Assembly: GCA_038874595.1 (NCBI GenBank) | Contig: JAVZCB010000002.1 | Coordinates: forward strand, 135,850 to 199,849 | Reading direction: 5' to 3' | DNA: 64,000 nt | Origin: Candidatus Micrarchaeia archaeon | GTDB lineage: Archaea > Micrarchaeota > Micrarchaeia > CAILAH01 | Shown here: positions 1-64,000 of the stretch, piece by piece | How the letters are laid out: each line of letters begins with the position of its first letter | Numbering within the stretch: position 1 is the first letter of the stretch | The notes under the pieces: model-generated | What the model was told of the DNA's origin: nothing | What the model saw: the letters and a program-made list of their open reading frames with translations, nothing else | Databases searched by the model: none | Position numbers and translations under genes: made by a program

Positions 1-1157
1 CCCGTCCTTGGGTCTGTTATCGTTACAGAAATCTCTGTACGGACATAGAGCTCGCTTGGTGATGCAACAGCCAACTTTACTTTTTGGAGGTCAAAATATT
101 CCTCATCCGAACGGATATATCCTCCCTTTGATGCATATGCATAATAGGTTCCTGCCTCATCAAGAGCAGAGGGGTCTGCCGTATATATTCCGTTCTCATC
201 TGTCTTTCCTGTATCAACAAGGGTGGAAAAACCTCCGTGCTCACGGTAAACACGCACCGTGGCATCTCTTACCGGGTCCCTGCTCGATACTGTAAAAACG
301 ACTGGGTCATTAATATACCCTGTTGTTGATACTGAAATGTAAAGGTTTTGCAGTCTCTCTTCGCCGCCACAGCCCGGTATTGGTACGCACACGCCCCCAT
401 CACATCTCTGGCAGTAACCACAGTCTAAATCTGTGATGCATGCAGGCGTATAAAGCTTCGCTGTCAGGTTGTTGACTTTTATGTATGTATAGTTGGTCCG
501 TGGAAACACTGCATCCGTGACCCTGTCAACAAGCGTACTATTAATAAAACCGCTGGCGTTCCATAGAGACACAATAAGATATGGCTTGTTTGTGGTTATT
601 TCACTGTTGCCCGAGTAGTATATTTTCTCAAGGTGTATTACTGTGTTAGTTGGTGTTGATTTATCAGAATACCTATACTCCCCATAAAGGAGGCCAGTAT
701 AGTTAGTAAGGTCAACAAATTGCGGGTTCTGCATCAGTGGTGATGTTGAGATGCCTATCGAGAGAATCCCCGGGTAAAATGCTTTGTAAACACTCGTGTC
801 AACATCAACTACTGTGCAGTTTGAAGCATTTACATAAGTTATATTTGCAGGTATTAACCCTATGCTTATGTTGATTGCCCCTGACCGGTAATAAATAGAA
901 ACAAACTTTCCTATGAGCTCTGTACCCTGGTCAGCGCACAGCTCAACATATACATTCGGGTTGGCAAAGGAAGTGTCAACATATGTTGCAGTCCGCGTAT
1001 CAAAGTAGAGCGTTGCGTTCGAGCCGTTGATAAACACAAGCCGGCCCGAAGTTATTGCTGCTGAAGGGGCTGATGACACAAGCAGGAATACCAGGATTGC
1101 TATAAGTATTGCCCTGCTATGCAAGGGATTTCCTGCCACTGTGTTGCGTTTATGCAT
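1..1157 (-). CDS. secreted, probably N-glycosylated surface protein; N-terminal part only (C-terminus lies beyond window start)
   Basis: Hand translation of the minus frame from ATG at 1157-1155 (MHKRNTVAGNPLHSRAILIAILVFLLVSSAPSAA...) runs without a stop to position 1. It has a signal-peptide-like hydrophobic segment, many N-x-S/T sequons and a Cys-rich CGYCQRCDGGVCVPIPGCGG stretch. It is absent from the ORF track because it has no in-window stop. Confidence 0.55.
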   Translation of the reverse strand, partial: MHKRNTVAGNPLHSRAILIAILVFLLVSSAPSAAITSGRLVFINGSNATLYFDTRTATYVDTSFANPNVYVELCADQGTELIGKFVSIYYRSGAINISIGLIPANITYVNASNCTVVDVDTSVYKAFYPGILSIGISTSPLMQNPQFVDLTNYTGLLYGEYRYSDKSTPTNTVIHLEKIYYSGNSEITTNKPYLIVSLWNASGFINSTLVDRVTDAVFPRTNYTYIKVNNLTAKLYTPACITDLDCGYCQRCDGGVCVPIPGCGGEERLQNLYISVSTTGYINDPVVFTVSSRDPVRDATVRVYREHGGFSTLVDTGKTDENGIYTADPSALDEAGTYYAYASKGGYIRSDEEYFDLQKVKLAVASPSELYVRTEISVTITDPRT

Positions 1158-1172
1158 AACTTGCACCTCAAC

Positions 1173-2891
1173 CTACCCTATCCACTTTGAGAGTGCTGCA
1201 AACACGTTGTATGCAAACTGCGCTATTTGAGAGATATATTCGTCCCGGTGCATTGGGTTTGCAGTGCCCTCCTCAGCCTGTGAAGGTATACGCGCGCTCA
1301 TATTCAGCAAAGTAAAGTTATACTGGCTTATTAATGCCGTACCGTTTGTCTGTTGCAGCTCCTCACCTGAGGTTATATTGTAAACCTTGAGGTATAGTGA
1401 ATATTCCCCTACGTAATTTGAAACCTGCAGATATGCATATTCAGGAGTATACAGTTTGTTGCCTGTTGGGATTATTGTATAATTGACAATGCCAAAGCGG
1501 GTTCTTGACTCGCCGTAGCTAACTGATTTAAGGCCCCTGTAAGGAGATGTTGTGCTATCTATGCGCTGTATAGGCGAAAACAGGCTTATGCCATTCACTT
1601 CATACATGCGCACCGTAACGTTTGCTGGCACACCATCACTGTCTGTAACGTTTATTGTGAGGTTGTACGGCCTGCCCGCATCAGGAAATGTTTTTGATTC
1701 AATACCATTTATGAATGTGCGAACCCGGTATGTCTTTACAATCGTTAGCACCGCAGAACTTTGGTTGTTTGACAAATCACAATCGGCAATTGTGGTCGGG
1801 GCGAGCCTCGCCAATATTGTATGTGGCCCTGATGAGTTAAGGCCCGTATTAAGCGTAAATGACCTGGTTGTTGATGTGTATTTTGCGAGCCCGCCCGCAA
1901 CTGTAAGCACTTGTGTGGGTATACCATCAAAATAGACGTTGACATCAAAGGGCTGGGTGATATCAACATTTCCATCATTTCTTATTGTAACCGTGACAAG
2001 GACTTGGCCGCCGGCAAACTGCGTTGACGGAGCCAAGCTTACACCAACAACCGCCGGGTCCGGGCCAATACAGAAAGACCTATCTATACCGTTTATCAAA
2101 TAGTACTTTGTGTACTTTGCAGTGTCTGGTGGGGAGACCACTCCTGTATGTAGCGAGTATGCAACACCGCGCGATACACCTGACCTGCCACCTGTACACG
2201 CCCATGCAAAAAGAGAAGGTGACGGCTCACATATGCCTAGCTGGAAGTATGGAAGGTTTACGTTGTTCGTTGCCGAACCGGTACGTGTATAACTTGTAAC
2301 CCCTGTTATTGTGAGAGTAACATTACCGGTTGCACTGTTGTATGTGCTTTCTACATCGTTTGTTGTGTATGCACCACGAAGGTGGCTCTTTGGGCCAACC
2401 GCTATGAAGGTATCTGATTCTGTGAACACCTGGTCATCTGAAACGATTGCATATATGTACGCAGGGTAAACTGCCGTGCCGCTGTAGAAATTGTACGGGC
2501 CTACCGGCTGGCCGCCAACATTGTTTATTGCACTCATACAGCACGTGCCAGAGCAGTTAGTAAGCTGGGTATGGTCTTTCCCTGTATTATCCTTTGATAT
2601 GTTTTGGAACCCGGCAACGTTACCTGTCCTGTATACAAACATTACGTACTTATTCTGTATTTCTCCAATATTGCCCGGTGCATCAACACAAACCTGTACA
2701 ACTGTGTCTGGATTACCGCCTACGGAATCAATATATGAAGTGCTCCCTATATCCCAGCTCATATTTACGGGAACGCGTTGTGCCTGATTGAAACTCACAT
2801 TCAAGATTGTTGCGCTTGTTATTGACGCGTATGAGAGCGGTAAGGCAATCAAGAGTAACAAGAGGAACTTTTTCTTTATCATAAGATGCAC
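1173..2891 (-). CDS. secreted glycoprotein with CARDB-like domain
   Basis: N-terminal signal peptide (MHLMIKKKFLLLLLIALPLSYA) and more than 15 N-x-S/T sequons. A CARDB-like segment (VLVTVTIRNDGNVDITQPFDVNVYFDG...) is present, with no TM anchor. Confidence 0.6.
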   Translation of the reverse strand: MHLMIKKKFLLLLLIALPLSYASITSATILNVSFNQAQRVPVNMSWDIGSTSYIDSVGGNPDTVVQVCVDAPGNIGEIQNKYVMFVYRTGNVAGFQNISKDNTGKDHTQLTNCSGTCCMSAINNVGGQPVGPYNFYSGTAVYPAYIYAIVSDDQVFTESDTFIAVGPKSHLRGAYTTNDVESTYNSATGNVTLTITGVTSYTRTGSATNNVNLPYFQLGICEPSPSLFAWACTGGRSGVSRGVAYSLHTGVVSPPDTAKYTKYYLINGIDRSFCIGPDPAVVGVSLAPSTQFAGGQVLVTVTIRNDGNVDITQPFDVNVYFDGIPTQVLTVAGGLAKYTSTTRSFTLNTGLNSSGPHTILARLAPTTIADCDLSNNQSSAVLTIVKTYRVRTFINGIESKTFPDAGRPYNLTINVTDSDGVPANVTVRMYEVNGISLFSPIQRIDSTTSPYRGLKSVSYGESRTRFGIVNYTIIPTGNKLYTPEYAYLQVSNYVGEYSLYLKVYNITSGEELQQTNGTALISQYNFTLLNMSARIPSQAEEGTANPMHRDEYISQIAQFAYNVFAALSKWIG

Positions 2892-2974
2892 CTTATGCTG
2901 CTGAGTATAATTGCGTATGTATTATTTAAATATATATCAGAAGAAGGAGGGAGGTAATTAACGTTAAGCAATAT

Positions 2975-4687
2975 TTACTGCACCCTAAACAGCATGTTTA
3001 TATTGTCAACAAATGTGTTTAGAATCCCCATGAATCCTGGCCTTGGCAGGTCTGGAACATTTATGTTAAGCACGCATGCGCCGTTGCTGCATCCCTGAGT
3101 GCACCTTACCCTTGTATTGGTAATTTGGTTATATGTGGTGCAGGAATACTCTATAACGTAATCCCCATCGCACTGGTCCGTCCGTGCTTGGTGGCCTCGT
3201 GTTACCGTTGACCTTTTGAAAATGCTTCCATCGCCATCCTCTTTATCCGGGTCAACACAATAAATGCCATCCCATATCTTTCCATTCCAGCATTCTTGGT
3301 AATTGCTTGCCGTGTATGTCTGGTAATTGAAGCTGTACGGGGATGTGCAGTAATACTCTGTAAGACGCTCAAAGCTGTTGCACGTGTCACTATATTTAGA
3401 ATTGCCATATAAAAGCTCACCGTATATTTTGGGGTAGTTGCCGCCATCTGTATCATAACAGTAAATGTACTGCTGGCCATCGGCATCACTCTCTCGAACA
3501 CACTTACCAAGAGAGCATACATAACCAGCTGGGCAGTGCTGGATAACATAATCCACATCGCCTTTGGATGTACAATAATAATCCCTTACACGATAGCTGT
3601 CAATGCATTCGTCCCTATAAGTAGTAAAGTAACCCGTGGGATATTGATAGATAACATCCCCACTGACATATATTTCCTGCCCAACATCTGTATCATAACA
3701 GGTCGATGAAAGGTTCACGCAAGCACCGCCATAACAATTATAACCTGCCGGACATTTTTTGGTGAACATCTGAAGGTTTGACCCTTCACAGTAATATTCT
3801 TTTATTTCGGTTGAAGAAATGCATGAATCTGTATATTCGACACCACGAACAAATGCCTTGCCCGGTGTGTAAATATCCTTGCCATCACTATCCTGGCAGC
3901 TGTTTGATTTGCATGCGCCATCATCACAAATGAAACCTGTAGGGCAAACTGTTATTTGTGAATCTATCTGCCCATCCTGCGCACAGTAAAAATCAAGCAC
4001 CTTTTGTGAATTAATGCAATAGTCTGTTTTACTTACGTTGCCGGCAGAAACTGTATCTTTCATGTATATATTATAGGGTGTGTCTGTGAGGTTTGAGGTT
4101 GTGGTACAGCCCTCAATACACATTCCATCAGAGCACACATAACCTGCCTGGCAGAAAACCACGGCCTCTTTAATCTCGTTGTTATCGCAGTAGTACTTTA
4201 CAACCCTATTATTATCAAGGCAGTGGTCTTCTTTTATTACGTCTGCTTTTGTGGTTTTTCCTTTTGAGTAAGGTGAGAGGCTGTTATCAGAATCTGTGCA
4301 TTTTGGTAAAACGCATGCACCGCTTTCACAAATATATCCTGCCGGGCACTGTTCCCGTACGGACTGTATGGCGCCGTTAGCACAGTAGTACTCAAGCACC
4401 ATTCCACCCGAGCATGAATCGGTGTATGTGTTTCCGTTAATGGTTACCGTACCTGCCTGCATAAGGTTTTTTCCGTTGTCACTTTCACTGCATACTGCAC
4501 AAGCCCCATCATATGCAACTGTTGTACCGGAAGCACTTGCTTTGCAGGCATTTCTGTATGTGATGCCGTCAGCACCGCATACCGGGGCGTACGTATCATC
4601 ACAGTTAAACTGCGTTACGCATCCGCTTATTATAATTATCGAGAAAAGCACTGATGCCAGTACGGCCCCGTGGATAAATTGGCGCAT
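2975..4687 (-). CDS. lipoprotein with N-terminal Kazal-type domain followed by about 7 tandem six-Cys modules
   Basis: Signal plus lipobox-like IISGC. Kazal signature C..PVCGADGITYRNAC..C. Repeated about 60-aa modules of the form D.D.G..Y..G..YTD.C...EYYC......CPAGY.C..G.C. Confidence 0.6.
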   Translation of the reverse strand: MRQFIHGAVLASVLFSIIIISGCVTQFNCDDTYAPVCGADGITYRNACKASASGTTVAYDGACAVCSESDNGKNLMQAGTVTINGNTYTDSCSGGMVLEYYCANGAIQSVREQCPAGYICESGACVLPKCTDSDNSLSPYSKGKTTKADVIKEDHCLDNNRVVKYYCDNNEIKEAVVFCQAGYVCSDGMCIEGCTTTSNLTDTPYNIYMKDTVSAGNVSKTDYCINSQKVLDFYCAQDGQIDSQITVCPTGFICDDGACKSNSCQDSDGKDIYTPGKAFVRGVEYTDSCISSTEIKEYYCEGSNLQMFTKKCPAGYNCYGGACVNLSSTCYDTDVGQEIYVSGDVIYQYPTGYFTTYRDECIDSYRVRDYYCTSKGDVDYVIQHCPAGYVCSLGKCVRESDADGQQYIYCYDTDGGNYPKIYGELLYGNSKYSDTCNSFERLTEYYCTSPYSFNYQTYTASNYQECWNGKIWDGIYCVDPDKEDGDGSIFKRSTVTRGHQARTDQCDGDYVIEYSCTTYNQITNTRVRCTQGCSNGACVLNINVPDLPRPGFMGILNTFVDNINMLFRVQ

Positions 4688-4717
4688 ATACCACTTTTTT
4701 AAGAAAGGAATATAAAA

Positions 4718-5599
4718 CTAGCATATGATGCGTTTTGAAAGTATGCTTAATTCATCAACTACCATGTCCGGCGTGTATGCGCTCAGCGATTTTATAAGAC
4801 CTGGTTCCTCCAGCATATCCGGGTAGATGGGGATTGCGACGCCGTCAACTGTTTTGGCATCTGACATATGAAGCGAGAATGGCGCACGCGCAAGCTTTCC
4901 TGGAGGTGTTTGGGATGGGTCTAAAATTATTGCATTCGCAACTTTTTCGTGGCCTGCCAAAACGTTTATACCTATCTCTGCGCATATTTTTTTAGCCCAT
5001 TTAGTGGCAAAAGATGATGATTGCGATTTGCCAAATGCAAAATACTTATCATAAAAAGATTTTGGTTGCGGCTTTTTTAGTAAAATATAAACATGGAATG
5101 AGCTCCCTGTGTACTGCACATATATTTTTGATTTCGTGAGTGATTGGAAATCACTATCTTCCTGTATTGCAACTACTAGAGAATATGCAACTTTTTGTGC
5201 TGTGGCTGTACTTATACCTTCCCCACGGTCTATATCAAAAAATATCCTGTCTATATAAGTACCTTTCTCACCGTTTGTTGCATAAAATAAGTCTGCAAGC
5301 TTTCTTGGTGGGAAATACCTCCATATTATTTGTTGCGTGGGTGTTAACTTATCCTTAACATCTTCTAAATGGTGCCCTTTCCGGATTTCAAGAAATTTGT
5401 CATCAACGTTCTCTGCAAGCTGTTTGACAAATAAAGGAGGTAATTTGGTACCTCGCGTAAGCAGTGGGCGCCGTGCGCCCGGAAACAGCACCTTGCCTGC
5501 AAGTTCTTTGCCAGCTAGGAAATTTTTCAGCTTTGATGAAATCGTGGAATAATAACCAACAACGTCAAGATCTCCGAATGGGTGCAGAACATCTGGCAT
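4718..5599 (-). CDS. archaeo-eukaryotic primase superfamily protein, LigD polymerase-domain (PolDom)-like primase-polymerase
   Basis: Motif I FFDIDRGEG (DxD), motif II YTGSSFHVY (SG..G.H), motif III ILDPSQ, and ARAPFSLH resembling the PolDom APYSLR motif. Confidence 0.6.
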   Translation of the reverse strand: MPDVLHPFGDLDVVGYYSTISSKLKNFLAGKELAGKVLFPGARRPLLTRGTKLPPLFVKQLAENVDDKFLEIRKGHHLEDVKDKLTPTQQIIWRYFPPRKLADLFYATNGEKGTYIDRIFFDIDRGEGISTATAQKVAYSLVVAIQEDSDFQSLTKSKIYVQYTGSSFHVYILLKKPQPKSFYDKYFAFGKSQSSSFATKWAKKICAEIGINVLAGHEKVANAIILDPSQTPPGKLARAPFSLHMSDAKTVDGVAIPIYPDMLEEPGLIKSLSAYTPDMVVDELSILSKRIIC

Positions 5600-5656
5600 A
5601 ATTCTAATATGTTCACATATTTATAAAAATTGCCGAATAGAATCAAAGGATAAGAA

Positions 5657-7396
5657 ATGAAAAGAATCTTGTTGCTGGTACTAGTTATTTGTGCGGTTGT
5701 AACAGCAAAGGATTATTCTATTGTTTCTGCAGACGAGAAAATAACTATAAAAGATAACGGCATAGTGCATATCACCGAAACAATAAACTATGATTTGTAC
5801 GATTGTAATGATAACAAATTCAAAGAGCTATACCTAACAAAACCAAGGGATTTGGAAATCAGAAATGCGCGAGGGTATTGTATTGGTGCTTTGTGCAATT
5901 TCAGGGTTGATGAGCCAGAAGTTTCTGTAAGCGGTGACAGGGAACTGATAAATGAGCTTGTTGGGGGCGGGTGCGGGAAGGTTACTGCTGTGTTTGAATA
6001 TGATGTAAAAGCAATTACAATTTACCCGGATACTTCACAGTTTTACTATAAGGTTTGGGGGGATAAGTGGGAGAAGCCTGCAAAGCTGAGTGTGAGTATT
6101 TACCTGCCCGGGAAAGCAAAGGAGACTGTATATTTTGTGCATTACGATTATTTTACATTTACACCTCCAACTAACTCCAGCAGTGGGAATATCATAAGCA
6201 TCAGTGCTGACCAACCGGCAAACCGGCTGCTTGAAATAAACCTACTGATGCCAAAAGAGTGGTTCAATGAGAACGGAGACTACTACTACAACAACAATAC
6301 GAGAAAGAAAGACATAATAAGTATTGAAGAGCGAACAATGTCAGCACTAAGTATTAAGCGCTTTGTTGATATTTTACTCCTGATTTTGTTTGTTGTATTT
6401 ATAACAATACCTTTTGCTGCTATAATCATATCATACCTGATTTTTGGAAAAGAACTTTCTGGTGAAGATGTTGGGTACAATGGATTGTACGAGTATGATC
6501 CACCTGAAAATAGGGGTGCGGCTGAAAGCATATTCTTTATAACAATGGATAAAGACTGCACTAAGAAGGATCTTGGAAATGCCCTCTCCTCAACAATGAT
6601 GGCCCTTGTAAACAAAGGTGCATTTGATATACAGGAGAGGGAAGTTAGCGGGCTCTTTGGGAAGACGAAAGAGATTGTATTTATTGTTAGAGAGCCAAAA
6701 GAAGAGTTGCTCGATTATGAAAAAATGCTGTTTGATTTTATGAAAGAGAAGGCAGTCAACGGAGAAATTAGTATGGATTCTTTTGCAAAAACAGTCGGCA
6801 AAACAAAAGAGTTTTATTTTTTCTCCCTAAAGTGGTGGAAAACAGTAATAAATCATATAGATGAAAACAAATTCGCAGATTACAAAGGATACTATATCCT
6901 TATGGCTATCATATTAATACACTTCTTTTTGTACTTTTTTGCCATAGTGCTTTTCTCATCAATAAATACTGTTATTCCCATAAATCTTTTTGCACTTATA
7001 GACTTTTTTTTGCTCATAATAGTTACTCCAAGAAAAAAAATTTGGGGAAGATGGACAAAGGAAGGAAGGATACTCAACCTCAAATGGGAAAATTTCAAGA
7101 AGTACTTATCAGATTTCAGCGCGCTTGAAGAACACCCTCCTTCAAGTGTAAAAATCTGGGACCATTATATGACGTATGCAATTGCGCTTGGAGTTGCGGA
7201 GAAAACAATAGAAGCAATGAAAAAAATAAGTCCCTTGGTGGTGCAACATTCAAGGGGCAACTATGTGTATGCAAACTATGGATTGTATACTTCTTTCAGT
7301 ACAAGTATGACCCCAAGCTACAAATCATCATCACGTGGAGGTAGAAGTGGCGGGTTTGGTGGCGGTAGGGGCGGTGGCGGCGGCGGTGCAAGATAA
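5657..7396 (+). CDS. DUF2207-like membrane protein with C-terminal Gly-rich tail
   Basis: Signal peptide, extracellular domain, internal TM helices and a terminal SRGGRSGGFGGGRGGGGGGAR tail. A TATA-like tttataaaaatt lies about 35 bp upstream. Confidence 0.5.
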   Translation: MKRILLLVLVICAVVTAKDYSIVSADEKITIKDNGIVHITETINYDLYDCNDNKFKELYLTKPRDLEIRNARGYCIGALCNFRVDEPEVSVSGDRELINELVGGGCGKVTAVFEYDVKAITIYPDTSQFYYKVWGDKWEKPAKLSVSIYLPGKAKETVYFVHYDYFTFTPPTNSSSGNIISISADQPANRLLEINLLMPKEWFNENGDYYYNNNTRKKDIISIEERTMSALSIKRFVDILLLILFVVFITIPFAAIIISYLIFGKELSGEDVGYNGLYEYDPPENRGAAESIFFITMDKDCTKKDLGNALSSTMMALVNKGAFDIQEREVSGLFGKTKEIVFIVREPKEELLDYEKMLFDFMKEKAVNGEISMDSFAKTVGKTKEFYFFSLKWWKTVINHIDENKFADYKGYYILMAIILIHFFLYFFAIVLFSSINTVIPINLFALIDFFLLIIVTPRKKIWGRWTKEGRILNLKWENFKKYLSDFSALEEHPPSSVKIWDHYMTYAIALGVAEKTIEAMKKISPLVVQHSRGNYVYANYGLYTSFSTSMTPSYKSSSRGGRSGGFGGGRGGGGGGAR

Positions 7397-7499
7397 GAGT
7401 ATGTTGGATTATTGCACAAATGCACTGCCATCGTTTTCTGCTTAACGGTGTGGATAGAATTCCCTCAATGTGCCCTCTTATACACCGCACTATAATATT

Positions 7500-9152
7500 T
7501 TATTGACATTGTAATGGTGGTTCTTTACTTCTTTCGGTGCTGTTTTGTGTATCTCTCTTTTTTATTGCCGCATCAATAAGAAACAGGAAAAGTGGTGCCG
7601 GCTTCTCAAGGCGGCTCTTAAACTCTGGGTGTGCCTGTGTACCAATACCAAGGCCGTTTGGCCATTCAACCATCTCAACAATGCCTGAATCCTTATGCCT
7701 GCCAGAGATAACAAGGCCGTGCTCTTCAAGGTCGGGCACAAACTCCGGGTTAACTTCATAACGGTGCCGGTGCCTCTCATCAACAAACTCAGAACCATAA
7801 TATGAATATGCCGTTGTGCCTGGGAAAACGTGCATTGTGTAGGAGCCAAGGCGCATTGTGCCTCCCTTCCTATCAATAAATTTCTGGTCTGGAAGCAGGT
7901 CTATAACAGGGTGTTTTGTTTCTGTGCTGAACTCTGTTGTGTGCGCATCATCCCATCCTAATACATTACGCGCATACTCAACGACCATCAGCTGCATACC
8001 AAGGCAAAGGCCAAGATAAGGGATATTGTTTGTACGTGCACAGTTGATTGCTGCAATCTTGCCTTCAATACCGCGTTTTCCAAAACCGCCAGGTACGATT
8101 ATGCCATTATACTTTGCCAGAAGTTGTGGCCCGCTCTCCTCAATTAAAGTAGATTCAACAAAATCTATAACCGGCTTTACATTGTAATGGGCGGCTGCGT
8201 GGATTATGGATTCGTAAACGGATGCATAAGCATCGCGTGTGGAAGTATATTTGCCTACAAGAGCTATGTGTACCTCTCCATTAGATGGTGATATAATGCG
8301 ATTAACAAGAGAGCTCCATGATGAGAGGTCTGGCGGGGTCTCATCCACATCTAATTTTGAGGATATTGCACGCATTATGCCCTGCTTGTTCAAAATGATA
8401 GGAAGCTCATAAATCGTACTTACAGTTGGATCATCATATACAAACTCTGGCTTGATGTTTGCAAATAAGGCAATTTTTTCTATGGCTTCCGCGCTGAGCG
8501 GCTCGTCCTCCCTGCACACAATAGCATCCGGGCGTAGGCCCAGGCTTTGTATGAGGCGGTTGGCGTGCTGTGTTGGCTTTGTCTTTGGCTCTCCCTTGGT
8601 AAGGCTCGGTACGCGCGTAAGTTGTATTGTCATAAAGTATTTTTCTTCATAGGATAACTGGCGGATTGCTTCAATGAAATATGAGTTCTCAAGGTCACCA
8701 ACCGTACCACCAACCTCTATAACAACAAAGTCGGCGTTTGTCTCGTCACCTAAACGGCGTATCCAGTCTTTAAGCTCATCTGTCAGATGAGGAATTATCT
8801 GGACATCGCGACCAAGGAAACGGCCCTCGCGCTCTTTTTGTATTAGGTGTTGGAATATCTTGCCGCCAGTTATGCTGGAAAATTTGGTCATAGGTATACC
8901 TAAAAACCTCTCGTAAGTGCCAAAGTCCATATCCACTTCAGAGCCGTCATCGAGCACAAACACCTCGCCGTGCCTGAAAGGGTTCATCGTCCCGCAGTCA
9001 ACGTTTAGGTAACCGTCAAACTTGAGCGGGACAACCTTGTAGCCTTTGAGTTGCAGAAGCTTGCAAATCGATGCGGTCAGTATTCCTTTCCCAAGGCCGG
9101 ACATGATGGAGCCGAGAATTGCGATATATCTCCTTTTGTTTGGCGCTTGCAT
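7500..9152 (-). CDS. pyrG: CTP synthase
   Basis: N-terminal synthetase motifs (ILGSIMSGLGKGI, KFDGYLNVDCGTMNP) and C-terminal class-I GATase (GLCLGMQ). 550 aa. Confidence 0.95.
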   Translation of the reverse strand: MQAPNKRRYIAILGSIMSGLGKGILTASICKLLQLKGYKVVPLKFDGYLNVDCGTMNPFRHGEVFVLDDGSEVDMDFGTYERFLGIPMTKFSSITGGKIFQHLIQKEREGRFLGRDVQIIPHLTDELKDWIRRLGDETNADFVVIEVGGTVGDLENSYFIEAIRQLSYEEKYFMTIQLTRVPSLTKGEPKTKPTQHANRLIQSLGLRPDAIVCREDEPLSAEAIEKIALFANIKPEFVYDDPTVSTIYELPIILNKQGIMRAISSKLDVDETPPDLSSWSSLVNRIISPSNGEVHIALVGKYTSTRDAYASVYESIIHAAAHYNVKPVIDFVESTLIEESGPQLLAKYNGIIVPGGFGKRGIEGKIAAINCARTNNIPYLGLCLGMQLMVVEYARNVLGWDDAHTTEFSTETKHPVIDLLPDQKFIDRKGGTMRLGSYTMHVFPGTTAYSYYGSEFVDERHRHRYEVNPEFVPDLEEHGLVISGRHKDSGIVEMVEWPNGLGIGTQAHPEFKSRLEKPAPLFLFLIDAAIKKRDTQNSTERSKEPPLQCQ

Positions 9153-9232
9153 GTGTATCAGCTATATTACGATCCAAACAATAAATATATGACTGGCCAA
9201 TAACTCAGTTTATTATAATTTGTTGAAATAAA

Positions 9233-10387
9233 ATGTGCATGCATAAGCCGATATGTATAGTAATCCTATTAATTCTCTTCTTATTTACCTCTATAACAAT
9301 CGCACTTGAGAATGCTAAAACTGAAGAGAATCAAAAAGATGGCCTAAGCGATACAATTAATATCGATTTTTATTATGGGATTGGGTGCCCACATTGCGCT
9401 GCAACTGAAAAAATATTTGAGAAGTTGAGTGCAGAGTACAAACTCAATATTACAAAGTATGAGGTATATCAAAATGCCGAAAATCGCCAGAGAATGTTCA
9501 AAGAGTATGAGAGATTCAATGTGAGTCTCAGCCAGGGCGGTGTGCCAACTTCTGTGATACGTGGGAAGGCTTTTGTTGTAGGCGAGCTTGCTGAAGAGCA
9601 GTGGAGGGAGCTACTTGATGCTGCGTGCAGTGAGGATACCTGCCCTGTTGGTGTTATAACGCAGAAGAACTTCAATATCATACACGAGAGAGATAGTACA
9701 TCTGCGTTAACCTGGCCGGTCTTGATTGGAGCGGCGCTTGTGGACTCTATCAACCCGTGCACAATTGCAATTATGGTTATCCTTATCAGTACTATTTTAT
9801 ACTCAAAAGGCAGGAAAGAGGCGCTCGTTGCAGGCATTATGTTTGCAGTGACTATTTATGTGATGTATTTCCTTTATGGGATTGGAATCATGAAAGCGGT
9901 TACAACTTTAGAAATAAGCAATTTGTTCTATGTTCTTGTTACGCTTGGCGCACTCATACTTTCAATTATGGAGCTTAATGCATATTTCAACTATAAGCCA
10001 GGGTTCTTTTCAGTGGAGATGCCCGTATGGCTAAGACCGCATGCGCACGAGGTAATTGAGAAAGCCACCACGCCTCTCGGAGTTGTTGTTGCGGCCGTGT
10101 TCTGCTCTTTGTTTTTACTACCGTGCTCATCCGGGCCATACCTTATGGTTCTCGGGATGATTGCAAAATCTGCAACGTTGCAGACTTTCACTTATCTTGC
10201 AGTTTATAACCTGTTCTTCATCCTGCCGATGATCGTGATAACTATATTGATATACTTTGGAAAAACCACAGTTGAGAAAATTGGTGAAATGAAAGAAATG
10301 TATGTAAGACAGATACACTTGGTTTCAGGTATAATACTGTTTGCTCTGTTTATCCTAATGATAAATGAGCTCCTAAAAATCGTATAG
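9233..10387 (+). CDS. thiol:disulfide interchange protein, thioredoxin domain fused to CcdA/DsbD-type membrane domain
   Basis: Signal peptide, CPHC thioredoxin motif, then multi-TM region with conserved NPC and LPCSSGP Cys motifs. Confidence 0.65.
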   Translation: MCMHKPICIVILLILFLFTSITIALENAKTEENQKDGLSDTINIDFYYGIGCPHCAATEKIFEKLSAEYKLNITKYEVYQNAENRQRMFKEYERFNVSLSQGGVPTSVIRGKAFVVGELAEEQWRELLDAACSEDTCPVGVITQKNFNIIHERDSTSALTWPVLIGAALVDSINPCTIAIMVILISTILYSKGRKEALVAGIMFAVTIYVMYFLYGIGIMKAVTTLEISNLFYVLVTLGALILSIMELNAYFNYKPGFFSVEMPVWLRPHAHEVIEKATTPLGVVVAAVFCSLFLLPCSSGPYLMVLGMIAKSATLQTFTYLAVYNLFFILPMIVITILIYFGKTTVEKIGEMKEMYVRQIHLVSGIILFALFILMINELLKIV

Positions 10388-10410
10388 TGCCACACCAAAT
10401 TAAGCTAACT

Positions 10411-10896
10411 TTACGGGTTTTGCTTTCTTATGTCTTCAACAAATTTGGCAATGCTCTTTTTATAGCCGCCAGTGAAATAGCTCATGTGCGAAATGCACAT
10501 TACTGCGATTGGTTGCCGGCCGCACAGGTAGGACATATCCTTTATTGTGTTCTTGGCACCAAACCCCCCGCCAGTACAAAAAAATGCTATTTTTCCAAAC
10601 TTGTGCTTCATACGGGTAATGTACGCTTTTACCGGGAGAGACATTGTGCCTGCCCATACGGGCGTTCCTATTATAACGACGTCGTATTGTGACGGGTCTT
10701 TCGCTGGAGACTCTATCTCAGAAAGATGATGTAGAAAAACATCCTTCCCTGTCCTTAGTATACCTATAAGGCCTTCCCTGTTTTTCTTATCCATAATCCT
10801 CTCAATATCGGCACCGAGCTCTTTTGCAATAATGTTGGCTACTGCCGCAGTTACCCCACTTCTTGAATAAAAAACAACCAGGACCTTGGAAGGCAT
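10411..10896 (-). CDS. flavodoxin-like fold protein
   Basis: VLVVFYSRSGVTAAVANIIAKEL and FFCTGGGFG segments. Start moved to the internal Met (MPSKVL) because the longer ORF would overlap the upstream Nudix gene. Confidence 0.55.
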   Translation of the reverse strand: MPSKVLVVFYSRSGVTAAVANIIAKELGADIERIMDKKNREGLIGILRTGKDVFLHHLSEIESPAKDPSQYDVVIIGTPVWAGTMSLPVKAYITRMKHKFGKIAFFCTGGGFGAKNTIKDMSYLCGRQPIAVMCISHMSYFTGGYKKSIAKFVEDIRKQNP

Positions 10897-10927
10897 GCCG
10901 TTTTTTAGGTGTGCGCTATATATAAAC

Positions 10928-11650
10928 TTATTTTGAGGCCGTGCGTTTACGCCCCATCTTTTTTCCTGAAAGCTGTTGTGCGGCCGCCTTGAGCGTCTTG
11001 CGGGTGTACGGCTCAACTTGCTTTGAGAGGGCTGCTTTCTTAAGTGGCATCCATACGTGTTCTTGCCCTTCACTGTTTAACCTTACAGATGATGGGTTTC
11101 GCGCGCGGCAGAGGTAGTCAAACATGATGAAATGGCGCTTTTTCCAGAATGCTGGATCGTGTATGAATTCCTGCGTTATTATGTGGCGTATGTTATATAT
11201 GTCAAGGTTGGTTTCTTCTTTTATCTCGCGCCTGAGTGCGTCCTCTGCACTCTCCCCAAGCTCGATGTGACCACCAGGTATAACATACTTGTTATGCCAT
11301 TTATGAGAACGCATTAGGAAAACTTCACTATTATTATTTAAGATGACTGCACCAACAACCGGTTCTGGGAAATACTGGTGCTCTTTCACTAATTGTATTG
11401 CGTCCAGGAGACCGTATGCATAATCAGAGCATCCAAAAGAGGTGAAGTAGTCACCCTTATTAAAATAATGCACCGCATCCCTGTAATACTGCTCTGCCAA
11501 GGCGTATTGGGTGCCAAAGTTATGTGCAAGCTTCTTACATTTCTCAAGGTTTTCCTTGAGAAGACGAATGCTCTTCTCAGCACGAGAACGTTCTGTTATA
11601 TCCATGTTTAAATGCTCGGTATTATAATATAAAAATGTTTCAACACCCAA
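10928..11650 (-). CDS. NUDIX hydrolase with N-terminal helical extension
   Basis: Nudix box GGHIELGESAEDALRREIKEETNL. Confidence 0.8.
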   Translation of the reverse strand: MGVETFLYYNTEHLNMDITERSRAEKSIRLLKENLEKCKKLAHNFGTQYALAEQYYRDAVHYFNKGDYFTSFGCSDYAYGLLDAIQLVKEHQYFPEPVVGAVILNNNSEVFLMRSHKWHNKYVIPGGHIELGESAEDALRREIKEETNLDIYNIRHIITQEFIHDPAFWKKRHFIMFDYLCRARNPSSVRLNSEGQEHVWMPLKKAALSKQVEPYTRKTLKAAAQQLSGKKMGRKRTASK

Positions 11651-11657
11651 ATTCTAT

Positions 11658-12659
11658 ATGCTTGGTATATCAGAACTCAAAAAAAGGATGAGCGAGAAAG
11701 TTATTGACGTTGAGAAAACAATGCTGCATATAATGCCGAACAGGGAGCCAGCAAGTGTTTATGAGCTTGCCTGGGATTTTCTTAATAGGGGTGGAAAAAG
11801 AATCAGGCCATACCTTTTGCTTACTTCTGTTGAGGCTTTTAATGGAAATCCAGAAGATGCGCTTGAGATTGCTGCTGGAATAGAGATATTTCACAATTTC
11901 ACGCTCGTCCACGATGATATAGAAGATAACTCTGAGATGAGAAGGGGTAAACCGTGCCTGCATATTTCTTATGGTATTCCTTTGGCAATCAATGCTGGTG
12001 ACGGGATGTTTGCGCATGTTTTCAAGTCTTTAAAAGAGTCAAGACTGACACCTTACCAGAAAGATAGAATTATTGGGATGTTTGCTGAAGCATTTATAGG
12101 GGTTGTTGATGGTCAGGGATACGAGATCGGCTGGATTGAAAATAATATGTGGGATATTTCTGAGAAAATGTACTTGGATATGGCTGGTGGAAAGACCGGC
12201 GACTTGATGGGTGCGTGCACACAGATAGGGTCATTTATAGGTGGTGCCAGTGAAAGAGATATGGAGGAGATGCGGCTGTTTGGGTATGAGATTGGGCTTG
12301 CGTTCCAGATACAAGATGATGTGCTAAACCTTGTTGGTGAAGAGGAAAAATACAAAAAAGAGATTGGCGGGGATATCAGGGAAGGAAAAAGGACGCTTAT
12401 TGTAATAAAGGCGCTTGAGAGGCTTGGGGAAAATGAAAAAAGAGAGTTGATAGGCATACTCGCAAAAAAAGAAAACACACATGAGGAAATCGTGAGAGCG
12501 ATTGAGCTTATGAAAGGGTGTGGTGCAATTGATTACGCAAAAGAGTACGCTGAGAGGCTTGTTGCAAGCGCTAAGAACAGGCTAAGCGTGGTAAAAAACG
12601 CTGAAAAAAAGGAAGAGCTGGAAGCGATTGCTGATATGTTCATCAAAAGAGAGGCGTGA
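11658..12659 (+). CDS. polyprenyl synthetase (geranylgeranyl diphosphate synthase type)
   Basis: First Asp-rich motif LVHDDIEDNSEMRRGKP and second motif FQIQDDVLN. Confidence 0.9.
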   Translation: MLGISELKKRMSEKVIDVEKTMLHIMPNREPASVYELAWDFLNRGGKRIRPYLLLTSVEAFNGNPEDALEIAAGIEIFHNFTLVHDDIEDNSEMRRGKPCLHISYGIPLAINAGDGMFAHVFKSLKESRLTPYQKDRIIGMFAEAFIGVVDGQGYEIGWIENNMWDISEKMYLDMAGGKTGDLMGACTQIGSFIGGASERDMEEMRLFGYEIGLAFQIQDDVLNLVGEEEKYKKEIGGDIREGKRTLIVIKALERLGENEKRELIGILAKKENTHEEIVRAIELMKGCGAIDYAKEYAERLVASAKNRLSVVKNAEKKEELEAIADMFIKREA

Positions 12660-13356
12660 TTTTTTGGTAAAGGAATATACTGCTATCGTAGGAAAAGTTG
12701 TGGTGTGGGCGGACGGCCTAAAATCTATCTACCTGAGGTTTAAGGATGAGAAGATGGCATTCAGCGCCGGCCAGTATGTAATGCTCCGTGCAAAAATTAA
12801 TGATAAGCTGGAAAGTAGGGCATACTCAATCGCATCAACACCTATTGATGATGAGATTGAGATAATATTTAGGGTTGTTGGGCCATTTACAACATACCTT
12901 GACAGATTAAAGGAAGGAGATATAATAGAGGTTGTTGGGCCGTTCGGCCACCTAAATAAGGGGATGGCAAAGCGTAGAAATGCTGTGTTTGTGGCAACTG
13001 GAACTGGGCTGTCGCCACTCTTAAGTATAATCACTGATATAATTAAGAGTGGGGAATGTGCAAGATTTGGGTCAATCGTGCTCTTATACGGGACAAAATA
13101 TGAAAATATGCTCGTGCATAAAAAAGAGATTGAGGAGCTTATGGCAAAATGCCCTAATTTTGTGTTTTGCCCAATACTAAGCAGGGAAGAAAAATGGGTT
13201 GGCAGGAGTGGGCATGTGCAGGCACATATCGGGGAATTCATAAAGGATGATACGGACTATTTCATTTGTGGGCTGCCGGCCATGACTGACGAGGTCGAGA
13301 AAATACTTCTTGAAAAAGGAGTTAAAAAAGAATGTATACATCTTGAAAGGTTCTAA
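12628..13356 (+). CDS. FAD/NAD(P)-binding oxidoreductase, ferredoxin-NADP reductase-like
   Basis: RAYSIAS FAD-binding motif and GTGLSPLLSI nucleotide-binding motif. No C-terminal Fe-S cysteines. The ATG start overlaps the upstream gene by 32 nt, so a downstream non-ATG start is possible. Confidence 0.65.
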   Translation: MLICSSKERRDFLVKEYTAIVGKVVVWADGLKSIYLRFKDEKMAFSAGQYVMLRAKINDKLESRAYSIASTPIDDEIEIIFRVVGPFTTYLDRLKEGDIIEVVGPFGHLNKGMAKRRNAVFVATGTGLSPLLSIITDIIKSGECARFGSIVLLYGTKYENMLVHKKEIEELMAKCPNFVFCPILSREEKWVGRSGHVQAHIGEFIKDDTDYFICGLPAMTDEVEKILLEKGVKKECIHLERF

Positions 13357-13610
13357 TTTAAATTCATTTTATCTTTTTTTGGTTAGATTCTTGAAACGAA
13401 GTAAAAAGATGTGTTCGCCTTGAAAGGCCTAATTCTAAATCAATCTTAATTCTTAATTCTAAATTTTGTCTTTTTGTTTTTGGTTAGTGAGATTCTTGAA
13501 ACGAAGTAAAAAAAAGATTTGTTAATCTTGGATGTGGAGGTCTAAATCCAATCTTTTTTGATATTGGTTGGGGTTCTTGAAATAAAGTAAAAGAGAATAT
13601 TGTGCTAATC
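13340..13610. repeat. degenerate tandem repeat array (about 90-bp unit, 3-4 copies) in AT-rich spacer between convergent genes
   Basis: Sub-repeat A CTTGAAAGG(T/C)TCTAATT.AAAT occurs at about 13342, 13417, 13527 and 13606. Sub-repeat B TGGTTAG.ATTCTTGAAACGAAGTAAAAAG occurs at about 13379, 13479 and 13563. A T7 run at 13371-13377 looks like a terminator for the upstream gene. Confidence 0.6.
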
Positions 13611-13775
13611 TTAAAGGTTCTTAAAAAAATCTGCTTGGATTTATGAAATACTTCTCAAAAAGTTAGAAATAGCTTAAAGAACAAGTAATGCTTTCTAAAT
13701 TTTCTTGTTGGTTTAAAACTTCTTAAAAGAGTTAAAAAATAGTTTAAAGATATCTAGAAAGATTCCAAAACGTAA

Positions 13776-14579
13776 TTACTTGTCGTCCTGTTTTTTATTG
13801 AGAATGTCAGAGAGCTTGACGCCTTCTATTGCCCTAAGGACTTCAACAGGCAACAGCACAACAACTGTGTTGCTCTGGTCGGCAGACACGTCCGCAACCG
13901 TCTGTAACGTCCTCAGGTGCAACGCTCCCGGGCCTGAAAGGTTCTCGGCTGCCTTTTTTAAGTTGGCTGATGCCTGTAACTCTCCCTCTGCCATAATAAT
14001 TGTTGCGCGCTTCTCCCTCTCCGCTTCTGCCTGCCTTGCCATCGCCCTCTTCATATCACTTGGTAGCTCTATATCCTGGATTTTTATTGCGGTTATATCT
14101 ATCCCCCATTCGCTTGTTTCCTTATCTACAAGTGATTTTATTTCCCTTGCAATCTCATCACGCTCGGTTAATACAAAATCCAACTCTTTGTTTCCAATAA
14201 CATCACGAAGGGCTGTTTGGCCATACTGTGCAACTGCATACATATAATCCTGTATTTTTAAGACGGCGTCCTCGGGGTTTTCAACTTTATAATAAATCAC
14301 TGCATTTACACTTACAGGAACATTGTCCTTGGTCATTACTTCTTGTTTTGGAATGTCCACGGTCTTTATCCTCATATCAACGGTGCGTGCCGATTCAATC
14401 ACGGGAATCAAAATATTAAGGCCCGGCCTCAGCAACCTGTGATAACGGCCAAGCCTAAATACCACTGCACGTTCATACTCAAAAACAACCCTTAAAGACA
14501 TCAGTAGCAGGACACCTATAATTATTAGTATAGGAAAAGCACAGCTTAAACCAATCCCAATCGTTTCAAGGTCGGCCAT
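13776..14579 (-). CDS. stomatin/prohibitin (SPFH, band-7) family membrane protein
   Basis: N-terminal TM followed by an RVVFEYERAVVFRLGRY...GLNILIPVIE SPFH core. Confidence 0.9.
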   Translation of the reverse strand: MADLETIGIGLSCAFPILIIIGVLLLMSLRVVFEYERAVVFRLGRYHRLLRPGLNILIPVIESARTVDMRIKTVDIPKQEVMTKDNVPVSVNAVIYYKVENPEDAVLKIQDYMYAVAQYGQTALRDVIGNKELDFVLTERDEIAREIKSLVDKETSEWGIDITAIKIQDIELPSDMKRAMARQAEAEREKRATIIMAEGELQASANLKKAAENLSGPGALHLRTLQTVADVSADQSNTVVVLLPVEVLRAIEGVKLSDILNKKQDDK

Positions 14580-14632
14580 TTTTACACCACACTAATAATA
14601 TTAAAAAAGGTTAAAAAATAGCTGTAGCTTTT

Positions 14633-15640
14633 TTATGAGGGTTGTGCTTCCTGCATGCCGTTCGCTGCCATGTATTCCTTATAAGTTTCAAGCTCGTTCC
14701 GTGAGCTGATTATAATATTTGCAGTGCAGTTTGGCCCTGGGTACCATGGCCGTATCGGTGATGGGGAGGTGCGCATAAACGTCGTGCTGTTAGGTGACCC
14801 TGCAAAACAAGCTATATCTGCAGATGCGCCTTCACTTACAGAAATTTCAAGAACATAATCGCCAGCTGGGAGCGTTCCCTGCTGCGTCTTGCGCCTTAAA
14901 ATTGAGATGCTTCCCCAATCACCGCCTAGGTTGAAAAGTGAGGTGCTAAACCGCATAACACTTTCCCTTGAAGGGGTATTATTTACTACGGGGTATATAC
15001 TATAATTCAACGTTGAATTGGGTGAGAACATAAAGTTCCTTCTTAAGAATGTGCCTATTGAAAAAATCTCCGTGTCAGCATCAAAGTGCAAAAGCATACC
15101 GTACGTGCGCCTCTCTGAGATGCTTGTATAATTATCAACGTCATAAAACACTTCCTCTTTCTTACAATAATTTGTGCTGGATGTATTGCACTCGTAATAG
15201 GCAGTTTTTGTTATTCTGTTAATGACTGCTGTATAATTGCCATACGGAAGCACCTTCACAGGCAGGGTTTTGAAATCGTTTGAAATGTTTGTGTCTATAA
15301 AGGATGCGTTGAGAAGCAAAACAACTGCGGTTATGTTGTGTTGGCCGTCCCTGCTTGCCGGGAGTTCAAGCTCTTTTGTGAGGTTGCCGCTTGCAGAATA
15401 TGACTGGGTTCTTTCACCGTCAACTTTTATATCAACCCTGTAAGTTGCTTCTTCGCTTGTTGATGCTGTTTCAACCTTGATTTTATATTTTGAGCCTAGC
15501 ACTGGAATTTCCTGGCTAGGTGATGATAAGGAAACAACGCTTACATCTACTTTCTTATCGTGTTGTTCTGGTGGGTTGGTACAACCCACAAGCACAATTA
15601 TTAATAATAACCCTATTACAAACACCGCTTGGCGATTCAT
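14633..15640 (-). CDS. secreted lipoprotein-like glycoprotein, unknown function
   Basis: Signal plus lipobox-like LVGC and dense N-x-S/T sequons. Probably co-transcribed upstream of the stomatin gene. Confidence 0.45.
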   Translation of the reverse strand: MNRQAVFVIGLLLIIVLVGCTNPPEQHDKKVDVSVVSLSSPSQEIPVLGSKYKIKVETASTSEEATYRVDIKVDGERTQSYSASGNLTKELELPASRDGQHNITAVVLLLNASFIDTNISNDFKTLPVKVLPYGNYTAVINRITKTAYYECNTSSTNYCKKEEVFYDVDNYTSISERRTYGMLLHFDADTEIFSIGTFLRRNFMFSPNSTLNYSIYPVVNNTPSRESVMRFSTSLFNLGGDWGSISILRRKTQQGTLPAGDYVLEISVSEGASADIACFAGSPNSTTFMRTSPSPIRPWYPGPNCTANIIISSRNELETYKEYMAANGMQEAQPS

Positions 15641-15694
15641 AAGAAAGGATTGGGGCAGACAACATTAAAATAATTAGCTTTTTGAATACGATGG

Positions 15695-17479
15695 GTGTTT
15701 TCTTTGATTACTGCTAAAGAGCTGCGACAGAAGTATTTGGATTATTTCAGACAGAAAGGGCATACTATAATAGAATCTGCCTCTGTTATACCTGAAAACG
15801 ACCCCACTGTCTTATTTATAAGTGCAGGGATGCATCCGCTTGTGCCGTTCCTGCTTGGCCAGCCGCACCCTGGCGGGAAACGGCTCGCCGATATACAAAA
15901 ATGCTTGAGGACAGATGATATAGATGAAGTTGGTGATGGGTGCCATCACACGTTCTTCTTTATGCTCGGCAACTGGTCTCTCGGTGACTATTTCAAGAAA
16001 GAGGCAATTGAGATGAGCTGGGAGTTCCTTACTAGTAAGGAATGGCTCGGGCTTGATAAGGAAAGGATTGCTGTAACGTGTTTTGAGGGTGATGATGACG
16101 CACCGCGTGACGAGGAGAGTGCAAAAATATGGGAATCGCTAGGTGTGCTGCGTGAGAGGATATTCTTTAATGGGAAGAAAGATAACTGGTGGGGCCCTGC
16201 TGGCCAGACCGGGCCGTGCGGGCCGGATACGGAGATGTTCTATTACACTGGTAGAAAAGAAAAGGAATGTGACCAGGAAGGGTGTGGGCCGGGCTGCCAC
16301 TGCGGCCTATGGGTTGAGATATGGAATGATGTGTTTATGGAGTATAATAAGACAAAAGAAGGTAGGTTTGAGGCACTTAAGCAGAAAAATGTTGATACTG
16401 GGATGGGTTTGGAGCGCATAACTGCGGTTATGCAGAACGCTGCGAGCGATTATGAGACTGAGCTTTTTGCACCTATAATGAAATGGATCAAGGAAAATTC
16501 AAAGAATTATGATGAGAGGGCGGCACGCATAATTGCAGATCATCTACGCGCGGCCGTGTTTGTGCTTGCTGATGACAGGGCGGTTGTGCCGAGCAATGTT
16601 GAGCACGGTTATATATTAAGAAGGTTAATCAGGAGGGCTATCAGGCACGGGAGGCTGTGCGGGCTGCCATCGCCTTTTTGCAGAAAAATTGGGGAAATTG
16701 TCATTGAAATATACAAGGATGACTGGCCCGAGCTTGAAAAGAATGGCGGGTTTGCGATTGCTGAGTTGGAGAAAGAGGAGAACAGGTTTGCAGAAACGCT
16801 TGAGCGCGGGCTGAAGGAGTTTGAGAGGATATTTGCATCTACTAAGGATAATGTGATTGATGGTAAGCACGCGTTCCTGCTGTTCCAGAGTTATGGATTT
16901 CCATTGGAGATGACTGAGGAGCTTGCAAGGGAGAGGGGCAAAACGGTTGATAGGAAAGGGTTTGAGAATGAAATGGAAAGACATAAGGAGCTGTCGCGTG
17001 AGGGAATTTCACAAAGGTTTGCGTCTGGGCTCGCTGATTACAGTGAGAAGACTGTTGCGTTGCATACCGCAACGCACCTGCTGCAGGCTGCCCTTAGGAA
17101 AGTGCTTGGGGAGCACGTGCAGCAGAAGGGCTCTAATATTACGCCTGAACGGCTCAGGTTTGACTTTACGCATGGTGAGAAGCTAACACCAGAACAAATA
17201 AAGCAGGTTGAAGAGCTAGTTAACAAATGGATTAAGGAAAAAATCAATGTTGAAAGAAAAGAAGAGACAATAGAAGAGGCGCGGGCTGAGGGCGCGCTTG
17301 CATTCTTCAGCGCAAAGTATGGTGAAAAAGTTTCCGTTTATGTAATACCTGGAGCGAGCAAGGAAGTATGCACCGGGCCACACGTGAATAATACCGGTGA
17401 GCTTGGCACATTCAAAATAATTAAAGAAGAATCTGTAAGCGCAGGTGTAAGAAGGATTAAAGCAATCCTAGAAAAATAA
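15695..17479 (+). CDS. alaS: alanyl-tRNA synthetase, compact bacterial-like form lacking the C-terminal C-Ala domain
   Basis: Motif-by-motif resemblance to E. coli AlaRS: HHTFFFMLGNWSLGDYFK, GPCGPDTEMFYY, VEIWNDVFMEYN, VDTGMGLERI, ADHLRA..VPSN..GYILRRLIRRA. Editing motifs HTATHLL and CTGPH are present. It ends at GVRRIKAILEK after 594 aa. Confidence 0.85.
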   Translation: MFSLITAKELRQKYLDYFRQKGHTIIESASVIPENDPTVLFISAGMHPLVPFLLGQPHPGGKRLADIQKCLRTDDIDEVGDGCHHTFFFMLGNWSLGDYFKKEAIEMSWEFLTSKEWLGLDKERIAVTCFEGDDDAPRDEESAKIWESLGVLRERIFFNGKKDNWWGPAGQTGPCGPDTEMFYYTGRKEKECDQEGCGPGCHCGLWVEIWNDVFMEYNKTKEGRFEALKQKNVDTGMGLERITAVMQNAASDYETELFAPIMKWIKENSKNYDERAARIIADHLRAAVFVLADDRAVVPSNVEHGYILRRLIRRAIRHGRLCGLPSPFCRKIGEIVIEIYKDDWPELEKNGGFAIAELEKEENRFAETLERGLKEFERIFASTKDNVIDGKHAFLLFQSYGFPLEMTEELARERGKTVDRKGFENEMERHKELSREGISQRFASGLADYSEKTVALHTATHLLQAALRKVLGEHVQQKGSNITPERLRFDFTHGEKLTPEQIKQVEELVNKWIKEKINVERKEETIEEARAEGALAFFSAKYGEKVSVYVIPGASKEVCTGPHVNNTGELGTFKIIKEESVSAGVRRIKAILEK

Positions 17480-17480
17480 A

Positions 17481-17969
17481 CTATTCTTTCTTTTTCATTA
17501 TTTTACCATAAATATAGTATATATTTTTCCAATGTGTGCCTTCCCAGTATGCTTTATTGCAGGATGGACAAATCCAGAAGTTTCCCCCTTTCTCAATAAT
17601 ATCCTGGGGCACATGGCCATACGCTTCAGCCTGTGATATTTTTCTGAGCTCAACGTTGCAGATTGAGCAACGGGTCTTTTCCGGGAAGGTGAGCTCAATC
17701 CCAGTTACTGAAATTATATGCCTTATTTGCTCTACCGGGTCCGTGCTTTCAACAAGCACTGAAGGGATGTTTTTTGAGATGCACCGCACATAAACCTCCC
17801 TATCGCGCGTAACGAGTATGCGGCCTTCCTTTACTGCTGTTTCTATCAATTCAGTATCATTGCGTGGGTGAAAGTATGCTGTATCAACACCAAATATGCG
17901 GAGTAATATTGCTGTGTTCTTCAACATTTCATCAAGTATGAGTTTTTTCATCGGCACCACCACGAGCAA
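17481..17969 (-). CDS. Mut7-C/DUF82 family PIN-like RNase domain protein with C-terminal zinc ribbon
   Basis: KKLILDEMLKNTAILLRIFGVDTAY core and C-terminal C..C...C..C with YWEGTHW. Confidence 0.65.
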   Translation of the reverse strand: MLVVVPMKKLILDEMLKNTAILLRIFGVDTAYFHPRNDTELIETAVKEGRILVTRDREVYVRCISKNIPSVLVESTDPVEQIRHIISVTGIELTFPEKTRCSICNVELRKISQAEAYGHVPQDIIEKGGNFWICPSCNKAYWEGTHWKNIYYIYGKIMKKKE

Positions 17970-19926
17970 AAAGAGGGCTGTCTATCACTAATGATTCGAA
18001 TTCTCCACCTTCCCCGGCTATATTTATCCCATACCTTTTACTTAATTTTACAAGGATATCTATATCTTTAAGCGTGATCTCACGATTCAGCCACGATTTA
18101 TCGAGCCCTTCTGCTGCAACAGATGTGATTATAAACCTAAAACCGTCCTTTATTAGCCTACGCATGTGCATTTCCTGGTCAACGTGCCAAAGAGGGGAAA
18201 ATACGCGCAGGCCAAGCCTGTCACATACCGATTCTATACGAGTGCGCTGGTACTCTGAACTTATCGCACCTGTAACAACACCTTCAATATTGTATTTTTT
18301 TATTGCATCAAGAAGTGCCGTTTCAAGATCATAAAGCTCTCTCTCCTTTTCGCCGGCAGTCTCCTGCATTATGAGAGGGAGGCCCATGCGCGCAGCGTGC
18401 GTGCGAACGTTGTCTATCTCAGGTGTGTGGTATAAATATGAGTCCTTGTTCCGGCTCTTCAATGTGACAAGGCATTTTATATCATAATTGCGCTGGCTCA
18501 TAAGATAAAGAGCGTATGCGCTATCCTTACCACCACTGTAAAGTGCTGCGAGTGGAATATTCTTTTTGTGGTGTTTGCTAAGAAACTGGCCAATACTCAT
18601 TCCTTCCTTTGCGGCAAGCCTGCGCAGAAGAGCCATTGATTTTGTACCATATTGTGCTGCCTTTTTTGGGCGTGACCAGAATTTTTCACTGACATTATAA
18701 TACTCTCTTAAGATACGGCGCAATATTGCTTTGTTTGTAAGTTGATGCACTGAAAGAGAAAGTGAGTTTGTTACGACCTGCTTATCAAGAAAAGGCACCC
18801 TGAGCTCTATGTTGTTATACATTGTAATACAGTTGTCCCTGTAAAGGTCTCTTTCGTAAATTGATCTAAGAGAACTTACCTGTTCGTTGTGCATTGCCTC
18901 TGTTAAGCGGTCTTTTGCCAGGCTTTCATAATGGAGCGGCCGGAACCGCGCATAGCCAGCAAAAATATCATCCGCACCAATACCTGAAAAAAGGACTTTG
19001 ACCTTGTCTGCAGATGCTTGCCTTGCAGCAAAAAAGATGGGTATCGCTACGCCCACCTTTACAGAATCGCTTGAATCTATTACTTTACATATCTGTGGGA
19101 TTTCTTGTAAAATGGACTTTTCTGAAATTTCGGTTTCAACGTGGTCAAAGCCAAATGTGCGGGCAAATTCCTTTGAATATGTTGCATCTTCGGAATTCTT
19201 GTTGCAGTATGCCGTGTATAGTGTTATTTTTACGCCCTTCTCTGCAAGCCGGAGCGCTATCAGTGCCGAATCTACACCGCCTGAGAAAAGAACGCCTTGC
19301 TTGGCTTCAGCTATGCGCTTGTCAATCGCATCAAATAAGTAATCGCGCATTTCTTCGTAAGAGGTCTGCCTGCCGCTAAGAACAAATATATCTTTATAAT
19401 GAGACCTCGCTGTGCCATTAGTCACATCATAAAATATTACCGTGCGTGGGTGAAGCTCACGCAGTATCCCTGGGTTTGCCTTTCTCTCAGATGCTATGAA
19501 GAGAGGATTGAATGAAAAGAAGAGTGGGTTAACACCTAAAGGGTCACGAAAAAGAACGAGTTGGCCTTCCCTATAATATACACATGCAAAATCGCCATCA
19601 AGAGAATCAATTATTTTTAGGATTGACTTTTCAGAGTTGTCTGAATTTTCAAGAAGGCAAAATAGGAGCTCTGCATCGTTCCTTGCCTGGATGCCGTGCT
19701 CTTCCGCAAGCTGTTTCCAGTTATATATTTCACAGTTTGCAGCAAGGATACCTTTACCTGAAAATGGCTGGACTATATTATGGCCAACAACCGAATGTAG
19801 AAAATGTGAAAATGTTATTCCATCTCTTTCTATTCGTGAATGGTTGTCTTTACCCCTATGAGATATTGAAGATTCTGCTGTGAAGAGGTTTTTGTTACTC
19901 GTGTTACATACAATAATCCCGCACAT
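17932..19926 (-). CDS. asparagine synthetase (glutamine-hydrolysing) fused to a C-terminal Dph6/MJ0570-like (DUF71) ATP pyrophosphatase domain
   Basis: MCGII class-II GATase start, start moved to Met9 so that Cys2 is catalytic. AsnB PP-loop VLFSGGVDSALIA. A second PP-loop ALYSGGKDSAYAL ... EGGEFESLV is typical of diphthine-ammonia ligase-like domains. Confidence 0.7.
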   Translation of the reverse strand: MCGIIVCNTSNKNLFTAESSISHRGKDNHSRIERDGITFSHFLHSVVGHNIVQPFSGKGILAANCEIYNWKQLAEEHGIQARNDAELLFCLLENSDNSEKSILKIIDSLDGDFACVYYREGQLVLFRDPLGVNPLFFSFNPLFIASERKANPGILRELHPRTVIFYDVTNGTARSHYKDIFVLSGRQTSYEEMRDYLFDAIDKRIAEAKQGVLFSGGVDSALIALRLAEKGVKITLYTAYCNKNSEDATYSKEFARTFGFDHVETEISEKSILQEIPQICKVIDSSDSVKVGVAIPIFFAARQASADKVKVLFSGIGADDIFAGYARFRPLHYESLAKDRLTEAMHNEQVSSLRSIYERDLYRDNCITMYNNIELRVPFLDKQVVTNSLSLSVHQLTNKAILRRILREYYNVSEKFWSRPKKAAQYGTKSMALLRRLAAKEGMSIGQFLSKHHKKNIPLAALYSGGKDSAYALYLMSQRNYDIKCLVTLKSRNKDSYLYHTPEIDNVRTHAARMGLPLIMQETAGEKERELYDLETALLDAIKKYNIEGVVTGAISSEYQRTRIESVCDRLGLRVFSPLWHVDQEMHMRRLIKDGFRFIITSVAAEGLDKSWLNREITLKDIDILVKLSKRYGINIAGEGGEFESLVIDSPLFARGGADEKTHT

Positions 19927-19937
19927 CCTACCCGATA

Positions 19938-21314
19938 TTGAACAAACCATATTTATTATATTTAGGTTTCCGAGAATATTCTATGCCTCCAAACCCAATT
20001 CTCATAGCATACTCTGAGATAGGAACTAAAGGTGAAACAACCAGACCGCGTTTTGAAAAGATACTGCTGAATAATATAAAGAGGTTGGGTGCAAAAATTA
20101 AAATATCCAGACAAAGCAGGAGAATATTAGTTTATCCGATAACTGAAAAGGATAATGCATTCTTATTAAGCAAATTAAGGTATGTGTTTGGGATAAAATA
20201 TTATGCACCGGTTAAAAAAACCACGTTTAATAGTATTGAGGAGATTGCAGATTTTGTTGCTGAAATATATTGTAAAAAGGTTGTTGGAAAAACATTCAGG
20301 GTGACTGTGCACAGGGTTGGAAGACATAACTTTAATTCAATTGATGCACAAAGGGTAATCGGTGCCAGGCTGGTTGAATGTGGCGGGAAGGTCAATCTCA
20401 ACAATTTTGAAATGGAAATTGCTGTTAATATAAAGGATAACGTTGCGTTTGTGTTTGATGAAAAGATATGTGGCCCAGACGGCCTGCCTCTTGGTTCTGA
20501 AGGTAAAGTGCTTGTATTATTCTCAGGGGGTATTGACTCGCCTGTTGCTGCGTGGCATATGATGCGCCGCGGGTGCTCGCCAACTTTCCTTTTTGTAAAT
20601 TTAGGGGGAAGAGATAACTTAACAAAGGTGTATAAAGTATACAAAAAACTCGTTGATGTTTGGGGATGTGAGAATGCTCCTTTTCTGGTTGCCGATGGTA
20701 ATAAAATCATCTCTGAAATAACAAAAAAAATAAAACCATCTTATAGGCAAGTTGTGCTAAAAAGGGCATTCTATGAGATTGCTGAGAAGGTTTGTAGGGA
20801 GTATGGATTAGATGCAATTGTTACTGGAGAATGTGTTGGCCAAGTATCTTCCCAGACTATAAAAAACCTGTGGGCAATAGGACACAATACAAACTTGCTC
20901 GTGCTCAGGCCCCTCATTGGAATGAACAAAGAAGATTGTGTATGTAAGGCACAAGAAATTGGTACGTATGATCTCTCTATAGAAATTGGCGAGCTTTGCA
21001 ACATATCAAAGGGAAGTGTAAAACTTTCTGCGAGGCCTTACGAGGTTGATAGGGAATATTCACATATAAGAGATGTAGTTAAAAACATAAATGTAACTCA
21101 AGTTACACACATCCGGGCTACGCACCATAAAAATAATATCACAAAAACCATAGATATAGATAAAGAAAAAATAAACTACTCTGAGCTTGACCCTAAAGTA
21201 GAATACGTCATTGTATGCAAGGATGGCGTGCGGGCATCTATTGAATGCGACATCCTGCGCGGTATGGGATATATGTGTACTAGCAGGAAAAAACATTCTT
21301 CGGATAATAAATAA
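19938..21314 (+). CDS. thiI: tRNA 4-thiouridine synthase ThiI with C-terminal rhodanese domain
   Basis: THUMP region, PP-loop VLVLFSGGIDSPVAAW, and rhodanese active-site loop VIVCKDGVRAS. Confidence 0.85.
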   Translation: MNKPYLLYLGFREYSMPPNPILIAYSEIGTKGETTRPRFEKILLNNIKRLGAKIKISRQSRRILVYPITEKDNAFLLSKLRYVFGIKYYAPVKKTTFNSIEEIADFVAEIYCKKVVGKTFRVTVHRVGRHNFNSIDAQRVIGARLVECGGKVNLNNFEMEIAVNIKDNVAFVFDEKICGPDGLPLGSEGKVLVLFSGGIDSPVAAWHMMRRGCSPTFLFVNLGGRDNLTKVYKVYKKLVDVWGCENAPFLVADGNKIISEITKKIKPSYRQVVLKRAFYEIAEKVCREYGLDAIVTGECVGQVSSQTIKNLWAIGHNTNLLVLRPLIGMNKEDCVCKAQEIGTYDLSIEIGELCNISKGSVKLSARPYEVDREYSHIRDVVKNINVTQVTHIRATHHKNNITKTIDIDKEKINYSELDPKVEYVIVCKDGVRASIECDILRGMGYMCTSRKKHSSDNK

Positions 21315-21315
21315 A

Positions 21316-22311
21316 TCACAAAAATATCTCTTTTCTTTCCTTATCAATATTAAGTTTGATACCTGCGATCTTGCTTATCGTATATATATTTGTGGAAGCG
21401 TGGCTGGAAAGTAAGTTGTATCTTAACCTGCCTTTCCCTGCAAGTACAACATAAACCATCAGCTGGTCTACCATGTTTTGGTCTAATGCATTATGTTGTG
21501 CATCTTCCCTGTACAAGCGCAACAATTCATCCACCACCACTTCTGCTGGTTTGCCTGCCTGGCCAATCACATCAACACCTATATTATAATTATCATACTC
21601 ACTGATGAGCGTTATGGAATTCCCTTTGCTTGCACAGTTCATATAATTTGTTTTTATTACCTCGGTGCTGCTGCCTAAAGCACTCTTTATTCTTGCTTCT
21701 TCCCTTTCTAAGATGTGTGTGGGAAGATCAGCTAGTAATATGTACGCTGTTGTCTTTTTGAGTGCACCGCGCCCTGTAAGTTCTGCATTCTGTACGCCAG
21801 AGGGAAATATGGTAAGGCATACCTCACCACCACCCTGGGGGTAAAAGCCAGGCCGTTTCAGTTCAATGTGTGCCTTCACACCCATCCGCTGTATATTCGG
21901 TAAAAAGCAATAAGCAAAGTATTCGTATGTTGGCGATTTTATAACGTGTGTTCCTCCTTTAATTGTAACCGTGCTTTTTGCATCTGCAAATGTAAGTATA
22001 GGTATAAGTGCTTGCAAAAGCAGCGTTACCGAGCCCGCCGTGCCTATATCAAATTCAAAATCGCCCGCCTTAATCTCTGTTGGATAAAAAGATAACTTTG
22101 TTGAATTTAAGGTATTTCCTTCCACTTTTGCATTACACACTTTTGCAACAGCATTAACCGCTGCGAGGTGCTGAGGCAGGAGGCCTGGTTTTGGTCTGTT
22201 AGCCCTTATTTTAGTTATTGTGAATGGCGCTTTATATATTGCGCTTAAAGAAAGGGCAGTCCTAAGGATTTGGCCTCCGCCTTCTAAATATGACCCGTCT
22301 ATCTCTATCAC
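21316..22311 (-). CDS. rtcA: RNA 3'-terminal phosphate cyclase
   Basis: N-terminal [22 protein letters not shown] and overall length and architecture. Confidence 0.9.
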
Positions 22312-22370
22312 ACTCTTTTTTCAGGAAAACATATTATTTAAAAGGGAGTGGGGAGGGGTCACTTCCACTA

Positions 22371-22413
22371 TTATTTATATATAATAAATATAAAATTTTG
22401 TTACTCAAGTAAC
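22371..22413 (+). promoter_or_regulatory. TATA-rich promoter plus a 6-2-6 perfect palindrome GTTACTcaAGTAAC ending 2 nt before the ATG
   Basis: ttatttatatataataaatataaaa at about -45 to -20. The palindrome sits at 22400-22413 directly abutting the start codon at 22416. Confidence 0.4.
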
Positions 22414-22415
22414 AT

Positions 22416-22667
22416 ATGGCAAAATTAAACCTTCTTTACGTTTATGACATAAAACCCCAAAACCCCTCAAAAAAAGGCAGCATAAAAAGAAATTTTTATT
22501 ATCATATGGAAAAGTTACGCCCCTTCATAAGAAGGGCCACAGAGTCGGTTATTTTAACCTCAAAGGAACACGAGAGCACGATAGATGGCTTTTTTATGCG
22601 CTTCCTAAATGATGTAGAAGTATACAAATGTGATATAACTAAACTAACAATCCTTAAAAAAATGTGA
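22416..22667 (+). CDS. small Lys-rich hypothetical protein (83 aa)
   Basis: ORF with a well-placed TATA box. No recognisable domain. Confidence 0.35.
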   Translation: MAKLNLLYVYDIKPQNPSKKGSIKRNFYYHMEKLRPFIRRATESVILTSKEHESTIDGFFMRFLNDVEVYKCDITKLTILKKM

Positions 22668-22723
22668 AATCAATTAAACGTAGCCCACACCGGATATAAA
22701 AGAGAATAGTGGAAGAAACCCCC

Positions 22724-22996
22724 CTATCTCTCTTTATAGTTGTCTTCTACAATAACAACATCACCGACAGATTTTACTTTTTTATAAAGGATGCTTTTAT
22801 CCTTAAGAACCTGCCTGGCCTCCTCACGTGAGCTAATGCTGGTGAGAGGTTCCATAGAGATGCGAATTACCTCGCCTTTCTCTAGATCCACGATAACGTC
22901 CTGGACTTTACCAACAAACTTACCGCTTGCCGTGAAAATGTCCATGCCATAGAGGTCTGCGATGTTTAATGCCATTTTACCACCTACACTATACAT
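22724..22996 (-). CDS. PRC-barrel domain protein
   Basis: MALNIADLYGMDIFTASGKFVGKVQDVIVDLEKGEVIRI matches the PRC-barrel pattern. About 90 aa. Confidence 0.6.
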   Translation of the reverse strand: MYSVGGKMALNIADLYGMDIFTASGKFVGKVQDVIVDLEKGEVIRISMEPLTSISSREEARQVLKDKSILYKKVKSVGDVVIVEDNYKER

Positions 22997-23040
22997 TATA
23001 TAGTAAAGTATTTATTCTTTATAGAGTAGTCTCTTCCTAT

Positions 23041-23304
23041 ATGACAATCCCATTTATTCGTGAGCGACCCGCGGCAATAATGTTACTTTTAAGAAATACA
23101 ACAAAAACGTGGTGCGTTTCCTCACTCTCTCGTGAAGCAGGGCTCACATATCTTCACACACTGCATCTTTTATCCCAGATGTATAATTTAGGGTTGGTGG
23201 ACTATAAAAAAGAGGGAAGGAGGAAAGTAGTTTTCTTAACAGAAAAAGGAAAAAGTATATCCTCAACCTTAAACCAGCTGATTGATGATTTAAAAGAACA
23301 ATAA
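23041..23304 (+). CDS. winged-helix transcriptional regulator
   Basis: LSREAGLTYLHTLHLLSQMYNLGLVDYKKEGRRKVVFLTEKG is a wHTH recognition helix plus wing. Start placed at the internal Met. Confidence 0.5.
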   Translation: MTIPFIRERPAAIMLLLRNTTKTWCVSSLSREAGLTYLHTLHLLSQMYNLGLVDYKKEGRRKVVFLTEKGKSISSTLNQLIDDLKEQ

Positions 23305-23308
23305 ATAA

Positions 23309-23674
23309 TTAGACAACCCTTAATGTGATTTCCTTAAGTGTACTCCCAATTATGTGTGAGAACCCTCTATAGTGTTTGTTTGCGGAAACCTTTACAGTAT
23401 AACTCCCCGGCGTTGTTTTTGGGTGTGAGAATAAATCCACAAAAAACACCTTCTCCTCATTTGGGAGCATTTTTCCAATTCGGATTTCTTTTTTGAAAAC
23501 AATACCTGTCTTATCAAACCCAACAGCCGTCGGTATATCCACAACAAGGCTTGCAAGAACATCCTCGGGCTCCTTGTTTTTGAGCCAAACCTTCATTTGT
23601 ACAGGTCTCTCATCACCTTTTTTCAATCTGAGTGGTGATAACTCGATTTTCATATCAAACGGTGAACCAGCCAT
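23309..23674 (-). CDS. hypothetical beta-rich protein (121 aa)
   Basis: ORF only. Divergent from the ATPase gene. Confidence 0.35.
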   Translation of the reverse strand: MAGSPFDMKIELSPLRLKKGDERPVQMKVWLKNKEPEDVLASLVVDIPTAVGFDKTGIVFKKEIRIGKMLPNEEKVFFVDLFSHPKTTPGSYTVKVSANKHYRGFSHIIGSTLKEITLRVV

Positions 23675-23740
23675 GGTATCAACTCCACAATGTGTAATAT
23701 AGTATACAATTATTTTTATAATTTCACAAATAACATAAAT

Positions 23741-26041
23741 GGCATGTGTGACATGTCTATAAAAGGAAATACGCTCGTTTTTGACTGCATTAATTCGCCA
23801 TATGAATTTATGAGCCCGGAATTTATAGCAAACAACATTCGTGCAATGACGACGCTTGTCCGCACAGATTTTGAGAAGATAAGGTATGAGGAGCAGCTGG
23901 TGTTTGAGTTATCGGGTGAAAAAGCAGAGATAATTCTTTCATACATCCGCTTTCTCAAACAGGTGGAAAAGCTCCTTATGAACAAGCAGATATATGGAAG
24001 AGAGGATGATGATTCATATGTGCTTAGGAAAACAACACTTTCAAAAGTTTATGAAGAGCTTATGATGAACCCGCTTTTTGCAGAGCGTACGATAAACGAG
24101 TATAACGAGCCGCAACCTACAAAATCTGCATTTTATGAGGCTTACAAGGCATACAAGGCATGGCTTAAAGGGATACAGCAGAAGCTCCAATCAACAAAAA
24201 TGTACCAGCTTGTAAAGGAAAAGGGAGACATGCGGCAGGCATTTATTTACCTTCTCAACATGAGGGTAATGAAGCTTGTAGATTCCCTCGAACTGCTTCT
24301 TCCGGAGGGTTCCAAACCGCTTGATAAACCAGGGGCAGCTTATGAGCTTGATTATGGATATAAAATTACAATATATGATGTTCCAGGTTCTGAATCCTAC
24401 TGGTATATTATAGATAATCCAATAATTAATTCGCTTCCAGAGGAGGTTATTGTTGAAGCAAGAAAGCTTATTGAAAGAGATATGGGGGCCGTCCGCGGTA
24501 TCCAGGTAAAAGATTACAATCTTTTGTTGGATGAAAAGACGCGCGAGTATCGCAAGTATTTCTTTGAGTGGGCAGATGAGCATAAAGTTCAATTAACGCC
24601 CGAACAGAGCCTCGTCCTAGCACGCGCATGTGCATCGTGGGTTGCAGGCCTAGGCGAACCCATAGAGGCAATATGTCTCGATAAGCGCAACATAACAGAC
24701 ATTTACATTGATTCTGAGAATGCCCCAATATATATTGACCATGCCAATTTTGGGATATGTCATACAGTATATAGGTATAATTCAAAGCTAGTAGACCAGC
24801 TGTTCTTTAACATTTTGGCAACAGACAAGTCAGCAGTTTACGGCCCGCAAAACCCCATAGTTGATGTTGTTATGAAGCGCCTAAATATGCGATGCCACTT
24901 ACAGGGCCCACCAGCAACGTTCGGGGAAAGGCAGGGTGCGCTACGTTTGATGAAACAGACCCCATTCACATACGCGGAATATTTACGCTATCACGCCTTT
25001 TCGGCCTTTTTTGCAGGTTACGATGATACGATGGTTTTTCTTGGAACTTCAGAGGCCGTGCTTGGCTTGAAAGGTGTAGGTAAAACTTCATTTACAGCGG
25101 CAAAGATGATTGCGATTGGAACAAAAACAAGGATAATCCCCATACAAGACATAGAGGAGATACCAGTTGCTGCCTATAGGAAACGCGGGTTTCATATAGG
25201 TGTGATGCGCTCAATGGCTTCAGATAAAGAGGTTGAGCAGGCGACAGCCGGCTCAGCACTCTCACTCGTTGCGCTTACAAGCGCAACACTTCGTATGGGC
25301 GATGCTGCACTCATAATAAACGAGGTCCGCTCACGCGCAGCAATACAAGGTATAATAAATCTTCTGAACACCCAGCCGGGCGTATTTGTCCTTTACAATT
25401 TGCATGCTGAGAGCCTTAAAGATATCCGGGATAGGTTAGAGCTCGTATTCGGTATTCCGGGAGCAAGCATGTTTGCAACTGACAGGTATACTTTCCTGAA
25501 GAAGGTGCGTTTTGGGAGAAAGAGTGCAACATACCGCCTCCTCGGCGCCGCATATGAGAGTAATATAGAAGAGAAGCGGTTTGAGGAGGTTTTTGTATTT
25601 GAAAGGGGGAAAGATATAGAATCATCACAATGCAAAGCGCTGTTTGTTGAAAATCCAGAGCTTAACAAGTGGCTCATTGATGATATAAATCTTGGTGATT
25701 TGCAGAAAAACCTCTCGCTAAAATTTATACCCCCTGCTTTGCAACGGCGCGCAGATGACCGCGGCATTGCACCTGAACAGATGATAATGCAGGCAGCGTT
25801 TAAGGGTAAGGTGTATTCACAAATATATAGGGCGTATGAAAAGTATGGGTATTACGAACTGCTTGAAATGGATTTTGTGCTTAAGGCATCCTCTCTAGCA
25901 AATAAGCTGCTCAAATCGCTTGAAGACGAGGAAGGAAATGTTAATTATGAGGTTGTTGATAGAGAATGGGAGGCAGAATTCCAGCAATTGCTATCTGAAG
26001 AGCTGGAATTTCTTCGCCTTAAGAAAGAGCAGGCGCGGTAA
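23741..26041 (+). CDS. divergent secretion-superfamily ATPase (FlaI/VirB11/TadA class) with long N-terminal extension
   Basis: Ordered motifs: Walker A GLKGVGKTS; Asp box TRIIPIQDIEEI; Walker B DAALIINEVRS (catalytic Glu kept); His box VLYNLHAES. Start set at Met18 so the TATA atttttataattt sits about 25 bp upstream. Confidence 0.5.
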   Translation, partial: GMCDMSIKGNTLVFDCINSPYEFMSPEFIANNIRAMTTLVRTDFEKIRYEEQLVFELSGEKAEIILSYIRFLKQVEKLLMNKQIYGREDDDSYVLRKTTLSKVYEELMMNPLFAERTINEYNEPQPTKSAFYEAYKAYKAWLKGIQQKLQSTKMYQLVKEKGDMRQAFIYLLNMRVMKLVDSLELLLPEGSKPLDKPGAAYELDYGYKITIYDVPGSESYWYIIDNPIINSLPEEVIVEARKLIERDMGAVRGIQVKDYNLLLDEKTREYRKYFFEWADEHKVQLTPEQSLVLARACASWVAGLGEPIEAICLDKRNITDIYIDSENAPIYIDHANFGICHTVYRYNSKLVDQLFFNILATDKSAVYGPQNPIVDVVMKRLNMRCHLQGPPATFGERQGALRLMKQTPFTYAEYLRYHAFSAFFAGYDDTMVFLGTSEAVLGLKGVGKTSFTAAKMIAIGTKTRIIPIQDIEEIPVAAYRKRGFHIGVMRSMASDKEVEQATAGSALSLVALTSATLRMGDAALIINEVRSRAAIQGIINLLNTQPGVFVLYNLHAESLKDIRDRLELVFGIPGASMFATDRYTFLKKVRFGRKSATYRLLGAAYESNIEEKRFEEVFVFERGKDIESSQCKALFVENPELNKWLIDDINLGDLQKNLSLKFIPPALQRRADDRGIAPEQMIMQAAFKGKVYSQIYRAYEKYGYYELLEMDFVLKASSLANKLLKSLEDEEGNVNYEVVDREWEAEFQQLLSEELEFLRLKKEQAR

Positions 26042-26044
26042 CCA

Positions 26045-26809
26045 TTAACTTTCCTCAAGATATACCCCATAAGGCACAAACACCAACAAGCCGTCTTTAT
26101 CATATATTATCAGCTCATCTCCCCCTGTGTTGAATATGTGCTGGCACAAGCATATTTTTCCAGCATTTTCTTTTTCGTCACAACAATTTTCTTCGATGCG
26201 CACAATCTCTTTAGGTGCGAGCCGTAAGTTTCTTTTGAACCTGTGCGATGCGCTTGTATCCCGTATGGTTATTTCTGTATCAACATTAATATCACACAAA
26301 TTTTCAATAGTGAACCCACCATTATCCCATTTTCCAAAGATGCATTCCTTGTAAAGGCTAGCCTTCCACATACACCCAGGTATATCTCTCCCCATGCTTT
26401 CAGCCTCGAAATACCTTTTCCAGTTAATACCCTCTTCTCTTCCATAATAAACATTTGCAAAGCCATTTGCCAGCATTGCATGGTTTACGTTTTTACCATT
26501 ATAATATACCTCTGCCAAGGCCCTTCCGTATTTTTCCTTTCCGTAAATTATAACCGACACCTCCTTCCCCCAAATTAAAGAGGTAAGGAAATTCTTCGCC
26601 TCCTCATAACAAAGCTCACCTTTTTCAGGCGTGTTTATACCAACCAAACGATACTTATTACCAGCATTATCTTCAAACGTATCGCCATCAATTACGTTGT
26701 ACACGAGCACTTTCTGTGATGTGACTCCAAACAAATAATCAACAACCAGGATGGCTGCAATAATAAAAATAGCAATCGCAACACCGTGCTGCCAGCGTAT
26801 CTTTATCAT
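26045..26809 (-). CDS. membrane-anchored staphylococcal-nuclease (SNase/thermonuclease)-like nuclease with C-terminal Cys-rich domain
   Basis: N-terminal TM (VAIAIFIIAAILVV). SNase motif VIDGDTFEDNAGNKYRLVGINTPEKGE. A Cys-rich tail of about 120 aa. Start chosen at MIKIRW, placing the palindromic TATA tgttttaaaca about 26 bp upstream. Confidence 0.65.
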   Translation of the reverse strand: MIKIRWQHGVAIAIFIIAAILVVDYLFGVTSQKVLVYNVIDGDTFEDNAGNKYRLVGINTPEKGELCYEEAKNFLTSLIWGKEVSVIIYGKEKYGRALAEVYYNGKNVNHAMLANGFANVYYGREEGINWKRYFEAESMGRDIPGCMWKASLYKECIFGKWDNGGFTIENLCDINVDTEITIRDTSASHRFKRNLRLAPKEIVRIEENCCDEKENAGKICLCQHIFNTGGDELIIYDKDGLLVFVPYGVYLEES

Positions 26810-26867
26810 CACTCTTCTCTTTTTATGAAATGTTTTAAACATTAATAACCCAAAATTTCCAGATGGG

Positions 26868-27231
26868 GCCATGGTGCAACCTGGCAACACGGCTGGCTCC
26901 AGACGAAGGGCAGACACCTACGGTTTCCGCCCTTCGCAACCCTACTTTCCCCTACGGGAAAAGGGACTGGTTTAATGAGAACTTTTTGGATGGCTAAAGG
27001 CCTCACCAAAAGAAGTTCGATGATTGCATAAACTGGAGCTTGTCAACACGCCCATTTGCATATGCAAATGGCGCATCATCCGCTTTGGCGGATGCTTGTG
27101 ACATGACCTGTCGTGTTGTATTGAGAAACCAGCAAATCGGGGTTCAAAAGAGGAGAGGAAGGGGGCTTTGCCCCCTCTCTCCCTCTACTCTCATACCTCT
27201 GAGGGGCGTGAAATGGAAATCCTCGTGGCCC
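26868..27231 (+). ncRNA. candidate structured RNA, about 360 nt, with paired 5' and 3' ends (SRP-RNA or RNase-P-RNA size class); identity unresolved
   Basis: GC-rich island without a credible ORF. 5' GGGGCCAUGG pairs with 3' CGUGGCCCC. Internal hairpins: 20-bp perfect palindrome CCATTTGCATATGCAAATGG (27052-27071), CATCCGC-TTTG-GCGGATG, and a 16-bp stem GAGGAGAGGAAGGGGGC-TTT-GCCCCCTCTCTCCCTC. A TATA-like element lies about 27 bp upstream of 26868. Confidence 0.4.
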
Positions 27232-27285
27232 CATCCTTATTAAAGCTTAAAATACTTACGACAGACATTTAAAAGGGGTGTATAT

Positions 27286-27696
27286 ATGGATTTAAAGAAA
27301 ACATGGGAACTTGCAAAAATGCCAGTAGTTGCTTTGGTAGTCTTAAGCATACTTTCTTTGATTATAGGTGTGCTTGCCCCAACAATGGGTATGATTGTTG
27401 GGTCGCTGGTTGGCCTGATAGGTCTAATTATATACATATATGCAGGTTACGTGGCAGCCAAAAACAAGATGGGGCTCGTTGAAGCCGGCCTGGTTGGTGC
27501 TGTTGTGGCGTTGGTTTCCGGCATTATCAACGGCATACTCGGCTTGCTGGCTGGCATGTTTATGATGGGCCCGAACGCACCAGCGTTTATTATAACACTC
27601 GGCTTGCTGGCAGTAGGCATCGTTGTCGGCGTGGTAATCGGTTTTGTACTGGCATTAATAGGGGCTGTGCTAGCCGGCTTTATAGGAAAGAAGTAA
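27286..27696 (+). CDS. small Gly/Ala-rich four-TM membrane protein
   Basis: SD-like AAAGGGGTG upstream. Four hydrophobic helices rich in GxxxG. Confidence 0.5.
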   Translation: MDLKKTWELAKMPVVALVVLSILSLIIGVLAPTMGMIVGSLVGLIGLIIYIYAGYVAAKNKMGLVEAGLVGAVVALVSGIINGILGLLAGMFMMGPNAPAFIITLGLLAVGIVVGVVIGFVLALIGAVLAGFIGKK

Positions 27697-27697
27697 T

Positions 27698-28756
27698 TCA
27701 GAGCTTATTTTTACATTTTTTCATTATCCAGTTGGCATCAATACACTCGTAATTGATAATAGGTATCTCCTCCAACCCTTCCAAAATATCGGCAAGCCCA
27801 GTGATGCTGTGGTTTAAAAATATCTTTCTTTTATCAAGAGGATTATCAAGGAGCTTTTCTGCCAGTGCGGTAACCTCAGAATCAGTAAGAAGGCTTGTGA
27901 GCAGCACGGGGTCAAACTCCTTGAATGTCTTTTCAATTATTTCATAAATTGCCTCTAAAGTTATGGTTTTAAGCCGTCCATCTATCTTTCCATACACTTT
28001 GTCATACATAAAATCCTTCAGCCTTGCGAACAGTTTCGCTTCCTTTGAATCAGAAAAGGCCACGTATCCCTTTTCTAAGCTTTCATTAACAAGCGCATTT
28101 ATGCAGTTATCAACCCGCTCACGCTGGCAACACCCAAGCGCAACCGCCTCATATGGGAGTTTCTTAAGATAACCCAGTCTTTCAGAATCATTGATATCTG
28201 AGAATACATACGCAAGCTTATCTGCAAGCATCACAACGTTCCATTCCTGCGGGACCTTCTCGCTCACATCCAGCCGCCCACTCCCGCGGGAGTGGTAAAG
28301 GATCCCACCAGCTGTTTCAACACATATATTAGTTCCCTTTCCTGCCCTTTCAACAAGCTCGAGAACAACAATACTATTTTTCTCGTGCCTGAAACCAGGC
28401 CTTATTTTAGCGAGCAGTGCCTCACCAGGATGGCCGTAAGGAGTATGGCCGATATCATGCCCAAGCGCAACAGCTTCACATAAATATTCATTTAACCCCA
28501 GCCGCATTGCGATAAGTTTTGAAATCCACACAACCTCATTTGTATGGGTTAGCCTAGTTCTTATATGAGGATTATCTGGGACAGTGTAAACCTGTGTTTT
28601 GCTTTCAAGCCTTCTTAGAGACTTTGATTGTGCTATTTTATATGAATCAATGAAAAAGGGCGAAAACCTCCCATAAAGCCCCTTTTCATCATCATTCTCG
28701 CAAAACCTCCTTCCATTATCAGGATGCCTTTTAAGCTTCTTCATGCGAAAATTCAA
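27698..28756 (-). CDS. HD-domain dNTP triphosphohydrolase (dGTPase-like)
   Basis: LGHDIGHTPYGHPGE is the dGTPase-family HD signature. Confidence 0.75.
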   Translation of the reverse strand: MNFRMKKLKRHPDNGRRFCENDDEKGLYGRFSPFFIDSYKIAQSKSLRRLESKTQVYTVPDNPHIRTRLTHTNEVVWISKLIAMRLGLNEYLCEAVALGHDIGHTPYGHPGEALLAKIRPGFRHEKNSIVVLELVERAGKGTNICVETAGGILYHSRGSGRLDVSEKVPQEWNVVMLADKLAYVFSDINDSERLGYLKKLPYEAVALGCCQRERVDNCINALVNESLEKGYVAFSDSKEAKLFARLKDFMYDKVYGKIDGRLKTITLEAIYEIIEKTFKEFDPVLLTSLLTDSEVTALAEKLLDNPLDKRKIFLNHSITGLADILEGLEEIPIINYECIDANWIMKKCKNKL

Positions 28757-28787
28757 ACATTTCTGTTTTAATAATATTGCGTTCTCC

Positions 28788-29819
28788 TCACTCAGGGTAT
28801 GCCTCCTTGATTAATTTTTGCATTTCAGGTGATGCAAAGTGCTCTCTCACCGGCCTGAGTACCTCGGCAAGTTCCCTTGCCATAGCAGCTTTCAGGTCCA
28901 TCGGATGTAGTTTTTCTTCCTTGTACATTTTTTCCAACTCATTGTAGCTGCTAATTTCAACATTTCCTCCAAACTTCTCAGGCCGCTCAACAAGAAATCT
29001 TTTCCCTTTCCTTTCAAGAAGCGGGAACATAACCACCTTTGCAAATGCAAGCACACCGTTTCCTTCAACCTGCCCTACTGGACAGTATGCCTTTGCAAAT
29101 TTTTTCTTTATATCCTCTTCACTATCAAGCAGGTCAATCTTTGACTCCGGCTCAGACGAGCTCATCTTACCCCCAGACAGCCCAGGCATCATAGGGTTCA
29201 TAAGATGTATCCTTTTCCTGTAGCCTATTTTAGGCAATATTTCTGCGGCAAGCACAAATATTTTCCTCTGGTCAAGCCCTCCAAACTGTGCATCAACACC
29301 AAGATACTCCTCATCAAGCGCCTGCAATAAAGGATAAAGCAATCCACCCAGCTTTGGGTTATCAACCTGCTTTACCACTTCCGCCCCCGCTTTCTTTGCA
29401 TCGTGCACACTCACGATAGACGAAAGCCTATATACATCTAGCGTGTATTCCCTGCTCAATTGCATATCTGTGCCTTTCACAAACCTTAGCTTTTTGATAT
29501 CCACACCTACACTTTTCAACAGCTCTTTCATTATATGCTCATAATACACAGTCCTTTTTGCAAGCAGCTCCCACGGCGCCTTCATATTATCAAGATAGGC
29601 GTGCAGGTCGGCCAGCAAAATAGTTACCTCACACTCAGCATCTAAAAAATCCGCAATTTTCATAGCCGGCACGAAGTACCCTATATGAGGCCTCCCAGTA
29701 GTAGCAGTTCCAAGATATATTTTAAGATCCCTCTTTTCAAGTATACTTCTAAGCTCCTCTTCGCCTATAACCTCTTCAAGGTTTCTGGTTATTAATTCAT
29801 ATTTTCTGCCGGCGTCCAT
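28788..29819 (-). CDS. tyrS: tyrosyl-tRNA synthetase, archaeal type
   Basis: [30 protein letters not shown] (KMSKS), KAYCP, RPEKFGG and ELHPMDLK are collinear with archaeal TyrRS. Confidence 0.9.
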
Positions 29820-29822
29820 GCA

Positions 29823-30908
29823 CTATTTTTTATCCTGATTGCTTTTTAATCTTATAATCCTGGAGCGACCTTTTCCGACATTCTCTTTTACTTCAATTAT
29901 CCCAGATTTCTCCATTTTTGTAAGGTAATTTCTCACAGTTCTCTCATTCATGCCATCAAGCTTGGCATACAACTCACCGCTACTTATCTCACCATTCTTG
30001 AGTATTTCAATGATCTTTTTTTCTACCTCTCCAAGCTCAACCTCAACCTTCTCGATTTTTGCCTGCCGCGACTTTTGTGCAGCCGCCGCTTCCTCAACAC
30101 TTTGCACATCGAGTTTGGGCAGCCCTTTTTTTTCGGCAATCCTCCCCGCTGAAAGAAGTAGGCCGATACCAACCCTCGCATCACCGTTAAATTTGTACGC
30201 ATGCGCAGCACACACACCAATCGCCTCAGGCGAATATGAGCTGAACGCAAGCCGCGCCCTCTCCTCCAGTATCTGTTTAAGCTGTGGGACAGTATATGGT
30301 TTAAACTCAACATCTCTGTTTATTACGGAGCTCCTTATGCGCGGGTCCAGGGCGGCGAGCAGCCCAACATCATTAACAATCCCAATAACACTTATTTTTA
30401 CACCATAAACCTCATTCATCCTGCTGATATCATATAACACATCGCCGTGCCCACTTGCTACCAACCGGTCCATCTCATCAAGCACGACAACAACAAAAAT
30501 CCCCTTCTTTTTTATTATCTCAGCCATTCTTTTAAGCACATCCTCAACCGCAGCCCCTTTCATAGGCGATATATATCCCACACATCTTGCAATCTCACTT
30601 AAAATCCCAAACCTCGTGCCCATATGCCAGCAGTTTACATAAGTGATGCGGACCTTTCCAGAATATTCGGCGAGCTGCCTAATTACGTACTTGAGCACAG
30701 CTGTTTTTCCCGTCCCAGGCGGGCCATAGATAAGCAAGCTTTCAGGCTTCCTACCATTAAGTGCAACCTTAAAATTATGTGCAATCTCATTAATTTCCCT
30801 TTCCCTCCCAGGCAACCTTTCTGGAAGGTACTCTGGAAGCAGTACATCCTCATTGAGAAGAAGCTCGCCATAATCCATATACGACACCTTTACAGCAGCC
30901 GACACCAC
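29823..30908 (-). CDS. cdc6: Orc1/Cdc6 replication initiator
   Basis: AAA+ Walker A IYGPPGTGKTA, Walker B VVLDEMD, C-terminal winged helix. Confidence 0.9.
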   Translation of the reverse strand: MVSAAVKVSYMDYGELLLNEDVLLPEYLPERLPGREREINEIAHNFKVALNGRKPESLLIYGPPGTGKTAVLKYVIRQLAEYSGKVRITYVNCWHMGTRFGILSEIARCVGYISPMKGAAVEDVLKRMAEIIKKKGIFVVVVLDEMDRLVASGHGDVLYDISRMNEVYGVKISVIGIVNDVGLLAALDPRIRSSVINRDVEFKPYTVPQLKQILEERARLAFSSYSPEAIGVCAAHAYKFNGDARVGIGLLLSAGRIAEKKGLPKLDVQSVEEAAAAQKSRQAKIEKVEVELGEVEKKIIEILKNGEISSGELYAKLDGMNERTVRNYLTKMEKSGIIEVKENVGKGRSRIIRLKSNQDKK

Positions 30909-30922
30909 ACCATAAATAATAC

Positions 30923-31648
30923 CTAAAACCCAGCGGCACTTTCAAACACCGGCTGGCTAGGATAAAGCACAACACCTTTCCCTTCAACCATCTTAAGCGG
31001 GACCATCTTTTTGAAATGATTCGTCCCGCGCATCTTTACAACTTCAAGTGCAAAATCCCTGACCTCTTTTTTCCTGATAGAATGTATTGCAATGAACCCA
31101 TCAGCAATAAACTCAACGCCAAACTTAGCCTTCATATCTCCAAGCGTGTTTAATTCGCCTTCTGACGTGATAAGTGAAGTAACACCCCATTTCTTTAGGT
31201 TTGCGAACAGCTGCAGCACAGCCTGCCTCATCTTATAATCATTCTCAAAAAGCAATGCAAAAGAGGTTATCGAATCAATAACAACCCTCTTAATTCCCAT
31301 ATCCTTGATTGTATCTTCGATCACGGTTCCATCCTTGAAAAACTTTTCAGCCTCATGCGGAGCATACTGCATAAACCTGAACTTACCTTTTTTTTCAAGC
31401 ATCTCAAAATCCCAACCGAACCTCTTCATATGCCGGTAAACCTGCAATTTTGGTTCTTCAAATGTTATATAAAGACCGGATTCACCATATACAGCCGCCC
31501 CATTATGCAGAAACTGCAACGCAAGCGTGCTTTTTCCAGCACCCGCATCGGCAGCAACCATAATTATAGATTCTCTTTCAAAACCGCCTTCTATCATTTC
31601 ATCAAGGCCCTCAATACCAGTTGGTGCCCTGCCATTCTCGTTTGCCAT
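30923..31648 (-). CDS. KaiC-like RecA-superfamily ATPase (single domain)
   Basis: Walker A MVAADAGAGKST and a RecA/KaiC-fold core. 241 aa. Confidence 0.8.
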   Translation of the reverse strand: MANENGRAPTGIEGLDEMIEGGFERESIIMVAADAGAGKSTLALQFLHNGAAVYGESGLYITFEEPKLQVYRHMKRFGWDFEMLEKKGKFRFMQYAPHEAEKFFKDGTVIEDTIKDMGIKRVVIDSITSFALLFENDYKMRQAVLQLFANLKKWGVTSLITSEGELNTLGDMKAKFGVEFIADGFIAIHSIRKKEVRDFALEVVKMRGTNHFKKMVPLKMVEGKGVVLYPSQPVFESAAGF

Positions 31649-31665
31649 AATACCACCATGTCTTT

Positions 31666-31863
31666 TTACTTGTTATTATTGATAATATTCTCAACGAGCT
31701 CTCTTCTCCCAGTAATACGCACCAGTTCTTCAATATACTCTTTTCTAAATGAAATTTCATCCCTGCTCCTTTTAAGCGCCTCCGCTGCCAGGGTTTCAGC
31801 AACAGGCCCAAAAACCTTCTTTGCTTTTTCAACCATCTTTTTAGTTAAAGGTGTTGCATCCAT
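31666..31863 (-). CDS. small helical hypothetical protein (65 aa) within the KaiC-like operon
   Basis: ORF tightly packed between roadblock and KaiC-like genes, with 15-18 bp spacers. Confidence 0.4.
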   Translation of the reverse strand: MDATPLTKKMVEKAKKVFGPVAETLAAEALKRSRDEISFRKEYIEELVRITGRRELVENIINNNK

Positions 31864-31878
31864 ATTAATAACCTTCCT

Positions 31879-32247
31879 TCACCCACCAAGTATATCAGAT
31901 ACCTTTTTGCTGGCGTTCTCCATGCTGAGCAGCACAAGGCCTAGGTTTGCGTTTTTACTTACCAAGCATGCAAGTATTGCCATACTCCCCGCCCCGGTTG
32001 CAACAAGCTTTCCATCACCACTTTCCACAATTACCTGGTTAAATCCACCTATTTTTAGCTCGTCAGCAGATGTTTCAGCGGTCCCTACAAGCGCAGCAGT
32101 CATAGCCGCTATCGTTCTGCCATCCACATAGTTAGGCATATCGCTTGCAACCATCAGCCCGTCCCGGCGCACGATTGCACTAGCACTAATATCACCAACT
32201 TTTCTCAGTTCAGCAAGTATTGTCTCCAACTCCTGCCTTTTTTCCAT
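31879..32247 (-). CDS. Roadblock/LC7 (MglB-like) domain protein
   Basis: ASAIVRRDGLMVASDMP....AAMTAALVGTAE matches the roadblock pattern. Confidence 0.7.
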   Translation of the reverse strand: MEKRQELETILAELRKVGDISASAIVRRDGLMVASDMPNYVDGRTIAAMTAALVGTAETSADELKIGGFNQVIVESGDGKLVATGAGSMAILACLVSKNANLGLVLLSMENASKKVSDILGG

Positions 32248-32308
32248 GATATTAGATGCGGTTTAAACATTTATAAATAAGCAGCCCGATGTAATATTAG
32301 GTGTTCAT

Positions 32309-32707
32309 ATGGTGGCCAAAAAGCTCAAATCTAAGGTTAAGAAATCTGGACGGGCAAGCAAAATTAGGAAGAAGGCGACCGCCCGGAAAACGGCCAGAAA
32401 GCCGGCTCCGATAGAGAAAAAAATCGAGCACGATCTTGAACCAGTCCTGCGTGAAGAGATAAGGCAAGACATAGAGAGCGAGATTAAGGAGGAAGTTGCA
32501 AACGAGGTTAAGAACGCGATTGAGGTTGAAGAGGAAGACAATATGCTCAAAATTGCAATCAGTGTCATAATAAGTACAATACTTACAGCATTGATTGCTG
32601 GTGCTGTTTGGTGGTTTAACCCGCTCCCAGCATCCCAGATAACCTTAATAGCAATCGTTGTTTGGATTATAATAACAATAGTGGCATACTTCTTCCAGAG
32701 TAAGTAG
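32309..32707 (+). CDS. small protein with Lys-rich histone-H1-like N-terminus, acidic linker and C-terminal two-TM hairpin
   Basis: MVAKKLKSKVKKSGRASKIRKKATARKTARK, then an E-rich segment, then two hydrophobic helices. Preferred over the antisense Ser-rich ORF 32305-32751. Confidence 0.45.
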   Translation: MVAKKLKSKVKKSGRASKIRKKATARKTARKPAPIEKKIEHDLEPVLREEIRQDIESEIKEEVANEVKNAIEVEEEDNMLKIAISVIISTILTALIAGAVWWFNPLPASQITLIAIVVWIIITIVAYFFQSK

Positions 32708-32780
32708 ACATTTGGAAAAATCCTAAATAAGCTTTTTGGAAATTTTTTCATATTATAAACATTTTCTGTCCTTTAATTTT

Positions 32781-35700
32781 ATGCGCGTGCCATTTTTTAT
32801 CTTAGCATTGCTTTTTGCACTTTCTCCATGCTTCGCTTTCAATGCAACTTACCTGGACCCAACAATTGAAAAGCCGTGGGAATTTAACAGCGTCTCGCTA
32901 CCAGATTTTATAACAAACGTGCTTCTCAATAGCCCTGGCAGGACAGACATTGACAATAGCTATATGTTTGCGCTTTCACCGGAAGTATCTTCACAGCTGA
33001 GCGAAGAGATACGCCACGCTAAGAATGCAGACCAGAATCTGAAAACGCTCGGTGAAAGTAGATACCTCCTCAAAGATGCAATCCAGAGTCATCTTAACGA
33101 GACAGTTGGAAAATCTGCCGCAGCAATCGCTTACATGCTTGTTCCTATGCTTGGGATGTTTTTGGCCATTGATGCGGGAACAGGGGCGATATATGAGGTT
33201 TCAGATCTTGGGGCGGAGATGCTATCAATATGTAAAAACCATTATACGGCAGCGGTAGCGGCAGTCGAGGAAAGCGAGCTGGCATACAACGGCCTGCTAT
33301 CAAAGGTTTCTATGGGTTACAGGGAGCTTTGGCTTATGGGTGCTCTCAATCCTTCCTATAAAGGCAGGTATGCCAACGACATCGCACAGCTAGAGTCGCG
33401 CCTTGCATCAATAGATGGCAAGCTGCTGCGTGAGCGGGAAGCCAGCATTAAGAAATATGCACATATGACTGCAAATGACCCGTCAGCTTATCATCCTCTT
33501 GTTTCAGAGTCAGTGTTCCAGGCCAGGTACCTGCTTGATGGGCAGGAATCAGCATTCTCAAAGCTTATTTTTGCATACACAGCCCAGAATTCAATAAAAG
33601 AGGGCCTTATCAAAGAGCGCGAATCAGCAAAGTCTTCCGCAGAAACACGTGCCGGGCAAATATCTGCAGAATACTCTGAGGTAAGTAAGAAATATGGGCA
33701 GATAACAGATGCAGATGTTGTATACTTTGGTATTGCTACGCTGGACACGCTTGATTCACCTTCAACCCATATTTCAAAAGCTTCTGAAAACATTGCAGAA
33801 TACACTTCCATCATCTCAGAAGGTGACAGGGTTTATGCTGCAAAATCATACGGATATGTTATAGACTCAATAAATGCATATTACTTAGCGCTTTCAAAGA
33901 TGGATAGTGCATCATATAACCTGAAAGAGGCGGCGCGGCGCGGAATCCTGATAGTCAGCTCTGCCGAAAATATAACACAAAAAGAGTATATTGCAGCAAC
34001 AGCTGCAGCATCTGCATTTATTCCTAAGACTGCGGCAGAGCAACAGCAGCTCTCTCTTGCTCGTAGCATGATCGAAAAGGCAGAAAAAGAAATGGCTCTT
34101 GCCAGCAATACTCCTGCTGAGAGGATATCACATCTTAAAATTGCGCTGAACAGCCTGCGCCTTGCCCGTGCATATCTTTCTCCAGACGAAGTGTTCCGTG
34201 CAAATGCCAAGGACTCAGCGGTGAGCTCACTTGATTATTTGAAATCGGTGATTGACCGTGCAAAAACAGATTCAATCGATGTTTCTTATGAAGAATCATA
34301 TTATAAAAGCAAAATGCTTGCATTGCAGAGCGGCAATTTAGCCGCTGCAGAAATGGTAAACATCTCACTCACATGCAACAACCTGACGGAACAAATATTT
34401 ATGCGTGGCGCTGCACAGTATTCACATCTTTCATCACGTTATGCCACATTGCTACCGCTGGCAACGTATTTTGAATCGCTTGATGGCAAGCCATTGAAAG
34501 AGTACACATTGCTCAACCCATACATAGACGCCACTGGCACTTTTGATAAATATCTATCGCTCGGGCATTACAAGGAGATAACTGGGCTCATAGCAGGGCT
34601 CGAAGCGCAAATACGTGTAAAAACGAAAGAGCTCATCCGCGAATCGCTTGAAAGAAACGCTGTTGTGAGCGTCAATTATGACAACGCAACGATTGTTTTA
34701 GATGTGCCTATCACGCGCAAGGTTGATGTATCTACATACAGTATTCTGGATTTAGAGTACAAAGGGCCTATTTCAACGAGCATTCGAATTCCCTATGACG
34801 TTTCAAGATCAAAGGCCAAGTATGATACGGCAGGGCTTTCTTATAGTTATACAAACAACCAGCTCAATATTCTTATCAACCAATACACCCCAAATAAGAT
34901 GTATACAATTTCTTTTGAGGACACGCAGGTTCTTGCAAGAACACAATCCGTTAAAAGGGAATCTACCCTTATTACGCCAACGCTGCTCAGGGTAAAAGTT
35001 GAGAGAAAAATAACCTCGCTCGGAACCCCCTATCTTAAAATCCCGGCAAACTATGATTATTCATATGTGTTGTATTATGATGGAGAGTACGTTGGGAGTT
35101 TTAATTATGATGCGGAAATAGCACGACCGATACCTGCAGGGGAGCATATATTAACAATGGTATATTCAATTGAAAACCCTTTTGTTGCTACATTGAACAG
35201 CGTATCTAGCACAAAAACCAGCACAACAATGTCTGTTATCATTAAAAACACAGTCCCATTTGATATTAGCGACGCTATGATAAGCTATGACATTCCGGCA
35301 GTATCCCCATCTTCTGTATTAGTATCATCTTCGGATTGTGAAATAAAATCAACTGCCAGCACACATTTTCCAACATACACGCGTCTTACCATAAACGTGA
35401 AGGCATTTTCAGCCAGCTCAAAATGTACTTTTGACATCCATGCAAGCACACCTATAAGCAAGGAGTATATTGAGGAGGAAATTGTACGCTTATCTAAAGA
35501 CAATACTGCATTGCAGAGTAAAGAGGTGGAAAACCACCTTAACAAGGCACGGAACGCATTCGAGACTGGAAAGTATGAAGATGCTCTTAAAGCAATCTCC
35601 GATGCGGACAAGACGCTGGTTGAGGCAAAGCGAGCAACCGAGCAAGCCAATCGCCAGGGAGAAGAGATAGAAAGGTTATCAAAACAAACCGCCTCGGTGT

Positions 35701-36650
35701 TAGCCAACTTATCAAATATGAATGATGTGGAAGTCCAAAAAGCGCTTGCCAAAATCAAGTCCTACTACGATTCCGCAAATGCTGAGGCCGAGCCTGCAAA
35801 GAAGCTTACATTCCTGCGAAAAGCAAACGATGAGGTTCTGGCTTTGAACACGCTTGTATACAGTAAGATATCCTCCATTTCAGAACGCCTTAATTCAGTA
35901 AAGCAGAAATGGCTTTTACTTATAGATAAGGGATACTCAAAAAGCATGCCGCCAGAGGTTGCGGAAGTAGAGTCCGTGCTTGCGATGGCATCTTCTTCCC
36001 CAAATCCAGATTCAAGCACGTTTTTGCAGCTTGGTAAGGCCTCCTCAATTCTAGATTTGCTTGAAATATCAGTAAAGAACGCAGACAAAAATGCATCTGA
36101 ATGGGAATCTTCACTTAAAGAGAGGTTTAAGTCATCAGTTACCATGTTAAAGGCCGCAATAGCCCAGCTCACAAAAGCGTGCGGTACAAAGTGCCCCCAA
36201 GATATGGTTTCTTATTCCCAGTCACTATTATCCTTGAATCCACAAACACCGTCTGAATATTCTATTTCGATAGATACAATAAACAAAACGCTTTCCAGCA
36301 TTAACACCTATATATCTACAGAGCGCTCAGCCGCAAACACGGCAATATCAGAGCTTAAATCAATATCCTTAACAATATCGGACCCGCGCGTGAAACAGGT
36401 GCTAACACCAAAAATCCAGGAGATTGAGTCTATGTATGTTGCGGGAGAATATTCTCGAGCAAAAGAGGCAGCAATTGCAGTCAAAGAAAGCCTCACAGGC
36501 ACACCACAGAAACCAGCAGGTGATTATACCCTTATCCTTGCTGGACTTGCAGTAATTGCAATCTCCTTTATAATATTAAAGATGCGTGAGCGCGGCGCAA
36601 AATCAAATGAAGCAATTCAAGAGGCAAAACAGCTAAAACGCGAAAAATAA
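32781..36650 (+). CDS. very large (about 1290 aa) Ala/Ser-rich coiled-coil surface protein with signal peptide and C-terminal TM anchor
   Basis: Signal MRVPFFILALLFALSPCFA. Long helical low-complexity body. C-terminal TM LILAGLAVIAISFIIL followed by basic residues. Confidence 0.6.
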   Translation: MRVPFFILALLFALSPCFAFNATYLDPTIEKPWEFNSVSLPDFITNVLLNSPGRTDIDNSYMFALSPEVSSQLSEEIRHAKNADQNLKTLGESRYLLKDAIQSHLNETVGKSAAAIAYMLVPMLGMFLAIDAGTGAIYEVSDLGAEMLSICKNHYTAAVAAVEESELAYNGLLSKVSMGYRELWLMGALNPSYKGRYANDIAQLESRLASIDGKLLREREASIKKYAHMTANDPSAYHPLVSESVFQARYLLDGQESAFSKLIFAYTAQNSIKEGLIKERESAKSSAETRAGQISAEYSEVSKKYGQITDADVVYFGIATLDTLDSPSTHISKASENIAEYTSIISEGDRVYAAKSYGYVIDSINAYYLALSKMDSASYNLKEAARRGILIVSSAENITQKEYIAATAAASAFIPKTAAEQQQLSLARSMIEKAEKEMALASNTPAERISHLKIALNSLRLARAYLSPDEVFRANAKDSAVSSLDYLKSVIDRAKTDSIDVSYEESYYKSKMLALQSGNLAAAEMVNISLTCNNLTEQIFMRGAAQYSHLSSRYATLLPLATYFESLDGKPLKEYTLLNPYIDATGTFDKYLSLGHYKEITGLIAGLEAQIRVKTKELIRESLERNAVVSVNYDNATIVLDVPITRKVDVSTYSILDLEYKGPISTSIRIPYDVSRSKAKYDTAGLSYSYTNNQLNILINQYTPNKMYTISFEDTQVLARTQSVKRESTLITPTLLRVKVERKITSLGTPYLKIPANYDYSYVLYYDGEYVGSFNYDAEIARPIPAGEHILTMVYSIENPFVATLNSVSSTKTSTTMSVIIKNTVPFDISDAMISYDIPAVSPSSVLVSSSDCEIKSTASTHFPTYTRLTINVKAFSASSKCTFDIHASTPISKEYIEEEIVRLSKDNTALQSKEVENHLNKARNAFETGKYEDALKAISDADKTLVEAKRATEQANRQGEEIERLSKQTASVLANLSNMNDVEVQKALAKIKSYYDSANAEAEPAKKLTFLRKANDEVLALNTLVYSKISSISERLNSVKQKWLLLIDKGYSKSMPPEVAEVESVLAMASSSPNPDSSTFLQLGKASSILDLLEISVKNADKNASEWESSLKERFKSSVTMLKAAIAQLTKACGTKCPQDMVSYSQSLLSLNPQTPSEYSISIDTINKTLSSINTYISTERSAANTAISELKSISLTISDPRVKQVLTPKIQEIESMYVAGEYSRAKEAAIAVKESLTGTPQKPAGDYTLILAGLAVIAISFIILKMRERGAKSNEAIQEAKQLKREK

Positions 36651-36682
36651 TATTATAAAATGAAATGAAAGCAAGGATTTAT

Positions 36683-36800
36683 TCTTCTTCCTCCTCTTCT
36701 TCCTCCTCTTCTTCGTCTTCCCAGTCTTCTTCCTCTTCATCCCATTCCTCATCTTCTTCCTCTTCATCGATATCTTCATCTTCCTCATCAAAGTCGTCGT
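36683..36800. repeat. about 120-bp polypyrimidine (TCT/TCC/TCA)n tract
   Basis: Reads as poly-Ser on the plus strand and poly-Glu/Asp on the minus strand. Lies between the convergent 3' end of the large surface-protein gene and the PAP2 gene promoter. Confidence 0.7.
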
Positions 36801-36880
36801 CACCGAACATCATCTTTACACCTCTGTTAGCTTTTGTTTTCTTGTCAAAGTTTTTAATACTTATGTGGGGCAATTTTCTT

Positions 36881-37984
36881 ATGCAGCCGACGTTTGATGC
36901 CATAACAAGATATATTTTTTCACTTAAAGATCCAATGCTCACATTTATTGCAACAATAATTGACGAATACCTCCCTTTGATATATCTTGTTGCCCTTATG
37001 TTTCATACAAGACTTTTATCACAGCAGGACCGTCTGCTAAAAGTTACGGTGGCCGTGCTGCTTGCGCTCCTCCTAACATATATACTTAAATACGCATTTC
37101 AGGTACCTCGGCCCTGCATTTTAGACGAGGCATACATAAAGACAGAGTGCCCAGCAGTACCAGATTTCACGTTCCCAAGCGGCCACGCAACGCTTGCAGC
37201 GGTGGTGCTTGCGCTGTTTGTTGGCACACAGGCATTTCCGACATTTCTTATTCTCTCATTACTGGTTGGTTTTTTCAGGATTAACCTGGGTGTGCATTTT
37301 CTTAACGATGTTCTTGCAGGTTTTGTAATAGGTTTTCTCTCGTACGATGTCGTGGACCGCTTTTTTTCAAAAGGTACGCTAACACTGCACACCAACAGCC
37401 AAAACCGAAAATTTGAGTTCAGGCGCCAGCTTCTTCATGTATTTATAGGGGTATTACTTCTATTTGCGCTTTTCTTATTTACAACATATTACAGGATGAA
37501 CGGCCCGGTGTATCTCGAGTTTCTCATTTTTATAGGCCTTGTATTTCTCCTCGTATTGATAAATTATAGGATGTGTGGCGGGAAAAATCCTCAAATATCC
37601 TTCATTTTTGACATATTTGAGCGTGCCGGCAGCACGCAAGGGTACGGTGCGTTCTGGTATGGCATGGGCATTTTATTCGCTTTTGTGTTCATATCAAATA
37701 TTAGTTTCCTTGCCGCAACGATAGTTGCACTTGGTATAGGTGACGGGATAGCAACACTTGTTGGTACGCATGGCAGGATACGTAATCCAATAAACCCAAA
37801 TAAGACAATTGAAGGTACACTTGCATTTTTTGCATCAACAGCTATTTTCTCATATTTCTTATTAGGACCGTTCGCGCTCTTATTTGCAGCAGTAACTGCT
37901 TTTGTCGAGTCGCTCCCTCCAAAGCTTGATGATAATTTTACTATCCCCTTGGCTTCAGTACTACTATACGCGCTTGTTTTCTGA
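36881..37984 (+). CDS. fusion of PAP2 lipid phosphatase and CTP-transferase-family polyprenol (dolichol) kinase-like domain
   Basis: PAP2 motifs KYAFQVPRP, PSGH and RINLGVHFLNDV. C-terminal GIGDGIATLVGTHGRIRNPINPNKTIEGTLAFF is typical of dolichol kinase/CdsA-family enzymes. Start placed at MQPTFD, with the TATA tttttaatac about 26 bp upstream. The track ORF starting at 36665 would add a poly-Ser N-terminus. Confidence 0.6.
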   Translation: MQPTFDAITRYIFSLKDPMLTFIATIIDEYLPLIYLVALMFHTRLLSQQDRLLKVTVAVLLALLLTYILKYAFQVPRPCILDEAYIKTECPAVPDFTFPSGHATLAAVVLALFVGTQAFPTFLILSLLVGFFRINLGVHFLNDVLAGFVIGFLSYDVVDRFFSKGTLTLHTNSQNRKFEFRRQLLHVFIGVLLLFALFLFTTYYRMNGPVYLEFLIFIGLVFLLVLINYRMCGGKNPQISFIFDIFERAGSTQGYGAFWYGMGILFAFVFISNISFLAATIVALGIGDGIATLVGTHGRIRNPINPNKTIEGTLAFFASTAIFSYFLLGPFALLFAAVTAFVESLPPKLDDNFTIPLASVLLYALVF

Positions 37985-38677
37985 TTATTTTTTTCTACAC
38001 ACAATAAACAAATGGTGCTTTTCGTATGGGTCAAGCTCAAAGCTCTCCAGGATTTCAAAAGTCCCCCCTAAGTTTGAGAGCACCCTCCTATACACTTCCT
38101 GCGGTTTCAGTGTCACATCAATTGATTGGGATTTTACAGCAATCATTGCAATCCCGTTTTTTTTCAGGTATCTGGAATTCTCAATAAGTATTCTATCTTG
38201 GTCTGGTTGTGCAACATCTTCAAATAACACATCTACCACGCCAACATAACTATATTTTTGGGGAAGCCGTGCATCTGCGAGCACCGGCCAGATATTTTTT
38301 CTGTTTTCACACCGTAAGAGCAGGTCTTTCATGCATTCAGGTGAAAACTCAACAGCATATATCCTGCCATCTTCACCAATAATATCTGATATAAAACTTA
38401 CCGTAACGCCTGCAGCCGCACCCAAGTAAAGCACTTTCACGCCTTCTCTAAAAGGCCACGTCTTAAGTCCTTTCATCATTGCCGCTCCAAGCTTACTCCT
38501 CTTTGGGTCCCATACCCTATACTCCTTTCCATCCTCTTTAACGATTTGCTCGCCATGCACCCGCACACCAGGGTCTAAACTCAAGGTGGCAATTTTCCCG
38601 TCAATTTCATAAACCCCATAATATGAAGATTTTTTAATAACCATGGCTAAATTAGGAAAGTGAAAGCACATAAACAA
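37985..38677 (-). CDS. flpA: fibrillarin (rRNA/tRNA 2'-O-methyltransferase)
   Basis: VLYLGAAAGVTVSFISDIIG, IYAVEFSPEC, NIWPVLADARLPQKY and VDVLFEDVAQPDQ are collinear with fibrillarin. Confidence 0.9.
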   Translation of the reverse strand: MFMCFHFPNLAMVIKKSSYYGVYEIDGKIATLSLDPGVRVHGEQIVKEDGKEYRVWDPKRSKLGAAMMKGLKTWPFREGVKVLYLGAAAGVTVSFISDIIGEDGRIYAVEFSPECMKDLLLRCENRKNIWPVLADARLPQKYSYVGVVDVLFEDVAQPDQDRILIENSRYLKKNGIAMIAVKSQSIDVTLKPQEVYRRVLSNLGGTFEILESFELDPYEKHHLFIVCRKK

Positions 38678-39592
38678 ATGCTTTATTTGGCAGTTTCATT
38701 GCTTTCCCTAATACTATTCATTTTGATTGCACAGTGGCTTGGTTTTGATGTTTCCGCCTCTTTTAGTGAGATTCTCTCAATAGGGATACTACCATTCATA
38801 ATACTTTTTTTAATTACAACGATAGAGTTTATTGCAAAGACATTCAGGTTTAAATATGCACTGAATAATGAGTATTCCTTTAGGCAGCTAGCAGCACCTT
38901 ATCTTGCCAGCATTTTCATATCCTTCCTTGTCCCATCAAGATTTGCGGGGGAAGGAATACGGCCATTGGCATTCAGGTCAAACCCAAAAATACCTGCCAG
39001 CGAGTGCCTCTCAGCAATCTCGATTGAGCGCGTATTTGATGTGTTGTTCTTGCCTTTCCTTCTTTTTGGGGCCATCTCATCCCTGTTGGACCCAATAATA
39101 TCAATTGCACTTATAATCTCGCTTATCTTGTTTCTTGTAATATCAACGACGACTTTATTTATAGAGGCCTCCTCGCTGGTGCCACATAAGGCGCTATCAT
39201 CTTTTTTTAGCATATATTTCAAGTCATTGCGCGACACGATTTCTAACACGAACAAGTTCATAACCATAACGGCGCTTACAGTAATAATATGGCTGTGCGC
39301 ATTCCTGCGCTTGTGGCTTATCATAATGTTTTTGGATGCAAGCCTGCCCTTCTTTGAGGCTTCCTCTGCAAGCGCCGCCGCATACTTGTTTTCTGTGTTA
39401 TCAATCCTCCCAGGCGGCGGAGTTTTGTTTGAAGGGGGAGGCACGGCAGCACTTATGTTTTTTGGTGTTGCATCAGATAAAGCGCTGTCTGCGATGCTTG
39501 TTGAGCGCTTTTTCGCGTATTGGGTATTTATAATAGCGGGCCTGGCGGTGCTTCCCTACCTTAAATTAATGGGCGCGGGGAAGAAAGAATAA
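38660..39592 (+). CDS. UPF0104/LPG-synthase-TM-like integral membrane protein (flippase-like)
   Basis: Eight predicted TM helices. FRSNPKIPASECLSAISIERVFD region. Confidence 0.4.
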   Translation: MKAHKQMLYLAVSLLSLILFILIAQWLGFDVSASFSEILSIGILPFIILFLITTIEFIAKTFRFKYALNNEYSFRQLAAPYLASIFISFLVPSRFAGEGIRPLAFRSNPKIPASECLSAISIERVFDVLFLPFLLFGAISSLLDPIISIALIISLILFLVISTTTLFIEASSLVPHKALSSFFSIYFKSLRDTISNTNKFITITALTVIIWLCAFLRLWLIIMFLDASLPFFEASSASAAAYLFSVLSILPGGGVLFEGGGTAALMFFGVASDKALSAMLVERFFAYWVFIIAGLAVLPYLKLMGAGKKE

Positions 39593-39637
39593 CAAGAGTA
39601 TAAAATATATAACAAGCCCCCAAAGAATAAGCATAAA

Positions 39638-39793
39638 TGCGGCTGCCGGGATTTTCACATGCACCCAGCACGTTATTGTATGGAGTGCCCTGCTTTGAAC
39701 CCGGGTCTTAGCCTTTTTGAGAAGCACCGCATTTTTGGCGCTCAAAAAAGCGGCATGGCAAGGCCATGTCCTACCAGGCTAGACTACAGCCGC
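39638..39793 (-). tRNA. tRNA-Gly(GCC) with two predicted introns (after position 37 and inside the T-loop after position 58)
   Basis: Minus-strand read: acceptor GCGGCUG/CAGCCGC (7 bp) with discriminator A. D-arm GUCU-AGCCUGGUA-GGAC. Anticodon stem UGGCC/GGCUA with loop UUGCCA[41-nt intron]A. T-stem CCGGG/CCCGG with T-loop UUCAA[42-nt intron]AU. Exons sum to 73 nt. Confidence 0.55.
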
Positions 39794-39870
39794 CTGTTAT
39801 TGTATCATTCAAATTGGAAAACTATTTATTAGTTTCCAGGCCAATTTTTTTTATGCGAAGGGGCGGGCAA

Positions 39871-40377
39871 ATGGAGAATAATACAAGTGTACTGATGAAT
39901 AAGCTGGTACAGGAGGGCGCATCGAAGAAGCTGGCCAGTTTTATATGTCGCCTTAACGAGGACCTTTCACTAATAAACCCATCCAAAAAGATAGATTTGG
40001 TTGATCACAAATTATTCATTTTTGAGGAAAATTCCCCGCTTGCAGTTATAGGTTTTTTAGGAAAGATAAATAATACCATCTCTTTTATTTATGACTCGCG
40101 CCATTTTGATGAATATGGCAGCACGGCACGCACAGTATTTTCACAGCTCTTTGCAGAGGATTACGAGAGGCTTCTGCAAAGCGGGGATGACCGGGAAATC
40201 CCAGCCTCATTAATTCACGAGTTTCACTATTTTGTAGCTAAACTTAACAGGTTTGGCAATGTGCTTGAAGTTGAGTTATACTCAAAGGATAGTGAGCTTT
40301 TGGCAATGCTAAGCGATATCCCAAAAGAAGCAGTTCTAGCAGACCGCAATAACACGGCAGATTCAGGTTTGAATTAG
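39871..40377 (+). CDS. hypothetical protein
   Basis: ORF. Start moved downstream of the tRNA to MENNTSVL. No recognised domain. Confidence 0.35.
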   Translation: MENNTSVLMNKLVQEGASKKLASFICRLNEDLSLINPSKKIDLVDHKLFIFEENSPLAVIGFLGKINNTISFIYDSRHFDEYGSTARTVFSQLFAEDYERLLQSGDDREIPASLIHEFHYFVAKLNRFGNVLEVELYSKDSELLAMLSDIPKEAVLADRNNTADSGLN

Positions 40378-40393
40378 CAGCCAGAACAAAACA

Positions 40394-42433
40394 TTATTTT
40401 TTATGCGTGTCCCTCCCTTCTTGCTGTGATAATAATGGGCATTTTGGGTTTGCACACCTTACAACCACACGCTTGTTGATTATATACTTAATTACAGGGG
40501 CGCCACACTCTTCGCATTTCTTGACAAAGCTTACCTTGTGCACACCAAAAGGTATGGGATAAGCAACCTTACAGTTAGGCCACCCCGTGCATCCTATAAA
40601 TATTCTCTTATCCTTGGTTGTTTTAATGGTAATCTCTTTTCCGCATTGTTCGCATTTCATAAGGAATCCCTTACTCCTCTCGCTTTGCCTGAGCGCCGAA
40701 AGAAGCTCTTTTCCTATACTGTACTCGTTTTTCTTGAATTCATCAATTATTTTACTGAGGACATCTCTCGCCTCGGCAAGCACCTTTTCCTCTTTTTCCT
40801 TTCCTTCTTGGATTTTTTCAACCTTATCTTCAAACTGCTCTGTGAGATGCTCATCCAGGATTTCAGGGGAGTATTTCATCAGCGCATCATGCACAGCCAT
40901 CCCCAAGCTTGTCACCCGCATGCTTTTTTCTCTGACATAATCCCTTTTGAATAACGTATCAATTATAGTCGCCCGTGTTGCTTTCGTGCCTAGGTTTTTC
41001 TTTTCAAGCACTTTAACAAGAGAAGTCGCAGTATATCTTGCAGGCGGCTTTGTCTCCTTTCTATCCTTTGTTATTTTGTCCGCTACGAATTTCTGGCCTT
41101 TGTTAAGCTCTGGCAACCTCTCTTCATCAGCTGTATAATACTTGCCGTAAAGCCCAATCCAGCCGGGCTTCTTAATAACAATCCCCTGCCCCTTGTACCT
41201 CTCGTTGCCCATTTTAAGCCGCACAGTGGTGCTTTCCTTTACAGCCCATTCACCAAAACACGCAATGAACCTTCTTGCAATGAGGTCATAAAGCTTTTTC
41301 TCCTGCTCGCTCATCTTTCCATATATCCCAGTTGGGTGTATTGCAGGGTGTGCCGCATCGCTCTTTTCACCTTCATGTGGTTTTAACATGCCTTCCTCCA
41401 AAAGGAATTGCGCATCCTTGCGATACTCATCTATTTTTGACATCTTTTCAAGGATTCCCTTCAGATTGAGTGAGAGAGGAAGCTTTTGCGAGCTCGTTCG
41501 CGGGTAACTAATGTAGGAGTTTTCATAAAGGTTTTGTGAATATTGTAAAACCTCCTTTGGAGACATTTTATATGCACGGTATGCCTCAACCTGCAGTGAC
41601 GTCAAGTCAAACGGTGCAGGAGGTGCAACCTTAAACATCTTTTTAGTTACTTCTTCAACAATCCCTTCCTTGCTTGTGGCACTAAGCACAGCATCTGCTT
41701 CCTTCTCATCCCAGAATTTTTCTTTTTCATGCAAATACTTTATCTTATCTTTCTCAACAGCAACTTCCCAATACGGAACAGGTTTAAATCCGGCTATTTC
41801 TCTTTCCCTTTTCACAAGGATATCAAGAGTAGGCCCCTGTACGCGCCCGATACTTAGCACTTTATATGCGCCAGCTTTTCTGATGGCATCCATAAGTAGC
41901 CTGCTTAGATTAATTCCCCAATACCAATCAAGGAAATGCCTGGCCTCGCCCGCATATGCGTTATTATAATCAAGTTCACCCATGTTTTCGTATGCACTCA
42001 CTATATCCTCTTTTGTAAGTGCAGAAAATTTCATTCTCTTCCCAGATGTGCGCTTTGCAGAAAACCTGATCGCATTGAATCCGATAAGCGACCCCTCGAC
42101 ATCATAATCGCACGCGGATACAATGACATCTGCTTTTTTGGCAACTTTCTCTATGGTAGTTATATAATCCTTGGTGTGTGCAGATGCCTTTGACGCCTCA
42201 TATGCTGGTACCCACCCAATATCAAATTCCGGAACACGCCTATTGCCCCCTTTTTCTTTAAGTGAAAACAAGTGCCCCACAGCGCTAACAACGTAAATCT
42301 TCTTTCCGTCCCTTTCAAGCTCATAATAAGGAATTTTATGCTCGCTCTTCTTTCTCGCCTTATCATCAAGAAAACGCGCAATCTTCTCCGCTACCTTAGG
42401 CTTTTCTGCAATTATTACGAGTGTTTCCGCCAT
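40394..42433 (-). CDS. topA: DNA topoisomerase I (type IA) with C-terminal zinc ribbons
   Basis: Toprim N-terminus VIIAEKPKVAEKIA, topo-IA core, and three C-terminal C4 ribbons. Confidence 0.9.
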   Translation of the reverse strand: MAETLVIIAEKPKVAEKIARFLDDKARKKSEHKIPYYELERDGKKIYVVSAVGHLFSLKEKGGNRRVPEFDIGWVPAYEASKASAHTKDYITTIEKVAKKADVIVSACDYDVEGSLIGFNAIRFSAKRTSGKRMKFSALTKEDIVSAYENMGELDYNNAYAGEARHFLDWYWGINLSRLLMDAIRKAGAYKVLSIGRVQGPTLDILVKREREIAGFKPVPYWEVAVEKDKIKYLHEKEKFWDEKEADAVLSATSKEGIVEEVTKKMFKVAPPAPFDLTSLQVEAYRAYKMSPKEVLQYSQNLYENSYISYPRTSSQKLPLSLNLKGILEKMSKIDEYRKDAQFLLEEGMLKPHEGEKSDAAHPAIHPTGIYGKMSEQEKKLYDLIARRFIACFGEWAVKESTTVRLKMGNERYKGQGIVIKKPGWIGLYGKYYTADEERLPELNKGQKFVADKITKDRKETKPPARYTATSLVKVLEKKNLGTKATRATIIDTLFKRDYVREKSMRVTSLGMAVHDALMKYSPEILDEHLTEQFEDKVEKIQEGKEKEEKVLAEARDVLSKIIDEFKKNEYSIGKELLSALRQSERSKGFLMKCEQCGKEITIKTTKDKRIFIGCTGWPNCKVAYPIPFGVHKVSFVKKCEECGAPVIKYIINKRVVVRCANPKCPLLSQQEGRDTHKK

Positions 42434-42493
42434 CTGCTTTTATTCCATGCGCAAACTATATAATTATATTATTTAACCCCTCTCAATTTTCCC

Positions 42494-42817
42494 ATGTTTC
42501 CAACAGACCCAAGACAAATGCAGCAGATGCTCAGGCAAATGGGCATAAAAAGCAGGATGATTGAAGCAAAGAGAGTAATAATAGAATGTGATGGCTCGAA
42601 CATTATAATTGATAACCCACAGGTAATGGAGATGGATATCAAAGGAGAGAAGAATTACAGTATAAGCGGGCGCGTGCACAGCGACCTGCAATTAAGTGAG
42701 GAGGATATAAAGCTTGTGATGGACGGTGCCAACGTATCCCGTGAGGAAGCTATAAAGGCATTAGAAAAAGAGGGAGATGTTGCGTCTGCCATAATTTCAT
42801 TGAAGGGCGATAAATAA
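42494..42817 (+). CDS. nac: nascent polypeptide-associated complex alpha subunit
   Basis: NAC domain (KRVIIECDGSNIIIDNPQVMEM) plus C-terminal UBA-like EEDIKLVMDGANVSREEAIKALEKEGD. Confidence 0.85.
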   Translation: MFPTDPRQMQQMLRQMGIKSRMIEAKRVIIECDGSNIIIDNPQVMEMDIKGEKNYSISGRVHSDLQLSEEDIKLVMDGANVSREEAIKALEKEGDVASAIISLKGDK

Positions 42818-42826
42818 AGGAAATGG

Positions 42827-43606
42827 ATGGTGTTATGGATGTCATCTATCAATGAGATAGGCAAAGTTAGGGTTTCACCGATGAACAGCCTGCTGCTGCG
42901 CGGGAAATCTCCTTTTCAGGAAGCATTTGAAAAGGGGAACATTAAGTGTATCGTTGAAGAGCTTAAGCAGCTGCCAGGCACGCCTGCCAACAAGTTTAAC
43001 ATGCTATTGGTGTTAAGCACTTCAACAGGCAAATACGAGCTTGCAAAAAAGGTAGGTGTAGCGGCGTATGATATTCTTTCTAAAAAAGACATAGCAAGGC
43101 TATTATCATACCAGAACGGGCCATCTGAGAAGATAGCGTTGTTTGTTGAAATAATGCGCACACGATACGGTACCCTAGGACCTTCACAGCAAACATATCT
43201 TTTCAATGCGCTCAAACAGTATTACAACCAATATAAGATATCAGGGAACAGCCTTCCAAAGGAGTGGCTTTCCTTATGTATAGAAGATATATACAAGTAT
43301 AGCAAGTTTAGCGCAATCCATATGTATCTTAAGATGTATTCAACAAAGGCCCCATCTATATATGAGCGCAACGTGGCATCTTTTATTGCAGAGCTCATCA
43401 GGAAAAACACAAAGTTGCTCAGTACACTTGCCCACGGCTCATATTGCAGGGTAAATGTTCAGTATGAAGCGCTGCATGCCCTTAATTTGGTATCACCTGA
43501 GCAGGCGCGTATGTTTGCGCACGTGCTTCTCGAAAGGCAGTTCAGGAATAATGTGTTTTATGATATGCGCGTAATCGAGCTTGCAAAAGCCGTTTTAGGG
43601 GAATAA
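42827..43606 (+). CDS. hypothetical alpha-helical protein
   Basis: ORF only. Confidence 0.35.
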   Translation: MVLWMSSINEIGKVRVSPMNSLLLRGKSPFQEAFEKGNIKCIVEELKQLPGTPANKFNMLLVLSTSTGKYELAKKVGVAAYDILSKKDIARLLSYQNGPSEKIALFVEIMRTRYGTLGPSQQTYLFNALKQYYNQYKISGNSLPKEWLSLCIEDIYKYSKFSAIHMYLKMYSTKAPSIYERNVASFIAELIRKNTKLLSTLAHGSYCRVNVQYEALHALNLVSPEQARMFAHVLLERQFRNNVFYDMRVIELAKAVLGE

Positions 43607-43616
43607 GCACATCAAA

Positions 43617-44939
43617 CTAAAAATTTGTCACTGCACTGCGCCCTCTCAATTCACCAGCATAATCAGTATACATCATTTCTATAACTTTCTTTCTTTCTTT
43701 TGTTTGCCCAAGCACCCAGCTAAGCTTGACAAAAGCAGTCTCTGGAAGCCAATCGCAGTTGTGCCCAATCACACCAGTTTCCTTAAGCATCCTTCCAGCA
43801 GTATATACATTAAGGTTCAGCCTTCCATATATTGTCTGTGGTGCAATTACAACATATATTCCTGACTTTGTGAGTTCACCAATCTCTTTTATTATGGGCG
43901 TTGCAAGCGCGTCACCGAACGGGTTTGATGGGACGTGCCCAAGCCCAGTAGCTGCTAGGACCACCCCTTCATAATCAGACAATTTTGAAATGAAGCTTGG
44001 CTTTATTCCAGGATGTATATAAACCAGTGCGACGTTCTCGCTGAATTTATTGATAAGTTCCATATCACCGCCAGCTGGCACGTTAGTGCACTCACCTATG
44101 TATTCTATTTTCTTTTTTGAATAGTCAACTTCTGCTACAGGTGTTGCGTTAATGCTCCTGAATGCATCGCGCCTTGAAGTGTGCATCTTTCTAACACGGG
44201 TACCAAGGTGTATATGTGCTGCACCATCTGATGTTGTTGCGTGCATTGCAACATAAACACCAGGCCTGCCTGTGCTGGCATAAAAGGCTGCATTGAGAAC
44301 ATTTTCCTTTGCATCAGAGGACCCCCTGTCAGAGCTTCTTTGCGCCCCTGTTAGCACAACCGGCCTTTGTGGGTTGCGAATCATAAACGATACTGCGGCA
44401 GCACTATACCCAAGCGTGTCAGTGCCGTGAGTTACAACCACGGCTTTGCCTTTTTTTAGTTCCTTAAACACCTCTTCACCAATTATTTTCCAGTGCCGGG
44501 TGTTCATGTCTTCTGAAAGTATTGACATCACATTCTTAAAGCGCGCCCCGCCAAACGTGTTCATTTCAGGGAAGGATTCTCTAAATTCCTCTGGCGTTGC
44601 AGCAGGAAACACTGCACCGGTAGAGTATTCAACCCGTGATGATACCGTGCCCCCAAACATCAGCACCGCAATATCATATTCTTTGTTATCTTCAGTTTTA
44701 CCAGCACCATGCCGTTTTTCTTTTAAGGCACCTTTCTTTTTTATGAGCTTTAATGTATCATTGAACACCACACCTAGGTTATACCCATTGTCAAGCTTAA
44801 GCTCAATAATATCTGTATTCTCAGAATAATTCTCTAAAAGAATTCCCTCCCTTTCGGCCCCGCCAAATTCTATGGAGACTCTATCTCCAATATCTATATT
44901 CCTTTTCCATAACTGTTCACGAACTTTCCTGCTGTACAT
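43617..44939 (-). CDS. gatD: Glu-tRNA(Gln) amidotransferase subunit D
   Basis: GatD-type N-terminal domain followed by an L-asparaginase-family domain (FGGTVSS, VVVTHGTDTLGYSAAAVSF, VVLTGAQRS). Confidence 0.75.
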   Translation of the reverse strand: MYSRKVREQLWKRNIDIGDRVSIEFGGAEREGILLENYSENTDIIELKLDNGYNLGVVFNDTLKLIKKKGALKEKRHGAGKTEDNKEYDIAVLMFGGTVSSRVEYSTGAVFPAATPEEFRESFPEMNTFGGARFKNVMSILSEDMNTRHWKIIGEEVFKELKKGKAVVVTHGTDTLGYSAAAVSFMIRNPQRPVVLTGAQRSSDRGSSDAKENVLNAAFYASTGRPGVYVAMHATTSDGAAHIHLGTRVRKMHTSRRDAFRSINATPVAEVDYSKKKIEYIGECTNVPAGGDMELINKFSENVALVYIHPGIKPSFISKLSDYEGVVLAATGLGHVPSNPFGDALATPIIKEIGELTKSGIYVVIAPQTIYGRLNLNVYTAGRMLKETGVIGHNCDWLPETAFVKLSWVLGQTKERKKVIEMMYTDYAGELRGRSAVTNF

Positions 44940-44943
44940 CGAT

Positions 44944-45900
44944 TCACCTGTATCCCTCAACAGAAACGTCAGGAAGTTTCTCATTTCTCTTACAGAACCC
45001 CTTCAAAAAATTATATGCGAGCTCGCCAAGGTCCTCAACCCAGTACCCTCCTTCAAGAACACCAAAGATAGGCACATCTAGCTCTTTTGCGCATGCATCA
45101 AGAAGCCTTCCTATCTTCATATATGTCCTTGGCTCTTTTATTTTTGTTACTGTACCAAAGAACAGGTCTTTGTAATAAGTATTAAATCCAATGCCAACAG
45201 CAATAATATCCGGTTTTACTTCATCAACAACCTTAGGTATAACTTTGTATAGCTTATCCAAGTATTCCTTATCTGTAATCCAGAGCCGGTTTTCGTAACA
45301 GCGCACCCGCGAAGTGCTTTCTTTCTCTTTTCCGGTATAAGGATATACTGAATCAGCGTGCTGATGAACTGACAGAAGCCATACCCTCTCATCATCTACA
45401 AATATATTGTTGGTACCATTACAAAAATGCGCATCGAGATTGATTATAAGAGGATTCCTTGATTTTCCAGCAGCAAGAAGTTTTGCAATTGCAACCGCCA
45501 CATTGTTTATATAAGAGTACCCGCCAAAGAAATCCCTCCCTGCATGGCCTCCTTTTGGCCGTGTAACCGCAAATGCAAAACGTTTTTTGCTAATTGCATA
45601 CTCTGCCGCGCAGCACGCCGCACCAGCGGCAAGAGAGGCAATCCTATAAGTATTCTTATCAACCGGCTCGTCAGGAAAGTACGTGTTGATTCTCTTGTAA
45701 TTTTTAATTTCATCAAGATACTTTGCAGAGTGCACTCTCTCAAGATCTTTTCTTGATGCGGGCTTTGGCTTGGCAACAGTATATTCCAAATCAGATGTCC
45801 TAATGTAATCCATTATTGCAGCGAGCCTTTCTGGCGTATCTGGAAATTTACCACTAAACTTCATAAATTCCTTTGAATAGTATATGCTGATTTTAGTCAT
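44944..45900 (-). CDS. histone-deacetylase/acetoin-utilisation family (arginase-deacetylase fold) protein with non-canonical active-site residues
   Basis: HDAC-like RPKGGHAGRDFFGGYSYINNVAVAIA and NLDAHFCNGTN in place of the canonical D.HHGDG. Confidence 0.55.
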   Translation of the reverse strand: MTKISIYYSKEFMKFSGKFPDTPERLAAIMDYIRTSDLEYTVAKPKPASRKDLERVHSAKYLDEIKNYKRINTYFPDEPVDKNTYRIASLAAGAACCAAEYAISKKRFAFAVTRPKGGHAGRDFFGGYSYINNVAVAIAKLLAAGKSRNPLIINLDAHFCNGTNNIFVDDERVWLLSVHQHADSVYPYTGKEKESTSRVRCYENRLWITDKEYLDKLYKVIPKVVDEVKPDIIAVGIGFNTYYKDLFFGTVTKIKEPRTYMKIGRLLDACAKELDVPIFGVLEGGYWVEDLGELAYNFLKGFCKRNEKLPDVSVEGYR

Positions 45901-47363
45901 TTACATAACCTCAAAAAGTCTATTGAAAACCCAAGCAGCGAGTTGAGGTATCTTATTATGCCACACAGCACCCCGTCACTACCACCAACCTTTTCCCCCA
46001 TTGTTGTATTTATTGGGATGTCTGGAAGCACATTCTTGCCTTTATCTTCCTCAACGATTTCATTGTTTAGCACGGCCTCTGCAACCATCATTTTCACAGA
46101 TGCATCAATCTCATCCATGCGTTTTGTTAGCTCAGTTATCTCTGACTTGTTAACTTTTCTGCCCAAGACCTCTTTTATCTCGTTTGAATAATTTGTAAGA
46201 TTCTTGTCATACTTTGTGCCATTAAGTTTCTTTCTTGCATTTACAATAGCATCCAAATCAGCCTTTGCCTTGGATTTCATAAGCTCATACTGTGCATTTG
46301 TCATCTGCACTTCGGCTTTTAGGTTTGTTAGTATACTTTTGTATTGGCCAGCCAGCTTTATAGCCAATTTATACTTACCATCATTTTTCAGTTGACTTAT
46401 CTCCGTAGTATAATTTTCAGCAGATTTAATTGAGGCCTCAGTTGCATTATCCTTCCAATCGGCCTTTGAATACATAGATTTTATGCTGTTGTAAAGGTCA
46501 TATACCGCCCCATACTCTTCTAAGTATGTTTTTTCTCGTGTTTCCAGGTATTTAATCCTGGTATCCGTCTGCACCTTTATTTTTGCAGCCCTTTCCCTGG
46601 CTTGAGGTACCGTGGCAAGCGTTGTAACAATATCTTCACAGAGGCCCTTCGCCTCATTTGCATTATCATAGGTCGGATGCATCTCTTCACAGTACGGGTA
46701 ATCATAGAGCTTGTTATCATCCATTATTTTCATTGTATCGCTCATATTTTGTATGAGCCTGCAAAGCTCCCTGTAATCTTCCTCAGTCTTGGGGTTTTTT
46801 GCCTTTTCTGAAGCAGCAAGTATTGAATTATCAACCGCCTTTCTTTGGATGTTCCAGCTCATTATTGAGTATATCAAATCATCCCTTATCTGCATTGCAC
46901 ACAGAGGTACACGGTAGCACGCCTTAATGCACGATTCCTTATCATAGCATGGCATCGCATCCACACCAGTGATCCTTTCACACACCACCCTCTCCGGATA
47001 TTCACTTTCGTTAAAAGCCCGTATGAGCTCCCGTATCCTTGCTGTTTTCTCATCAACACCAGATGTTTCCCAGATGTTCTGGACAAGCACGGCGGCAATG
47101 CTGTCCGTGTCCATCATTACCTTTGAATCGTCACCAATCATCATCATCTCAACGCCATCCACAGTTATTATCCAGTAATCTTTTCCCCACGCAGAGAGCT
47201 TGTTTAATTCGTACTTCTCCTGCGGCTCGATATATTCCCCAGCGACTTGTGCCGGGGAGGCCGCAAAACCAACTGCAAAAACCATAACTGCAATTATCGC
47301 GGTTATAAGGGAGATGCGCAAGGCCCCTGCGTTTAAGAATGTATACATGTTACTATTTTGCAA
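45897..47363 (-). CDS. membrane-anchored extracellular coiled-coil protein, unknown function
   Basis: N-terminal TM, a Cys cluster CYDKESCIKACYRVPLC, and a long helical region. 4-nt overlap with the downstream HDAC-like gene. Confidence 0.45.
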   Translation of the reverse strand: MQNSNMYTFLNAGALRISLITAIIAVMVFAVGFAASPAQVAGEYIEPQEKYELNKLSAWGKDYWIITVDGVEMMMIGDDSKVMMDTDSIAAVLVQNIWETSGVDEKTARIRELIRAFNESEYPERVVCERITGVDAMPCYDKESCIKACYRVPLCAMQIRDDLIYSIMSWNIQRKAVDNSILAASEKAKNPKTEEDYRELCRLIQNMSDTMKIMDDNKLYDYPYCEEMHPTYDNANEAKGLCEDIVTTLATVPQARERAAKIKVQTDTRIKYLETREKTYLEEYGAVYDLYNSIKSMYSKADWKDNATEASIKSAENYTTEISQLKNDGKYKLAIKLAGQYKSILTNLKAEVQMTNAQYELMKSKAKADLDAIVNARKKLNGTKYDKNLTNYSNEIKEVLGRKVNKSEITELTKRMDEIDASVKMMVAEAVLNNEIVEEDKGKNVLPDIPINTTMGEKVGGSDGVLCGIIRYLNSLLGFSIDFLRLCK

Positions 47364-47372
47364 CAGAGGTTT

Positions 47373-47978
47373 TTAACACTTAATAATAGGTCCCCCAACT
47401 ATCCTACCAAGGGCTTTCATAATTGACTCGTGTACTTTCTCTTTCTCTTCCGCTCCGTTTATGAGGTGTACCTTTTTTGAAAAAAACCCCTCTTTATACA
47501 TTTGTAGGTAGTTACTGCGCACCTTACTCAAAAAATATGTGCGCTCAAACACTTCTCTTCCACCGCGTAGCCGCCCTATGCACAGCGCCGGGTCAGCATC
47601 CAAAACAAGCACAATGTCCGGTTTGACAAGCCCAAAGCCCTCAATGATTTTTTTGCCGTTATCATAATTGAATCCCTGGGCGCACTGATACGCAAGCGTT
47701 GAGTGAGCATACCTGTCAACAACTAGGTGTCTTTCACTGTCTCCCTTGAACTTCTCAAACAGTTGCACATCTTTCAGCATATCCATCAAGAACATAGGGA
47801 ATAGTGATTCGCCGCTCAGCTCAAACCCCGCCTTCCCTTTGAGTATATTGTTAAATAACTCCCCATAAATCCCTTCCCTGTCCGGATATTTTTTCTTTTC
47901 GCATCTTATTTTTCTGGAGAGCATCTCGATTTGAGTTCCTTTTCCAACCCCATCTATCCCCTCAAAGCAGATTATCAT
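47373..47978 (-). CDS. tmk: thymidylate kinase
   Basis: P-loop ICFEGIDGVGKGTQ and dTMP-kinase length (201 aa). Confidence 0.8.
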   Translation of the reverse strand: MIICFEGIDGVGKGTQIEMLSRKIRCEKKKYPDREGIYGELFNNILKGKAGFELSGESLFPMFLMDMLKDVQLFEKFKGDSERHLVVDRYAHSTLAYQCAQGFNYDNGKKIIEGFGLVKPDIVLVLDADPALCIGRLRGGREVFERTYFLSKVRSNYLQMYKEGFFSKKVHLINGAEEKEKVHESIMKALGRIVGGPIIKC

Positions 47979-48055
47979 ATTTCCAATCTCGCAGCGTAAT
48001 CTTAAAAACAGGCATGCACAGAAAAACTTTTATTATCAATAAATAAAATTAATGT

Positions 48056-48628
48056 ATGGTTGATGCAAAGCAGTGCCCTCGTCATATGCTTGGCAAAAGC
48101 GCTTGCAGGACAGGTTTCGGCAAAGAGAGCTTTGGGCAGCCGCTTTCTGAAGAATCATATGCCTGGCTAAAACAGGCAGCTGCAGGGGAGAACATATGCA
48201 GGCGCCACGCGTTTTCTGAACTTAGCGACAAAAACTGCCCGGATGAGCGAGCACGGCAGTTTGCACTTGATGCTCTCATCACAGAGAAAGAGAAGGATTT
48301 AAGGATGCTCTTAATAATGTATCTCGCTTCCCAGCGTGATGTAAGGGTTATCCAGCACGTAATAAAAGACATTGAAGATGCGGCAAAGGAAATCTACTTA
48401 AACAAAAACGCCTTGAAGACGGGCGGTTATTATATAAACCACCTTCTTTTTGTGGTTAGGAAATTTATAGAGAAAGATTGTTCTGCGGTGCACGCCCTCG
48501 GGGTGTTGTATAAATCAGTTGCTGATGAAGAAGAGGTGGCCTTGAATGAGCAGATAAGGAAATTATTCCTTGATTTGTATGAGAAATACCATAAAACGCT
48601 CCCGCCAAGGATTAATGTCTATAAATAA
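48056..48628 (+). CDS. hypothetical protein
   Basis: ORF only, helical. Confidence 0.35.
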   Translation: MVDAKQCPRHMLGKSACRTGFGKESFGQPLSEESYAWLKQAAAGENICRRHAFSELSDKNCPDERARQFALDALITEKEKDLRMLLIMYLASQRDVRVIQHVIKDIEDAAKEIYLNKNALKTGGYYINHLLFVVRKFIEKDCSAVHALGVLYKSVADEEEVALNEQIRKLFLDLYEKYHKTLPPRINVYK

Positions 48629-48731
48629 TGTGCATAACTCTTAATCCTTTTGAGCATCATAAGGGCGTTGACACAATGGGCTATCCCACTAGAAAGCCCA
48701 TAATATAGCTTGGGCATCATGGAAACAAAGA

Positions 48732-48885
48732 TGGACCCGCCCAGATTTTCAAGAAGGAACAACCGCAACTCGCGCGTGTTCGCGAAGCGAACTACCTGGG
48801 AGCGCGAGGGGCGGATGCGCCATCGCATTGAACTGGGGATCTTTCCCGTGTCAGGGGAACGTCTTAACCACTCGACTACGGGTCC
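48732..48885 (-). tRNA. tRNA-Val(GAC) with a predicted 81-nt intron inside the T-loop
   Basis: Minus-strand read: acceptor GGACCCG/CGGGUCC with discriminator A. D-arm GUCG-AGUGGUUA-AGAC. Anticodon stem UUCCC/GGGAA with loop CUGACAC. Variable loop AGAUC. T-stem CCCAG/CUGGG with T-loop UUCAA[intron]AU. The intron 3' end CUUGAAA can pair with exon UUCAAG. Exons sum to 73 nt. Confidence 0.6.
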
Positions 48886-48979
48886 ACGCATAAAATTTAG
48901 TGTGCCACCTTTAATAAAACTTGTGTGTTCCATTCTAAAAATAGCAAAGTTTTTAAGGTATATTTTTTTCTAAAACAGT

Positions 48980-50026
48980 ATGCAAAAGAAAGTTATTGTT
49001 GCAAGCTTTGACAACGTGCTTCTCAACCCAGGACCAGTGCATATGTATGCTGCACTGAGAGCATACAGGAAGGTTCTTGAAGAGGGGCTTGTTAAAGACC
49101 ATACAAAGTTTAAGTATAATGGGTTTTTGAAACAGGACATAAACGCCAGTGAGTTTCTAAACAGTTCATTGTACTTCAAAGGGTTTTTTTGCATCGCTTT
49201 TGACAAGCTTAGGCACCTTGCAAAAAACGAAGATGACTACCTCAAAATGCTAATGCTCATAGAAAAAAATAAAGATCTCGCGATTAAGCTGCAGTCATCT
49301 GCAAATTCAGAAGTATATAAGATGTTCGCGGACGCAATTCTTGATAACCCAATCGAGCTTGGCAAGGAATCCATTGGGCGCATCTCAGTTGATAAAGTTA
49401 CCAGGTGGCGTTTCAGTACAGTGTTCAGGGAAGCTATCAGGGATCTGAACCGGTATGACAAGTTTGCCTTGTTAAGGATGTATAGCTCTGATTCCTCTAT
49501 TGTACCACAACTCAGGCAAATTGTTGCAAAATACCCAGTTTATTTTGTTACAATGCAGCAGCAGGAGATTGTTGGTAAGCTATTGGAAGGGCTGCTTAAA
49601 CTCAATTATTTGGCAGATTCAGATTTCAAGCAACGTGACATAAAATGGGTTTACAGTGAGTCCTTGCTCAATGATTGGAGATGGGAATATAAAAGAAGAT
49701 ATTTAGTGGATGACAATAACATATTAACGCTGGAAACGAGTTCATTTTTGCCAATACAACTTAAGCAAATTGCGGCCAAAGAGGAAGTGAAAGAAAAAGA
49801 TGTGTGGTTTTTGACCAGGAAGTTTGATCATAAAACGGCAAAGGCACTGTTTGAGGCTGGGTTCAGAAGGCAAAATGATGGCGCTCCACAGGTGAATATT
49901 TTTGTAATTGCCGCCAGCCAGCCTTTTATTGGGCAGTATCGGGAGGAGATGGCGGCGGGCGTGCTTGTGCTCGAGCACGACAAGTTTGCAGAAAAGCTGC
50001 TTAAAATTGCCTCTATTTACAAATAA
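48980..50026 (+). CDS. hypothetical protein
   Basis: ORF only. A weak HAD-like VIVASFDNVLLN start lacks the second Asp. Confidence 0.35.
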   Translation: MQKKVIVASFDNVLLNPGPVHMYAALRAYRKVLEEGLVKDHTKFKYNGFLKQDINASEFLNSSLYFKGFFCIAFDKLRHLAKNEDDYLKMLMLIEKNKDLAIKLQSSANSEVYKMFADAILDNPIELGKESIGRISVDKVTRWRFSTVFREAIRDLNRYDKFALLRMYSSDSSIVPQLRQIVAKYPVYFVTMQQQEIVGKLLEGLLKLNYLADSDFKQRDIKWVYSESLLNDWRWEYKRRYLVDDNNILTLETSSFLPIQLKQIAAKEEVKEKDVWFLTRKFDHKTAKALFEAGFRRQNDGAPQVNIFVIAASQPFIGQYREEMAAGVLVLEHDKFAEKLLKIASIYK

Positions 50027-50093
50027 GATGTGCCTCTTTTTAACGGTCCTTTTTACCTAAAAGCAAATAAATAAGCACCTTTATAATTAGCAT

Positions 50094-50867
50094 ATGCTTT
50101 GGTTAATCATAATTGCAACAGTGCTCATAAGCTTGCTTTCCTTGTCAGGAGTGCTTCTTCTAGGCATGAAAAAAGACCTGATGAGAAAGGCACTTATTTT
50201 CCTTATTGCATTTGCTGTTGGTGCAATGATGGGCGGAGCATTGCTTCACCTTATGCCTGAGGCAATAGAAGAAATAGATGTGATGGCAGCATTTATTTTG
50301 TTGTTTATAGGCTTTATGCTATTTTTTGTGATTGAGAAGTTCCTGCACTGGAGGCACTGCCATGAAGGCGATTGCAAAATCCACGGTGGCAGCATTACAG
50401 GAAAGAAAGGAAAAATAAAGCCGGCCGCATACTTAAATCTCATTGGGGACAGTGTGCATAATTTTATTGATGGAGTAATAATTGCAGTATCATTTGTGAC
50501 AAGTATTGAAGTTGGGATTGCAAGTGCAATAGCAATAGCGCTGCATGAGATACCCCAGGAGTTTGGTGATTTTGCAGTGCTTGTGCACAGCGGCATAAAA
50601 CCAAAAAAGGCATTAATTTATAACCTATTCACAGCATTTACGGCTGTGGTGGGCGGCATTGCAGGATATTTCTTTCTCACAGCAGTCACAAGCGCAACGC
50701 CATATCTCCTGACAATTGCAGCTGGCGGGTTTCTTTATATTGCAGCAGCCGACTTGGTTCCAGAGCTTCATAACGAAATAAGGCCGCACACATCAGCAAT
50801 CCAGTTTATTGCAATCCTTCTGGGCTTTGTGCTGATGTACCTTATGAAATCCATATTAGGTGGCTAA
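50094..50867 (+). CDS. ZIP-family metal transporter (ZupT-like)
   Basis: HNFIDG and HEIPQEFGDF motifs in a multi-TM protein. Confidence 0.85.
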   Translation: MLWLIIIATVLISLLSLSGVLLLGMKKDLMRKALIFLIAFAVGAMMGGALLHLMPEAIEEIDVMAAFILLFIGFMLFFVIEKFLHWRHCHEGDCKIHGGSITGKKGKIKPAAYLNLIGDSVHNFIDGVIIAVSFVTSIEVGIASAIAIALHEIPQEFGDFAVLVHSGIKPKKALIYNLFTAFTAVVGGIAGYFFLTAVTSATPYLLTIAAGGFLYIAAADLVPELHNEIRPHTSAIQFIAILLGFVLMYLMKSILGG

Positions 50868-50966
50868 TGTTGTGGCTGTGCATATTGGAACTGTAGGTTT
50901 TTACCTAACAATATAATCCCTATTAAAAAGGTTATTCCTGATATGTTAATCAATAAAGGTGGTTAG

Positions 50967-51797
50967 ATGGGAAACAAGGAATGTTCGGGAAACGTTTATT
51001 GTAATAATGCCCTGATTTCTTTTGGGATTATTACAGCCGTGGCTCTCCTTGGGTTTGTTATTGGGATGTATCTTGCTATACCCCAACAAGGTGTTACAGG
51101 TAACATAACACTTACAAGCCCTTCGGAGCACACAATCTCTGTAAATGGGGAGGCGCAGCAGAAGGTCACACCTGACCTGCTGGTTATCTCTTTAAGTGTC
51201 GAAACGCAGGAAGATTCAGCAGCGCTTTCACAGGAAAAGAACGCAGAGATTATGGATAACGTGAAGAAAGCACTGCTTTCAAGAGGGATTCTTGAGAAGG
51301 ACATATCAACGAGCTCATACTCTGTATATCCTGTTGAGCAGTCGCACTGGATATGCCCCAAATATAGACCGGGCTGCACGGATGATGAGAAGATATATGA
51401 GACAAAAGTAATTGGTTACAGGACAGTCCATATAATCTCTGCCAAGACGGGTGACCTTACAGGCGGTGGCGCACTTGTTGATGCTGCTGTACAGGCAGGT
51501 GCAACAAATGTTAATTCAGTGGTGTTCACCCTTAAGGATGAGACGAGGAAATCCATAGAGGAGAGCCTGTTGAAGTATGCTTCAGCAAACGCAAAGGGCA
51601 AGGCACAGAAGATTGCGGACGGTCTCGGTGTCAGGCTTGGCGCACCAGCATCTGCTGGAAGCAGCTATGTCTACTTCCCGGGGCCTGTGTATAAGAACTA
51701 CGCCAGCTATGCGATGGATTCAGCGGTACCCACAAGTTTCTCGCCAGGCGAGATGGTCGTGACTGCCTCTGTAAGTGTCTCATACCTTATAGAGTGA
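50967..51797 (+). CDS. SIMPL/DUF541 (BP26/Omp28-like) domain protein with N-terminal TM
   Basis: DUF541-like core (LLVISLSVETQEDSA...VIGYRTVHIISAKTGDLTG). Confidence 0.6.
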   Translation: MGNKECSGNVYCNNALISFGIITAVALLGFVIGMYLAIPQQGVTGNITLTSPSEHTISVNGEAQQKVTPDLLVISLSVETQEDSAALSQEKNAEIMDNVKKALLSRGILEKDISTSSYSVYPVEQSHWICPKYRPGCTDDEKIYETKVIGYRTVHIISAKTGDLTGGGALVDAAVQAGATNVNSVVFTLKDETRKSIEESLLKYASANAKGKAQKIADGLGVRLGAPASAGSSYVYFPGPVYKNYASYAMDSAVPTSFSPGEMVVTASVSVSYLIE

Positions 51798-51913
51798 GGC
51801 AGTTGTGTAGTAATGCCATCTATACTGAAATAAGGTGTTTGCAAGCATTGCATATTACAGATGTGCGCCCGCTTCAGCGCAGGCCACATCTGGTTCTTTT
51901 CTTTGGTGTTTAT

Positions 51914-52504
51914 ATGGTTGGTATTGCGATTGACCGCCCTGTGAGAAAGGCGCTCAGCTCCGAGAATCGCGTTCGTATCCTGAAATTAATTGCTTCAAGG
52001 AGACGGACACAGAGCGAGCTTGCCAGGGCGTTATCTCTGTCATCCCCGACAGTGTTAGAGCACCTCTTAATCCTTCTTAACGCAGGTCTCATAGAGAAAA
52101 TTGATGAGGGCCGGAAATGGAAATATTACCAGCTTACTGAGAAGGGCCGTGCGCTTATGGGTGTTGAGCATAATCCGGTTCCAATCCGCTCAATAGTGCT
52201 GTTCGCAATATCCATTATGCTGCTCGTACCGTCTATATATATGCTGGGCTTTTATGTACCCCATGAGGCTCTTGATGTGTACGGGTTGGAGAGCAAGCCG
52301 CAGGCCCACAATCCAGATGTACAGCCACAAATGAAACTGTTTGCAATGCCTACATCAAACACCACACAAGATATCTCTCCGCCAGAAGCCAACGACCCCG
52401 GCTATGAGCTGCATGAAAAGGGCATATATTACATAATGCTTGTGCTGGGCATCATTACTCTTGCAATGGCAGTATACACATACATAAGTGGCAGCCGGCG
52501 CTGA
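51914..52504 (+). CDS. ArsR-family winged-helix regulator with two C-terminal TM helices
   Basis: RVRILKLIASRRRTQSELARALSLSSPTVLEHLLILLNAGLIEK HTH, then hydrophobic helices. Start at the internal Met. Confidence 0.55.
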   Translation: MVGIAIDRPVRKALSSENRVRILKLIASRRRTQSELARALSLSSPTVLEHLLILLNAGLIEKIDEGRKWKYYQLTEKGRALMGVEHNPVPIRSIVLFAISIMLLVPSIYMLGFYVPHEALDVYGLESKPQAHNPDVQPQMKLFAMPTSNTTQDISPPEANDPGYELHEKGIYYIMLVLGIITLAMAVYTYISGSRR

Positions 52505-52627
52505 AGCAGATATGTGCCCAGTATTTTTACTGCCAATTTAGAGGGATAGGTAGCGCCACAGTGATAGTGGTCACTGTGCCTATTTGCCAGCTTCCACATT
52601 TTTATTATTGTATGCGTATTTACTTTT

Positions 52628-54412
52628 ATGGACTTTTTAACGCTCGCCTCTGCAATGCAAGAGCTTGAGAGCACGCGCTCGCGCAACCAGATGGTGGATA
52701 TAATCGCTGATTTATTCAAGAAATTATCGCCGGACGAAATTCAATACGCTGCATATTTAATACAAGGTGTAGTAGCACCACCACATAAAGGTGTGGAGGT
52801 AGGCCTCGGTGAAAAGCTTGTTGAAGAGGCTATTTCAAAAGCAACAGGATATTCTGAAAAGGAGGTGCAGAGGCTTTACTTAAAGGCAGGTGACCTAGGC
52901 ACGGTAGCAGAGCAGTTATGCGGCAGCAAGAAGCAGACATCCCTGTTTTCCAATAAACTTTCCATAACAAAAGTGTACTCATCATTTTATAAGATTGCAA
53001 CGTTATCTGGCCACGGCTCACAGGATATTAAGGTTTCGATGCTTGCCGAGCTCATAAACAACGCATCACCGCTTGAGGCGAGGTATATCGTACGGTTCCC
53101 GATAGGCCGACTCCGGCTCGGTGTCGGCGACCCGACCGTGCTTGATGCGCTATCTGTTATGCACAAGGGCGACAAGAGTGACCGCGAGCTTCTTGAATCA
53201 AAGTATAATATCTGTTCTGATTTGGGGTTAATTGCAAAGTCGTATGCCCAGGACCCGCGTTCAATTTCAAAGCTTACTATGATGCCATTTACACCGGTCA
53301 GGCCGGCGCTTGCGGAGCGCCTCTCCTCTGCTGAAGACATAATAAAGAAGATTGGGCAATGCATTGTGGAAGCCAAATATGACGGTTTTCGCCTGCAAGT
53401 GCACCGCAGGGGCAATGAGGTGGAGATATTCTCAAGGAGGATGGAGCGCATGACGGATATGCTTCCAGACATAGTTTCAGCAGTGCGTAGCGAGATTAGC
53501 TGTAAAGAGGCAATATTTGAGGGTGAAGCGCTTGCCTATAATGAGGAGACCGGCGAGTTCTATCCATTCCAGCAGACTATCCAGCGCAAGCGGAAGCACG
53601 GTGTGGAGGAGAAGACTGCTGAGATGCCGCTCCGCCTTTTTGTGTTTGACTTGCTCTACCTCAACGGAAAAGAGGTTGCATCCAGGCCTTTAAAGGAAAG
53701 GAGGAAGCTGCTTGAGTCCATAATAAGCAGGGACAGCAAGGTGATATCCCTTTCCGAGAGCTATACTGCAAAAAGTGCTGCTGATATTGAGGCGCATTTC
53801 AATGATTTTGTATCGCGCGGTCTTGAAGGGCTGATGGCAAAAGACCTTAACGCTCCGTACACTGCGGGTGCGCGCAAGTTTGCGTGGGTGAAGCTGAAAA
53901 GGTCATACCGCAGTGAGCTCTCAGACACGATAGACCTTGTGGTGATAGGGTATTTTGCTGGCCGCGGTTCACGCGCGCGGTTTAAGTTTGGAGGTGTCCT
54001 TGGCGCAGTTTATGACCCGCACACTGACATGTTCTACTCGCTTGCAAAGGTTGGCTCAGGGTTTTCTGAGGAGCAGATGTCAGAGTTTGAATCTCTATTA
54101 TCAAAAATTAAGGTGAAAACCAAACCGGCACGTGTCAGCTCAGATATGGCACCAACATATTGGGTTGAGCCAAAATATGTGATAACAGTAAAGGCGGATG
54201 AGATTACGCGGTCCCCAGTACACACTGCTGGGAAAACCGCTAGCGGGCAGGGATATGCATTAAGGTTTCCGCGCATAGTTGATGGTATCCGCAGGGACAA
54301 ACGGCCAGAGGACGCGACAACTGTTGATGAGATAATTGATATGTACAATATGCAAAAGAGGATAGAAGTTGGGACTGGTGAAGGGACTGATGAAGGGAGG
54401 CATCCTGAATAA
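52628..54412 (+). CDS. lig: ATP-dependent DNA ligase
   Basis: KxDG adenylation motif EAKYDGFRLQVH and full Lig1-type architecture. 594 aa. Confidence 0.95.
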   Translation: MDFLTLASAMQELESTRSRNQMVDIIADLFKKLSPDEIQYAAYLIQGVVAPPHKGVEVGLGEKLVEEAISKATGYSEKEVQRLYLKAGDLGTVAEQLCGSKKQTSLFSNKLSITKVYSSFYKIATLSGHGSQDIKVSMLAELINNASPLEARYIVRFPIGRLRLGVGDPTVLDALSVMHKGDKSDRELLESKYNICSDLGLIAKSYAQDPRSISKLTMMPFTPVRPALAERLSSAEDIIKKIGQCIVEAKYDGFRLQVHRRGNEVEIFSRRMERMTDMLPDIVSAVRSEISCKEAIFEGEALAYNEETGEFYPFQQTIQRKRKHGVEEKTAEMPLRLFVFDLLYLNGKEVASRPLKERRKLLESIISRDSKVISLSESYTAKSAADIEAHFNDFVSRGLEGLMAKDLNAPYTAGARKFAWVKLKRSYRSELSDTIDLVVIGYFAGRGSRARFKFGGVLGAVYDPHTDMFYSLAKVGSGFSEEQMSEFESLLSKIKVKTKPARVSSDMAPTYWVEPKYVITVKADEITRSPVHTAGKTASGQGYALRFPRIVDGIRRDKRPEDATTVDEIIDMYNMQKRIEVGTGEGTDEGRHPE

Positions 54413-54484
54413 GCAACAATTCACATTTATGCTTTTTGAGCCCCTATAATAATATTTATTAATATAGGAGCGTATATTCTCAAT

Positions 54485-55054
54485 ATGCGGCGCGGCTTTG
54501 TTTTTATGCTTGATGCTTTTATTGCGTTAATAGTGGTGATAGCATTCGTAAGCTCACTTAACCAATTCTCGCGCGATTACTCATACATCCAAGATGAGAC
54601 TTTGTACTCGTATGGCAGGGGCATGATGGATATACTCTTGAGCAAGCAGGTCAAGGTTGAGATATCTAAGACCGAGCCAAAGGAATATCAATACATCCAG
54701 CTTATTCATGCGCTCTCAACAGAGGCAGGAAAAAAGGAGATGGATGCGATAGACAAGCTTGTCCCGAAACAGTATTCATATAAGGTAGAATATTACAGCA
54801 GCAAGGAGAACAGGTGGGTTCCGCTTTACACACCCGCCTCAAGGGATAAGAAAGACATAAAGAAGGCAGTTGCCATTGTATCCACAATCCCGGTTATAGT
54901 GAAGAATGAGAATTATACCGCTCCGTACACATACGGGGACTTTTGCGGGGAGCCGGGTGGCATTAACAGGTGCCTTACACCTGAAGAGCTCTACAGCCCT
55001 GATGAGTTCGGCTCGTTTGACAGGGCATTTGTCCGTGTGGTGATAGGCATATGA
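54485..55054 (+). CDS. pilin-like protein with class-III signal peptide (MRRG|F)
   Basis: Short basic N-terminus plus hydrophobic helix FVFMLDAFIALIVVIAFV. First gene of a five-gene overlapping operon. Confidence 0.5.
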   Translation: MRRGFVFMLDAFIALIVVIAFVSSLNQFSRDYSYIQDETLYSYGRGMMDILLSKQVKVEISKTEPKEYQYIQLIHALSTEAGKKEMDAIDKLVPKQYSYKVEYYSSKENRWVPLYTPASRDKKDIKKAVAIVSTIPVIVKNENYTAPYTYGDFCGEPGGINRCLTPEELYSPDEFGSFDRAFVRVVIGI

Positions 55055-56661
55055 TGCGCAGGGGATTTGCACTCACACTTTCAATAATAATACTGGTATT
55101 TTTCCTCACGCTTATACTTTCAGTTGAGTCGCAGCGTATCATCATTGAGGAGCAGACACGTGCCAGCCACGCGAGGATGCGTGCTGTAACATCGCTCGTT
55201 TCAGATATGGATTCGCCCGCACTGGATTATGCAGTCTCCAAGATGGCGAAGCGCGCACTTTATGATGTCACGATGGATGTAATTGCTAATAACAAGCCCG
55301 CGCGCAATGCAAGGCAGGAGGTCTGCAACAGGTTCACTGAAATGTATTTAGGGTATCTCAAATCCATGCAGCAGCGCGCGAACGATTCCGGCCTTGCCCT
55401 TTTATATGAGGATAAGCCGCCTGCCCTTATATGTGATATTAAGCTCGTGGACGGGTTCAAGGCGCAGGTTTCAATAGGCACAAAGGTGACTATAAAAGGG
55501 AAGGATATATACGTAACAAAAGTGCTTTCGCACACAGAAAACTTTACGATAAATGGGATTTATGACCCGTATATTGCACTGAAGAGTTATGACCCGAACA
55601 TGGGCACAAAATACAATATGGTCCTTATTCCAATAATCCCGTCAAAAATAAGCACTGATGAATTTAAGGCAGAGCCAGCACAGCTTTCCTCTGTAGGATA
55701 CGGGAAGGGCTGGGGGTATGGCACAGTGATATCTTCAGATGAGGCACTTTCAGCTGCGGACTCGGCGCTTGGCACCAGGATACTTCTAATTACAAATGAG
55801 GCGGAATTTTCAAGATGGAAAGACCCGCGCAACCTTTCAAAGTTTGCAGGCGTAATCCTGGTGAAGACGAACCTCGCAACAACCCCAACCACATCTGAGA
55901 ATGTGAGGATAGCAGGGACCGATGATATGAAACAGCCCTGCTTTGTTAATGCAACAAAATACGTGTGGGTGGAAAATACTGCACCGTGCATCTCTTGTGG
56001 TGAATACTCAAAGCTCGTAATATTGCAAAGGTCTGTTGACTCTTGTGAGCCGCAGCTCTCAGGGGTGTATTACAGGGAAGGCAACACGTACTATACATAC
56101 GTGCCATCCTCCTCTGTAACTGACCCGAACAATATCCAGGACAAAAAGAATATCGTGCTTAATGATGTTCCTTTCATAGCGGTGAGCGGGGTAAGTGTTA
56201 GTGCTGGCCAGAGAGTGCTCATAAGCAGCACGATTGAGCAGGACCTTGATGATACCATTGCGGGCAAATACCCACCAGTGCACGAGGATGTTCACATATA
56301 CGATATCGAGAAACAGCGTGCGGCAGTACTGTGTGGCAATTACTTCTTCTGGAAAGGCGCAAACAGCGGGAACAGCTGGGGACCGGACATCTTCAGCAGG
56401 CTTGAAGGCACAAACTCAAATGACAAGTATGGCATAGAAACATTTGTGATAGGGCCGTGGGCCAACGCAGATTACTCTAAGGTTGACCACAATTACTACG
56501 CGCGCGTTGGAGGGCATTATGCTAAGGGTATGCCTGGATGCATTAACCCGAATATGTGTAACAGGCCGCTGAAAGAGCTCCAGATAGGGCACTTTATAGT
56601 AAGCACACAACGTGATTCGGATTACGGTATGGATGATAAAGGCATTTATATAAGCAAGTGA
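55051..56661 (+). CDS. large pilin-like/pilus-associated protein with class-III signal peptide (MMRRG|F)
   Basis: N-terminal signal as above. 536 aa extracellular body. ATGA overlap with the upstream gene. Confidence 0.45.
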   Translation: MMRRGFALTLSIIILVFFLTLILSVESQRIIIEEQTRASHARMRAVTSLVSDMDSPALDYAVSKMAKRALYDVTMDVIANNKPARNARQEVCNRFTEMYLGYLKSMQQRANDSGLALLYEDKPPALICDIKLVDGFKAQVSIGTKVTIKGKDIYVTKVLSHTENFTINGIYDPYIALKSYDPNMGTKYNMVLIPIIPSKISTDEFKAEPAQLSSVGYGKGWGYGTVISSDEALSAADSALGTRILLITNEAEFSRWKDPRNLSKFAGVILVKTNLATTPTTSENVRIAGTDDMKQPCFVNATKYVWVENTAPCISCGEYSKLVILQRSVDSCEPQLSGVYYREGNTYYTYVPSSSVTDPNNIQDKKNIVLNDVPFIAVSGVSVSAGQRVLISSTIEQDLDDTIAGKYPPVHEDVHIYDIEKQRAAVLCGNYFFWKGANSGNSWGPDIFSRLEGTNSNDKYGIETFVIGPWANADYSKVDHNYYARVGGHYAKGMPGCINPNMCNRPLKELQIGHFIVSTQRDSDYGMDDKGIYISK

Positions 56662-56698
56662 TACTATGAGGCATTCTGATAACCTGCAAAAATACCTG

Positions 56699-57127
56699 AT
56701 GCATTACAGTTCAAGCAGGCGTGGGCAGGTGGCAGTTGAGTTCCTTGCAGTGGTAGCGTTTTTCATTCTCATAAGCGTGCCTTTGTTTATGTACTTCTAC
56801 ACGGCTGCTCCGCAGAAGGAGTACTATGCAAGCCTGTCCCAGGCCGAGGCGGCGGCAGACGAGCTAGTAAAGTATGGCGAGCTTGTCGGCACACAGGGCA
56901 ACGGCACCACGATTTCGCGCGTTATTGTTTTTCCCAAGTATGCTACGCAGGTGTCTTTCAACGCATCGCACGTTGCGATACATGTTGAGTATTCTGACCT
57001 TAAGACGGATGTCGTGCGGACCGGGCCGGTGAGGTTTTCACAAAGTACTTATATGCTGCCCGCCGGTGGCAGTTACGTTTTCATATTTAAGAACATAAAC
57101 GGTAATGTGTATGTCACTCAAGGGTAA
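56699..57127 (+). CDS. archaeal type IV pilin (DUF361-like, RRGQ|VAVEFL)
   Basis: Canonical +GQ.A.EF class-III signal. Start moved to Met12. Confidence 0.6.
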   Translation: MHYSSSRRGQVAVEFLAVVAFFILISVPLFMYFYTAAPQKEYYASLSQAEAAADELVKYGELVGTQGNGTTISRVIVFPKYATQVSFNASHVAIHVEYSDLKTDVVRTGPVRFSQSTYMLPAGGSYVFIFKNINGNVYVTQG

Positions 57128-57572
57128 AAGCATAACAAGTTGGATACGCCCATTACGGGCAAACAAAAAGCCGACAGGCACGCGTGGACAGACGGCTGTA
57201 GAGTATCTCACTTACTTTGCGTTTTTCCTGCTTGTTGCAGCAGTTTTCTCGGTGTATGTGTTCTCGCAGTCAGGTGAAGAGCTTAACAAGCGTTCCCAGG
57301 AGAGGTTCAAGTCGGCACTGTTTTATGTCTCGCAGGGTGTCCGTGATGCAAACAACCTTGCAAAATATGCTGACACAATGAGCGTCAATATTACACTGCC
57401 AGTTATAACAAAAGGCAGTGGTATTAGTATCTCAGGTGATAGTGCTACTGGGGTGATTGCAGGCAACACAACAACCGAAAGAGGGCCGGTATACTACTAC
57501 GTGCAAATAGGCAGGTTTGAGTATGAGCCGGAGCAGAAGCCAGGTGATAATTATGTTACTATCTCTAAGTAA
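57105..57572 (+). CDS. archaeal type IV pilin (DUF361-like, TRGQ|TAVEYL)
   Basis: Class-III signal motif. The pre-sequence is long, so the true start may be non-ATG. Confidence 0.55.
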   Translation: MCMSLKGKSITSWIRPLRANKKPTGTRGQTAVEYLTYFAFFLLVAAVFSVYVFSQSGEELNKRSQERFKSALFYVSQGVRDANNLAKYADTMSVNITLPVITKGSGISISGDSATGVIAGNTTTERGPVYYYVQIGRFEYEPEQKPGDNYVTISK

Positions 57573-58008
57573 AAGAGGGCAGGTGCTCTCCTACGACGCG
57601 ATTGGAGGTATTGTAATCTTTCTTGTTGCGGTAGGGATACTTGTTACCTATTGGTCTTCACTGAGTGCATCATTCTCTGATGCGGATGCAATTATGGTGC
57701 TTGAATCTAACACGGCCCTTGATAATCTAATGACCACGGATATGCTTATGGAGAACAGCTATATATTGAACACTACAAAGTTTGAAAGTTGCAGTTTTAG
57801 CCCGCAGGAGGCAGGCATATTCCACGAGTATTACTTACAGGTGATTGACTCAAGTGGCAGGCCCCTGAAAACAAAAGATAATAAGGATGGCTGTGGTATT
57901 GCGCCGGGACATGACAAGAAGGTTGCGGTATCAGAACGGCTTGCTTATATATCACAGGGCGGTAAGGAATACCCTATAAAGGTCGTGCTTAAGGTTTATA
58001 CAAAATAA
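57553..58008 (+). CDS. archaeal type IV pilin-like (KRGQ|VLSYDAIGG)
   Basis: Class-III-like signal. Start moved to MLLSLSKRGQ. Confidence 0.5.
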   Translation: MLLSLSKRGQVLSYDAIGGIVIFLVAVGILVTYWSSLSASFSDADAIMVLESNTALDNLMTTDMLMENSYILNTTKFESCSFSPQEAGIFHEYYLQVIDSSGRPLKTKDNKDGCGIAPGHDKKVAVSERLAYISQGGKEYPIKVVLKVYTK

Positions 58009-58061
58009 GGACTGCGGCAAACTCTTAAAATAAGATGCTCTCATTTTTGCAAAATAGTTTT

Positions 58062-58388
58062 TTACCTTGCGACTTTTGCTTTTGTGGCCTTAGTCTCTGT
58101 TGTTTTGCGCGAGGCCTTGCTCTCTATCTTATTCCTATTCCTTCCCTTCTGCTGTATTTCACCAACATATTCTATAAGCTCGTTTGTGCTGGCAGCAGCT
58201 TCCGGGTCATCACCCGCACCCGTAGCTTTTGCATACGAGTCAAACTTTTCCTTATCCTGCTGCTTGAGCCGTGCAAAAGATACCAGGAAGGATGATGGCA
58301 CATCATCAACCTTCTCCCTTACCTTCCCGCTTCTTCCTGTAAGCCTGGACATAACCCTCTTGAATATCCTGAAAAGGTCGGCTGCCAT
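58062..58388 (-). CDS. small basic hypothetical protein
   Basis: ORF with a K/R-rich C-terminus. Preferred over the antisense ORF 58084-58416. Confidence 0.35.
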   Translation of the reverse strand: MAADLFRIFKRVMSRLTGRSGKVREKVDDVPSSFLVSFARLKQQDKEKFDSYAKATGAGDDPEAAASTNELIEYVGEIQQKGRNRNKIESKASRKTTETKATKAKVAR

Positions 58389-58405
58389 AGTATGGTTTCC
58401 CCGTG

Positions 58406-59317
58406 TTATTTTTTAAGCCTTAACAGGATCAAAACAAGGTTTGCAAGCACCAGACCGGTAATGAGCGGGAATGCAAAAGCAACAGATAAAACCGGAAGCA
58501 CATTTGTAATGTTTGATATCATCAGGTATTTTGAGCCGAAGATGCCGAGTGCAAGCACGAGCGCAGCCACAAAATACCTATTTATTTTGCTCCCCTCAAT
58601 AATAAAGTATAGGGAAAGCAGTGCAATGATATACATCACAACAAACGCGAGTAGCGTGTTTAGCGCAATCAAGTACCCATAATCGCTTAGATAAAACCCG
58701 CCAGTGTAGCTTGCATAAAGCACGAACAGCGCAACAGCACACATCACAAGTACGATGAGTGGGCTCTCCCTAACAAAGCTAATTACGCTTCTCATATCAC
58801 CGCTGCTTGACGCAGCGCCGGGCGCAATTATAAGTGAGGCAAGCACCAGCAGCACATCCCGCGCGTTATCAAGTGCACAAACATCCCTGAGCACGGCAAC
58901 GTACTTTCCTATAATATCAGGTTCTGAGATGAATTCTATGATATCCTGCCCGCTAGCAAGCGCATACAATACAATAAACAGCAATGGCAGTATAAATGTA
59001 GGCCCAAAGCCAGCAACGAATACAGATACACCCCCAAAGATATTCTTCTCATATTTCACAGAAACATTGCCCTTTTCCTCGCGCAAATCAACTCCTATAA
59101 CGTTGCTACCGCTTAATAAAGCAGGGATTATATGGCCAACAACCTCGTGCAGAAATACTGTAGGCACGCTCAGCACACTGCCAATGTACTTTATGTCTTT
59201 TAGCCTTACAAATAAGCCCCTATAAAGAAAAACCATTAGTACGTGCTGGACAAAAGTGGCAAAAACAAAAACAAGCGCAAAAGCACAAATGCTTTGTAAG
59301 GCAGCATCAGCAATCAT
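58406..59317 (-). CDS. multi-TM protein with intramembrane HExxH motif (M50/DUF3267-like putative metalloprotease)
   Basis: FLHEVVGHIIPALLSG lies within a hydrophobic region. At least six TM helices. Confidence 0.4.
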   Translation of the reverse strand: MIADAALQSICAFALVFVFATFVQHVLMVFLYRGLFVRLKDIKYIGSVLSVPTVFLHEVVGHIIPALLSGSNVIGVDLREEKGNVSVKYEKNIFGGVSVFVAGFGPTFILPLLFIVLYALASGQDIIEFISEPDIIGKYVAVLRDVCALDNARDVLLVLASLIIAPGAASSSGDMRSVISFVRESPLIVLVMCAVALFVLYASYTGGFYLSDYGYLIALNTLLAFVVMYIIALLSLYFIIEGSKINRYFVAALVLALGIFGSKYLMISNITNVLPVLSVAFAFPLITGLVLANLVLILLRLKK

Positions 59318-59324
59318 TGTATAT

Positions 59325-59576
59325 TTACTGGTTGTATTTGCTCATAAGCCTTTTCTTCTTTTTCTCAAAGATTTTTCTGTGCTTGCCGCAGCTTATGCAG
59401 TAGTAAACCTTTCTCATATCCGTATAAGTAACATCATCACCAGTCCTGAGCTCAGTAGAGTATCTCACAAACCTGTTATCCTGCACTGCTTTGCCTCTTG
59501 GAACGCTCCTTCCACACGAACTGCACGTAACAAGTGCTTCCTTTCCCCTGCTTTTCTTGCCTTTTGACATTAACAT
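59325..59576 (-). CDS. rps26e: ribosomal protein eS26
   Basis: VTCSSCGRSVPRGKAV ... YYCISCGKH matches the S26e C..CGR.VPK.KA...Y.C.SC.H pattern. 83 aa. Confidence 0.75.
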   Translation of the reverse strand: MLMSKGKKSRGKEALVTCSSCGRSVPRGKAVQDNRFVRYSTELRTGDDVTYTDMRKVYYCISCGKHRKIFEKKKKRLMSKYNQ

Positions 59577-59582
59577 AACCTC

Positions 59583-60308
59583 CTATTTAACCCTAATACC
59601 GTTCAGCAGGTATATTTCCGCTGACGATTTTATAAATATATTTTCATTAAGCAGCGGGCTGCGCAGCCTTTCACTGCCGTCCTGGCTGCGCCACCCCTTC
59701 CAGGGCCCGAACGCAGGCACGCATATAATCCTTATTTTCTTCCTGATTCCGGCCTCTTTCCCGTAACACTCTTCAAGTGCGCTCGTGTTGAGCTGCCCTA
59801 TAACCCATACCTTTTCAGAATGTTTGATTTCACTTCCAAACAGCAATTGGGGGTGGGAGTGCCCCATCATGATTGTACCGCATCTTAGCAGCTCGGCATC
59901 AGGCCACGCGTGGCCGTGCATAACACCTATTTTTGGTTTTGCATCTCTCCCAAGCCCAATTTTCCCATCATCATAAATTATAGCACCCCCTGCACCGTGA
60001 ACAGTGCAATATTCACTGTATTTCTCAATCCCGCCATCATGGTTGCCTTTTGTTATGTGCAAAGAGTACTCCTTCCCAATCTCGCGAATAAACTTCCCGG
60101 CATCCCCTTCTGTTTCTGTGACACTTGCCTTTACATCACCTAATATGAGCAGATTTTTCCGCTTTTCTTGCTCCATAATGTTCCTTACAATTTCTGCGGT
60201 CGCTTTCCAGCCCACACCATCTTTTTTCCCAATGTGCAGGTCGCTTATGATTACCCATTTTCCGTGCACGGCGGCTGCAGTATTATGCAAGAATTTAACC
60301 ATCGTCAT
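59583..60308 (-). CDS. calcineurin-like metallophosphoesterase
   Basis: DLHIG, GDVKA, GNHD and GHSHP motifs. Confidence 0.7.
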   Translation of the reverse strand: MTMVKFLHNTAAAVHGKWVIISDLHIGKKDGVGWKATAEIVRNIMEQEKRKNLLILGDVKASVTETEGDAGKFIREIGKEYSLHITKGNHDGGIEKYSEYCTVHGAGGAIIYDDGKIGLGRDAKPKIGVMHGHAWPDAELLRCGTIMMGHSHPQLLFGSEIKHSEKVWVIGQLNTSALEECYGKEAGIRKKIRIICVPAFGPWKGWRSQDGSERLRSPLLNENIFIKSSAEIYLLNGIRVK

Positions 60309-60352
60309 CTATTGAGGAAAACATTTTTATATATCTATTTCCCTATTTATCC

Positions 60353-61861
60353 ATGTCTTATTCCCATAAGAAAGACACAGATGCGATAAAGAGAAAGTTA
60401 AGGCAAATGCGGGACAAGGCACAGAAAGACCTTGAAAGGCTAAAGGTTCCGCCCGATGTCATCTACCATAATCAGCAGCTGTTTTATACGATTGCTGCAA
60501 GCCTGAACGGTATCACAAAAGCAGCACGTGCAGATATCAATCCCACGGACCTGCTCTGGCTCTCATTATACCACGAAAACCTGAGCTATTCTGCATTGCC
60601 TTCCGAAATTAAGGAAACAATAGGCGGCTTGTTCAGGAGATTCATTGAGCTGAAGCACATTGATATGTCAAAGAAAGAAGTTTGGACACCTTATAATAAC
60701 CTTGTTGATGAATGCCCGGCATTGGCAGTTTTCCGTACAATAGACCTGGCGCACTTCCCGATGGATTATAACACGCTTGTCAGGTCATTCTTATTTAAAA
60801 AAGATACTGTAGAGTATGCAGTACGCAATATTGCAGAGTCAATGCTTTATGTTTATGTGCCGTTTGCTGATATCTTGGGCATTCTTGATGTATACTCCTC
60901 CTTGCTTGATAAATCTACGAGCATACTTTATCCAGATCTTTATCGTGGGGTATATGCAAAACTAAAAGAGCTGCAGGATGAGAATGAGCACATTCTTAAA
61001 AACTTTGGCAACCGGCTCGAGTATGATATTTTGGAAGCTGAAATGGAAGACATCCATTTTGCGAATTTTAGTGATAATTCATTAATAAAGGGCCGCATTA
61101 AAACAACCGGCTCTACAGTGCTTAAGCTAATCCGTAAGAACTACCCGATAGAAAAGATGATGGAGTTTGAAGACCTGGTGGCATTCACAGTACTGACAGA
61201 AACAGAACAGGATGCATACAAGTTTGTGGAATTCCTCAAAAACAAGTATAAGATACCGGAGGGCCATTTTGATGATTATATAAGGTCACCGCGCGGCCAG
61301 ACGCAATATCAATCCCTCCACCAAGGTGTCCCTTTTGAGGTTGAGCGGTTTGGTGAGAAGAAGATAAGATTTATTGAGGTCCAGATACGCACTCCTGAAA
61401 TGCAGGAAAAATGTGAGCGTGGTGACCAAGCACATGCACTTTTTAAGCAGAGAAAGATTGACAAGGAGAAGCTCCTGCTGATGTTACAGTATTCCACAAC
61501 ACTCAGGAATGCTTCTACGGAAGAGGTGCAGATGCTGGCTCTCAATTTGAGGTCTGAAAGGATAACCGTGCTTGCAACGGTGACTCCAGATAGTGAGGTA
61601 ATGATTGTTGACCTCCCGGAGAATTCTTGTGTGTATGACCTGATATGCAAGGTTTCAGACCCGTTCTATGAGCATAAGGTGGTTTCAGCTACAACCAACA
61701 GGATGTTTTCGCCATACGAATCTCTTATACCAGGGGCAGGGTACTTTATAATGAAGACCGGGGAAAGGATGCGGTCCTCAGAAATCAGAAGAATTATTCC
61801 GATATGCTCTCTTGAGACAAGAATGCAATTACAATGGATGCTTGAAAACAAAAAGAAGTAG
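60353..61861 (+). CDS. RelA/SpoT-homolog (p)ppGpp synthetase-like protein: degenerate N-terminal region, RSH synthetase domain, TGS-like C-terminus
   Basis: GRIKTTGSTVLKLIRK, DYIRSPRGQTQYQSLHQGV and IEVQIRTPEMQEKCERGDQAHALFK are collinear with RelA/SpoT synthetase motifs. The C-terminal beta-grasp-like segment is TGS-like. Confidence 0.65.
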   Translation: MSYSHKKDTDAIKRKLRQMRDKAQKDLERLKVPPDVIYHNQQLFYTIAASLNGITKAARADINPTDLLWLSLYHENLSYSALPSEIKETIGGLFRRFIELKHIDMSKKEVWTPYNNLVDECPALAVFRTIDLAHFPMDYNTLVRSFLFKKDTVEYAVRNIAESMLYVYVPFADILGILDVYSSLLDKSTSILYPDLYRGVYAKLKELQDENEHILKNFGNRLEYDILEAEMEDIHFANFSDNSLIKGRIKTTGSTVLKLIRKNYPIEKMMEFEDLVAFTVLTETEQDAYKFVEFLKNKYKIPEGHFDDYIRSPRGQTQYQSLHQGVPFEVERFGEKKIRFIEVQIRTPEMQEKCERGDQAHALFKQRKIDKEKLLLMLQYSTTLRNASTEEVQMLALNLRSERITVLATVTPDSEVMIVDLPENSCVYDLICKVSDPFYEHKVVSATTNRMFSPYESLIPGAGYFIMKTGERMRSSEIRRIIPICSLETRMQLQWMLENKKK

Positions 61862-61896
61862 TAAATAATAGAATACACGTATCATAAAATACCCTA

Positions 61897-63987
61897 TTAC
61901 ACCCTCTCCCCATACTCATCCAAGAAGTGCTTGTATTCTTGAAGCATCTCAATAGTTAGTGATGGCTTTCTCCTGCTTATTACTTTTAATATATCTTCCG
62001 TCTTGAGCTTTACATCCCCTTTGCCAGATATTCCCTCTCGCACAAGGCTAAATTTAGATTCCTGGCAGATGCTTGCTATGTCTGCACCTGTAAACCCTTC
62101 CGTGGCAGCTGCAAGCGCAGCATAATTTATATCTTCTTTTGGTACCTTTGCCAGGAATCTCTTAAACATCGCCTCCCGCTGCTCTTTGAGTGGGGGCGGT
62201 ATGAAGACAATCTTATCGAGCCTTCCTGGCCTGAGCATTGCCTTATCAACCATCTCGGGCTTATTTGTTGCTCCAATCAGGACGACATTTTTTAGCTCTT
62301 TCATCCCATCCATCTCCTGGAGCAATTGTGTGACAACATCCTCAACATACTTTGAGCTGTATAACTCACGTGACGGCGCAACACTCTCAATCTCATCTAT
62401 GAACACAATCGCGGGCGGGTTCTCGCGTGCCCTGTTGAATGTCTCCCTTATCATTGCAACTGCACCTTCATATCCCCTTTTAAGGAGGTCTGCACCGCTA
62501 AGTGCAAACACGTTTACATTCATCTCATTTGCCGCCGCTTTCACAATAAGGGTCTTCCCGCACCCAGGCGGCCCGAACATAAGCACACCTTTGCTTGGCT
62601 TCACATCATATTTTTCCAGGAGTTCCTCGTGCAGTAACGGGATCTCAACCGCCTCTTTGAGCATTTGCCTGACATCATCAAGCCCGATTACATCATCCCA
62701 CGTGACCTTCTTCTCCTTCTCCTTTTTCTCTTCGTCAACCCTTCTTTCATAATCAAGCCTGAATCTCTCGTAATCATCTAGCATAGAGAGTGTTGTGCTC
62801 GGCTTGATTGATTTAAGCACTTTAAGGAAGTCATCCATCATTACAGGCTCAAGCTTCTCCTTCTCAGCAGCTCTCTTTGCCGCAAGGCGGACAGCCTCTT
62901 TGCACAGGTTTGCAAGGTCAGCCCCCGAGAACCTCTCAGTTTTCTTTGCTAGTTCTTTCAGGTTAACATCCTTGCTTAGAGGTATCCCGCGCAGCTGCAC
63001 CTCAAGCACCTTCAGCCTCCCTTCCATATCAGGTAGCGGCATATAAATTATCTTGTCAAGCCGCCCAGGCCTTATGAGTGCCTTGTCAAGCATATGTGGG
63101 ACGTTTGTAGCTCCAACAACAAGCACATTGTTATCGCTTGTGAGGCCATCCATCTCCTCAAGCATCGTGCTTAGTACCCTCGCAGCTGCCTCATCACCTC
63201 GCGCATACTCCCTGCTTTTCCCTATTGCATCTATCTCATCAAAGAACAGGACTGCGGGCGCATTTTTCCGCGCAATGCTAAATATCTCTGAAACGTTCTT
63301 CTCCGACTCGCCGAAATACTGTGATAAGAGCTGTGATGCCTTTACATAGTAGAACCCAACTTCAAGCTCCTTGGCGAGGGCGCGCATAAGCATCGTCTTC
63401 CCTGTCCCCGGCGGCCCAAACAGCAATATCCCTTTTGGCGGTTTAATATTATATGCAACACTGATATCTTTTCTTTGAAGGGGCATTAGTATTGCATCTC
63501 TAAGCTCTTTCTTGACACTTTCATAATTGCCTATATCACTTAGTTTTGTTGTTGATGCAAGCCCAAGGTCCTGCACACCAAACTTGCTAAACTTCTGCTC
63601 TTTCTCCTTGAGCACCGCGCCGGTCTGCCCGGCAATACTGAATTTCTTAATGTCAAGGTAGTATACGAGCGCAGTGGTAAGTGCAACGTATATTATAATC
63701 TCAGGATGAAAAATGCTTCCTGTGGCAACGGCAAGGAAATAGTGCAGTGGTATGAAAAGCCAGAACACCACAGTCGCAGCAGTCTGCCTGTATCTTCCGC
63801 GCAGGATACCTGGCAGCATTGATGCAAAGTACATTATTGCACCAATAGCAGCTATTTCTATAAGACCAACATCACCGAAAAACAACACTAAGGTGGTGCC
63901 TGTTGTGAGACCGAGCAGCGGATTGATATATGTAAAGGCGTCAGGCCCAAACATCCCACTGAACGCCTCCCCGACAGCACCAGCCAT
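61897..63987 (-). CDS. membrane-anchored tandem-AAA ATPase (Cdc48/VCP-like D1-D2)
   Basis: About 115-aa N-terminal region with 3-4 TM helices. Then two AAA modules, each with GPPGTGKT/GPPGCGKT Walker A and DEID/DEIE Walker B. Confidence 0.85.
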   Translation of the reverse strand: MAGAVGEAFSGMFGPDAFTYINPLLGLTTGTTLVLFFGDVGLIEIAAIGAIMYFASMLPGILRGRYRQTAATVVFWLFIPLHYFLAVATGSIFHPEIIIYVALTTALVYYLDIKKFSIAGQTGAVLKEKEQKFSKFGVQDLGLASTTKLSDIGNYESVKKELRDAILMPLQRKDISVAYNIKPPKGILLFGPPGTGKTMLMRALAKELEVGFYYVKASQLLSQYFGESEKNVSEIFSIARKNAPAVLFFDEIDAIGKSREYARGDEAAARVLSTMLEEMDGLTSDNNVLVVGATNVPHMLDKALIRPGRLDKIIYMPLPDMEGRLKVLEVQLRGIPLSKDVNLKELAKKTERFSGADLANLCKEAVRLAAKRAAEKEKLEPVMMDDFLKVLKSIKPSTTLSMLDDYERFRLDYERRVDEEKKEKEKKVTWDDVIGLDDVRQMLKEAVEIPLLHEELLEKYDVKPSKGVLMFGPPGCGKTLIVKAAANEMNVNVFALSGADLLKRGYEGAVAMIRETFNRARENPPAIVFIDEIESVAPSRELYSSKYVEDVVTQLLQEMDGMKELKNVVLIGATNKPEMVDKAMLRPGRLDKIVFIPPPLKEQREAMFKRFLAKVPKEDINYAALAAATEGFTGADIASICQESKFSLVREGISGKGDVKLKTEDILKVISRRKPSLTIEMLQEYKHFLDEYGERV

Positions 63988-64000
63988 TCTGGTTATATCC

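Follow-up and report, generated by a model that had tools for sequence, protein, structure and literature searches.

A strongly diverged T2SS/T4P/T4SS-family ATPase in Micrarchaeota, encoded apart from a platform gene

The ATPase gene and its surroundings

The stretch of DNA analysed here, called the window throughout, comprises 64,000 nt (64 kb) from a Candidatus Micrarchaeia archaeon (GCA_038874595.1 JAVZCB010000002.1:135850-199849). On its plus strand, at 23744..26041, it carries the gene for a long, divergent FlaI/GspE-type ATPase of 765 aa, recognized by ORF calling, identity to an NCBI protein, NCBIfam, Foldseek and hhalign. A prior sequence-only reading had assigned 783 aa to this protein and placed it at 23741. 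ORF calling does find an uninterrupted frame of 783 aa (23690-26041, plus strand), but translation most likely begins with the ATG at 23744, 3 nt from the coordinate of that reading, which gives a predicted product of 765 aa. This start is common to all homologs in the alignment, and the 765-aa protein matches P0001, which NCBI lists as 'ATPase, T2SS/T4P/T4SS family [Ca. Micrarchaeia archaeon]', at 100% identity. The start of the longest ORF (23690) falls within the promoter region of the ATPase. The divergent intergenic region of 69 nt contains a TATA-box-like element, TTTTTATAA (23713..23721, plus strand), read from the sequence ~23 nt 5' of the ATG, which would support the 23744 start and an independent putative promoter for the gene.

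The divergently transcribed gene on the other side of this region encodes a 121-aa protein (23309..23674, minus strand). It is paired with a wHTH gene (22969-23304, plus strand), which has weak matches (HTH_45, 2.6e-4). Among 81 loci, 12 that belong to three clades have the pair at most 4 kb from the ATPase. A functional link with the ATPase would be conjecture.

Five pilin-like genes, identified by N-terminal motifs that resemble class-III signals, lie 28 kb from the ATPase (54485..58008, plus strand). The motifs RRGF, RRGF, RRGQ, TRGQ and KRGQ are each followed by ~20 hydrophobic residues; in the four copies that were scanned, Pfam Class_IIIsignal had no match at E<=0.1. A type IV pilus-like system could have the five proteins as substrates, and for two of the genes homologs are found next to the canonical T4P genes of another Micrarchaeota locus, L085. 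The largest clade includes ~20 loci with pilin-like genes 1-3 kb from the ATPase. A comparison did not establish orthology of the window cluster to the clade-D cluster. As had been noted from the sequence, no FlaJ/TadC-type platform gene adjoins the ATPase. There is none in the entire 64-kb window either, nor does the window contain a prepilin peptidase gene (FlaK/PibD).

Downstream of the ATPase lies the gene for a membrane-anchored, predicted outward-facing staphylococcal nuclease (SNase) domain protein of 254 aa with the NCBI start (26045..26809, minus strand; PF00565); the ORF extends to 26917. The sequence-only reading had described this neighbour, with its anchor and extra Cys module, correctly. 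However, the gene is on the minus strand and convergent with the ATPase gene, tail to tail, with stop codons 3 nt apart, and the two are therefore not one transcript. The SNase domain match is clear (1.5e-15; 58 bits, the cut-off being 21). Compared with solved thermonucleases (1.6e-8), the equivalents of R35, E43 and R87 are retained. The DGDT Ca-site motif of the staphylococcal nuclease family is likewise present, whereas the D40 position is occupied by Asn. A hydrophobic anchor spans residues 10-29, with K3 and R5 ahead of it; relatives have a lipobox-like Cys in place of this N-terminal membrane anchor. The C-terminal module of ~125 aa contains Cys residues and has no match in a Pfam search. 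Six Cys in the protein are invariant among 7 homologs. By its residues and anchor, the SNase is probably active and outward-facing.

Superfamily placement and domain architecture

Sequence comparison and modelling place the ATPase inside the T2SS/T4P/T4SS superfamily, despite its failing the Pfam T2SSE model. PF00437 was not reached by the window ATPase or by the family representative P0121, nor was any other Pfam family at E<=0.1, and a precomputed PF00437 match is present in just 5 of the 120 homologs listed. NCBIfam models match over residues ~287-591 (TadA 6.6e-11, FlaI 3.5e-9, VirB11 5.6e-8), the TadA and FlaI scores being below the curated cut-offs. A PDB sequence search returned afGspE and FlaI. 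Foldseek with the AF2 model (pLDDT 80.7 overall) found afGspE (1.4e-16), FlaI (1.7e-15), CpaF (1e-12), and VirB11, DotB and PilT (~1e-6). The model contains the two-domain fold of solved superfamily members, an N-domain and a RecA-like C-domain, with pLDDT <50 at residues 460-528, the part of the core that separates Walker A from Walker B. Finally, hhalign aligns the ATPase family end to end with a PF00437-positive, DPANN-wide family of ~760-aa proteins (probability 100%, E 1.3e-62, 697 columns, 18% identity). It is this alignment, together with the fold and the NCBIfam matches, that places the ATPase in the superfamily. The HMM check suggested with the sequence-only reading thus failed for PF00437, but its assignment to a divergent FlaI/GspE/VirB11 class is borne out by NCBIfam, PDB, Foldseek and hhalign in agreement.

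The best structural matches, afGspE (PDB 2OAP) and FlaI (PDB 4II7/4IHQ), extend over the N-domain and the ATPase domain, with the same order of boxes. Identity to them is 16-17%, and the window ATPase exceeds them by ~195 residues at the N-terminus and also has a longer tail at the C-terminus. It also differs from the FlaI system in lacking FlaH, FlaJ and FlaX neighbours; the Micrarchaeon Mia14 is without archaellum genes (PMC5498576).

The nucleotide-binding boxes, all on the plus strand, were assigned from sequence and alignment. Walker A, GLKGVGKTS (residues 441-449, 25064..25090), aligns with afGspE GETASGKTT and with GxRGSGKTS of the outgroup, the DPANN-wide family. In the Asp box, IIPIQDIEEIP (residues 464-474, 25133..25165; outgroup consensus IITxEDTxEIP), the first acidic residue of the IQDIEE stretch (467-472) is Gln, not Glu. 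In Walker B, AALIINEVRS (residues 521-530, 25304..25333), Glu527 is retained, and within IINEVRS (524-530) the usual Gly of the outgroup GEVRG is replaced by Asn. The His box, YNLHAES (residues 551-557, with NLHA at 552-555; 25394..25414), has its counterparts in outgroup GTIHG and afGspE TLHA. The sequence-only reading, which had quoted GLKGVGKTS and IINEVRS and described four ordered boxes, was right on these points: the boxes are present in the expected order, and their residues are invariant in 58/58 family members. This applies to the Walker A Lys/Thr, the Walker B Glu, the Asp-box Asp/Glu and the His-box His. The family alignment has ~150 invariant columns, which include every nucleotide-binding residue tested.

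On the N-terminal side, residues 1-312 (23744..24679, plus strand) form a module delimited by AF2 and by hhalign columns 22-312, over which it shares homology with the N-terminal part of DPANN-wide family members. In the AF2 model (pLDDT 90.6) it starts with two beta-hairpins, followed by a helical bundle, a small beta-sheet and finally helices. A Pfam search with the module gave no match, and Foldseek found no similar solved structure (best E 0.69). A FlaI/GspE-like N-domain stretch follows (24749..24904, plus strand), defined by invariant columns in alignment A1 and aligned to afGspE from residue 138 onward. Within it, the pairs C339-H340 (FGICHT) and C384-H385 (MRCHLQ) are invariant in A1; that they bind metal would be a guess. 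The C-terminal beta/helical tail (residues ~620-765, 25601..26038, plus strand) is modelled with pLDDT about 90 and aligns with the tail of the DPANN-wide family. It has no match in a Pfam search.

Relation to the DPANN-wide family and conservation in Micrarchaeota

A search of 1.84 billion representatives with the A1 profile retrieved a single full-length Micrarchaeota representative, at 1236 bits. The next-ranked proteins, of 700-800 aa, score ~165 bits, are matched from profile position ~4-55 onward, and are PF00437-positive at 1e-20 to 1e-25. The DPANN-wide family has at least 4813 members, from Woese-, Nano-, Aenigmat- and Altiarchaeota, plus Diapherotrites. At 150-200 bits, sequences of Diapherotrites type, from Altiarchaeota or labelled 'Micrarchaeota' are the closest outgroups of the Micrarchaeota ATPase; family members from Woese-, Nano- and Aenigmatarchaeota score lower (~110 bits). 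Diapherotrites-type archaea, Micrarchaeota and Altiarchaeota are grouped in one DPANN subgroup, and the order of scores fits vertical descent within one such subgroup. No published name was found for the family, which may be one of the archaeal VirB11-family arCOG01817, arCOG01818 and arCOG01819.

The Micrarchaeota ATPase and the DPANN-wide family (P0159, P0300, P0352, Altiarchaeota P0139/P0144) agree in size, in the N-terminal ~300-aa module and in the C-terminal tail. In both, the module is followed by a FlaI-like N-domain, then by the RecA-like domain with the P-loop, and lastly by a helical tail. The ~430 aa ahead of the P-loop had been read from the sequence as an N-terminal extension. 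The length is correct, but the extension is not private to the protein. In the alignment, ~265 aa precede the P-loop of FlaI and afGspE as well, so that the surplus is only ~195 aa, and it is a feature of the whole family, since the alignment with the DPANN-wide proteins runs end to end. The two groups differ in that GLKGVGKTS, IQDIEE, IINEVRS and NLHA stand in place of GxRGSGKTS, EDTxE, GEVRG and TIHG, in that the N-terminal Cys-x-x-Cys motifs of the DPANN-wide family are missing in Micrarchaeota, and in that PF00437 recognizes only the former family.

A further difference concerns the operon. In all five outgroup lineages (L086-L092), a gene for a TadC/FlaJ-like platform protein of 628-735 aa with 8-9 TM segments lies directly downstream of the ATPase gene, which it overlaps or abuts. 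Pilin-like genes are close by in four of them, class-III pilin-like genes come after the ATPase/platform pair in L088, and the partner in L091 has a weak T2SSF match. In contrast, an adjacent ~700-aa platform gene is present in 0/81 Micrarchaeota loci, which have no universal neighbour of any other kind either. Neither the window nor 1.3 Mb of further Micrarchaeota sequence contains a match to the profile of the ~700-aa partner, save for one TadC of a canonical pilus locus; a profile from three outgroup platform partners matches the L085 TadC at 4.7e-6. The sole TadC genes among the 81 loci belong to this separate canonical locus in L085. The Micrarchaeota ATPase gene is solitary, with a putative promoter of its own and no conserved neighbours. 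It had been termed an orphan, which is apt with respect to the platform, but not with respect to homologs, of which there are at least 450 at full length, encoded in at least 191 species genomes, nearly all labelled Micrarchaeota.

Within the phylum, the ATPase is conserved at the level of SRP54, and more strongly than SecD/F, DNA ligase, Rpb7 and the DRG GTPase. In the same genome pairs, it is ~80% identical when pilin-like genes are ~40% identical. The Micrarchaeota ATPases fall in one 50% cluster (1236 bits), whereas any outgroup reaches at most ~200 bits. By these scores, the protein diverged far from the DPANN-wide family and then stayed frozen within the phylum. In the largest clade, its gene is co-directional with and 3' of SecF-SecD plus either one or two Ser/Thr kinases of the Hanks type, and a different clade has SRP54 near the ATPase gene.

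Possible roles of the ATPase

Taken together, the comparisons identify the ATPase as a strongly diverged, partner-less Micrarchaeota version of the DPANN-wide ~760-aa pilus-assembly ATPase. Its function is less certain. With moderate confidence, we favour the proposal that it acts as the Micrarchaeota form of this enzyme, as an active hexamer that assembles pilins via a platform encoded elsewhere. The protein would still be hexameric and hydrolyse ATP, as we infer from the invariant Walker A, Walker B, Asp-box and His-box residues. It would power the assembly of pilin-like proteins with class-III signals, on a TadC/FlaJ-type platform whose gene sits elsewhere in the genome.

Micrarchaeota do have canonical T4P loci. 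The one in L085 encodes a 640-aa T2SSE ATPase (PF00437 1.9e-31), two TadC proteins and a class-III-signal pilin. Mia14 (MIA14_0170-0177, MIA14_0252-0260) has a FlaK-like prepilin peptidase as well as TadC genes (PMC5498576). These loci share the ATPase superfamily and the phylum with the window ATPase, and possibly pilins or a platform. The L085 ATPase is ~24% identical to the window ATPase in the ATPase core only, differs in its N-terminus, and is in an operon with TadC, which the window ATPase is not. Since the L085 locus has its own T2SSE ATPase, the pilins do not obviously need the window ATPase.

Several observations sit uneasily with the pilus proposal. No platform is tied to the ATPase in any Micrarchaeota locus examined. 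Conservation above SecD/F, DNA ligase and pilins is unusual for the motor of a surface appendage. The Asp-box Gln, the failure of Pfam T2SSE and the AF2 doubt at residues 460-528 also count against it.

Alternatively, the ATPase, after the loss of its operon partner, may have been recruited to another essential job and have given up standard pilus assembly. We consider this possible, yet clearly less likely than the pilus proposal. The ATPase could then be a PilT-like antagonist or second motor on the platform owned by the canonical pilus ATPase, or a cytoplasmic motor or regulator linked to protein export or signalling. The jump and subsequent freeze of the sequence, the SRP54-like conservation, the lack of an adjoining platform, the separate canonical locus (also PMC5498576), the derived catalytic motifs (Gln for Glu in the Asp box, Asn for Gly in Walker B), and the SecF-SecD/kinase and SRP54 settings all argue in this direction, and Makarova et al. 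2016 (PMC4858521) suggest the like for another divergent archaeal T2SSE clade. However, the whole architecture is kept, including N- and C-terminal modules that are otherwise exclusive to the platform-coupled family, and the SecDF, kinase and SRP54 neighbourhoods are limited to one clade each. Moreover, the 'Micrarchaeota'-labelled relatives P0505 and P0498, with ordinary motifs, are equally unlinked from a platform, so that unlinking alone does not imply a new function. The more specific scenario, in which a single burst of divergence led to a new essential role (PilT-like or regulatory, or tied to export or signalling) and the protein is no longer a conventional pilus-extension motor, appears rather doubtful.

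In bacteria, the gene for PilT frequently lies away from the pilus operon, and it is often better conserved than that for the extension ATPase. The likeness of bacterial PilT/PilU to the window ATPase, a T2SSE-family ATPase gene without a platform, would be one of mode of working, not of family: PilT lacks the long N-terminal module and is a weaker Foldseek match (~1e-5 to 1e-6). The present analysis gives no support to a retraction role.

The sequence-only reading had proposed that a pilus or secretion device powered by the ATPase and the adjacent extracellular SNase form a module for DNA uptake or nucleic-acid scavenging. The SNase is real, the genes abut in 6 of the 8 loci of the window's clade (ATPase at least 71% identical), and host-dependent DPANN cells plausibly require imported nucleotides. 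However, the genes are convergent, and conservation of the pair among close relatives reflects background synteny: TyrRS, Cdc6, ThiI and RTC are likewise syntenic across this clade, and the adjacency is already lost twice within it (in L009 the SNase is 8 kb away; in L011 the downstream neighbour is not an SNase). It is absent from all 73 loci of other clades and from the five outgroup lineages, and no ComEC, ComEA or DprA-like genes were found among the Pfam-scanned genes and ORFs of the window. The module is thus very improbable, and the two genes were rejected as a conserved unit on account of the 0/73 adjacency outside one clade and the convergent strands. Measured by the refuting conditions named with the sequence-only reading, the result is mixed, since PF00437 gives no match although the protein falls inside the superfamily, and the pair does persist in a few relatives, if only as synteny. 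The SNase is best regarded as an independent secreted or membrane-anchored nuclease, unrelated to the ATPase, which plausibly scavenges nucleic acid.

That the ATPase is a decaying, ATPase-dead paralog retained by chance, as the missing Pfam T2SSE match, the Asp-box Gln and the low AF2 confidence over the catalytic core might suggest, is hardly credible given the intact frame in at least 450 proteins from 191 species genomes, the invariant nucleotide-binding residues and a conservation above most housekeeping neighbours. Such conservation also speaks against a dN/dS near 1 and against frequent frameshifts among orthologs.

For annotation, the label T2SS/T4P/T4SS-family ATPase is correct, and the protein should not be taken for half of a DNA-uptake module. 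The DPANN-wide ATPase/platform pair is of interest for its N-terminal ~300-aa module without a solved structural relative. Micrarchaeota, to which the source organism belongs in line with the DPANN origin supposed from the sequence, are DPANN archaea that depend on hosts, and contact with the host is suspected to involve surface appendages. Present in at least 191 species genomes, conserved like SRP54 and stripped of the platform gene that its relatives have in the five other DPANN lineages examined, the ATPase may well be an essential machine specific to this lineage. If it were a PilT-like second motor, this would be notable, because archaea encode no members of the PilT family (COG2805; Makarova et al. 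2016, PMC4858521).

Gene model and superfamily membership

The divergent ATPase is encoded in an uninterrupted open reading frame at window positions 23690-26041 (+, 783 aa). The most likely start is the ATG at 23744, which would give a product of 765 aa. This choice follows from the length of the NCBI protein P0001 (765 aa, 100% identical to the product of this start), from the fact that its Met is the N-terminus in every aligned homolog, and from a TTTTTATAA box about 23 nt upstream of the ATG, inside the 69-nt spacer to the divergent gene. The two motif strings quoted in the sequence-only reading are present in the protein, and the positions of the four boxes could be pinned exactly: Walker A, GLKGVGKTS (residues 441-449); Asp box, IIPIQDIEEIP (464-474); Walker B, AALIINEVRS (521-530); and His box, NLHA (552-555). 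The Walker A Lys and Thr, the Asp-box Asp and Glu, the Walker B Glu and the His-box His do not vary within the family. Two atypical residues are just as invariant, a Gln where the first Asp-box Glu would be and an Asn at the position of the Walker B Gly. Residues 336-387 (window 24749-24904) include two further invariant elements, the Cys-His pairs of FGICHT and MRCHLQ, which may form a metal site.

The placement in the FlaI/VirB11 class, proposed on the basis of these motifs, was not recovered with the Pfam T2SSE model (PF00437), and Pfam as a whole gave no match for the entire protein, its N-terminal 312 aa or its C-terminal 153 aa. Four other lines of evidence nevertheless put the ATPase in the secretion-ATPase superfamily. 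NCBIfam models match residues ~287-591 (TadA 6.6e-11, FlaI 3.5e-9, VirB11 5.6e-8), all far below the curated cut-offs. A phmmer search of solved structures returned afGspE (2.6e-4) and FlaI. An AlphaFold model (pLDDT 80.7), made with 58 homologs as input, resembles afGspE (1.4e-16), FlaI (1.7e-15) and CpaF (~1e-12), with weaker Foldseek matches to VirB11, DotB and PilT (~1e-6). The fourth line is a profile link to ATPases with ordinary motifs, described below. In the model, residues 460-528 (window 25121-25327), between Walker A and Walker B, have a pLDDT below 50, despite being nearly invariant in the family. The N-terminal 312 residues are modelled confidently (pLDDT 90.6), and no solved structure was found to be like them (best Foldseek E 0.69).

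The DPANN-wide family of long ATPases and its platform genes

The description of the ATPase as an orphan holds for the lack of an adjacent platform gene, but not for the protein itself, which is no singleton. A protein search yielded at least 450 homologs, and with each species represented by a single genome, the gene was found in 191 genomes. The 120 homologs listed have 753-849 aa and 50-88% identity at 96-98% query coverage; nearly all named homologs among the matches listed are labelled Micrarchaeota. A library clustered at 50% identity contains a single full-length representative for the entire group (1236 bits), followed after a large gap by proteins of 700-800 aa at about 165 bits, aligned from profile position ~4-55 onward. 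These carry the ordinary motifs GxRGSGKTS, EDTxEIP, GEVRG and TIHG, match PF00437 at 1e-20 to 1e-25, and are part of a family that numbers at least 4813 proteins, with the labels Woesearchaeota, Nanoarchaeota, Aenigmatarchaeota, Altiarchaeota and Diapherotrites. Profile-profile comparison of the divergent group with this DPANN-wide family aligned 697 columns (probability 100%, E 1.3e-62, identity 18%), which span residues ~7 to ~752 on the side of the window protein. Since the alignment runs end to end, the long N-terminus and the helical tail both belong to the general make-up of the long FlaI/GspE-like ATPases found across DPANN archaea. The N-terminal extension had been put at roughly 430 aa; the surplus over FlaI and afGspE is really ~195 aa, and it is common to the DPANN-wide family. 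The N-terminal module of that family, however, has Cys-x-x-Cys motifs in place of the two Cys-His pairs of the divergent ATPase.

All outgroup sequences score at most 203 bits against the profile of the divergent family. The nearest ones, at 150-200 bits, are Diapherotrites-type, 'Micrarchaeota'-labelled and Altiarchaeota sequences, and the Woese-, Nano- and Aenigmatarchaeota reach ~110 bits. The lineages that score nearest are grouped in one DPANN subgroup of the species tree, and the ranking is what vertical descent within this subgroup would give. In a neighbour-joining tree, too crude for placement, the divergent clade branches off at the base of the family with a long stem. No canonical-type and divergent-type long ATPases were matched to one contig when WGS prefixes were compared.

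In five outgroup lineages (loci L086/87, L088/89, L090, L091 and L092), a protein of 628-735 aa with 8-9 predicted transmembrane segments is encoded by a gene that overlaps the ATPase gene or directly adjoins it. These partner proteins are mutually homologous (1e-57 to 1e-108); one has a weak T2SSF match, and their profile matches a TadC at 4.7e-6. In L088, six genes whose products have class-III-signal N-termini come after the platform gene. In L092, runs of small genes without Pfam match flank the ATPase-platform pair, and L091 has similar flanking genes and one gene with a weak T4SS_pilin match; L090 has neither beside the pair. The outgroup arrangement is a standard ATPase-platform-pilin operon. 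The small genes upstream of the pair in the Altiarchaeota locus L091 include one for a 270-aa lamin-tail (PF00932) protein (4998-5810, -).

Platform genes were sought with partner profiles built from three and from five outgroup sequences, in six-frame translations, and by a hydropathy screen of the neighbours. None was found near the divergent ATPase in the window or in 1.3 Mb of Micrarchaeota DNA, except for the TadC of a separate locus in L085. There, a canonical pilus operon (5409-9932, -) stands back to back with the divergent ATPase and encodes a 640-aa T2SSE ATPase (PF00437 1.9e-31), two T2SSF/TadC proteins and a class-III-signal pilin. The canonical 640-aa and the divergent ATPase types are thus distinct and able to coexist. 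Micrarchaeon Mia14 has two ATPase and TadC loci and one FlaK-like peptidase (PMC5498576). Two 'Micrarchaeota'-labelled proteins with ordinary motifs, P0505 and P0498, also have no adjacent platform, so that the unlinking may have preceded or accompanied the sequence divergence. The 'Micrarchaeota'-labelled ATPases with ordinary motifs in L093 and L095 (6001-8247 in each) have 748 aa and a PF00437 match and lack the downstream platform gene, in contrast to the five other outgroup lineages.

Genomic context in Micrarchaeota

Clustering of 1260 ORFs from 81 Micrarchaeota loci did not reveal a universal neighbour of the ATPase: the largest cluster is present in at most 26 loci, and each recurrent neighbour is restricted to one clade. 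The context is one of clade-specific synteny. In the window's clade (8 loci, ATPase at least 71% identical), hyp83, a PRC barrel protein, a wHTH protein and hyp121 are encoded upstream, and the convergent SNase gene downstream. The ATPase gene has SRP54 upstream and a RecJ-like gene downstream in a second clade, and a DRG GTPase gene upstream and an Asn-synthase-like gene downstream in a third. In the largest clade (~28 loci), it comes directly after SecF, SecD and one or two Ser/Thr kinase genes on the same strand, and is followed by an aminotransferase gene and then, on the other strand, by a pilin-like cluster. The kinases are of the Hanks type, with visible HRDLKPxN, DFG and APE motifs (L020, L035, L048, L051, L058, L069 and others), and across the aminotransferase gene the ATPase faces three to four pilin-like genes. 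In 12 of the 81 loci, drawn from three clades, the wHTH (+) and 121-aa (-) gene pair (window 22969-23674) is no more than 4 kb away from the ATPase, though in rearranged order; the 121-aa protein has no family match.

The DPANN host presumed in the sequence-only reading is borne out by the ATPase, which is identical to a 'Candidatus Micrarchaeia archaeon' protein (GCA_038891275.1), and by the archaeal housekeeping genes around it (Cdc6/Orc1, TyrRS, ThiI, RNA cyclase, fibrillarin, topoisomerase, DNA ligase and GatD). The window also encodes a 664-672-aa fusion of glutamine amidotransferase, asparagine synthase and diphthamide-synthase-like (Diphthami_syn_2) domains (17932-19950, -), and a 1304-aa protein without Pfam match (32736-36650, +), which is possibly a large surface protein, with hydrophobic segments towards its two termini.

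Five consecutive pilin-like ORFs of 189, 536, 153, 155 and 163 aa are located at window 54485-58008 (+), with no ATPase or TadC gene alongside. Their N-termini resemble class-III signals and contain RRGF, RRGF, RRGQ, TRGQ and KRGQ, with a stretch of ~20 hydrophobic residues after each, and the first two have homologs beside the canonical pilus locus in L085. Profiles of the clade-D pilin-like clusters gave no link to the cluster of the window, matching in the signal-peptide region only (E ≥0.008).

Function of the divergent ATPase

When the same genome pairs are compared, most neighbours are less well conserved than the ATPase itself. Its identity is 79% where SecD has 60% and SecF 63%, 80% where DNA ligase has 69% and Rpb7 77%, and 57% where the DRG GTPase has 51% and SRP54 60%; pilin-like genes have ~40% where the ATPase has ~80%. 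The pattern is one of a single big jump in sequence that sets the protein apart from every outgroup, and of very tight constraint thereafter inside the phylum.

On balance, we favour the view that the ATPase still works as a hexamer and uses ATP to drive a type IV pilus-like system. The protein belongs to the right family, has the full architecture and keeps its catalytic residues intact. Its platform partner and its substrates are what we infer: the hexamer would work on a TadC/FlaJ-type platform encoded elsewhere in the genome, and class-III-signal proteins would be the substrates. Candidates are the five window genes at 54485-58008 and the clusters of the largest clade, 1-3 kb from the ATPase.

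A change of function is the main alternative, possible if less probable. It is supported by the missing platform, by motifs that are derived, by conservation at housekeeping level and by the coexistence with a canonical pilus ATPase, and a changed function has been considered for another divergent archaeal clade (Makarova et al. 2016, PMC4858521). That the ATPase took on a new essential role, for example as a PilT-like or export-linked motor, seems rather unlikely.

The sequence-only reading had combined the ATPase and the SNase in a DNA-uptake module, which we regard as very improbable. The SNase gene (window 26045-26809, -; ORF 26045-26917, 290 aa) is on the opposite strand and convergent, with 3 nt between the stop codons. 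The adjacency is kept in six of the eight loci of the window's clade (in L009 the SNase gene sits at a distance of 8 kb, and in L011 another gene takes its place) and in none of the 73 others. TyrRS, Cdc6, ThiI and RTC are in place in the same eight loci, so that the pairing is ordinary local synteny. The product has a hydrophobic anchor (residues 10-29) with Lys and Arg in front of it, an SNase domain (PF00565 1.5e-15; solved thermonucleases 1.6e-8, with the R35, E43 and R87 equivalents kept) and a C-terminal module of ~125 aa, for which a lamin-tail-like identity was considered but Pfam gave no match. Six Cys are invariant in seven homologs, which fits an extracellular protein. In the homologs of close relatives (L007-L012), the signal segment is followed by a lipobox-like Gly-Cys; the window copy (26723-26809) has Gly-Val and may be anchored by its own uncleaved signal. 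The protein is an ordinary secreted or anchored nuclease with a Cys-containing C-terminal module. Least credible of all is the reading of the ATPase as a decaying relic, which its conservation contradicts.

NCBI annotates the gene as 'ATPase, T2SS/T4P/T4SS family' or 'TadA', and this kind of protein is therefore already known. No description of the divergent clade was found in the searched literature, neither of a phylum-wide, strongly derived and platform-less Micrarchaeota version of the DPANN-wide long ATPase nor of the housekeeping-level constraint on it.

Follow-up and report, generated by a model that had tools for sequence, protein, structure and literature searches.

The window analyzed here, a 64,000-nucleotide stretch of DNA from a Micrarchaeia (DPANN) archaeon, carries at positions 26865 to 27233 of the plus strand what is very probably a tRNA-Trp(CCA) gene interrupted by two protein-spliced introns of the bulge-helix-bulge type. 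We regard it as a known kind of gene in an unusual, long-intron variant. When three blocks of 38, 21, and 14 nt are joined, they form a canonical 73-nt cloverleaf with a 7-bp acceptor stem, a D-arm, a 5-bp anticodon stem closing a 7-nt loop, and a 5-bp T-stem with a 7-nt T-loop. Exon 1 (26865 to 26902, plus strand; tRNA nucleotides 1 to 37) provides the 5′ strand of the acceptor stem, the D-arm, the 5′ strand of the anticodon stem, and the loop sequence CUCCAG, with the anticodon CCA at 26899 to 26901. Exon 2 (27128 to 27148, plus strand; nucleotides 38 to 59) contributes the 3′ strand of the anticodon stem (CCAGC), the variable loop AAAU, the T-stem strand CGGGG, and UUCAAA of the T-loop. Exon 3 (27220 to 27233, plus strand; nucleotides 60 to 73) consists of U60, the 3′ strand of the T-stem (CCUCG), the 3′ strand of the acceptor stem (UGGCCCC), and the discriminator A73; the CCA end is not encoded. 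Reading the exons, we found the universal nucleotides U8, A14, G18G19, A21, U33, G53, U54U55C56, A58, and C61, together with the T-loop consensus UUCRANY, the anticodon CCA, and A73, which is typical of archaeal and eukaryal tRNA-Trp. ARAGORN called the in silico spliced 73-mer as tRNA-Trp(cca).

Run with default settings, ARAGORN made no call in the window or in four loci, and when introns were allowed, the window locus still went uncalled because two introns are present. Removal of intron 2 alone led the program to place intron 1 of the window locus at exactly 225 nt, and six loci treated in this way returned introns of 225, 204, 351, 154, 124, and 201 nt. The Rfam tRNA model RF00005 matched neither the window locus (gathering threshold; E ≤ 10) nor a single-intron homolog (L011), as expected, since the model penalizes insertions of 124 to 225 nt; it did detect the tRNA-Gly gene of the window, which has two inserts of 41 to 43 nt. 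The Rfam model gives no score at the locus, so the identification stands on ARAGORN and on comparative evidence.

Homologous loci were found beside orthologous SNase and TyrRS genes in eight distinct Micrarchaeia lineages. Most were collected by an exact-protein look-up of SNase orthologs; a metagenome scan with an exon 1 pattern returned two contigs only, both cut at an end, and a contig scan with the HD protein as the query returned a single syntenic relative. The exon blocks are approximately 100% identical across the eight lineages, whereas the neighboring SNase proteins are just 44 to 54% identical. Exon 1 is the same in seven lineages, and in the eighth, L011, the changes C13U and A22G covary, converting pair 13:22 from C13·A22 to U13·G22. 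Exon 2 is invariant save at position 45, and exon 3 is invariant in all complete homologs; relative to the introns and flanks, the exons are under purifying selection. Around these three unchanged short blocks, close relatives differ widely in the length of the whole locus (197 to 701 nt), with 124 to 351 nt for intron 1 and 0 to 427 nt for intron 2 (45 to 427 nt where present). The intron lengths seen here exceed the published range for archaeal tRNA introns, 11 to 129 nt. L011 is a natural control without intron 2, in which UUCAAA and UCCUCG are contiguous; its unmodified DNA was called by ARAGORN as tRNA-Trp(cca) with a 124-nt intron. An earlier, sequence-only reading of this region had proposed a covariation analysis of homologous loci, and covariation was indeed evident in exon pair 13:22, in the C-stem of a kink-turn described below, and in intron helices.

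Both introns occupy known archaeal intron positions, 37/38 and 59/60. Intron 2 (27149 to 27219, plus strand; 71 nt) interrupts the T-loop. Runs of A make the sites 56/57 to 59/60 equivalent in sequence; bulge-helix-bulge geometry assigns the intron to 59/60, a position described for ARMAN-2 (PMC3239211). The central 4-bp helix pairs U54-A57 with UGGA (27214 to 27217), and the 3-nt bulges are A58, A59/a27149 and a27218, a27219/U60. This helix and both 3-nt bulges are found in the window, L007, and L016, while L001 and L008 have a larger 3′ bulge. Inside intron 2 lies the stem-loop at 27150 to 27185, which had been described as 16 bp and perfect: the 16 bp exist but are broken by two single-nucleotide mismatches, which leave just the inner 7 bp (AGGGGGC/GCCCCCT) without a mismatch. 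T-loop introns also occur in the two remaining tRNA genes of the window, so that all three of its tRNA genes have one.

Intron 1 (26903 to 27127, plus strand; 225 nt) has the canonical position 37/38. In its 3′ splice-site region as read (27122 to 27127, plus strand), UGAG at 27122 to 27125 lies opposite C35-C32 and forms three of the four pairs of the central helix, as it does in every lineage, including L008 and L011; AA (27126 and 27127) and A38 make up a 3-nt bulge that adjoins the anticodon stem. The bulge-helix-bulge motif is weak: the two ends of the intron do not pair with each other to form helix h′, which is instead a local hairpin. Cleavage at this site would depend on an assumed broad-specificity EndA. 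The hairpin in question (CGAAGGGC...GCCCUUCG; 26904 to 26936, plus strand), recognized as an inverted repeat and in folds, begins at intron nucleotide 2 and may play the role of h′ in a relaxed motif. It is followed by a recurrent motif, CAACCC. Hairpins of the same type stand at intron 5′ ends in relatives, with 22 nt of identity between intron 2 of L008 and intron 1 of L007.

Two further structured segments of intron 1 vary among the lineages. Folds place a hairpin, CCCUACUUUCCC-CUAC-GGGAAAAGGG, at 26940 to 26965 (plus strand), and the stem changes in L008 (AUCCC/GGGAU) retain its pairing. The 3′ intron domain (27044 to 27118, plus strand) is a helix, CAACACG/CGUGUUG, around three hairpins: the 20-nt palindrome CCATTTGCATATGCAAATGG at 27052 to 27071 and the 7-bp hairpin CATCCGC/GCGGATG at 27077 to 27094, both of which the earlier reading had correctly picked out, and a third at 27099 to 27113. 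The last (UGRCA/UGYCG) is kept in all lineages, with one pair changed from G-C to A-U. Compensatory changes occur in this domain in L001 and L007, and the two inner hairpins are missing in L008, L011, and L016.

Between these segments, intron 1 contains a box C/D-type kink-turn. Box D (26975 to 26978, plus strand; AUGA here, CUGA in L008 and L011) forms the non-bulged strand. Next come the C-stem hairpin (GAACUU...AAGUUC; 26979 to 27018, plus strand), the tip of which varies, and then, at 27019 to 27026 (plus strand), the bulge (G-A-U), the tandem G·A, and the box C-like heptamer AUGAUUG (27020 to 27026). The geometry is that of a kink-turn, with the C-stem, a 3-nt bulge, and GA opposite UGA and the C-stem; box C and box D thus lie beside a canonical stem. 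All five proximal pairs of the C-stem have changed on both sides, with 100% of cells paired across the eight sequences. The covariation score was 0.166, compared with 0.074 for shuffles, none of 500 of which reached the observed value, and with no more than 0.056 for slid controls. All eight lineages share AUGAUUG without change, and it matches the box C consensus RUGAUGA at five of seven positions, with the UGAU core intact.

Two antisense elements flank the kink-turn. The first (CUGGUUUA; 26967 to 26974, plus strand), whose complementarity is apparent from the sequence, directly precedes box D: CUGGUUU is complementary to A38-G42 together with the two intron nucleotides just before them, and the G opposite C39 is the fifth nucleotide upstream of box D, in keeping with the fifth-nucleotide rule for C39 (CUGGUUUA/CUGA). 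This element is invariant in seven of the eight lineages; L001 has CUAGUUUA, a G-to-A change in the C39 guide. The second element, CUGGAGC (27033 to 27039, plus strand), can pair with G31-G37 in exon 1, a stretch that contains C34, and the pairing appeared in every constrained fold. It lies between a conserved spacer, CAUAAA, and N-UG-Y. Its target is ambiguous between C34 and C35, the latter being favored when the conserved UG is aligned with the UG of CUGA. Both guide duplexes are only 7 bp long. A 9-nt complementarity also exists between intron sequence GCCGUGUUG and exon positions 20 to 28; it was considered as a third guide or a misfolding switch, but neither reading was adopted: the L011 changes are non-compensatory, and an intron hairpin already takes up this segment.

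The order of these elements is guide-D-hairpin-C-guide, with a single recognizable kink-turn. A second motif, C′/D′, in the canonical order C-guide-D′-C′-guide-D with spacers of about 12 nt was not found: in the eight lineages, CUGGAGC is followed by no GA-containing D′ box, just N-UG-Y, there is no conserved C box upstream of CUGGUUUA, and the spacer from the C box to the putative D′ is 13 to 15 nt, not 12. Two candidates for a box of a second, terminal C/D pair were discarded: GGGA(A/U), upstream of the first guide, belongs to a hairpin that covaries, and UUGA, close to the 3′ splice site, is inconsistently spaced. A regex scan of the window detected no canonical C/D sRNAs.

The intron of Haloferax volcanii pre-tRNA-Trp reportedly contains a box C/D guide, work attributed to Clouet d'Orval in 2001 and to Singh in 2004. 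Archaeal tRNA-Trp introns are known to nest a box C/D RNA that guides formation of Cm34 and Um39 (PMC4090602, PMC3326292). Compared with the system as these two papers summarize it, the locus agrees with H. volcanii and other euryarchaea in the tRNA (tRNA-Trp with anticodon CCA) and the intron site (37/38), in an intron complementary to the anticodon arm at positions 34 and 39, and in a C/D-type kink-turn whose putative position-39 target obeys the rule of the fifth nucleotide upstream of box D. The differences are that intron 1 measures 225 nt (124 to 351 nt in relatives), where the Haloferax intron has 105 nt and the median is 65 nt, that the target is C39 here and U39 there, and that large extra hairpin domains and a second, T-loop intron are present here. 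Set against Haloferax as rendered in these later summaries, our locus also stands apart in having one recognizable kink-turn, the order D-hairpin-C, the boxes AUGAUUG and AUGA, no GA in D′, and 7-bp guides. The tRNA-Trp intron of Sulfolobus solfataricus is 65 nt long and yields a stable circular RNA (PMC3326292), and circularization is expected here too; however, the Sulfolobus intron lacks consensus C/D boxes, whereas the present one has a clear, covarying kink-turn and is three to five times longer.

By analogy with Haloferax, we lean toward the interpretation that the box C/D-type kink-turn of intron 1 guides 2′-O-methylation of C39 and possibly of C34. A substantial but smaller probability attaches to the alternative that the tRNA and its introns are as described, while the kink-turn acts together with L7Ae as a scaffold for folding of the long intron, and the pairing CUGGAGC/CUCCAG forms an ordinary anticodon-intron helix that helps to present the splice sites. 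The single kink-turn, the absence of a GA-containing D′, the 7-bp guides, and the atypical spacer would suit such a scaffold, as would the CUCCAG:CUGGAG helix, which every constrained fold stacks on the anticodon stem; moreover, comparable 7-bp complementarities are found in Sulfolobus, where consensus boxes are missing (PMC3326292). Against this alternative, the complement of C39 is placed exactly 5 nt upstream of a canonical CUGA/AUGA box in all lineages, and the two antisense elements, like the box C-like heptamer, are retained while the surrounding sequence varies (element 1 in seven of eight lineages). The targets in Haloferax are the same positions, 34 and 39 (PMC4090602), and a fibrillarin gene is encoded in the window itself (37985 to 38677; Pfam E = 1.2e-78). 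Genes for Nop5 and L7Ae were not found within the 64-kb window.

The gene has a promoter-like element of its own. The TATA-like element is near-palindromic (ATGTTTTAAACAT; 26830 to 26842, not assigned to a strand) and common to the tRNA gene and the divergent SNase gene, its center lying about 27 to 29 nt from both tRNA nucleotide G1, the 5′ end of the RNA, and the SNase start codon (26809). A palindromic TATA-like element in this place had been noted before and proved to be a near-palindrome. It is kept at the same distance in L001, L007, L008, L011, and L016 as (G/A)TTTTAAACATT, ATTTAAACATT, TTTTAAATATT, or TTTATAAGCA, and its spacing would imply a leader of 0 to 4 nt. Downstream, the pyrimidine/T-rich 3′ trailer UCCUUAUUAA (27234 to 27243, plus strand) is likely the terminator region; clearer T-runs occupy this position in relatives (UCCUUUCUUUUC, UCCUUUCUUUUUU, CUCUUUUUU, UUUUUAUU).

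From archaeal tRNA biology, we infer a maturation pathway in which the TATA-like element, lying about 27 nt upstream, would drive transcription. Both relaxed bulge-helix-bulge motifs would be cut by the splicing endonuclease EndA, an RtcB-type ligase would join the exons, and CCA would then be added. The excised introns would probably be circularized. On the interpretation favored above, the kink-turn of intron 1 with L7Ae, Nop5, and fibrillarin would direct methylation of the tRNA's own anticodon arm; the other hairpin domains are lineage-variable expansions. Neither EndA nor RtcB was found within the 64-kb window; an RNA 3′-phosphate cyclase (RtcA) gene lies at 21316 to 22311. Micrarchaeum has a broad-specificity ε2 EndA that cleaves introns at 59/60 (PMC3239211, PMC3488258, PMC12397907). 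"Candidatus Micrarchaeum acidiphilum" ARMAN-2 belongs to the same phylum-level lineage and likewise has multiple introns per tRNA (PMC3239211, PMC3488258, PMC12397907), including T-loop introns at 59/60 with relaxed (hBH-type) motifs. The ARMAN-2 introns tested measured 13 to 25 nt, compared with 71 and 225 nt here and a maximum of 427 nt, reached in one relative. For ARMAN-2, PMC3239211 describes no guide intron in tRNA-Trp, and its text contains "Trp" zero times.

The possibility that the locus is a nonfunctional tRNA-Trp pseudogene, broken by insertion of GC-rich hairpins, is very slight. In its favor, the inserts far outrun the usual length of tRNA introns, the central helix of the intron 1 motif is poor, and the hairpin modules look insertion-like and differ between lineages. 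Yet the exons are invariant where flanking proteins are about 50% identical, and their sole change is compensatory. Relatives keep both the promoter element and the T-rich trailer, and the inserts fall exactly at the two sites where archaeal introns are most common. In intron 2, a proper helix of 4 bp is accompanied by 3-nt bulges, and the helices inside the introns covary. Furthermore, the metagenome pattern scan yielded no alternative tRNA-Trp copy, both extra matches carrying the intron.

The earlier reading had taken the region for a structured RNA of the SRP or RNase P kind, and its more general observations hold. The region is noncoding, with no credible open reading frame and just short overlapping ones on both strands. 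The RNA gene (26865 to 27233) folds on the plus strand at −163.4 kcal/mol (z = −7.28; 0 of 100 shuffles equal or better; z = −5.6 for the minus strand), which, with the TATA-like element conserved in relatives, upholds the view of a structured RNA gene with its own promoter-like element. The termini pair as proposed (GATGGGGCCA at 26862 to 26871 with TGGCCCCATC at 27226 to 27235), the pairing being the 7-bp tRNA acceptor stem GGGGCCA/UGGCCCC. The region is GC-rich relative to the window, but modestly so (about 0.50 compared with 0.43 for the whole window).

That the gene encodes SRP (7S) RNA or RNase P RNA, perhaps so diverged that the models miss it, is nevertheless exceedingly improbable. 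Its size of about 370 nt, terminal helix, own promoter, and strong fold do recall these molecules, and archaeal SRP RNA (RF01857) and RNase P RNA (RF00373, RF02357) resemble it in length, in their paired ends, and in being encoded by housekeeping genes with promoters of their own; however, no covariance model matched, the defining motifs are absent, and the length here is hypervariable. The Rfam scan that had been suggested, run against Rfam 15, found no SRP RNA, RNase P RNA (types A, M, and T), or tmRNA, either at gathering thresholds in the window or at E ≤ 10 with permissive filters in 26700 to 27400; the sole matches at E ≤ 10 were chance miRNA-like ones on the hairpin at 27146 to 27190. 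The sequence contains no SRP helix 8 motif, and the loose GACGAAGGGCAGAC offered as such is the 5′ arm of the simple intron hairpin at 26904 to 26936. CR-I (GAGGAAAGUCC) and CR-V (ACAGAA..GGCUUA), which form P4 of RNase P RNA, are likewise absent. A spread of 197 to 701 nt around invariant short blocks is unlike an SRP or RNase P core, and the conserved blocks form a complete tRNA-Trp(CCA). We give equally little credence to a mobile element of the MITE type or to a structure at a replication origin, which the 10-nt terminal inverted repeats, several palindromes, and an Orc1/Cdc6 gene at 29823 to 30908 might suggest, since the locus is single copy in the window with no second found, its syntenic position is the same in all relatives, the terminal repeats are the acceptor stem, and the region shows neither AT-richness nor repeated elements resembling origin recognition boxes.

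A tRNA-Trp gene with two long introns bears on how such genomes are read. tRNA-Trp is the sole decoder of UGG, and when annotation misses it, a genome appears incomplete or host-dependent. "Unidentified disrupted tRNA genes" have been flagged in DPANN (PMC5829648), and the locus is a concrete, well-supported case of such a gene, overlooked by ARAGORN defaults and by the Rfam tRNA model. Because the kink-turn and both anticodon-arm complementarities known from Haloferax and Sulfolobus are kept here, our results suggest an ancient origin for the tRNA-Trp intron guide, with conservation reaching into DPANN. The introns, from 0 to 427 nt, also constitute a natural substrate series for broad-specificity splicing endonucleases. 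We advance only tentatively, as a rather doubtful whole, the joint proposal that Micrarchaeia tRNA-Trp has the longest protein-spliced tRNA introns noted (as much as 351 nt at site 37/38 and 427 nt at site 59/60), that GC-rich hairpin modules are gained, lost, and exchanged between these introns, and that the excised, probably circular intron 1 is a permuted box C/D RNP with a single kink-turn (guide-D-stem-C-guide). If true, such an RNP would represent a minimal guide architecture outside the canonical C/D-C′/D′ model, and the tRNA-Trp intron guide would extend from Euryarchaeota and Crenarchaeota to DPANN.

The RNA gene at 26865 to 27233 (+) had been taken, in a sequence-only reading, for a structured RNA of about 360 nt that might be SRP RNA or RNase P RNA. 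The structured character was borne out: the forward strand folds at −163.4 kcal/mol (z = −7.28; none of 100 dinucleotide shuffles folds as well), while the reverse strand of 26865 to 27235 gives z = −5.6. The termini pair as described (GATGGGGCCA, 26862 to 26871, with TGGCCCCATC, 27226 to 27235), the 20-nt palindrome lies at 27052 to 27071, the hairpins mentioned are present, and 26865 to 27235 holds no credible ORF, as had been claimed. The stem-loop at 27150 to 27185 also exists; its supposedly perfect 16 bp are broken by two single-nucleotide interruptions, and “GC-rich” holds only in that the locus has a GC content of about 0.50 versus 0.43 for the window. No second copy of the locus was found in the window. 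The proposed identity failed, the RNA being a tRNA. Rfam 15 at gathering thresholds returned only two tRNA matches across the whole window, both outside the locus, and a search of 26700 to 27400 at E ≤ 10 with permissive filters gave nothing beyond chance matches of miRNA type to a single hairpin, which rules out SRP RNA and RNase P RNA here.

Homologous loci were reached through the flanking genes. The HD-domain protein (79% protein identity) led to locus L001 on an “uncultured Candidatus Micrarchaeota” contig, where the RNA region is 82% identical; orthologs of the divergent SNase gene (44 to 54% identity), looked up by exact sequence, led to further loci, and two more contigs came from scanning metagenomes with an exon pattern. 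All eight distinct versions of the locus have the SNase gene on one side and TyrRS/HD/Orc1-Cdc6 on the other, and the order Orc1/Cdc6-TyrRS-(HD)-tRNA-Trp-SNase is kept in relatives. In both alignments of these loci (A2 and A3), three short, essentially invariant blocks are separated by sequence that is hypervariable in length and content.

The three blocks are parts of a tRNA. Block 1 (26865 to 26902, +) supplies the acceptor 5′ strand GGGGCCA, U8, the D-arm (A14, G18G19, A21), the anticodon stem GCUGG and the loop CUCCAG; block 2 (27128 to 27148, +) supplies A38, CCAGC, the variable loop AAAU, the T-stem CGGGG and UUCAAA; and block 3 (27220 to 27233, +) supplies U60, CCUCG, the acceptor 3′ strand UGGCCCC and discriminator A73, the CCA end not being encoded. 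Joined, they form a 73-mer that ARAGORN folds into a perfect cloverleaf, tRNA-Trp(cca). The only exon substitutions are C13U and A22G in L011, which turn the 13:22 C·A mismatch into a U·G pair. In L011 the second insert is naturally absent, with UUCAAA joined directly to UCCUCG, and its unmodified DNA is called tRNA-Trp(cca) with a 124-nt intron when ARAGORN is allowed introns. With insert 2 alone removed from the six complete loci, ARAGORN itself placed introns of 225 nt (window), 204 nt (L001), 351 nt (L007), 154 nt (L008), 124 nt (L011) and 201 nt (L016). Both controls do away with the circularity inherent in joining exons by eye. ARAGORN at default settings and the Rfam tRNA model both miss the gene, and therefore the sequence-only reading saw an anonymous structured RNA, as annotation pipelines presumably did. 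The locus is thus a housekeeping tRNA-Trp gene of a known kind, with two introns that are presumably protein-spliced. A near-palindromic TATA-like element (26830 to 26842) is conserved with unchanged spacing in every lineage, and from its position we infer a probable transcription start 0 to 4 nt upstream of G1; T-rich tracts follow A73.

The gene is nevertheless an unusual variant: its introns are exceptionally long and modular, and a T-loop intron accompanies the canonical one. Intron 1 (26903 to 27127, +) occupies the canonical 37/38 site, and intron 2 (27149 to 27219, +; 71 nt) lies in the T-loop. Intron 2 measures 45, 104, 59, 0 and 427 nt in L001, L007, L008, L011 and L016, respectively; in L012, intron 1 is 293 nt and intron 2 is interrupted by the contig end. 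The 427-nt T-loop intron (L016, 24 to 450, −), the longest insert of the set, contains about 10 GC-rich hairpins. Archaeal tRNA introns span 11 to 129 nt, and those of tRNA-Trp have a 65-nt median (2014 review, PMC4090602). In three loci (the window, L007 and L016), intron 2 shows textbook bulge-helix-bulge geometry at 59/60: next to the T-stem, U54-A57 and UGGA (27214 to 27217) form a 4-bp helix, with 3-nt bulges of A58, A59 and a on one strand and of a, a and U60 on the other. The 3′ bulge is larger in L001 and L008. The 59/60 site is likewise documented in Candidatus Micrarchaeum ARMAN-2, which has relaxed hBH motifs and multi-intron tRNAs cleaved by an epsilon2 endonuclease (PMC3239211). 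The intron 1 motif is weaker: a 3-nt bulge (AA/A38) adjoins the anticodon stem, the central helix of C32-C35 with UGAG (27122 to 27125) has only three of four pairs in every lineage, and the h′ helix is formed locally, by a hairpin that begins at the second intron nucleotide (26904 to 26936). Cleavage of intron 1 at this motif is a prediction.

The 3′ domain of intron 1 (27044 to 27118) consists of a helix, CAACACG/CGUGUUG, around three hairpins. The palindrome and the 7-bp hairpin, both already noted in the sequence-only reading, show compensatory changes in L001 and L007 and are missing from L008, L011 and L016; the third hairpin, UGRCA/UGYCG, is universal, and in one of its pairs G-C is replaced by A-U. 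As RNA helices they are genuine, yet they are lineage-specific expansions of an intron. The segment G(U/C)CGUGUUG (27109 to 27118) is complementary both to the intron's own CAACACG (27044 to 27050) and, over 9 bp, to exon 1 positions 20 to 28 (CAACACGGC, 26885 to 26893), and could form an alternative pairing or folding switch; the L011 changes are not compensatory. The motif (C/G)GCAACCC recurs after intron 1 hairpins (window 26935 to 26942; several copies in L012, L016 and L007, the last with UCGCAACCCGCGGCAACCCGUGG, for example). Given its similarity to the D-loop segment of the exon, GUGCAACCUGGCAAC, parts of intron 1 may have arisen from duplicated exon sequence. The 5′ hairpin of the L008 T-loop intron (GAAGGGCCCCCAGCGCGGCCCUUC, 3708 to 3731) equals that of the L007 and L016 anticodon-loop introns over 19 to 22 nt; either hairpin modules transfer from one intron to the other, or the helix beside the 5′ splice site is under strong constraint from the endonuclease.

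All lineages share one module in intron 1: CUGGUUUA, (A/C)UGA and a hairpin stem, followed 3′ of the stem by N-A-U, GA and UUG (AUGAUUG), the spacer CAUAAA, and CUGGAGC. Judged by sequence, it has kink-turn geometry, with UGA directly before a canonical stem on strand one and stem, 3-nt bulge and GA on strand two. The stem covaries fully (5/5 proximal pairs change on both sides; 100% of cells paired), and the whole tested structure scores 0.166 across the homologous loci versus 0.074 for shuffles (0/500 reach it) and ≤0.056 for slid controls. CUGGUUU is complementary to the two final nucleotides of the intron together with A38-G42, and its G facing C39 occupies precisely the fifth position upstream of the D box; CUGGAGC is complementary to G31-G37, C34 included. 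The tRNA-Trp intron of Haloferax serves as a box C/D guide that directs 2′-O-methylation of C34 and U39, and Sulfolobus keeps two 7-bp complementarities at places matching the Haloferax guide targets (PMC4090602, PMC3326292). The window encodes fibrillarin (37985 to 38677, −; Pfam PF01269, E = 1.2e-78); no Nop5 adjoins this gene, whose upstream neighbor, on the opposite strand, encodes an LPG-synthase-type membrane protein. Several features argue against full box C/D membership: the intron 1 module has 7-bp guides, a 13- to 15-nt spacer and the box order D-hairpin-C. Intron 1 lacks both a second kink-turn and a D′ box containing GA, and no Nop5 or L7Ae gene was found within the 64-kb window. 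Because of these features, we only slightly favor a module that would work like the Haloferax guide intron over the main alternative, a purely structural kink-turn beside an ordinary anticodon-intron helix. In form, the module is a single-kink-turn, guide-like variant with a non-canonical box order.

Near the locus lie genes for RNA 3′-terminal phosphate cyclase (RtcA; 21316 to 22311, −), Orc1/Cdc6 (29823 to 30908, −) and a KaiC/RadA-like ATPase (30923 to 31648, −). Neither of two large conserved proteins, 783 aa (23690 to 26041, +; syntenic in all related loci at 762 to 765 aa) and 1304 aa (32736 to 36650, +) long, has a Pfam match; nor does a small Gly/Ala/Ile-rich multi-pass membrane protein of 136 aa directly downstream of the tRNA (27286 to 27696, +). 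Three ORFs of comparable size (134, 135 and 87 aa) occupy the equivalent place in L001 (7998 to 9235, −).

The tRNA-Gly(GCC) gene (39638 to 39793, −) has two 41-nt introns, at 37/38 and in the T-loop; Rfam scores it at 40.7 bits with two 43-nt inserts, and ARAGORN misses it at defaults and calls the spliced form tRNA-Gly(gcc). The tRNA-Val(GAC) gene (48732 to 48885, −) has an 81-nt T-loop intron (48747 to 48827); Rfam gives only a truncated 57-nt match (29.3 bits) with a false 3′ end substituted, and the spliced form is tRNA-Val(gac) in ARAGORN. T-loop introns therefore occur in all three tRNA genes of the window. In practical terms, the tRNA sets of DPANN archaea are incompletely annotated (compare PMC5829648).

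Follow-up and report, generated by a model that had tools for sequence, protein, structure and literature searches.

The DNA analysed here, a window of 64,000 nucleotides from a Candidatus Micrarchaeia archaeon (DPANN), very probably carries on its minus strand, from 39793 down to 39638, a functional and presumably single-copy tRNA-Gly(GCC) gene that is interrupted by two introns of the protein-spliced, bulge-helix-bulge kind. The first of them occupies the canonical position of archaeal tRNA introns in the anticodon loop, 37/38, while the second splits the T-loop at position 59/60. Introns of archaeal tRNAs are recognised by a protein endonuclease, which reads two 3-nt bulges and the 4-bp helix placed between them, a 3-4-3 arrangement noted hBHBh' (PMC3239211). 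In what follows we describe the gene and its spliced product, the motifs at the two splice sites, the company that the gene keeps in the window and in related genomes, and the readings that compete with ours.

The tRNA-Gly(GCC) gene and its spliced product

Read in the direction of transcription, the 156-nt precursor is GCGGCUG UA GUCU AGCCUGGUA GGAC A UGGCC UUGCCA, followed by an intron of 41 nt, then A GGCUA AGAC CCGGG UUCAAA, an intron of 42 nt, and finally U CCCGG CAGCCGC A. The gene does not encode the terminal CCA. The initial annotation, made from the letters of the sequence, had proposed a tRNA-Gly(GCC) whose anticodon loop and T-loop each contain an intron, of about 41 and 42 nt respectively. 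Its reading is borne out, down to the lengths of the insertions. The Rfam tRNA covariance model (RF00005, gathering score 29) matches the unspliced gene with 40.7 bits, exactly from 39638 to 39793 on the minus strand (E 3.7e-5 for the 64-kb window). The alignment spans the full length of the model (positions 1-71) and accommodates two insertions of about 43 nt, again in the anticodon loop and the T-loop. When both introns are removed in silico, ARAGORN recognises the 73-nt product as tRNA-Gly(gcc), folded in a textbook cloverleaf. The anticodon stem on which the earlier reading depended, UGGCC/GGCUA, forms with five pairs, one of them G.U, and closes a 7-nt loop, UUGCCAA, where U33 precedes the anticodon GCC; the T-loop, UUCAAAU, also has 7 nt. 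The coordinates of the exons, of the introns and of the other features discussed below are collected in Table 1.

Table 1. Features of the window related to the tRNA-Gly gene and to the two other interrupted tRNA genes
Feature	Position	Strand	Basis
tRNA-Gly exon 1: acceptor 5' strand, D arm, anticodon stem 5' strand, loop nt 32-37 (UUGCCA)	39756..39793	-	Rfam alignment, sequence, in-silico splicing
tRNA-Gly intron 1: 41 nt, canonical 37/38, relaxed bulge-helix-bulge	39715..39755	-	Motif scan, constrained folds, orthologues
tRNA-Gly exon 2: A38, anticodon stem 3' strand GGCUA, variable loop AGAC, T stem 5' strand CCGGG, T-loop nt 54-59 (UUCAAA)	39694..39714	-	Rfam alignment, in-silico splicing
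tRNA-Gly intron 2: 42 nt, T-loop 59/60, strict hBHBh'	39652..39693	-	Bulge-helix-bulge scan; orthologues with the same site
tRNA-Gly exon 3: U60, T stem 3' strand CCCGG, acceptor 3' strand CAGCCGC, discriminator A73	39638..39651	-	Sequence, Rfam alignment, in-silico splicing
AATAAATAG, a probable TATA box of archaeal type, 30-37 nt before tRNA nt 1	39822..39830	-	Sequence compared with orthologue upstream regions
Neighbouring ORF with corrected start, 174 aa	39853..40377	+	Gene calls on NCBI and Logan contigs
tRNA-Val(GAC): 154 nt, single 81-nt intron (48826-48746) at T-loop 59/60	48732..48885	-	Rfam partial match, sequence, ARAGORN on spliced form
tRNA-Trp(CCA): 369 nt, 225-nt intron at 37/38 (26903-27127) and 71-nt intron at 59/60 (27149-27219)	26865..27233	+	Stem-complementarity scan, sequence, ARAGORN on spliced form

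Left to itself, the precursor does not take the expected shape in the computer: the unconstrained minimum-energy fold forms neither the D arm nor the anticodon arm, and imposing the cloverleaf costs some 8 kcal/mol in the energy model. For this reason the folding of the precursor was performed with constraints. A run of Rfam over the whole window at a permissive threshold brought out no further tRNA and no RNA borne by an intron, only a weak match to the C/D RNA sR1 at 23842-23891 that lies far below threshold.

Genomic setting

The neighbours of the gene form an archaeal set: a fibrillarin, a membrane protein resembling lysyl-phosphatidylglycerol synthases, a NAC protein and a topoisomerase. 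The topoisomerase next to the tRNA gene is encoded identically on contig JAWAEQ010000002.1 (GCA_038891275.1) and in two Logan assemblies, and all three contigs carry an identical 156-nt tRNA-Gly gene. A neighbouring ORF of the opposite strand has no match in Pfam. A start at 39766 would have it overlap the tRNA by 28 nt, and the initial annotation had rightly asked that this start be moved downstream: on the contigs of NCBI and Logan alike, gene callers begin the ORF at a distance of 60 nt from the 5' end of the tRNA (Table 1). The overlap is thus an artefact of having taken the longest ORF.

The A/T-rich AATAAATAG is a probable TATA box and would act as the promoter of the tRNA-Gly gene. Similar boxes (ATAAATAG, TTTATAG, AATAAAG) are found 30-40 nt upstream of the orthologous genes.

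Splice motifs of the two introns

The precursor was scanned for every possible 3-4-3 bulge-helix-bulge arrangement, and the T-loop intron came out as the top-scoring motif. The 5-bp T stem makes its outer helix; the central helix pairs UUCA with UGAA at four positions out of four; AA|G and AA|U form the two bulges, and CA/UG, an inner helix of 2 bp, completes the structure. Shuffled introns, kept in the same register, equal the quality of this motif in 0.24% of cases. The motif at 37/38 is of a looser make. In its central helix, UUGC/UCAA, three positions pair and the fourth is a C35.U mismatch; the bulges are CA|U and AA|A, the inner helix (UGCCGC:GCGGUG) is offset from the central one by four extra nucleotides, and 7.7% of shuffles equal the quality of the motif. 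An alternative pairing, G34-C35 with the GC that lies beside the inner helix, would give the 5' site a clean CA|U bulge. In all orthologues the central helix is complete (4/4), with GCAA, GCAG, GCGA, GUAA or GUGA standing opposite UUGC, and the UCAA of the window is the sole imperfect case.

Self-splicing introns were also considered as candidates. Introns of groups I and II are built around a catalytic RNA core, several hundred nucleotides long, that Rfam models detect; the insertions described here measure 41 and 42 nt, Rfam recognises nothing within them or in their surroundings, and they belong to neither group.

Two further interrupted tRNA genes in the window

A custom scan, resting on the complementarity of the acceptor, the D-arm and the T-stem and tolerating long insertions, recovered the tRNA-Gly gene together with genes for tRNA-Val(GAC) and tRNA-Trp(CCA). 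All three tRNA genes found in the window have an intron at 59/60. In tRNA-Val the central helix is UUCA/UGAA and the bulges are AU|G and AA|U; folded without constraints, this gene has a minimum-energy structure that contains the cloverleaf and a helix UUCA(A)/(U)UGAA beside an AAU bulge at the splice sites. Rfam returns a truncated match of 57 nt, just at threshold with 29.3 bits, because the 81-nt intron splits the T-loop. The 59/60 intron of tRNA-Trp displays a central helix UUCA/UGGA with bulges AA|A and AA|U, and here Rfam fails altogether: the gene was undetected even when the search was restricted to 500 nt, chance hairpin matches alone appearing around it. Once spliced, each precursor yields a product of 73 nt that ARAGORN identifies as tRNA-Val(gac) and tRNA-Trp(cca), respectively. 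With a perfect central helix and a 3' bulge, and with no 5' bulge that is immediately closed, the 59/60 introns of both genes are of the hBH type. Between the T-loop introns of tRNA-Gly and tRNA-Val there is no homology beyond the terminal UGAAAA, itself demanded by the splice motif.

That independent tRNAs should share an unusual insertion site had been taken by the initial annotation as an argument for genuine splicing. The sharing holds, and extends from tRNA-Val to tRNA-Trp; the site is, however, not unusual for the lineage, 59/60 introns being documented in Ca. Micrarchaeum (PMC3239211).

Orthologues and covariation

Orthologous tRNA-Gly(GCC) genes were gathered by a scan of genomes, by a scan of metagenomes with a pattern made of the 5' half of the gene, and from the contigs that encode the closest homologues of the topoisomerase. 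Most of them lie downstream of the topoisomerase gene, as they do in related Micrarchaeota where this protein is 60-77% identical to that of the window (Table 2).

Table 2. Introns of tRNA-Gly(GCC) in the window and in related loci
Locus	Topoisomerase identity	37/38 intron	T-loop intron
Window	100%	41 nt	59/60, 42 nt
L018	77%	162 nt	59/60, 66 nt
L019	77%	35 nt	59/60, 145 nt
L017	77%	35 nt	Apparently 59/60 (after UUCAAA), >150 nt; locus ends before 3' exon
L020 / L021	72%	41 nt	59/60, 59 nt
L022	68%	54 nt	None
L023 / L024	65%	205 / 126 nt	None
L004	60%	79 nt	None
L015		86 nt	None
L016		138 nt	56/57, 39 nt

The related genomes, to which the initial annotation had looked for a comparison, speak for its reading: exons are kept, stems show compensatory changes and introns vary. 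Eight distinct spliced sequences, with a mean column identity of 94%, made up the covariation alignment. All 21 stem pairs form in all eight (100% of paired cells). Six pairs display compensatory double changes, and four of these six belong to the acceptor stem, the strands of which lie on opposite sides of both introns. None of 500 shuffles reached these values of pairing and compensation, and sliding the partners against one another abolished pairing. Conserved exons, together with compensatory pairs that reach across both introns, are the signature of a functional tRNA from which the introns are removed.

The introns themselves tell another story. All ten loci compared have an intron at 37/38, ranging from 35 to 205 nt, with sequences that are largely unrelated; in every orthologue its removal leaves the same UUGCCAA loop. 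T-loop introns span 39-145 nt across the complete loci. BLAST searches show little similarity among the introns, the 3' ends of which are kept as N-G-R-A followed by AA. Those at 59/60 all end with [U/G]GAA-AA before U60. One locus, L016, has exons that are the same as those of the window, yet its T-loop intron is placed at 56/57, on a helix GGGU/GCCC. The 59/60 intron is confined to the closer relatives, those with topoisomerases 77% (L018, L019 and apparently L017) or 72% (L020/L021) identical to that of the window, and it is absent at 68% and below (L022, L023/L024 and L004). It thus appears to have been gained within a sub-clade that includes the window, at topoisomerase identities of at least 72%.

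Alternative readings

A pseudogene would be a natural suspect where standard tools fail on a gene. In such a case the two insertions, perhaps small mobile sequences able to form hairpins, would never be removed, and a functional copy would be found elsewhere in the genome; the imperfect motif at 37/38 and the rapid turnover of intron sequences between relatives, even between strains, would agree with this. We hold this to be most improbable. The exons are intact and conserved, and their compensatory changes occur in orthologues with insertions at the same sites; the insertions stand exactly where a bulge-helix-bulge forms and where their removal restores 7-nt loops; the same build is found in three out of three tRNA genes of the window; and small DPANN genomes normally have a single gene for each tRNA. 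It is likewise very unlikely that the Gly introns have a function of their own, as a C/D-box guide, a regulatory RNA or a gene for a homing endonuclease. To be sure, some archaeal tRNA introns carry C/D-box guides, as in the pre-tRNA-Trp of euryarchaea, where the intron has a C box (RUGAUGA), a D box (CUGA) and a guide complementary to the tRNA, and strings reminiscent of both boxes occur in two long anticodon introns, that of tRNA-Trp in the window and that of the L016 tRNA-Gly. The Gly introns of the window measure only 41 and 42 nt, have neither C/D boxes nor ORF, harbour no Rfam match, and are unconserved among orthologues except for the ends that belong to the splice motif.

For an intron that is indeed removed, there remains the matter of where the cuts fall. 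The initial annotation had split the T-loop between UUCAA and AU, as in tRNA-Val. The site is common to the two genes, but the geometry of the bulge-helix-bulge puts the junction at 59/60 (UUCAAA|U), not at 58/59. AAA stands at both junctions (UUC-AAA-G...UGA-AAA-U), which leaves the cut free to slide as far as the Gly sequence alone is concerned; with A residues flanking both junctions, the 58/59 and 59/60 registers lead to the same mature tRNA, as do all registers. A cut at 58/59 or at 56/57, the latter being the position used in L016 with its different helix, is nevertheless rather unlikely: when each 3-nt bulge is cut after its second nucleotide, with 4 bp between the bulges (3-4-3, PMC3239211), the site is 59/60 and the T stem is the outer helix, and this same site also suits tRNA-Val, tRNA-Trp, L018 and L020. 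In the case of tRNA-Val the alternative registers give different mature products, UUCAAUU and UUCAAAU. At the anticodon, a shift of the boundaries would change the very identity of the tRNA, into Leu(CAA), or into Phe(GAA) or Cys(GCA) with cuts at 34/35 or 35/36. On paper the run of A at the 3' junction permits several 7-nt loops, and ARAGORN with its -i option, when presented with the form from which only the T-loop intron has been taken away, proposes tRNA-Leu(caa) with an intron of 39 nt. This call on a half-spliced form was rejected, for it has the wrong intron register and there is no long variable arm; with a variable loop of 4 nt, the tRNA body is not that of a class II tRNA-Leu. Another identity is in fact very improbable: 37/38 is the sole cut that has both sites in bulges beside the anticodon stem, and UUGCCA|intron|A is found at the same place in nine orthologues out of nine, with a helix of 4/4 in that register. 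The pairs G1-C72, C2-G71 and G3-C70 and the discriminator A73 are identity elements of archaeal tRNA-Gly; they are all present here and, like the short variable loop, invariant in the orthologue alignment. We therefore retain tRNA-Gly(GCC), with introns at 37/38 and 59/60.

A proposed path of maturation

What is established of tRNA maturation in Archaea allows us to infer how this gene would be expressed. Transcription would start from the TATA-like box located some 30-37 nt upstream, and the leader and the trailer would be trimmed by RNase P and RNase Z. The endonuclease EndA would then cut after the second nucleotide of each bulge; the 41-nt intron would be cut at CA|U and AA|A, the 42-nt one at AA|G and AA|U. 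A ligase of the RtcB type would join the three exons into the 73-nt tRNA, and the CCA end, since it is not encoded, would be added post-transcriptionally. The 59/60 intron, carried by the T stem and the UUCA/UGAA helix, would be a strict hBHBh' substrate, and that at 37/38 a relaxed one. A relaxed motif at 37/38, combined with a non-canonical site in the T-loop, implies that the organism should possess an endonuclease of broad specificity, such as the epsilon2 type known from Ca. Micrarchaeum. Among the 40 ORFs of the window that were scanned with Pfam, neither the EndA nor the RtcB domain was found.

Possible replacement and movement of T-loop introns

Three observations concern the T-loop introns as a population. 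Loci L017 and L019 share 98% DNA identity over about 6.4 kb, and this identity ends exactly at the 59/60 junction of tRNA-Gly, with unrelated introns beyond (L017 ends before the 3' exon). Locus L025 comes from the same species as L019 (98.4% identical), and its contig breaks inside the 59/60 intron. Over its first 33 nt, the T-loop intron of the L017 tRNA-Gly matches the opening 34 nt of the 59/60 intron of the window's tRNA-Trp with 91% identity. This last pair was the sole cross-match when all introns were compared by BLAST with the window and with all loci; no extra copies came to light, hence no sign of a dispersed repeat.

Comparisons of this sort suggest that different tRNAs may exchange introns at a fixed site, and that introns may be replaced at the level of strains. 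Whether the 59/60 introns of this Micrarchaeia clade make up an actively moving family is a more tentative proposition, which we entertain without favouring it. Comparable exchange and heterogeneity of introns are known in Thermoproteales and in Caldiarchaeum (PMC4090602, PMC3293823). If the proposition were true, metagenomes would hold snapshots of the transposition or replacement of tRNA introns at a fixed site, as the field has been asking for (PMC4033280). Rapid replacement at one site could help explain how bulge-helix-bulge introns spread; this would be a modest extension of known biology and not a new principle. These side observations on intron mobility are more interesting than the tRNA-Gly gene itself, and maybe deserve more attention.

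There is also a practical side. Used over the whole window, with or without its intron option, ARAGORN reports zero tRNA genes, and thus none of the three described here; Rfam finds one fully (Gly), one in part (Val) and misses Trp. The archaeal mode of tRNAscan-SE 2.0 seeks non-canonical introns by default. Where standard finders miss such genes, Micrarchaeia bins will seem short of tRNAs, and the missed genes also give wrong starts to neighbouring ORFs, as at 39766.

Comparison with known systems

Non-canonical sites of tRNA introns, 56/57 and 59/60 among them, are listed in a review (PMC4090602), and tRNAs with up to three introns are known (PMC3239211, PMC8450103). A similar recourse to many introns is seen in the Thermoproteales (Pyrobaculum, Thermofilum, Caldivirga). 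These organisms are described (Sugahara 2007/2008; Fujishima 2010; both through PMC4090602, PMC4033280 and PMC8450103) as having tRNAs with several bulge-helix-bulge introns, up to three, at non-canonical sites that include 56/57 and 59/60. The same sources report related intron sequences in different tRNAs, intron transposition and reliance on an endonuclease of broad specificity (PMC4090602, PMC4033280, PMC8450103). Thermoproteales are, however, not DPANN but Crenarchaeota, and their endonuclease is of the (alpha-beta)2 type. At one tRNA locus of Caldiarchaeum subterraneum, closely related genomes do not all have the same introns (Sugahara et al. 2012, PMC3293823), which recalls the contrast between L017 and L019. 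The difference there is tied to a 1.8-kb element that encodes a recombinase and comes with a tRNA fragment, whereas none is visible here, the L017 locus ending before the 3' exon.

The closest parallel is found within the phylum. In Ca. Micrarchaeum acidiphilum (ARMAN-2), 56% of the tRNA genes are disrupted (Fujishima et al. 2011, PMC3239211). Its tRNA-Cys(GCA) has a 59/60 intron of the hBH type that is cleaved in vitro by the epsilon2 endonuclease of the organism, and its tRNA-Pro(GGG) has two T-loop introns, at 53/54 and 59/60 (PMC3239211); the structure of the epsilon2 splicing endonuclease is available (PMC3488258). ARMAN-2 and the organism of the window both belong to Micrarchaeota, and they have in common the 59/60 site, the types of motif (strict hBHBh' and relaxed hBH) and the presence of more than one intron per tRNA. 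They differ in the tRNA concerned, Gly in the present case, in the combination of sites, 37/38 with 59/60, and in the size of the introns, 41-42 nt where the Cys intron tested in ARMAN-2 has 13 nt. The organism of the window is furthermore a distant relative, known solely from metagenome bins of the hot-spring type. Introns at 59/60, tRNAs with several introns and an endonuclease that cleaves them were thus already described for Ca. Micrarchaeum in 2011 (PMC3239211), and since 59/60 introns are both documented and cleaved in vitro in that organism, the novelty implied by the present gene is lower than the initial annotation had supposed. What is new is another tRNA, tRNA-Gly with its combination of 37/38 and 59/60, which joins the list of disrupted tRNAs of Micrarchaeota from a distant uncultured relative.

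Apparent turnover of T-loop introns

Two metagenomic loci of one related species that carry the orthologous tRNA-Gly(GCC) gene, L017 and L019, are 98% identical over about 6.4 kb and then diverge completely, exactly at the 59/60 junction of the tRNA. The T-loop introns compared there (L017 6470-6626 vs L019 6602-6746) occupy the same site but are different introns. A third contig of this species, L025, has its end inside the tRNA-Gly T-loop intron. Judged from these sequences, the three contigs look like a case of strain-level intron replacement, with L017 stopping short of the 3' exon. Over its first 33 nt (6470-6502), the L017 intron shares 91% identity with the opening 34 nt of the 59/60 intron in the tRNA-Trp of the window (27149-27182), a GC-rich hairpin, AGAGGAGAGGAAGGGGGCUUUGCCCCCUCUCUCC; a related intron is therefore found at the same site in different tRNAs.

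The T-loop site itself differs in L016, a metagenomic relative in which the gene lies on the minus strand: the tRNA-Gly(GCC) exons are the same as in the window, while the T-loop intron, of 39 nt with a helix GGGU/GCCC, is located at 56/57 and not at 59/60. Within the window, Rfam recovers only a truncated 57-nt match to tRNA-Val (48829-48885), at threshold, and the mature T-loop of this tRNA depends on the register chosen for its intron, with 58/59 giving UUCAAAU and 59/60 giving UUCAAUU. In the searches of the window, tRNA-Trp was detected neither by Rfam nor by ARAGORN.

Features of the window other than tRNA-Gly(GCC)
Feature	Window position	Strand	Remarks
ORF matching RNA 3'-terminal phosphate cyclase (RTC)	21316-21885, adjoining unassigned stretch to ~22400	-	RTC profile
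tRNA-Trp(CCA), two introns, 369 nt	26865-27233	+	spliced 73-nt product called tRNA-Trp(cca)
tRNA-Trp(CCA) intron 37/38, 225 nt	26903-27127	+
tRNA-Trp(CCA) intron 59/60, 71 nt	27149-27219	+
tRNA-Val(GAC), 154 nt	48732-48885	-	81-nt intron at T-loop 59/60, 48826-48746

Other elements of the loci

RNA 3'-terminal phosphate cyclase acts on RNA ends such as those of tRNA-splicing products. In the corresponding ORF of the window only the C-terminal part of the profile is matched (positions 136-221), together with an insert domain; the N-terminal part is absent from this ATG-started frame, a sign, at the sequence level, that translation starts elsewhere or that the gene is frameshifted or split. For a PAP2-family gene, gene callers choose a product of 349-367 aa, shorter than the longest ORF, which opens with a long stretch of serine codons (AGC-type repeat, 36665-36800, plus strand); this repeat is therefore probably non-coding sequence ahead of the gene, or else sequence of low complexity. 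The archaeal C/D-box sRNA family sR1 gives a low-scoring hit (23842-23891, plus strand; 20 bits for a gathering score of 45, E 0.82) within ORF 23690-26041, probably by chance.

In another relative, L018, the distance from a conserved TATA-like box, beginning AATAAATAGTTTTC, to the 5' end of tRNA-Gly exceeds that in the window by about 113 nt (~6620-6734); the inserted stretch would either make for a long leader or be one more element that can be removed.

Anticodon-loop introns

In L023 and L024 the tRNA-Gly exons are identical, and a 79-nt tandem repeat lies inside the 37/38 intron (L023 7668-7872, L024 7668-7793), with three copies in one assembly vs two in the other, for intron lengths of 205 and 126 nt, respectively. 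The anticodon intron of L016, 138 nt long, contains one GUGAUGA and two CUGA strings, making it a candidate C/D-box RNA. In the 225-nt tRNA-Trp intron, a CUGGAGC string could pair with GCUCCAG of the anticodon loop, and a GAUGAUU string occurs as well. Because both strings are present, it is conceivable that this intron holds a C/D-box guide, by analogy with the tRNA-Trp introns of euryarchaea.
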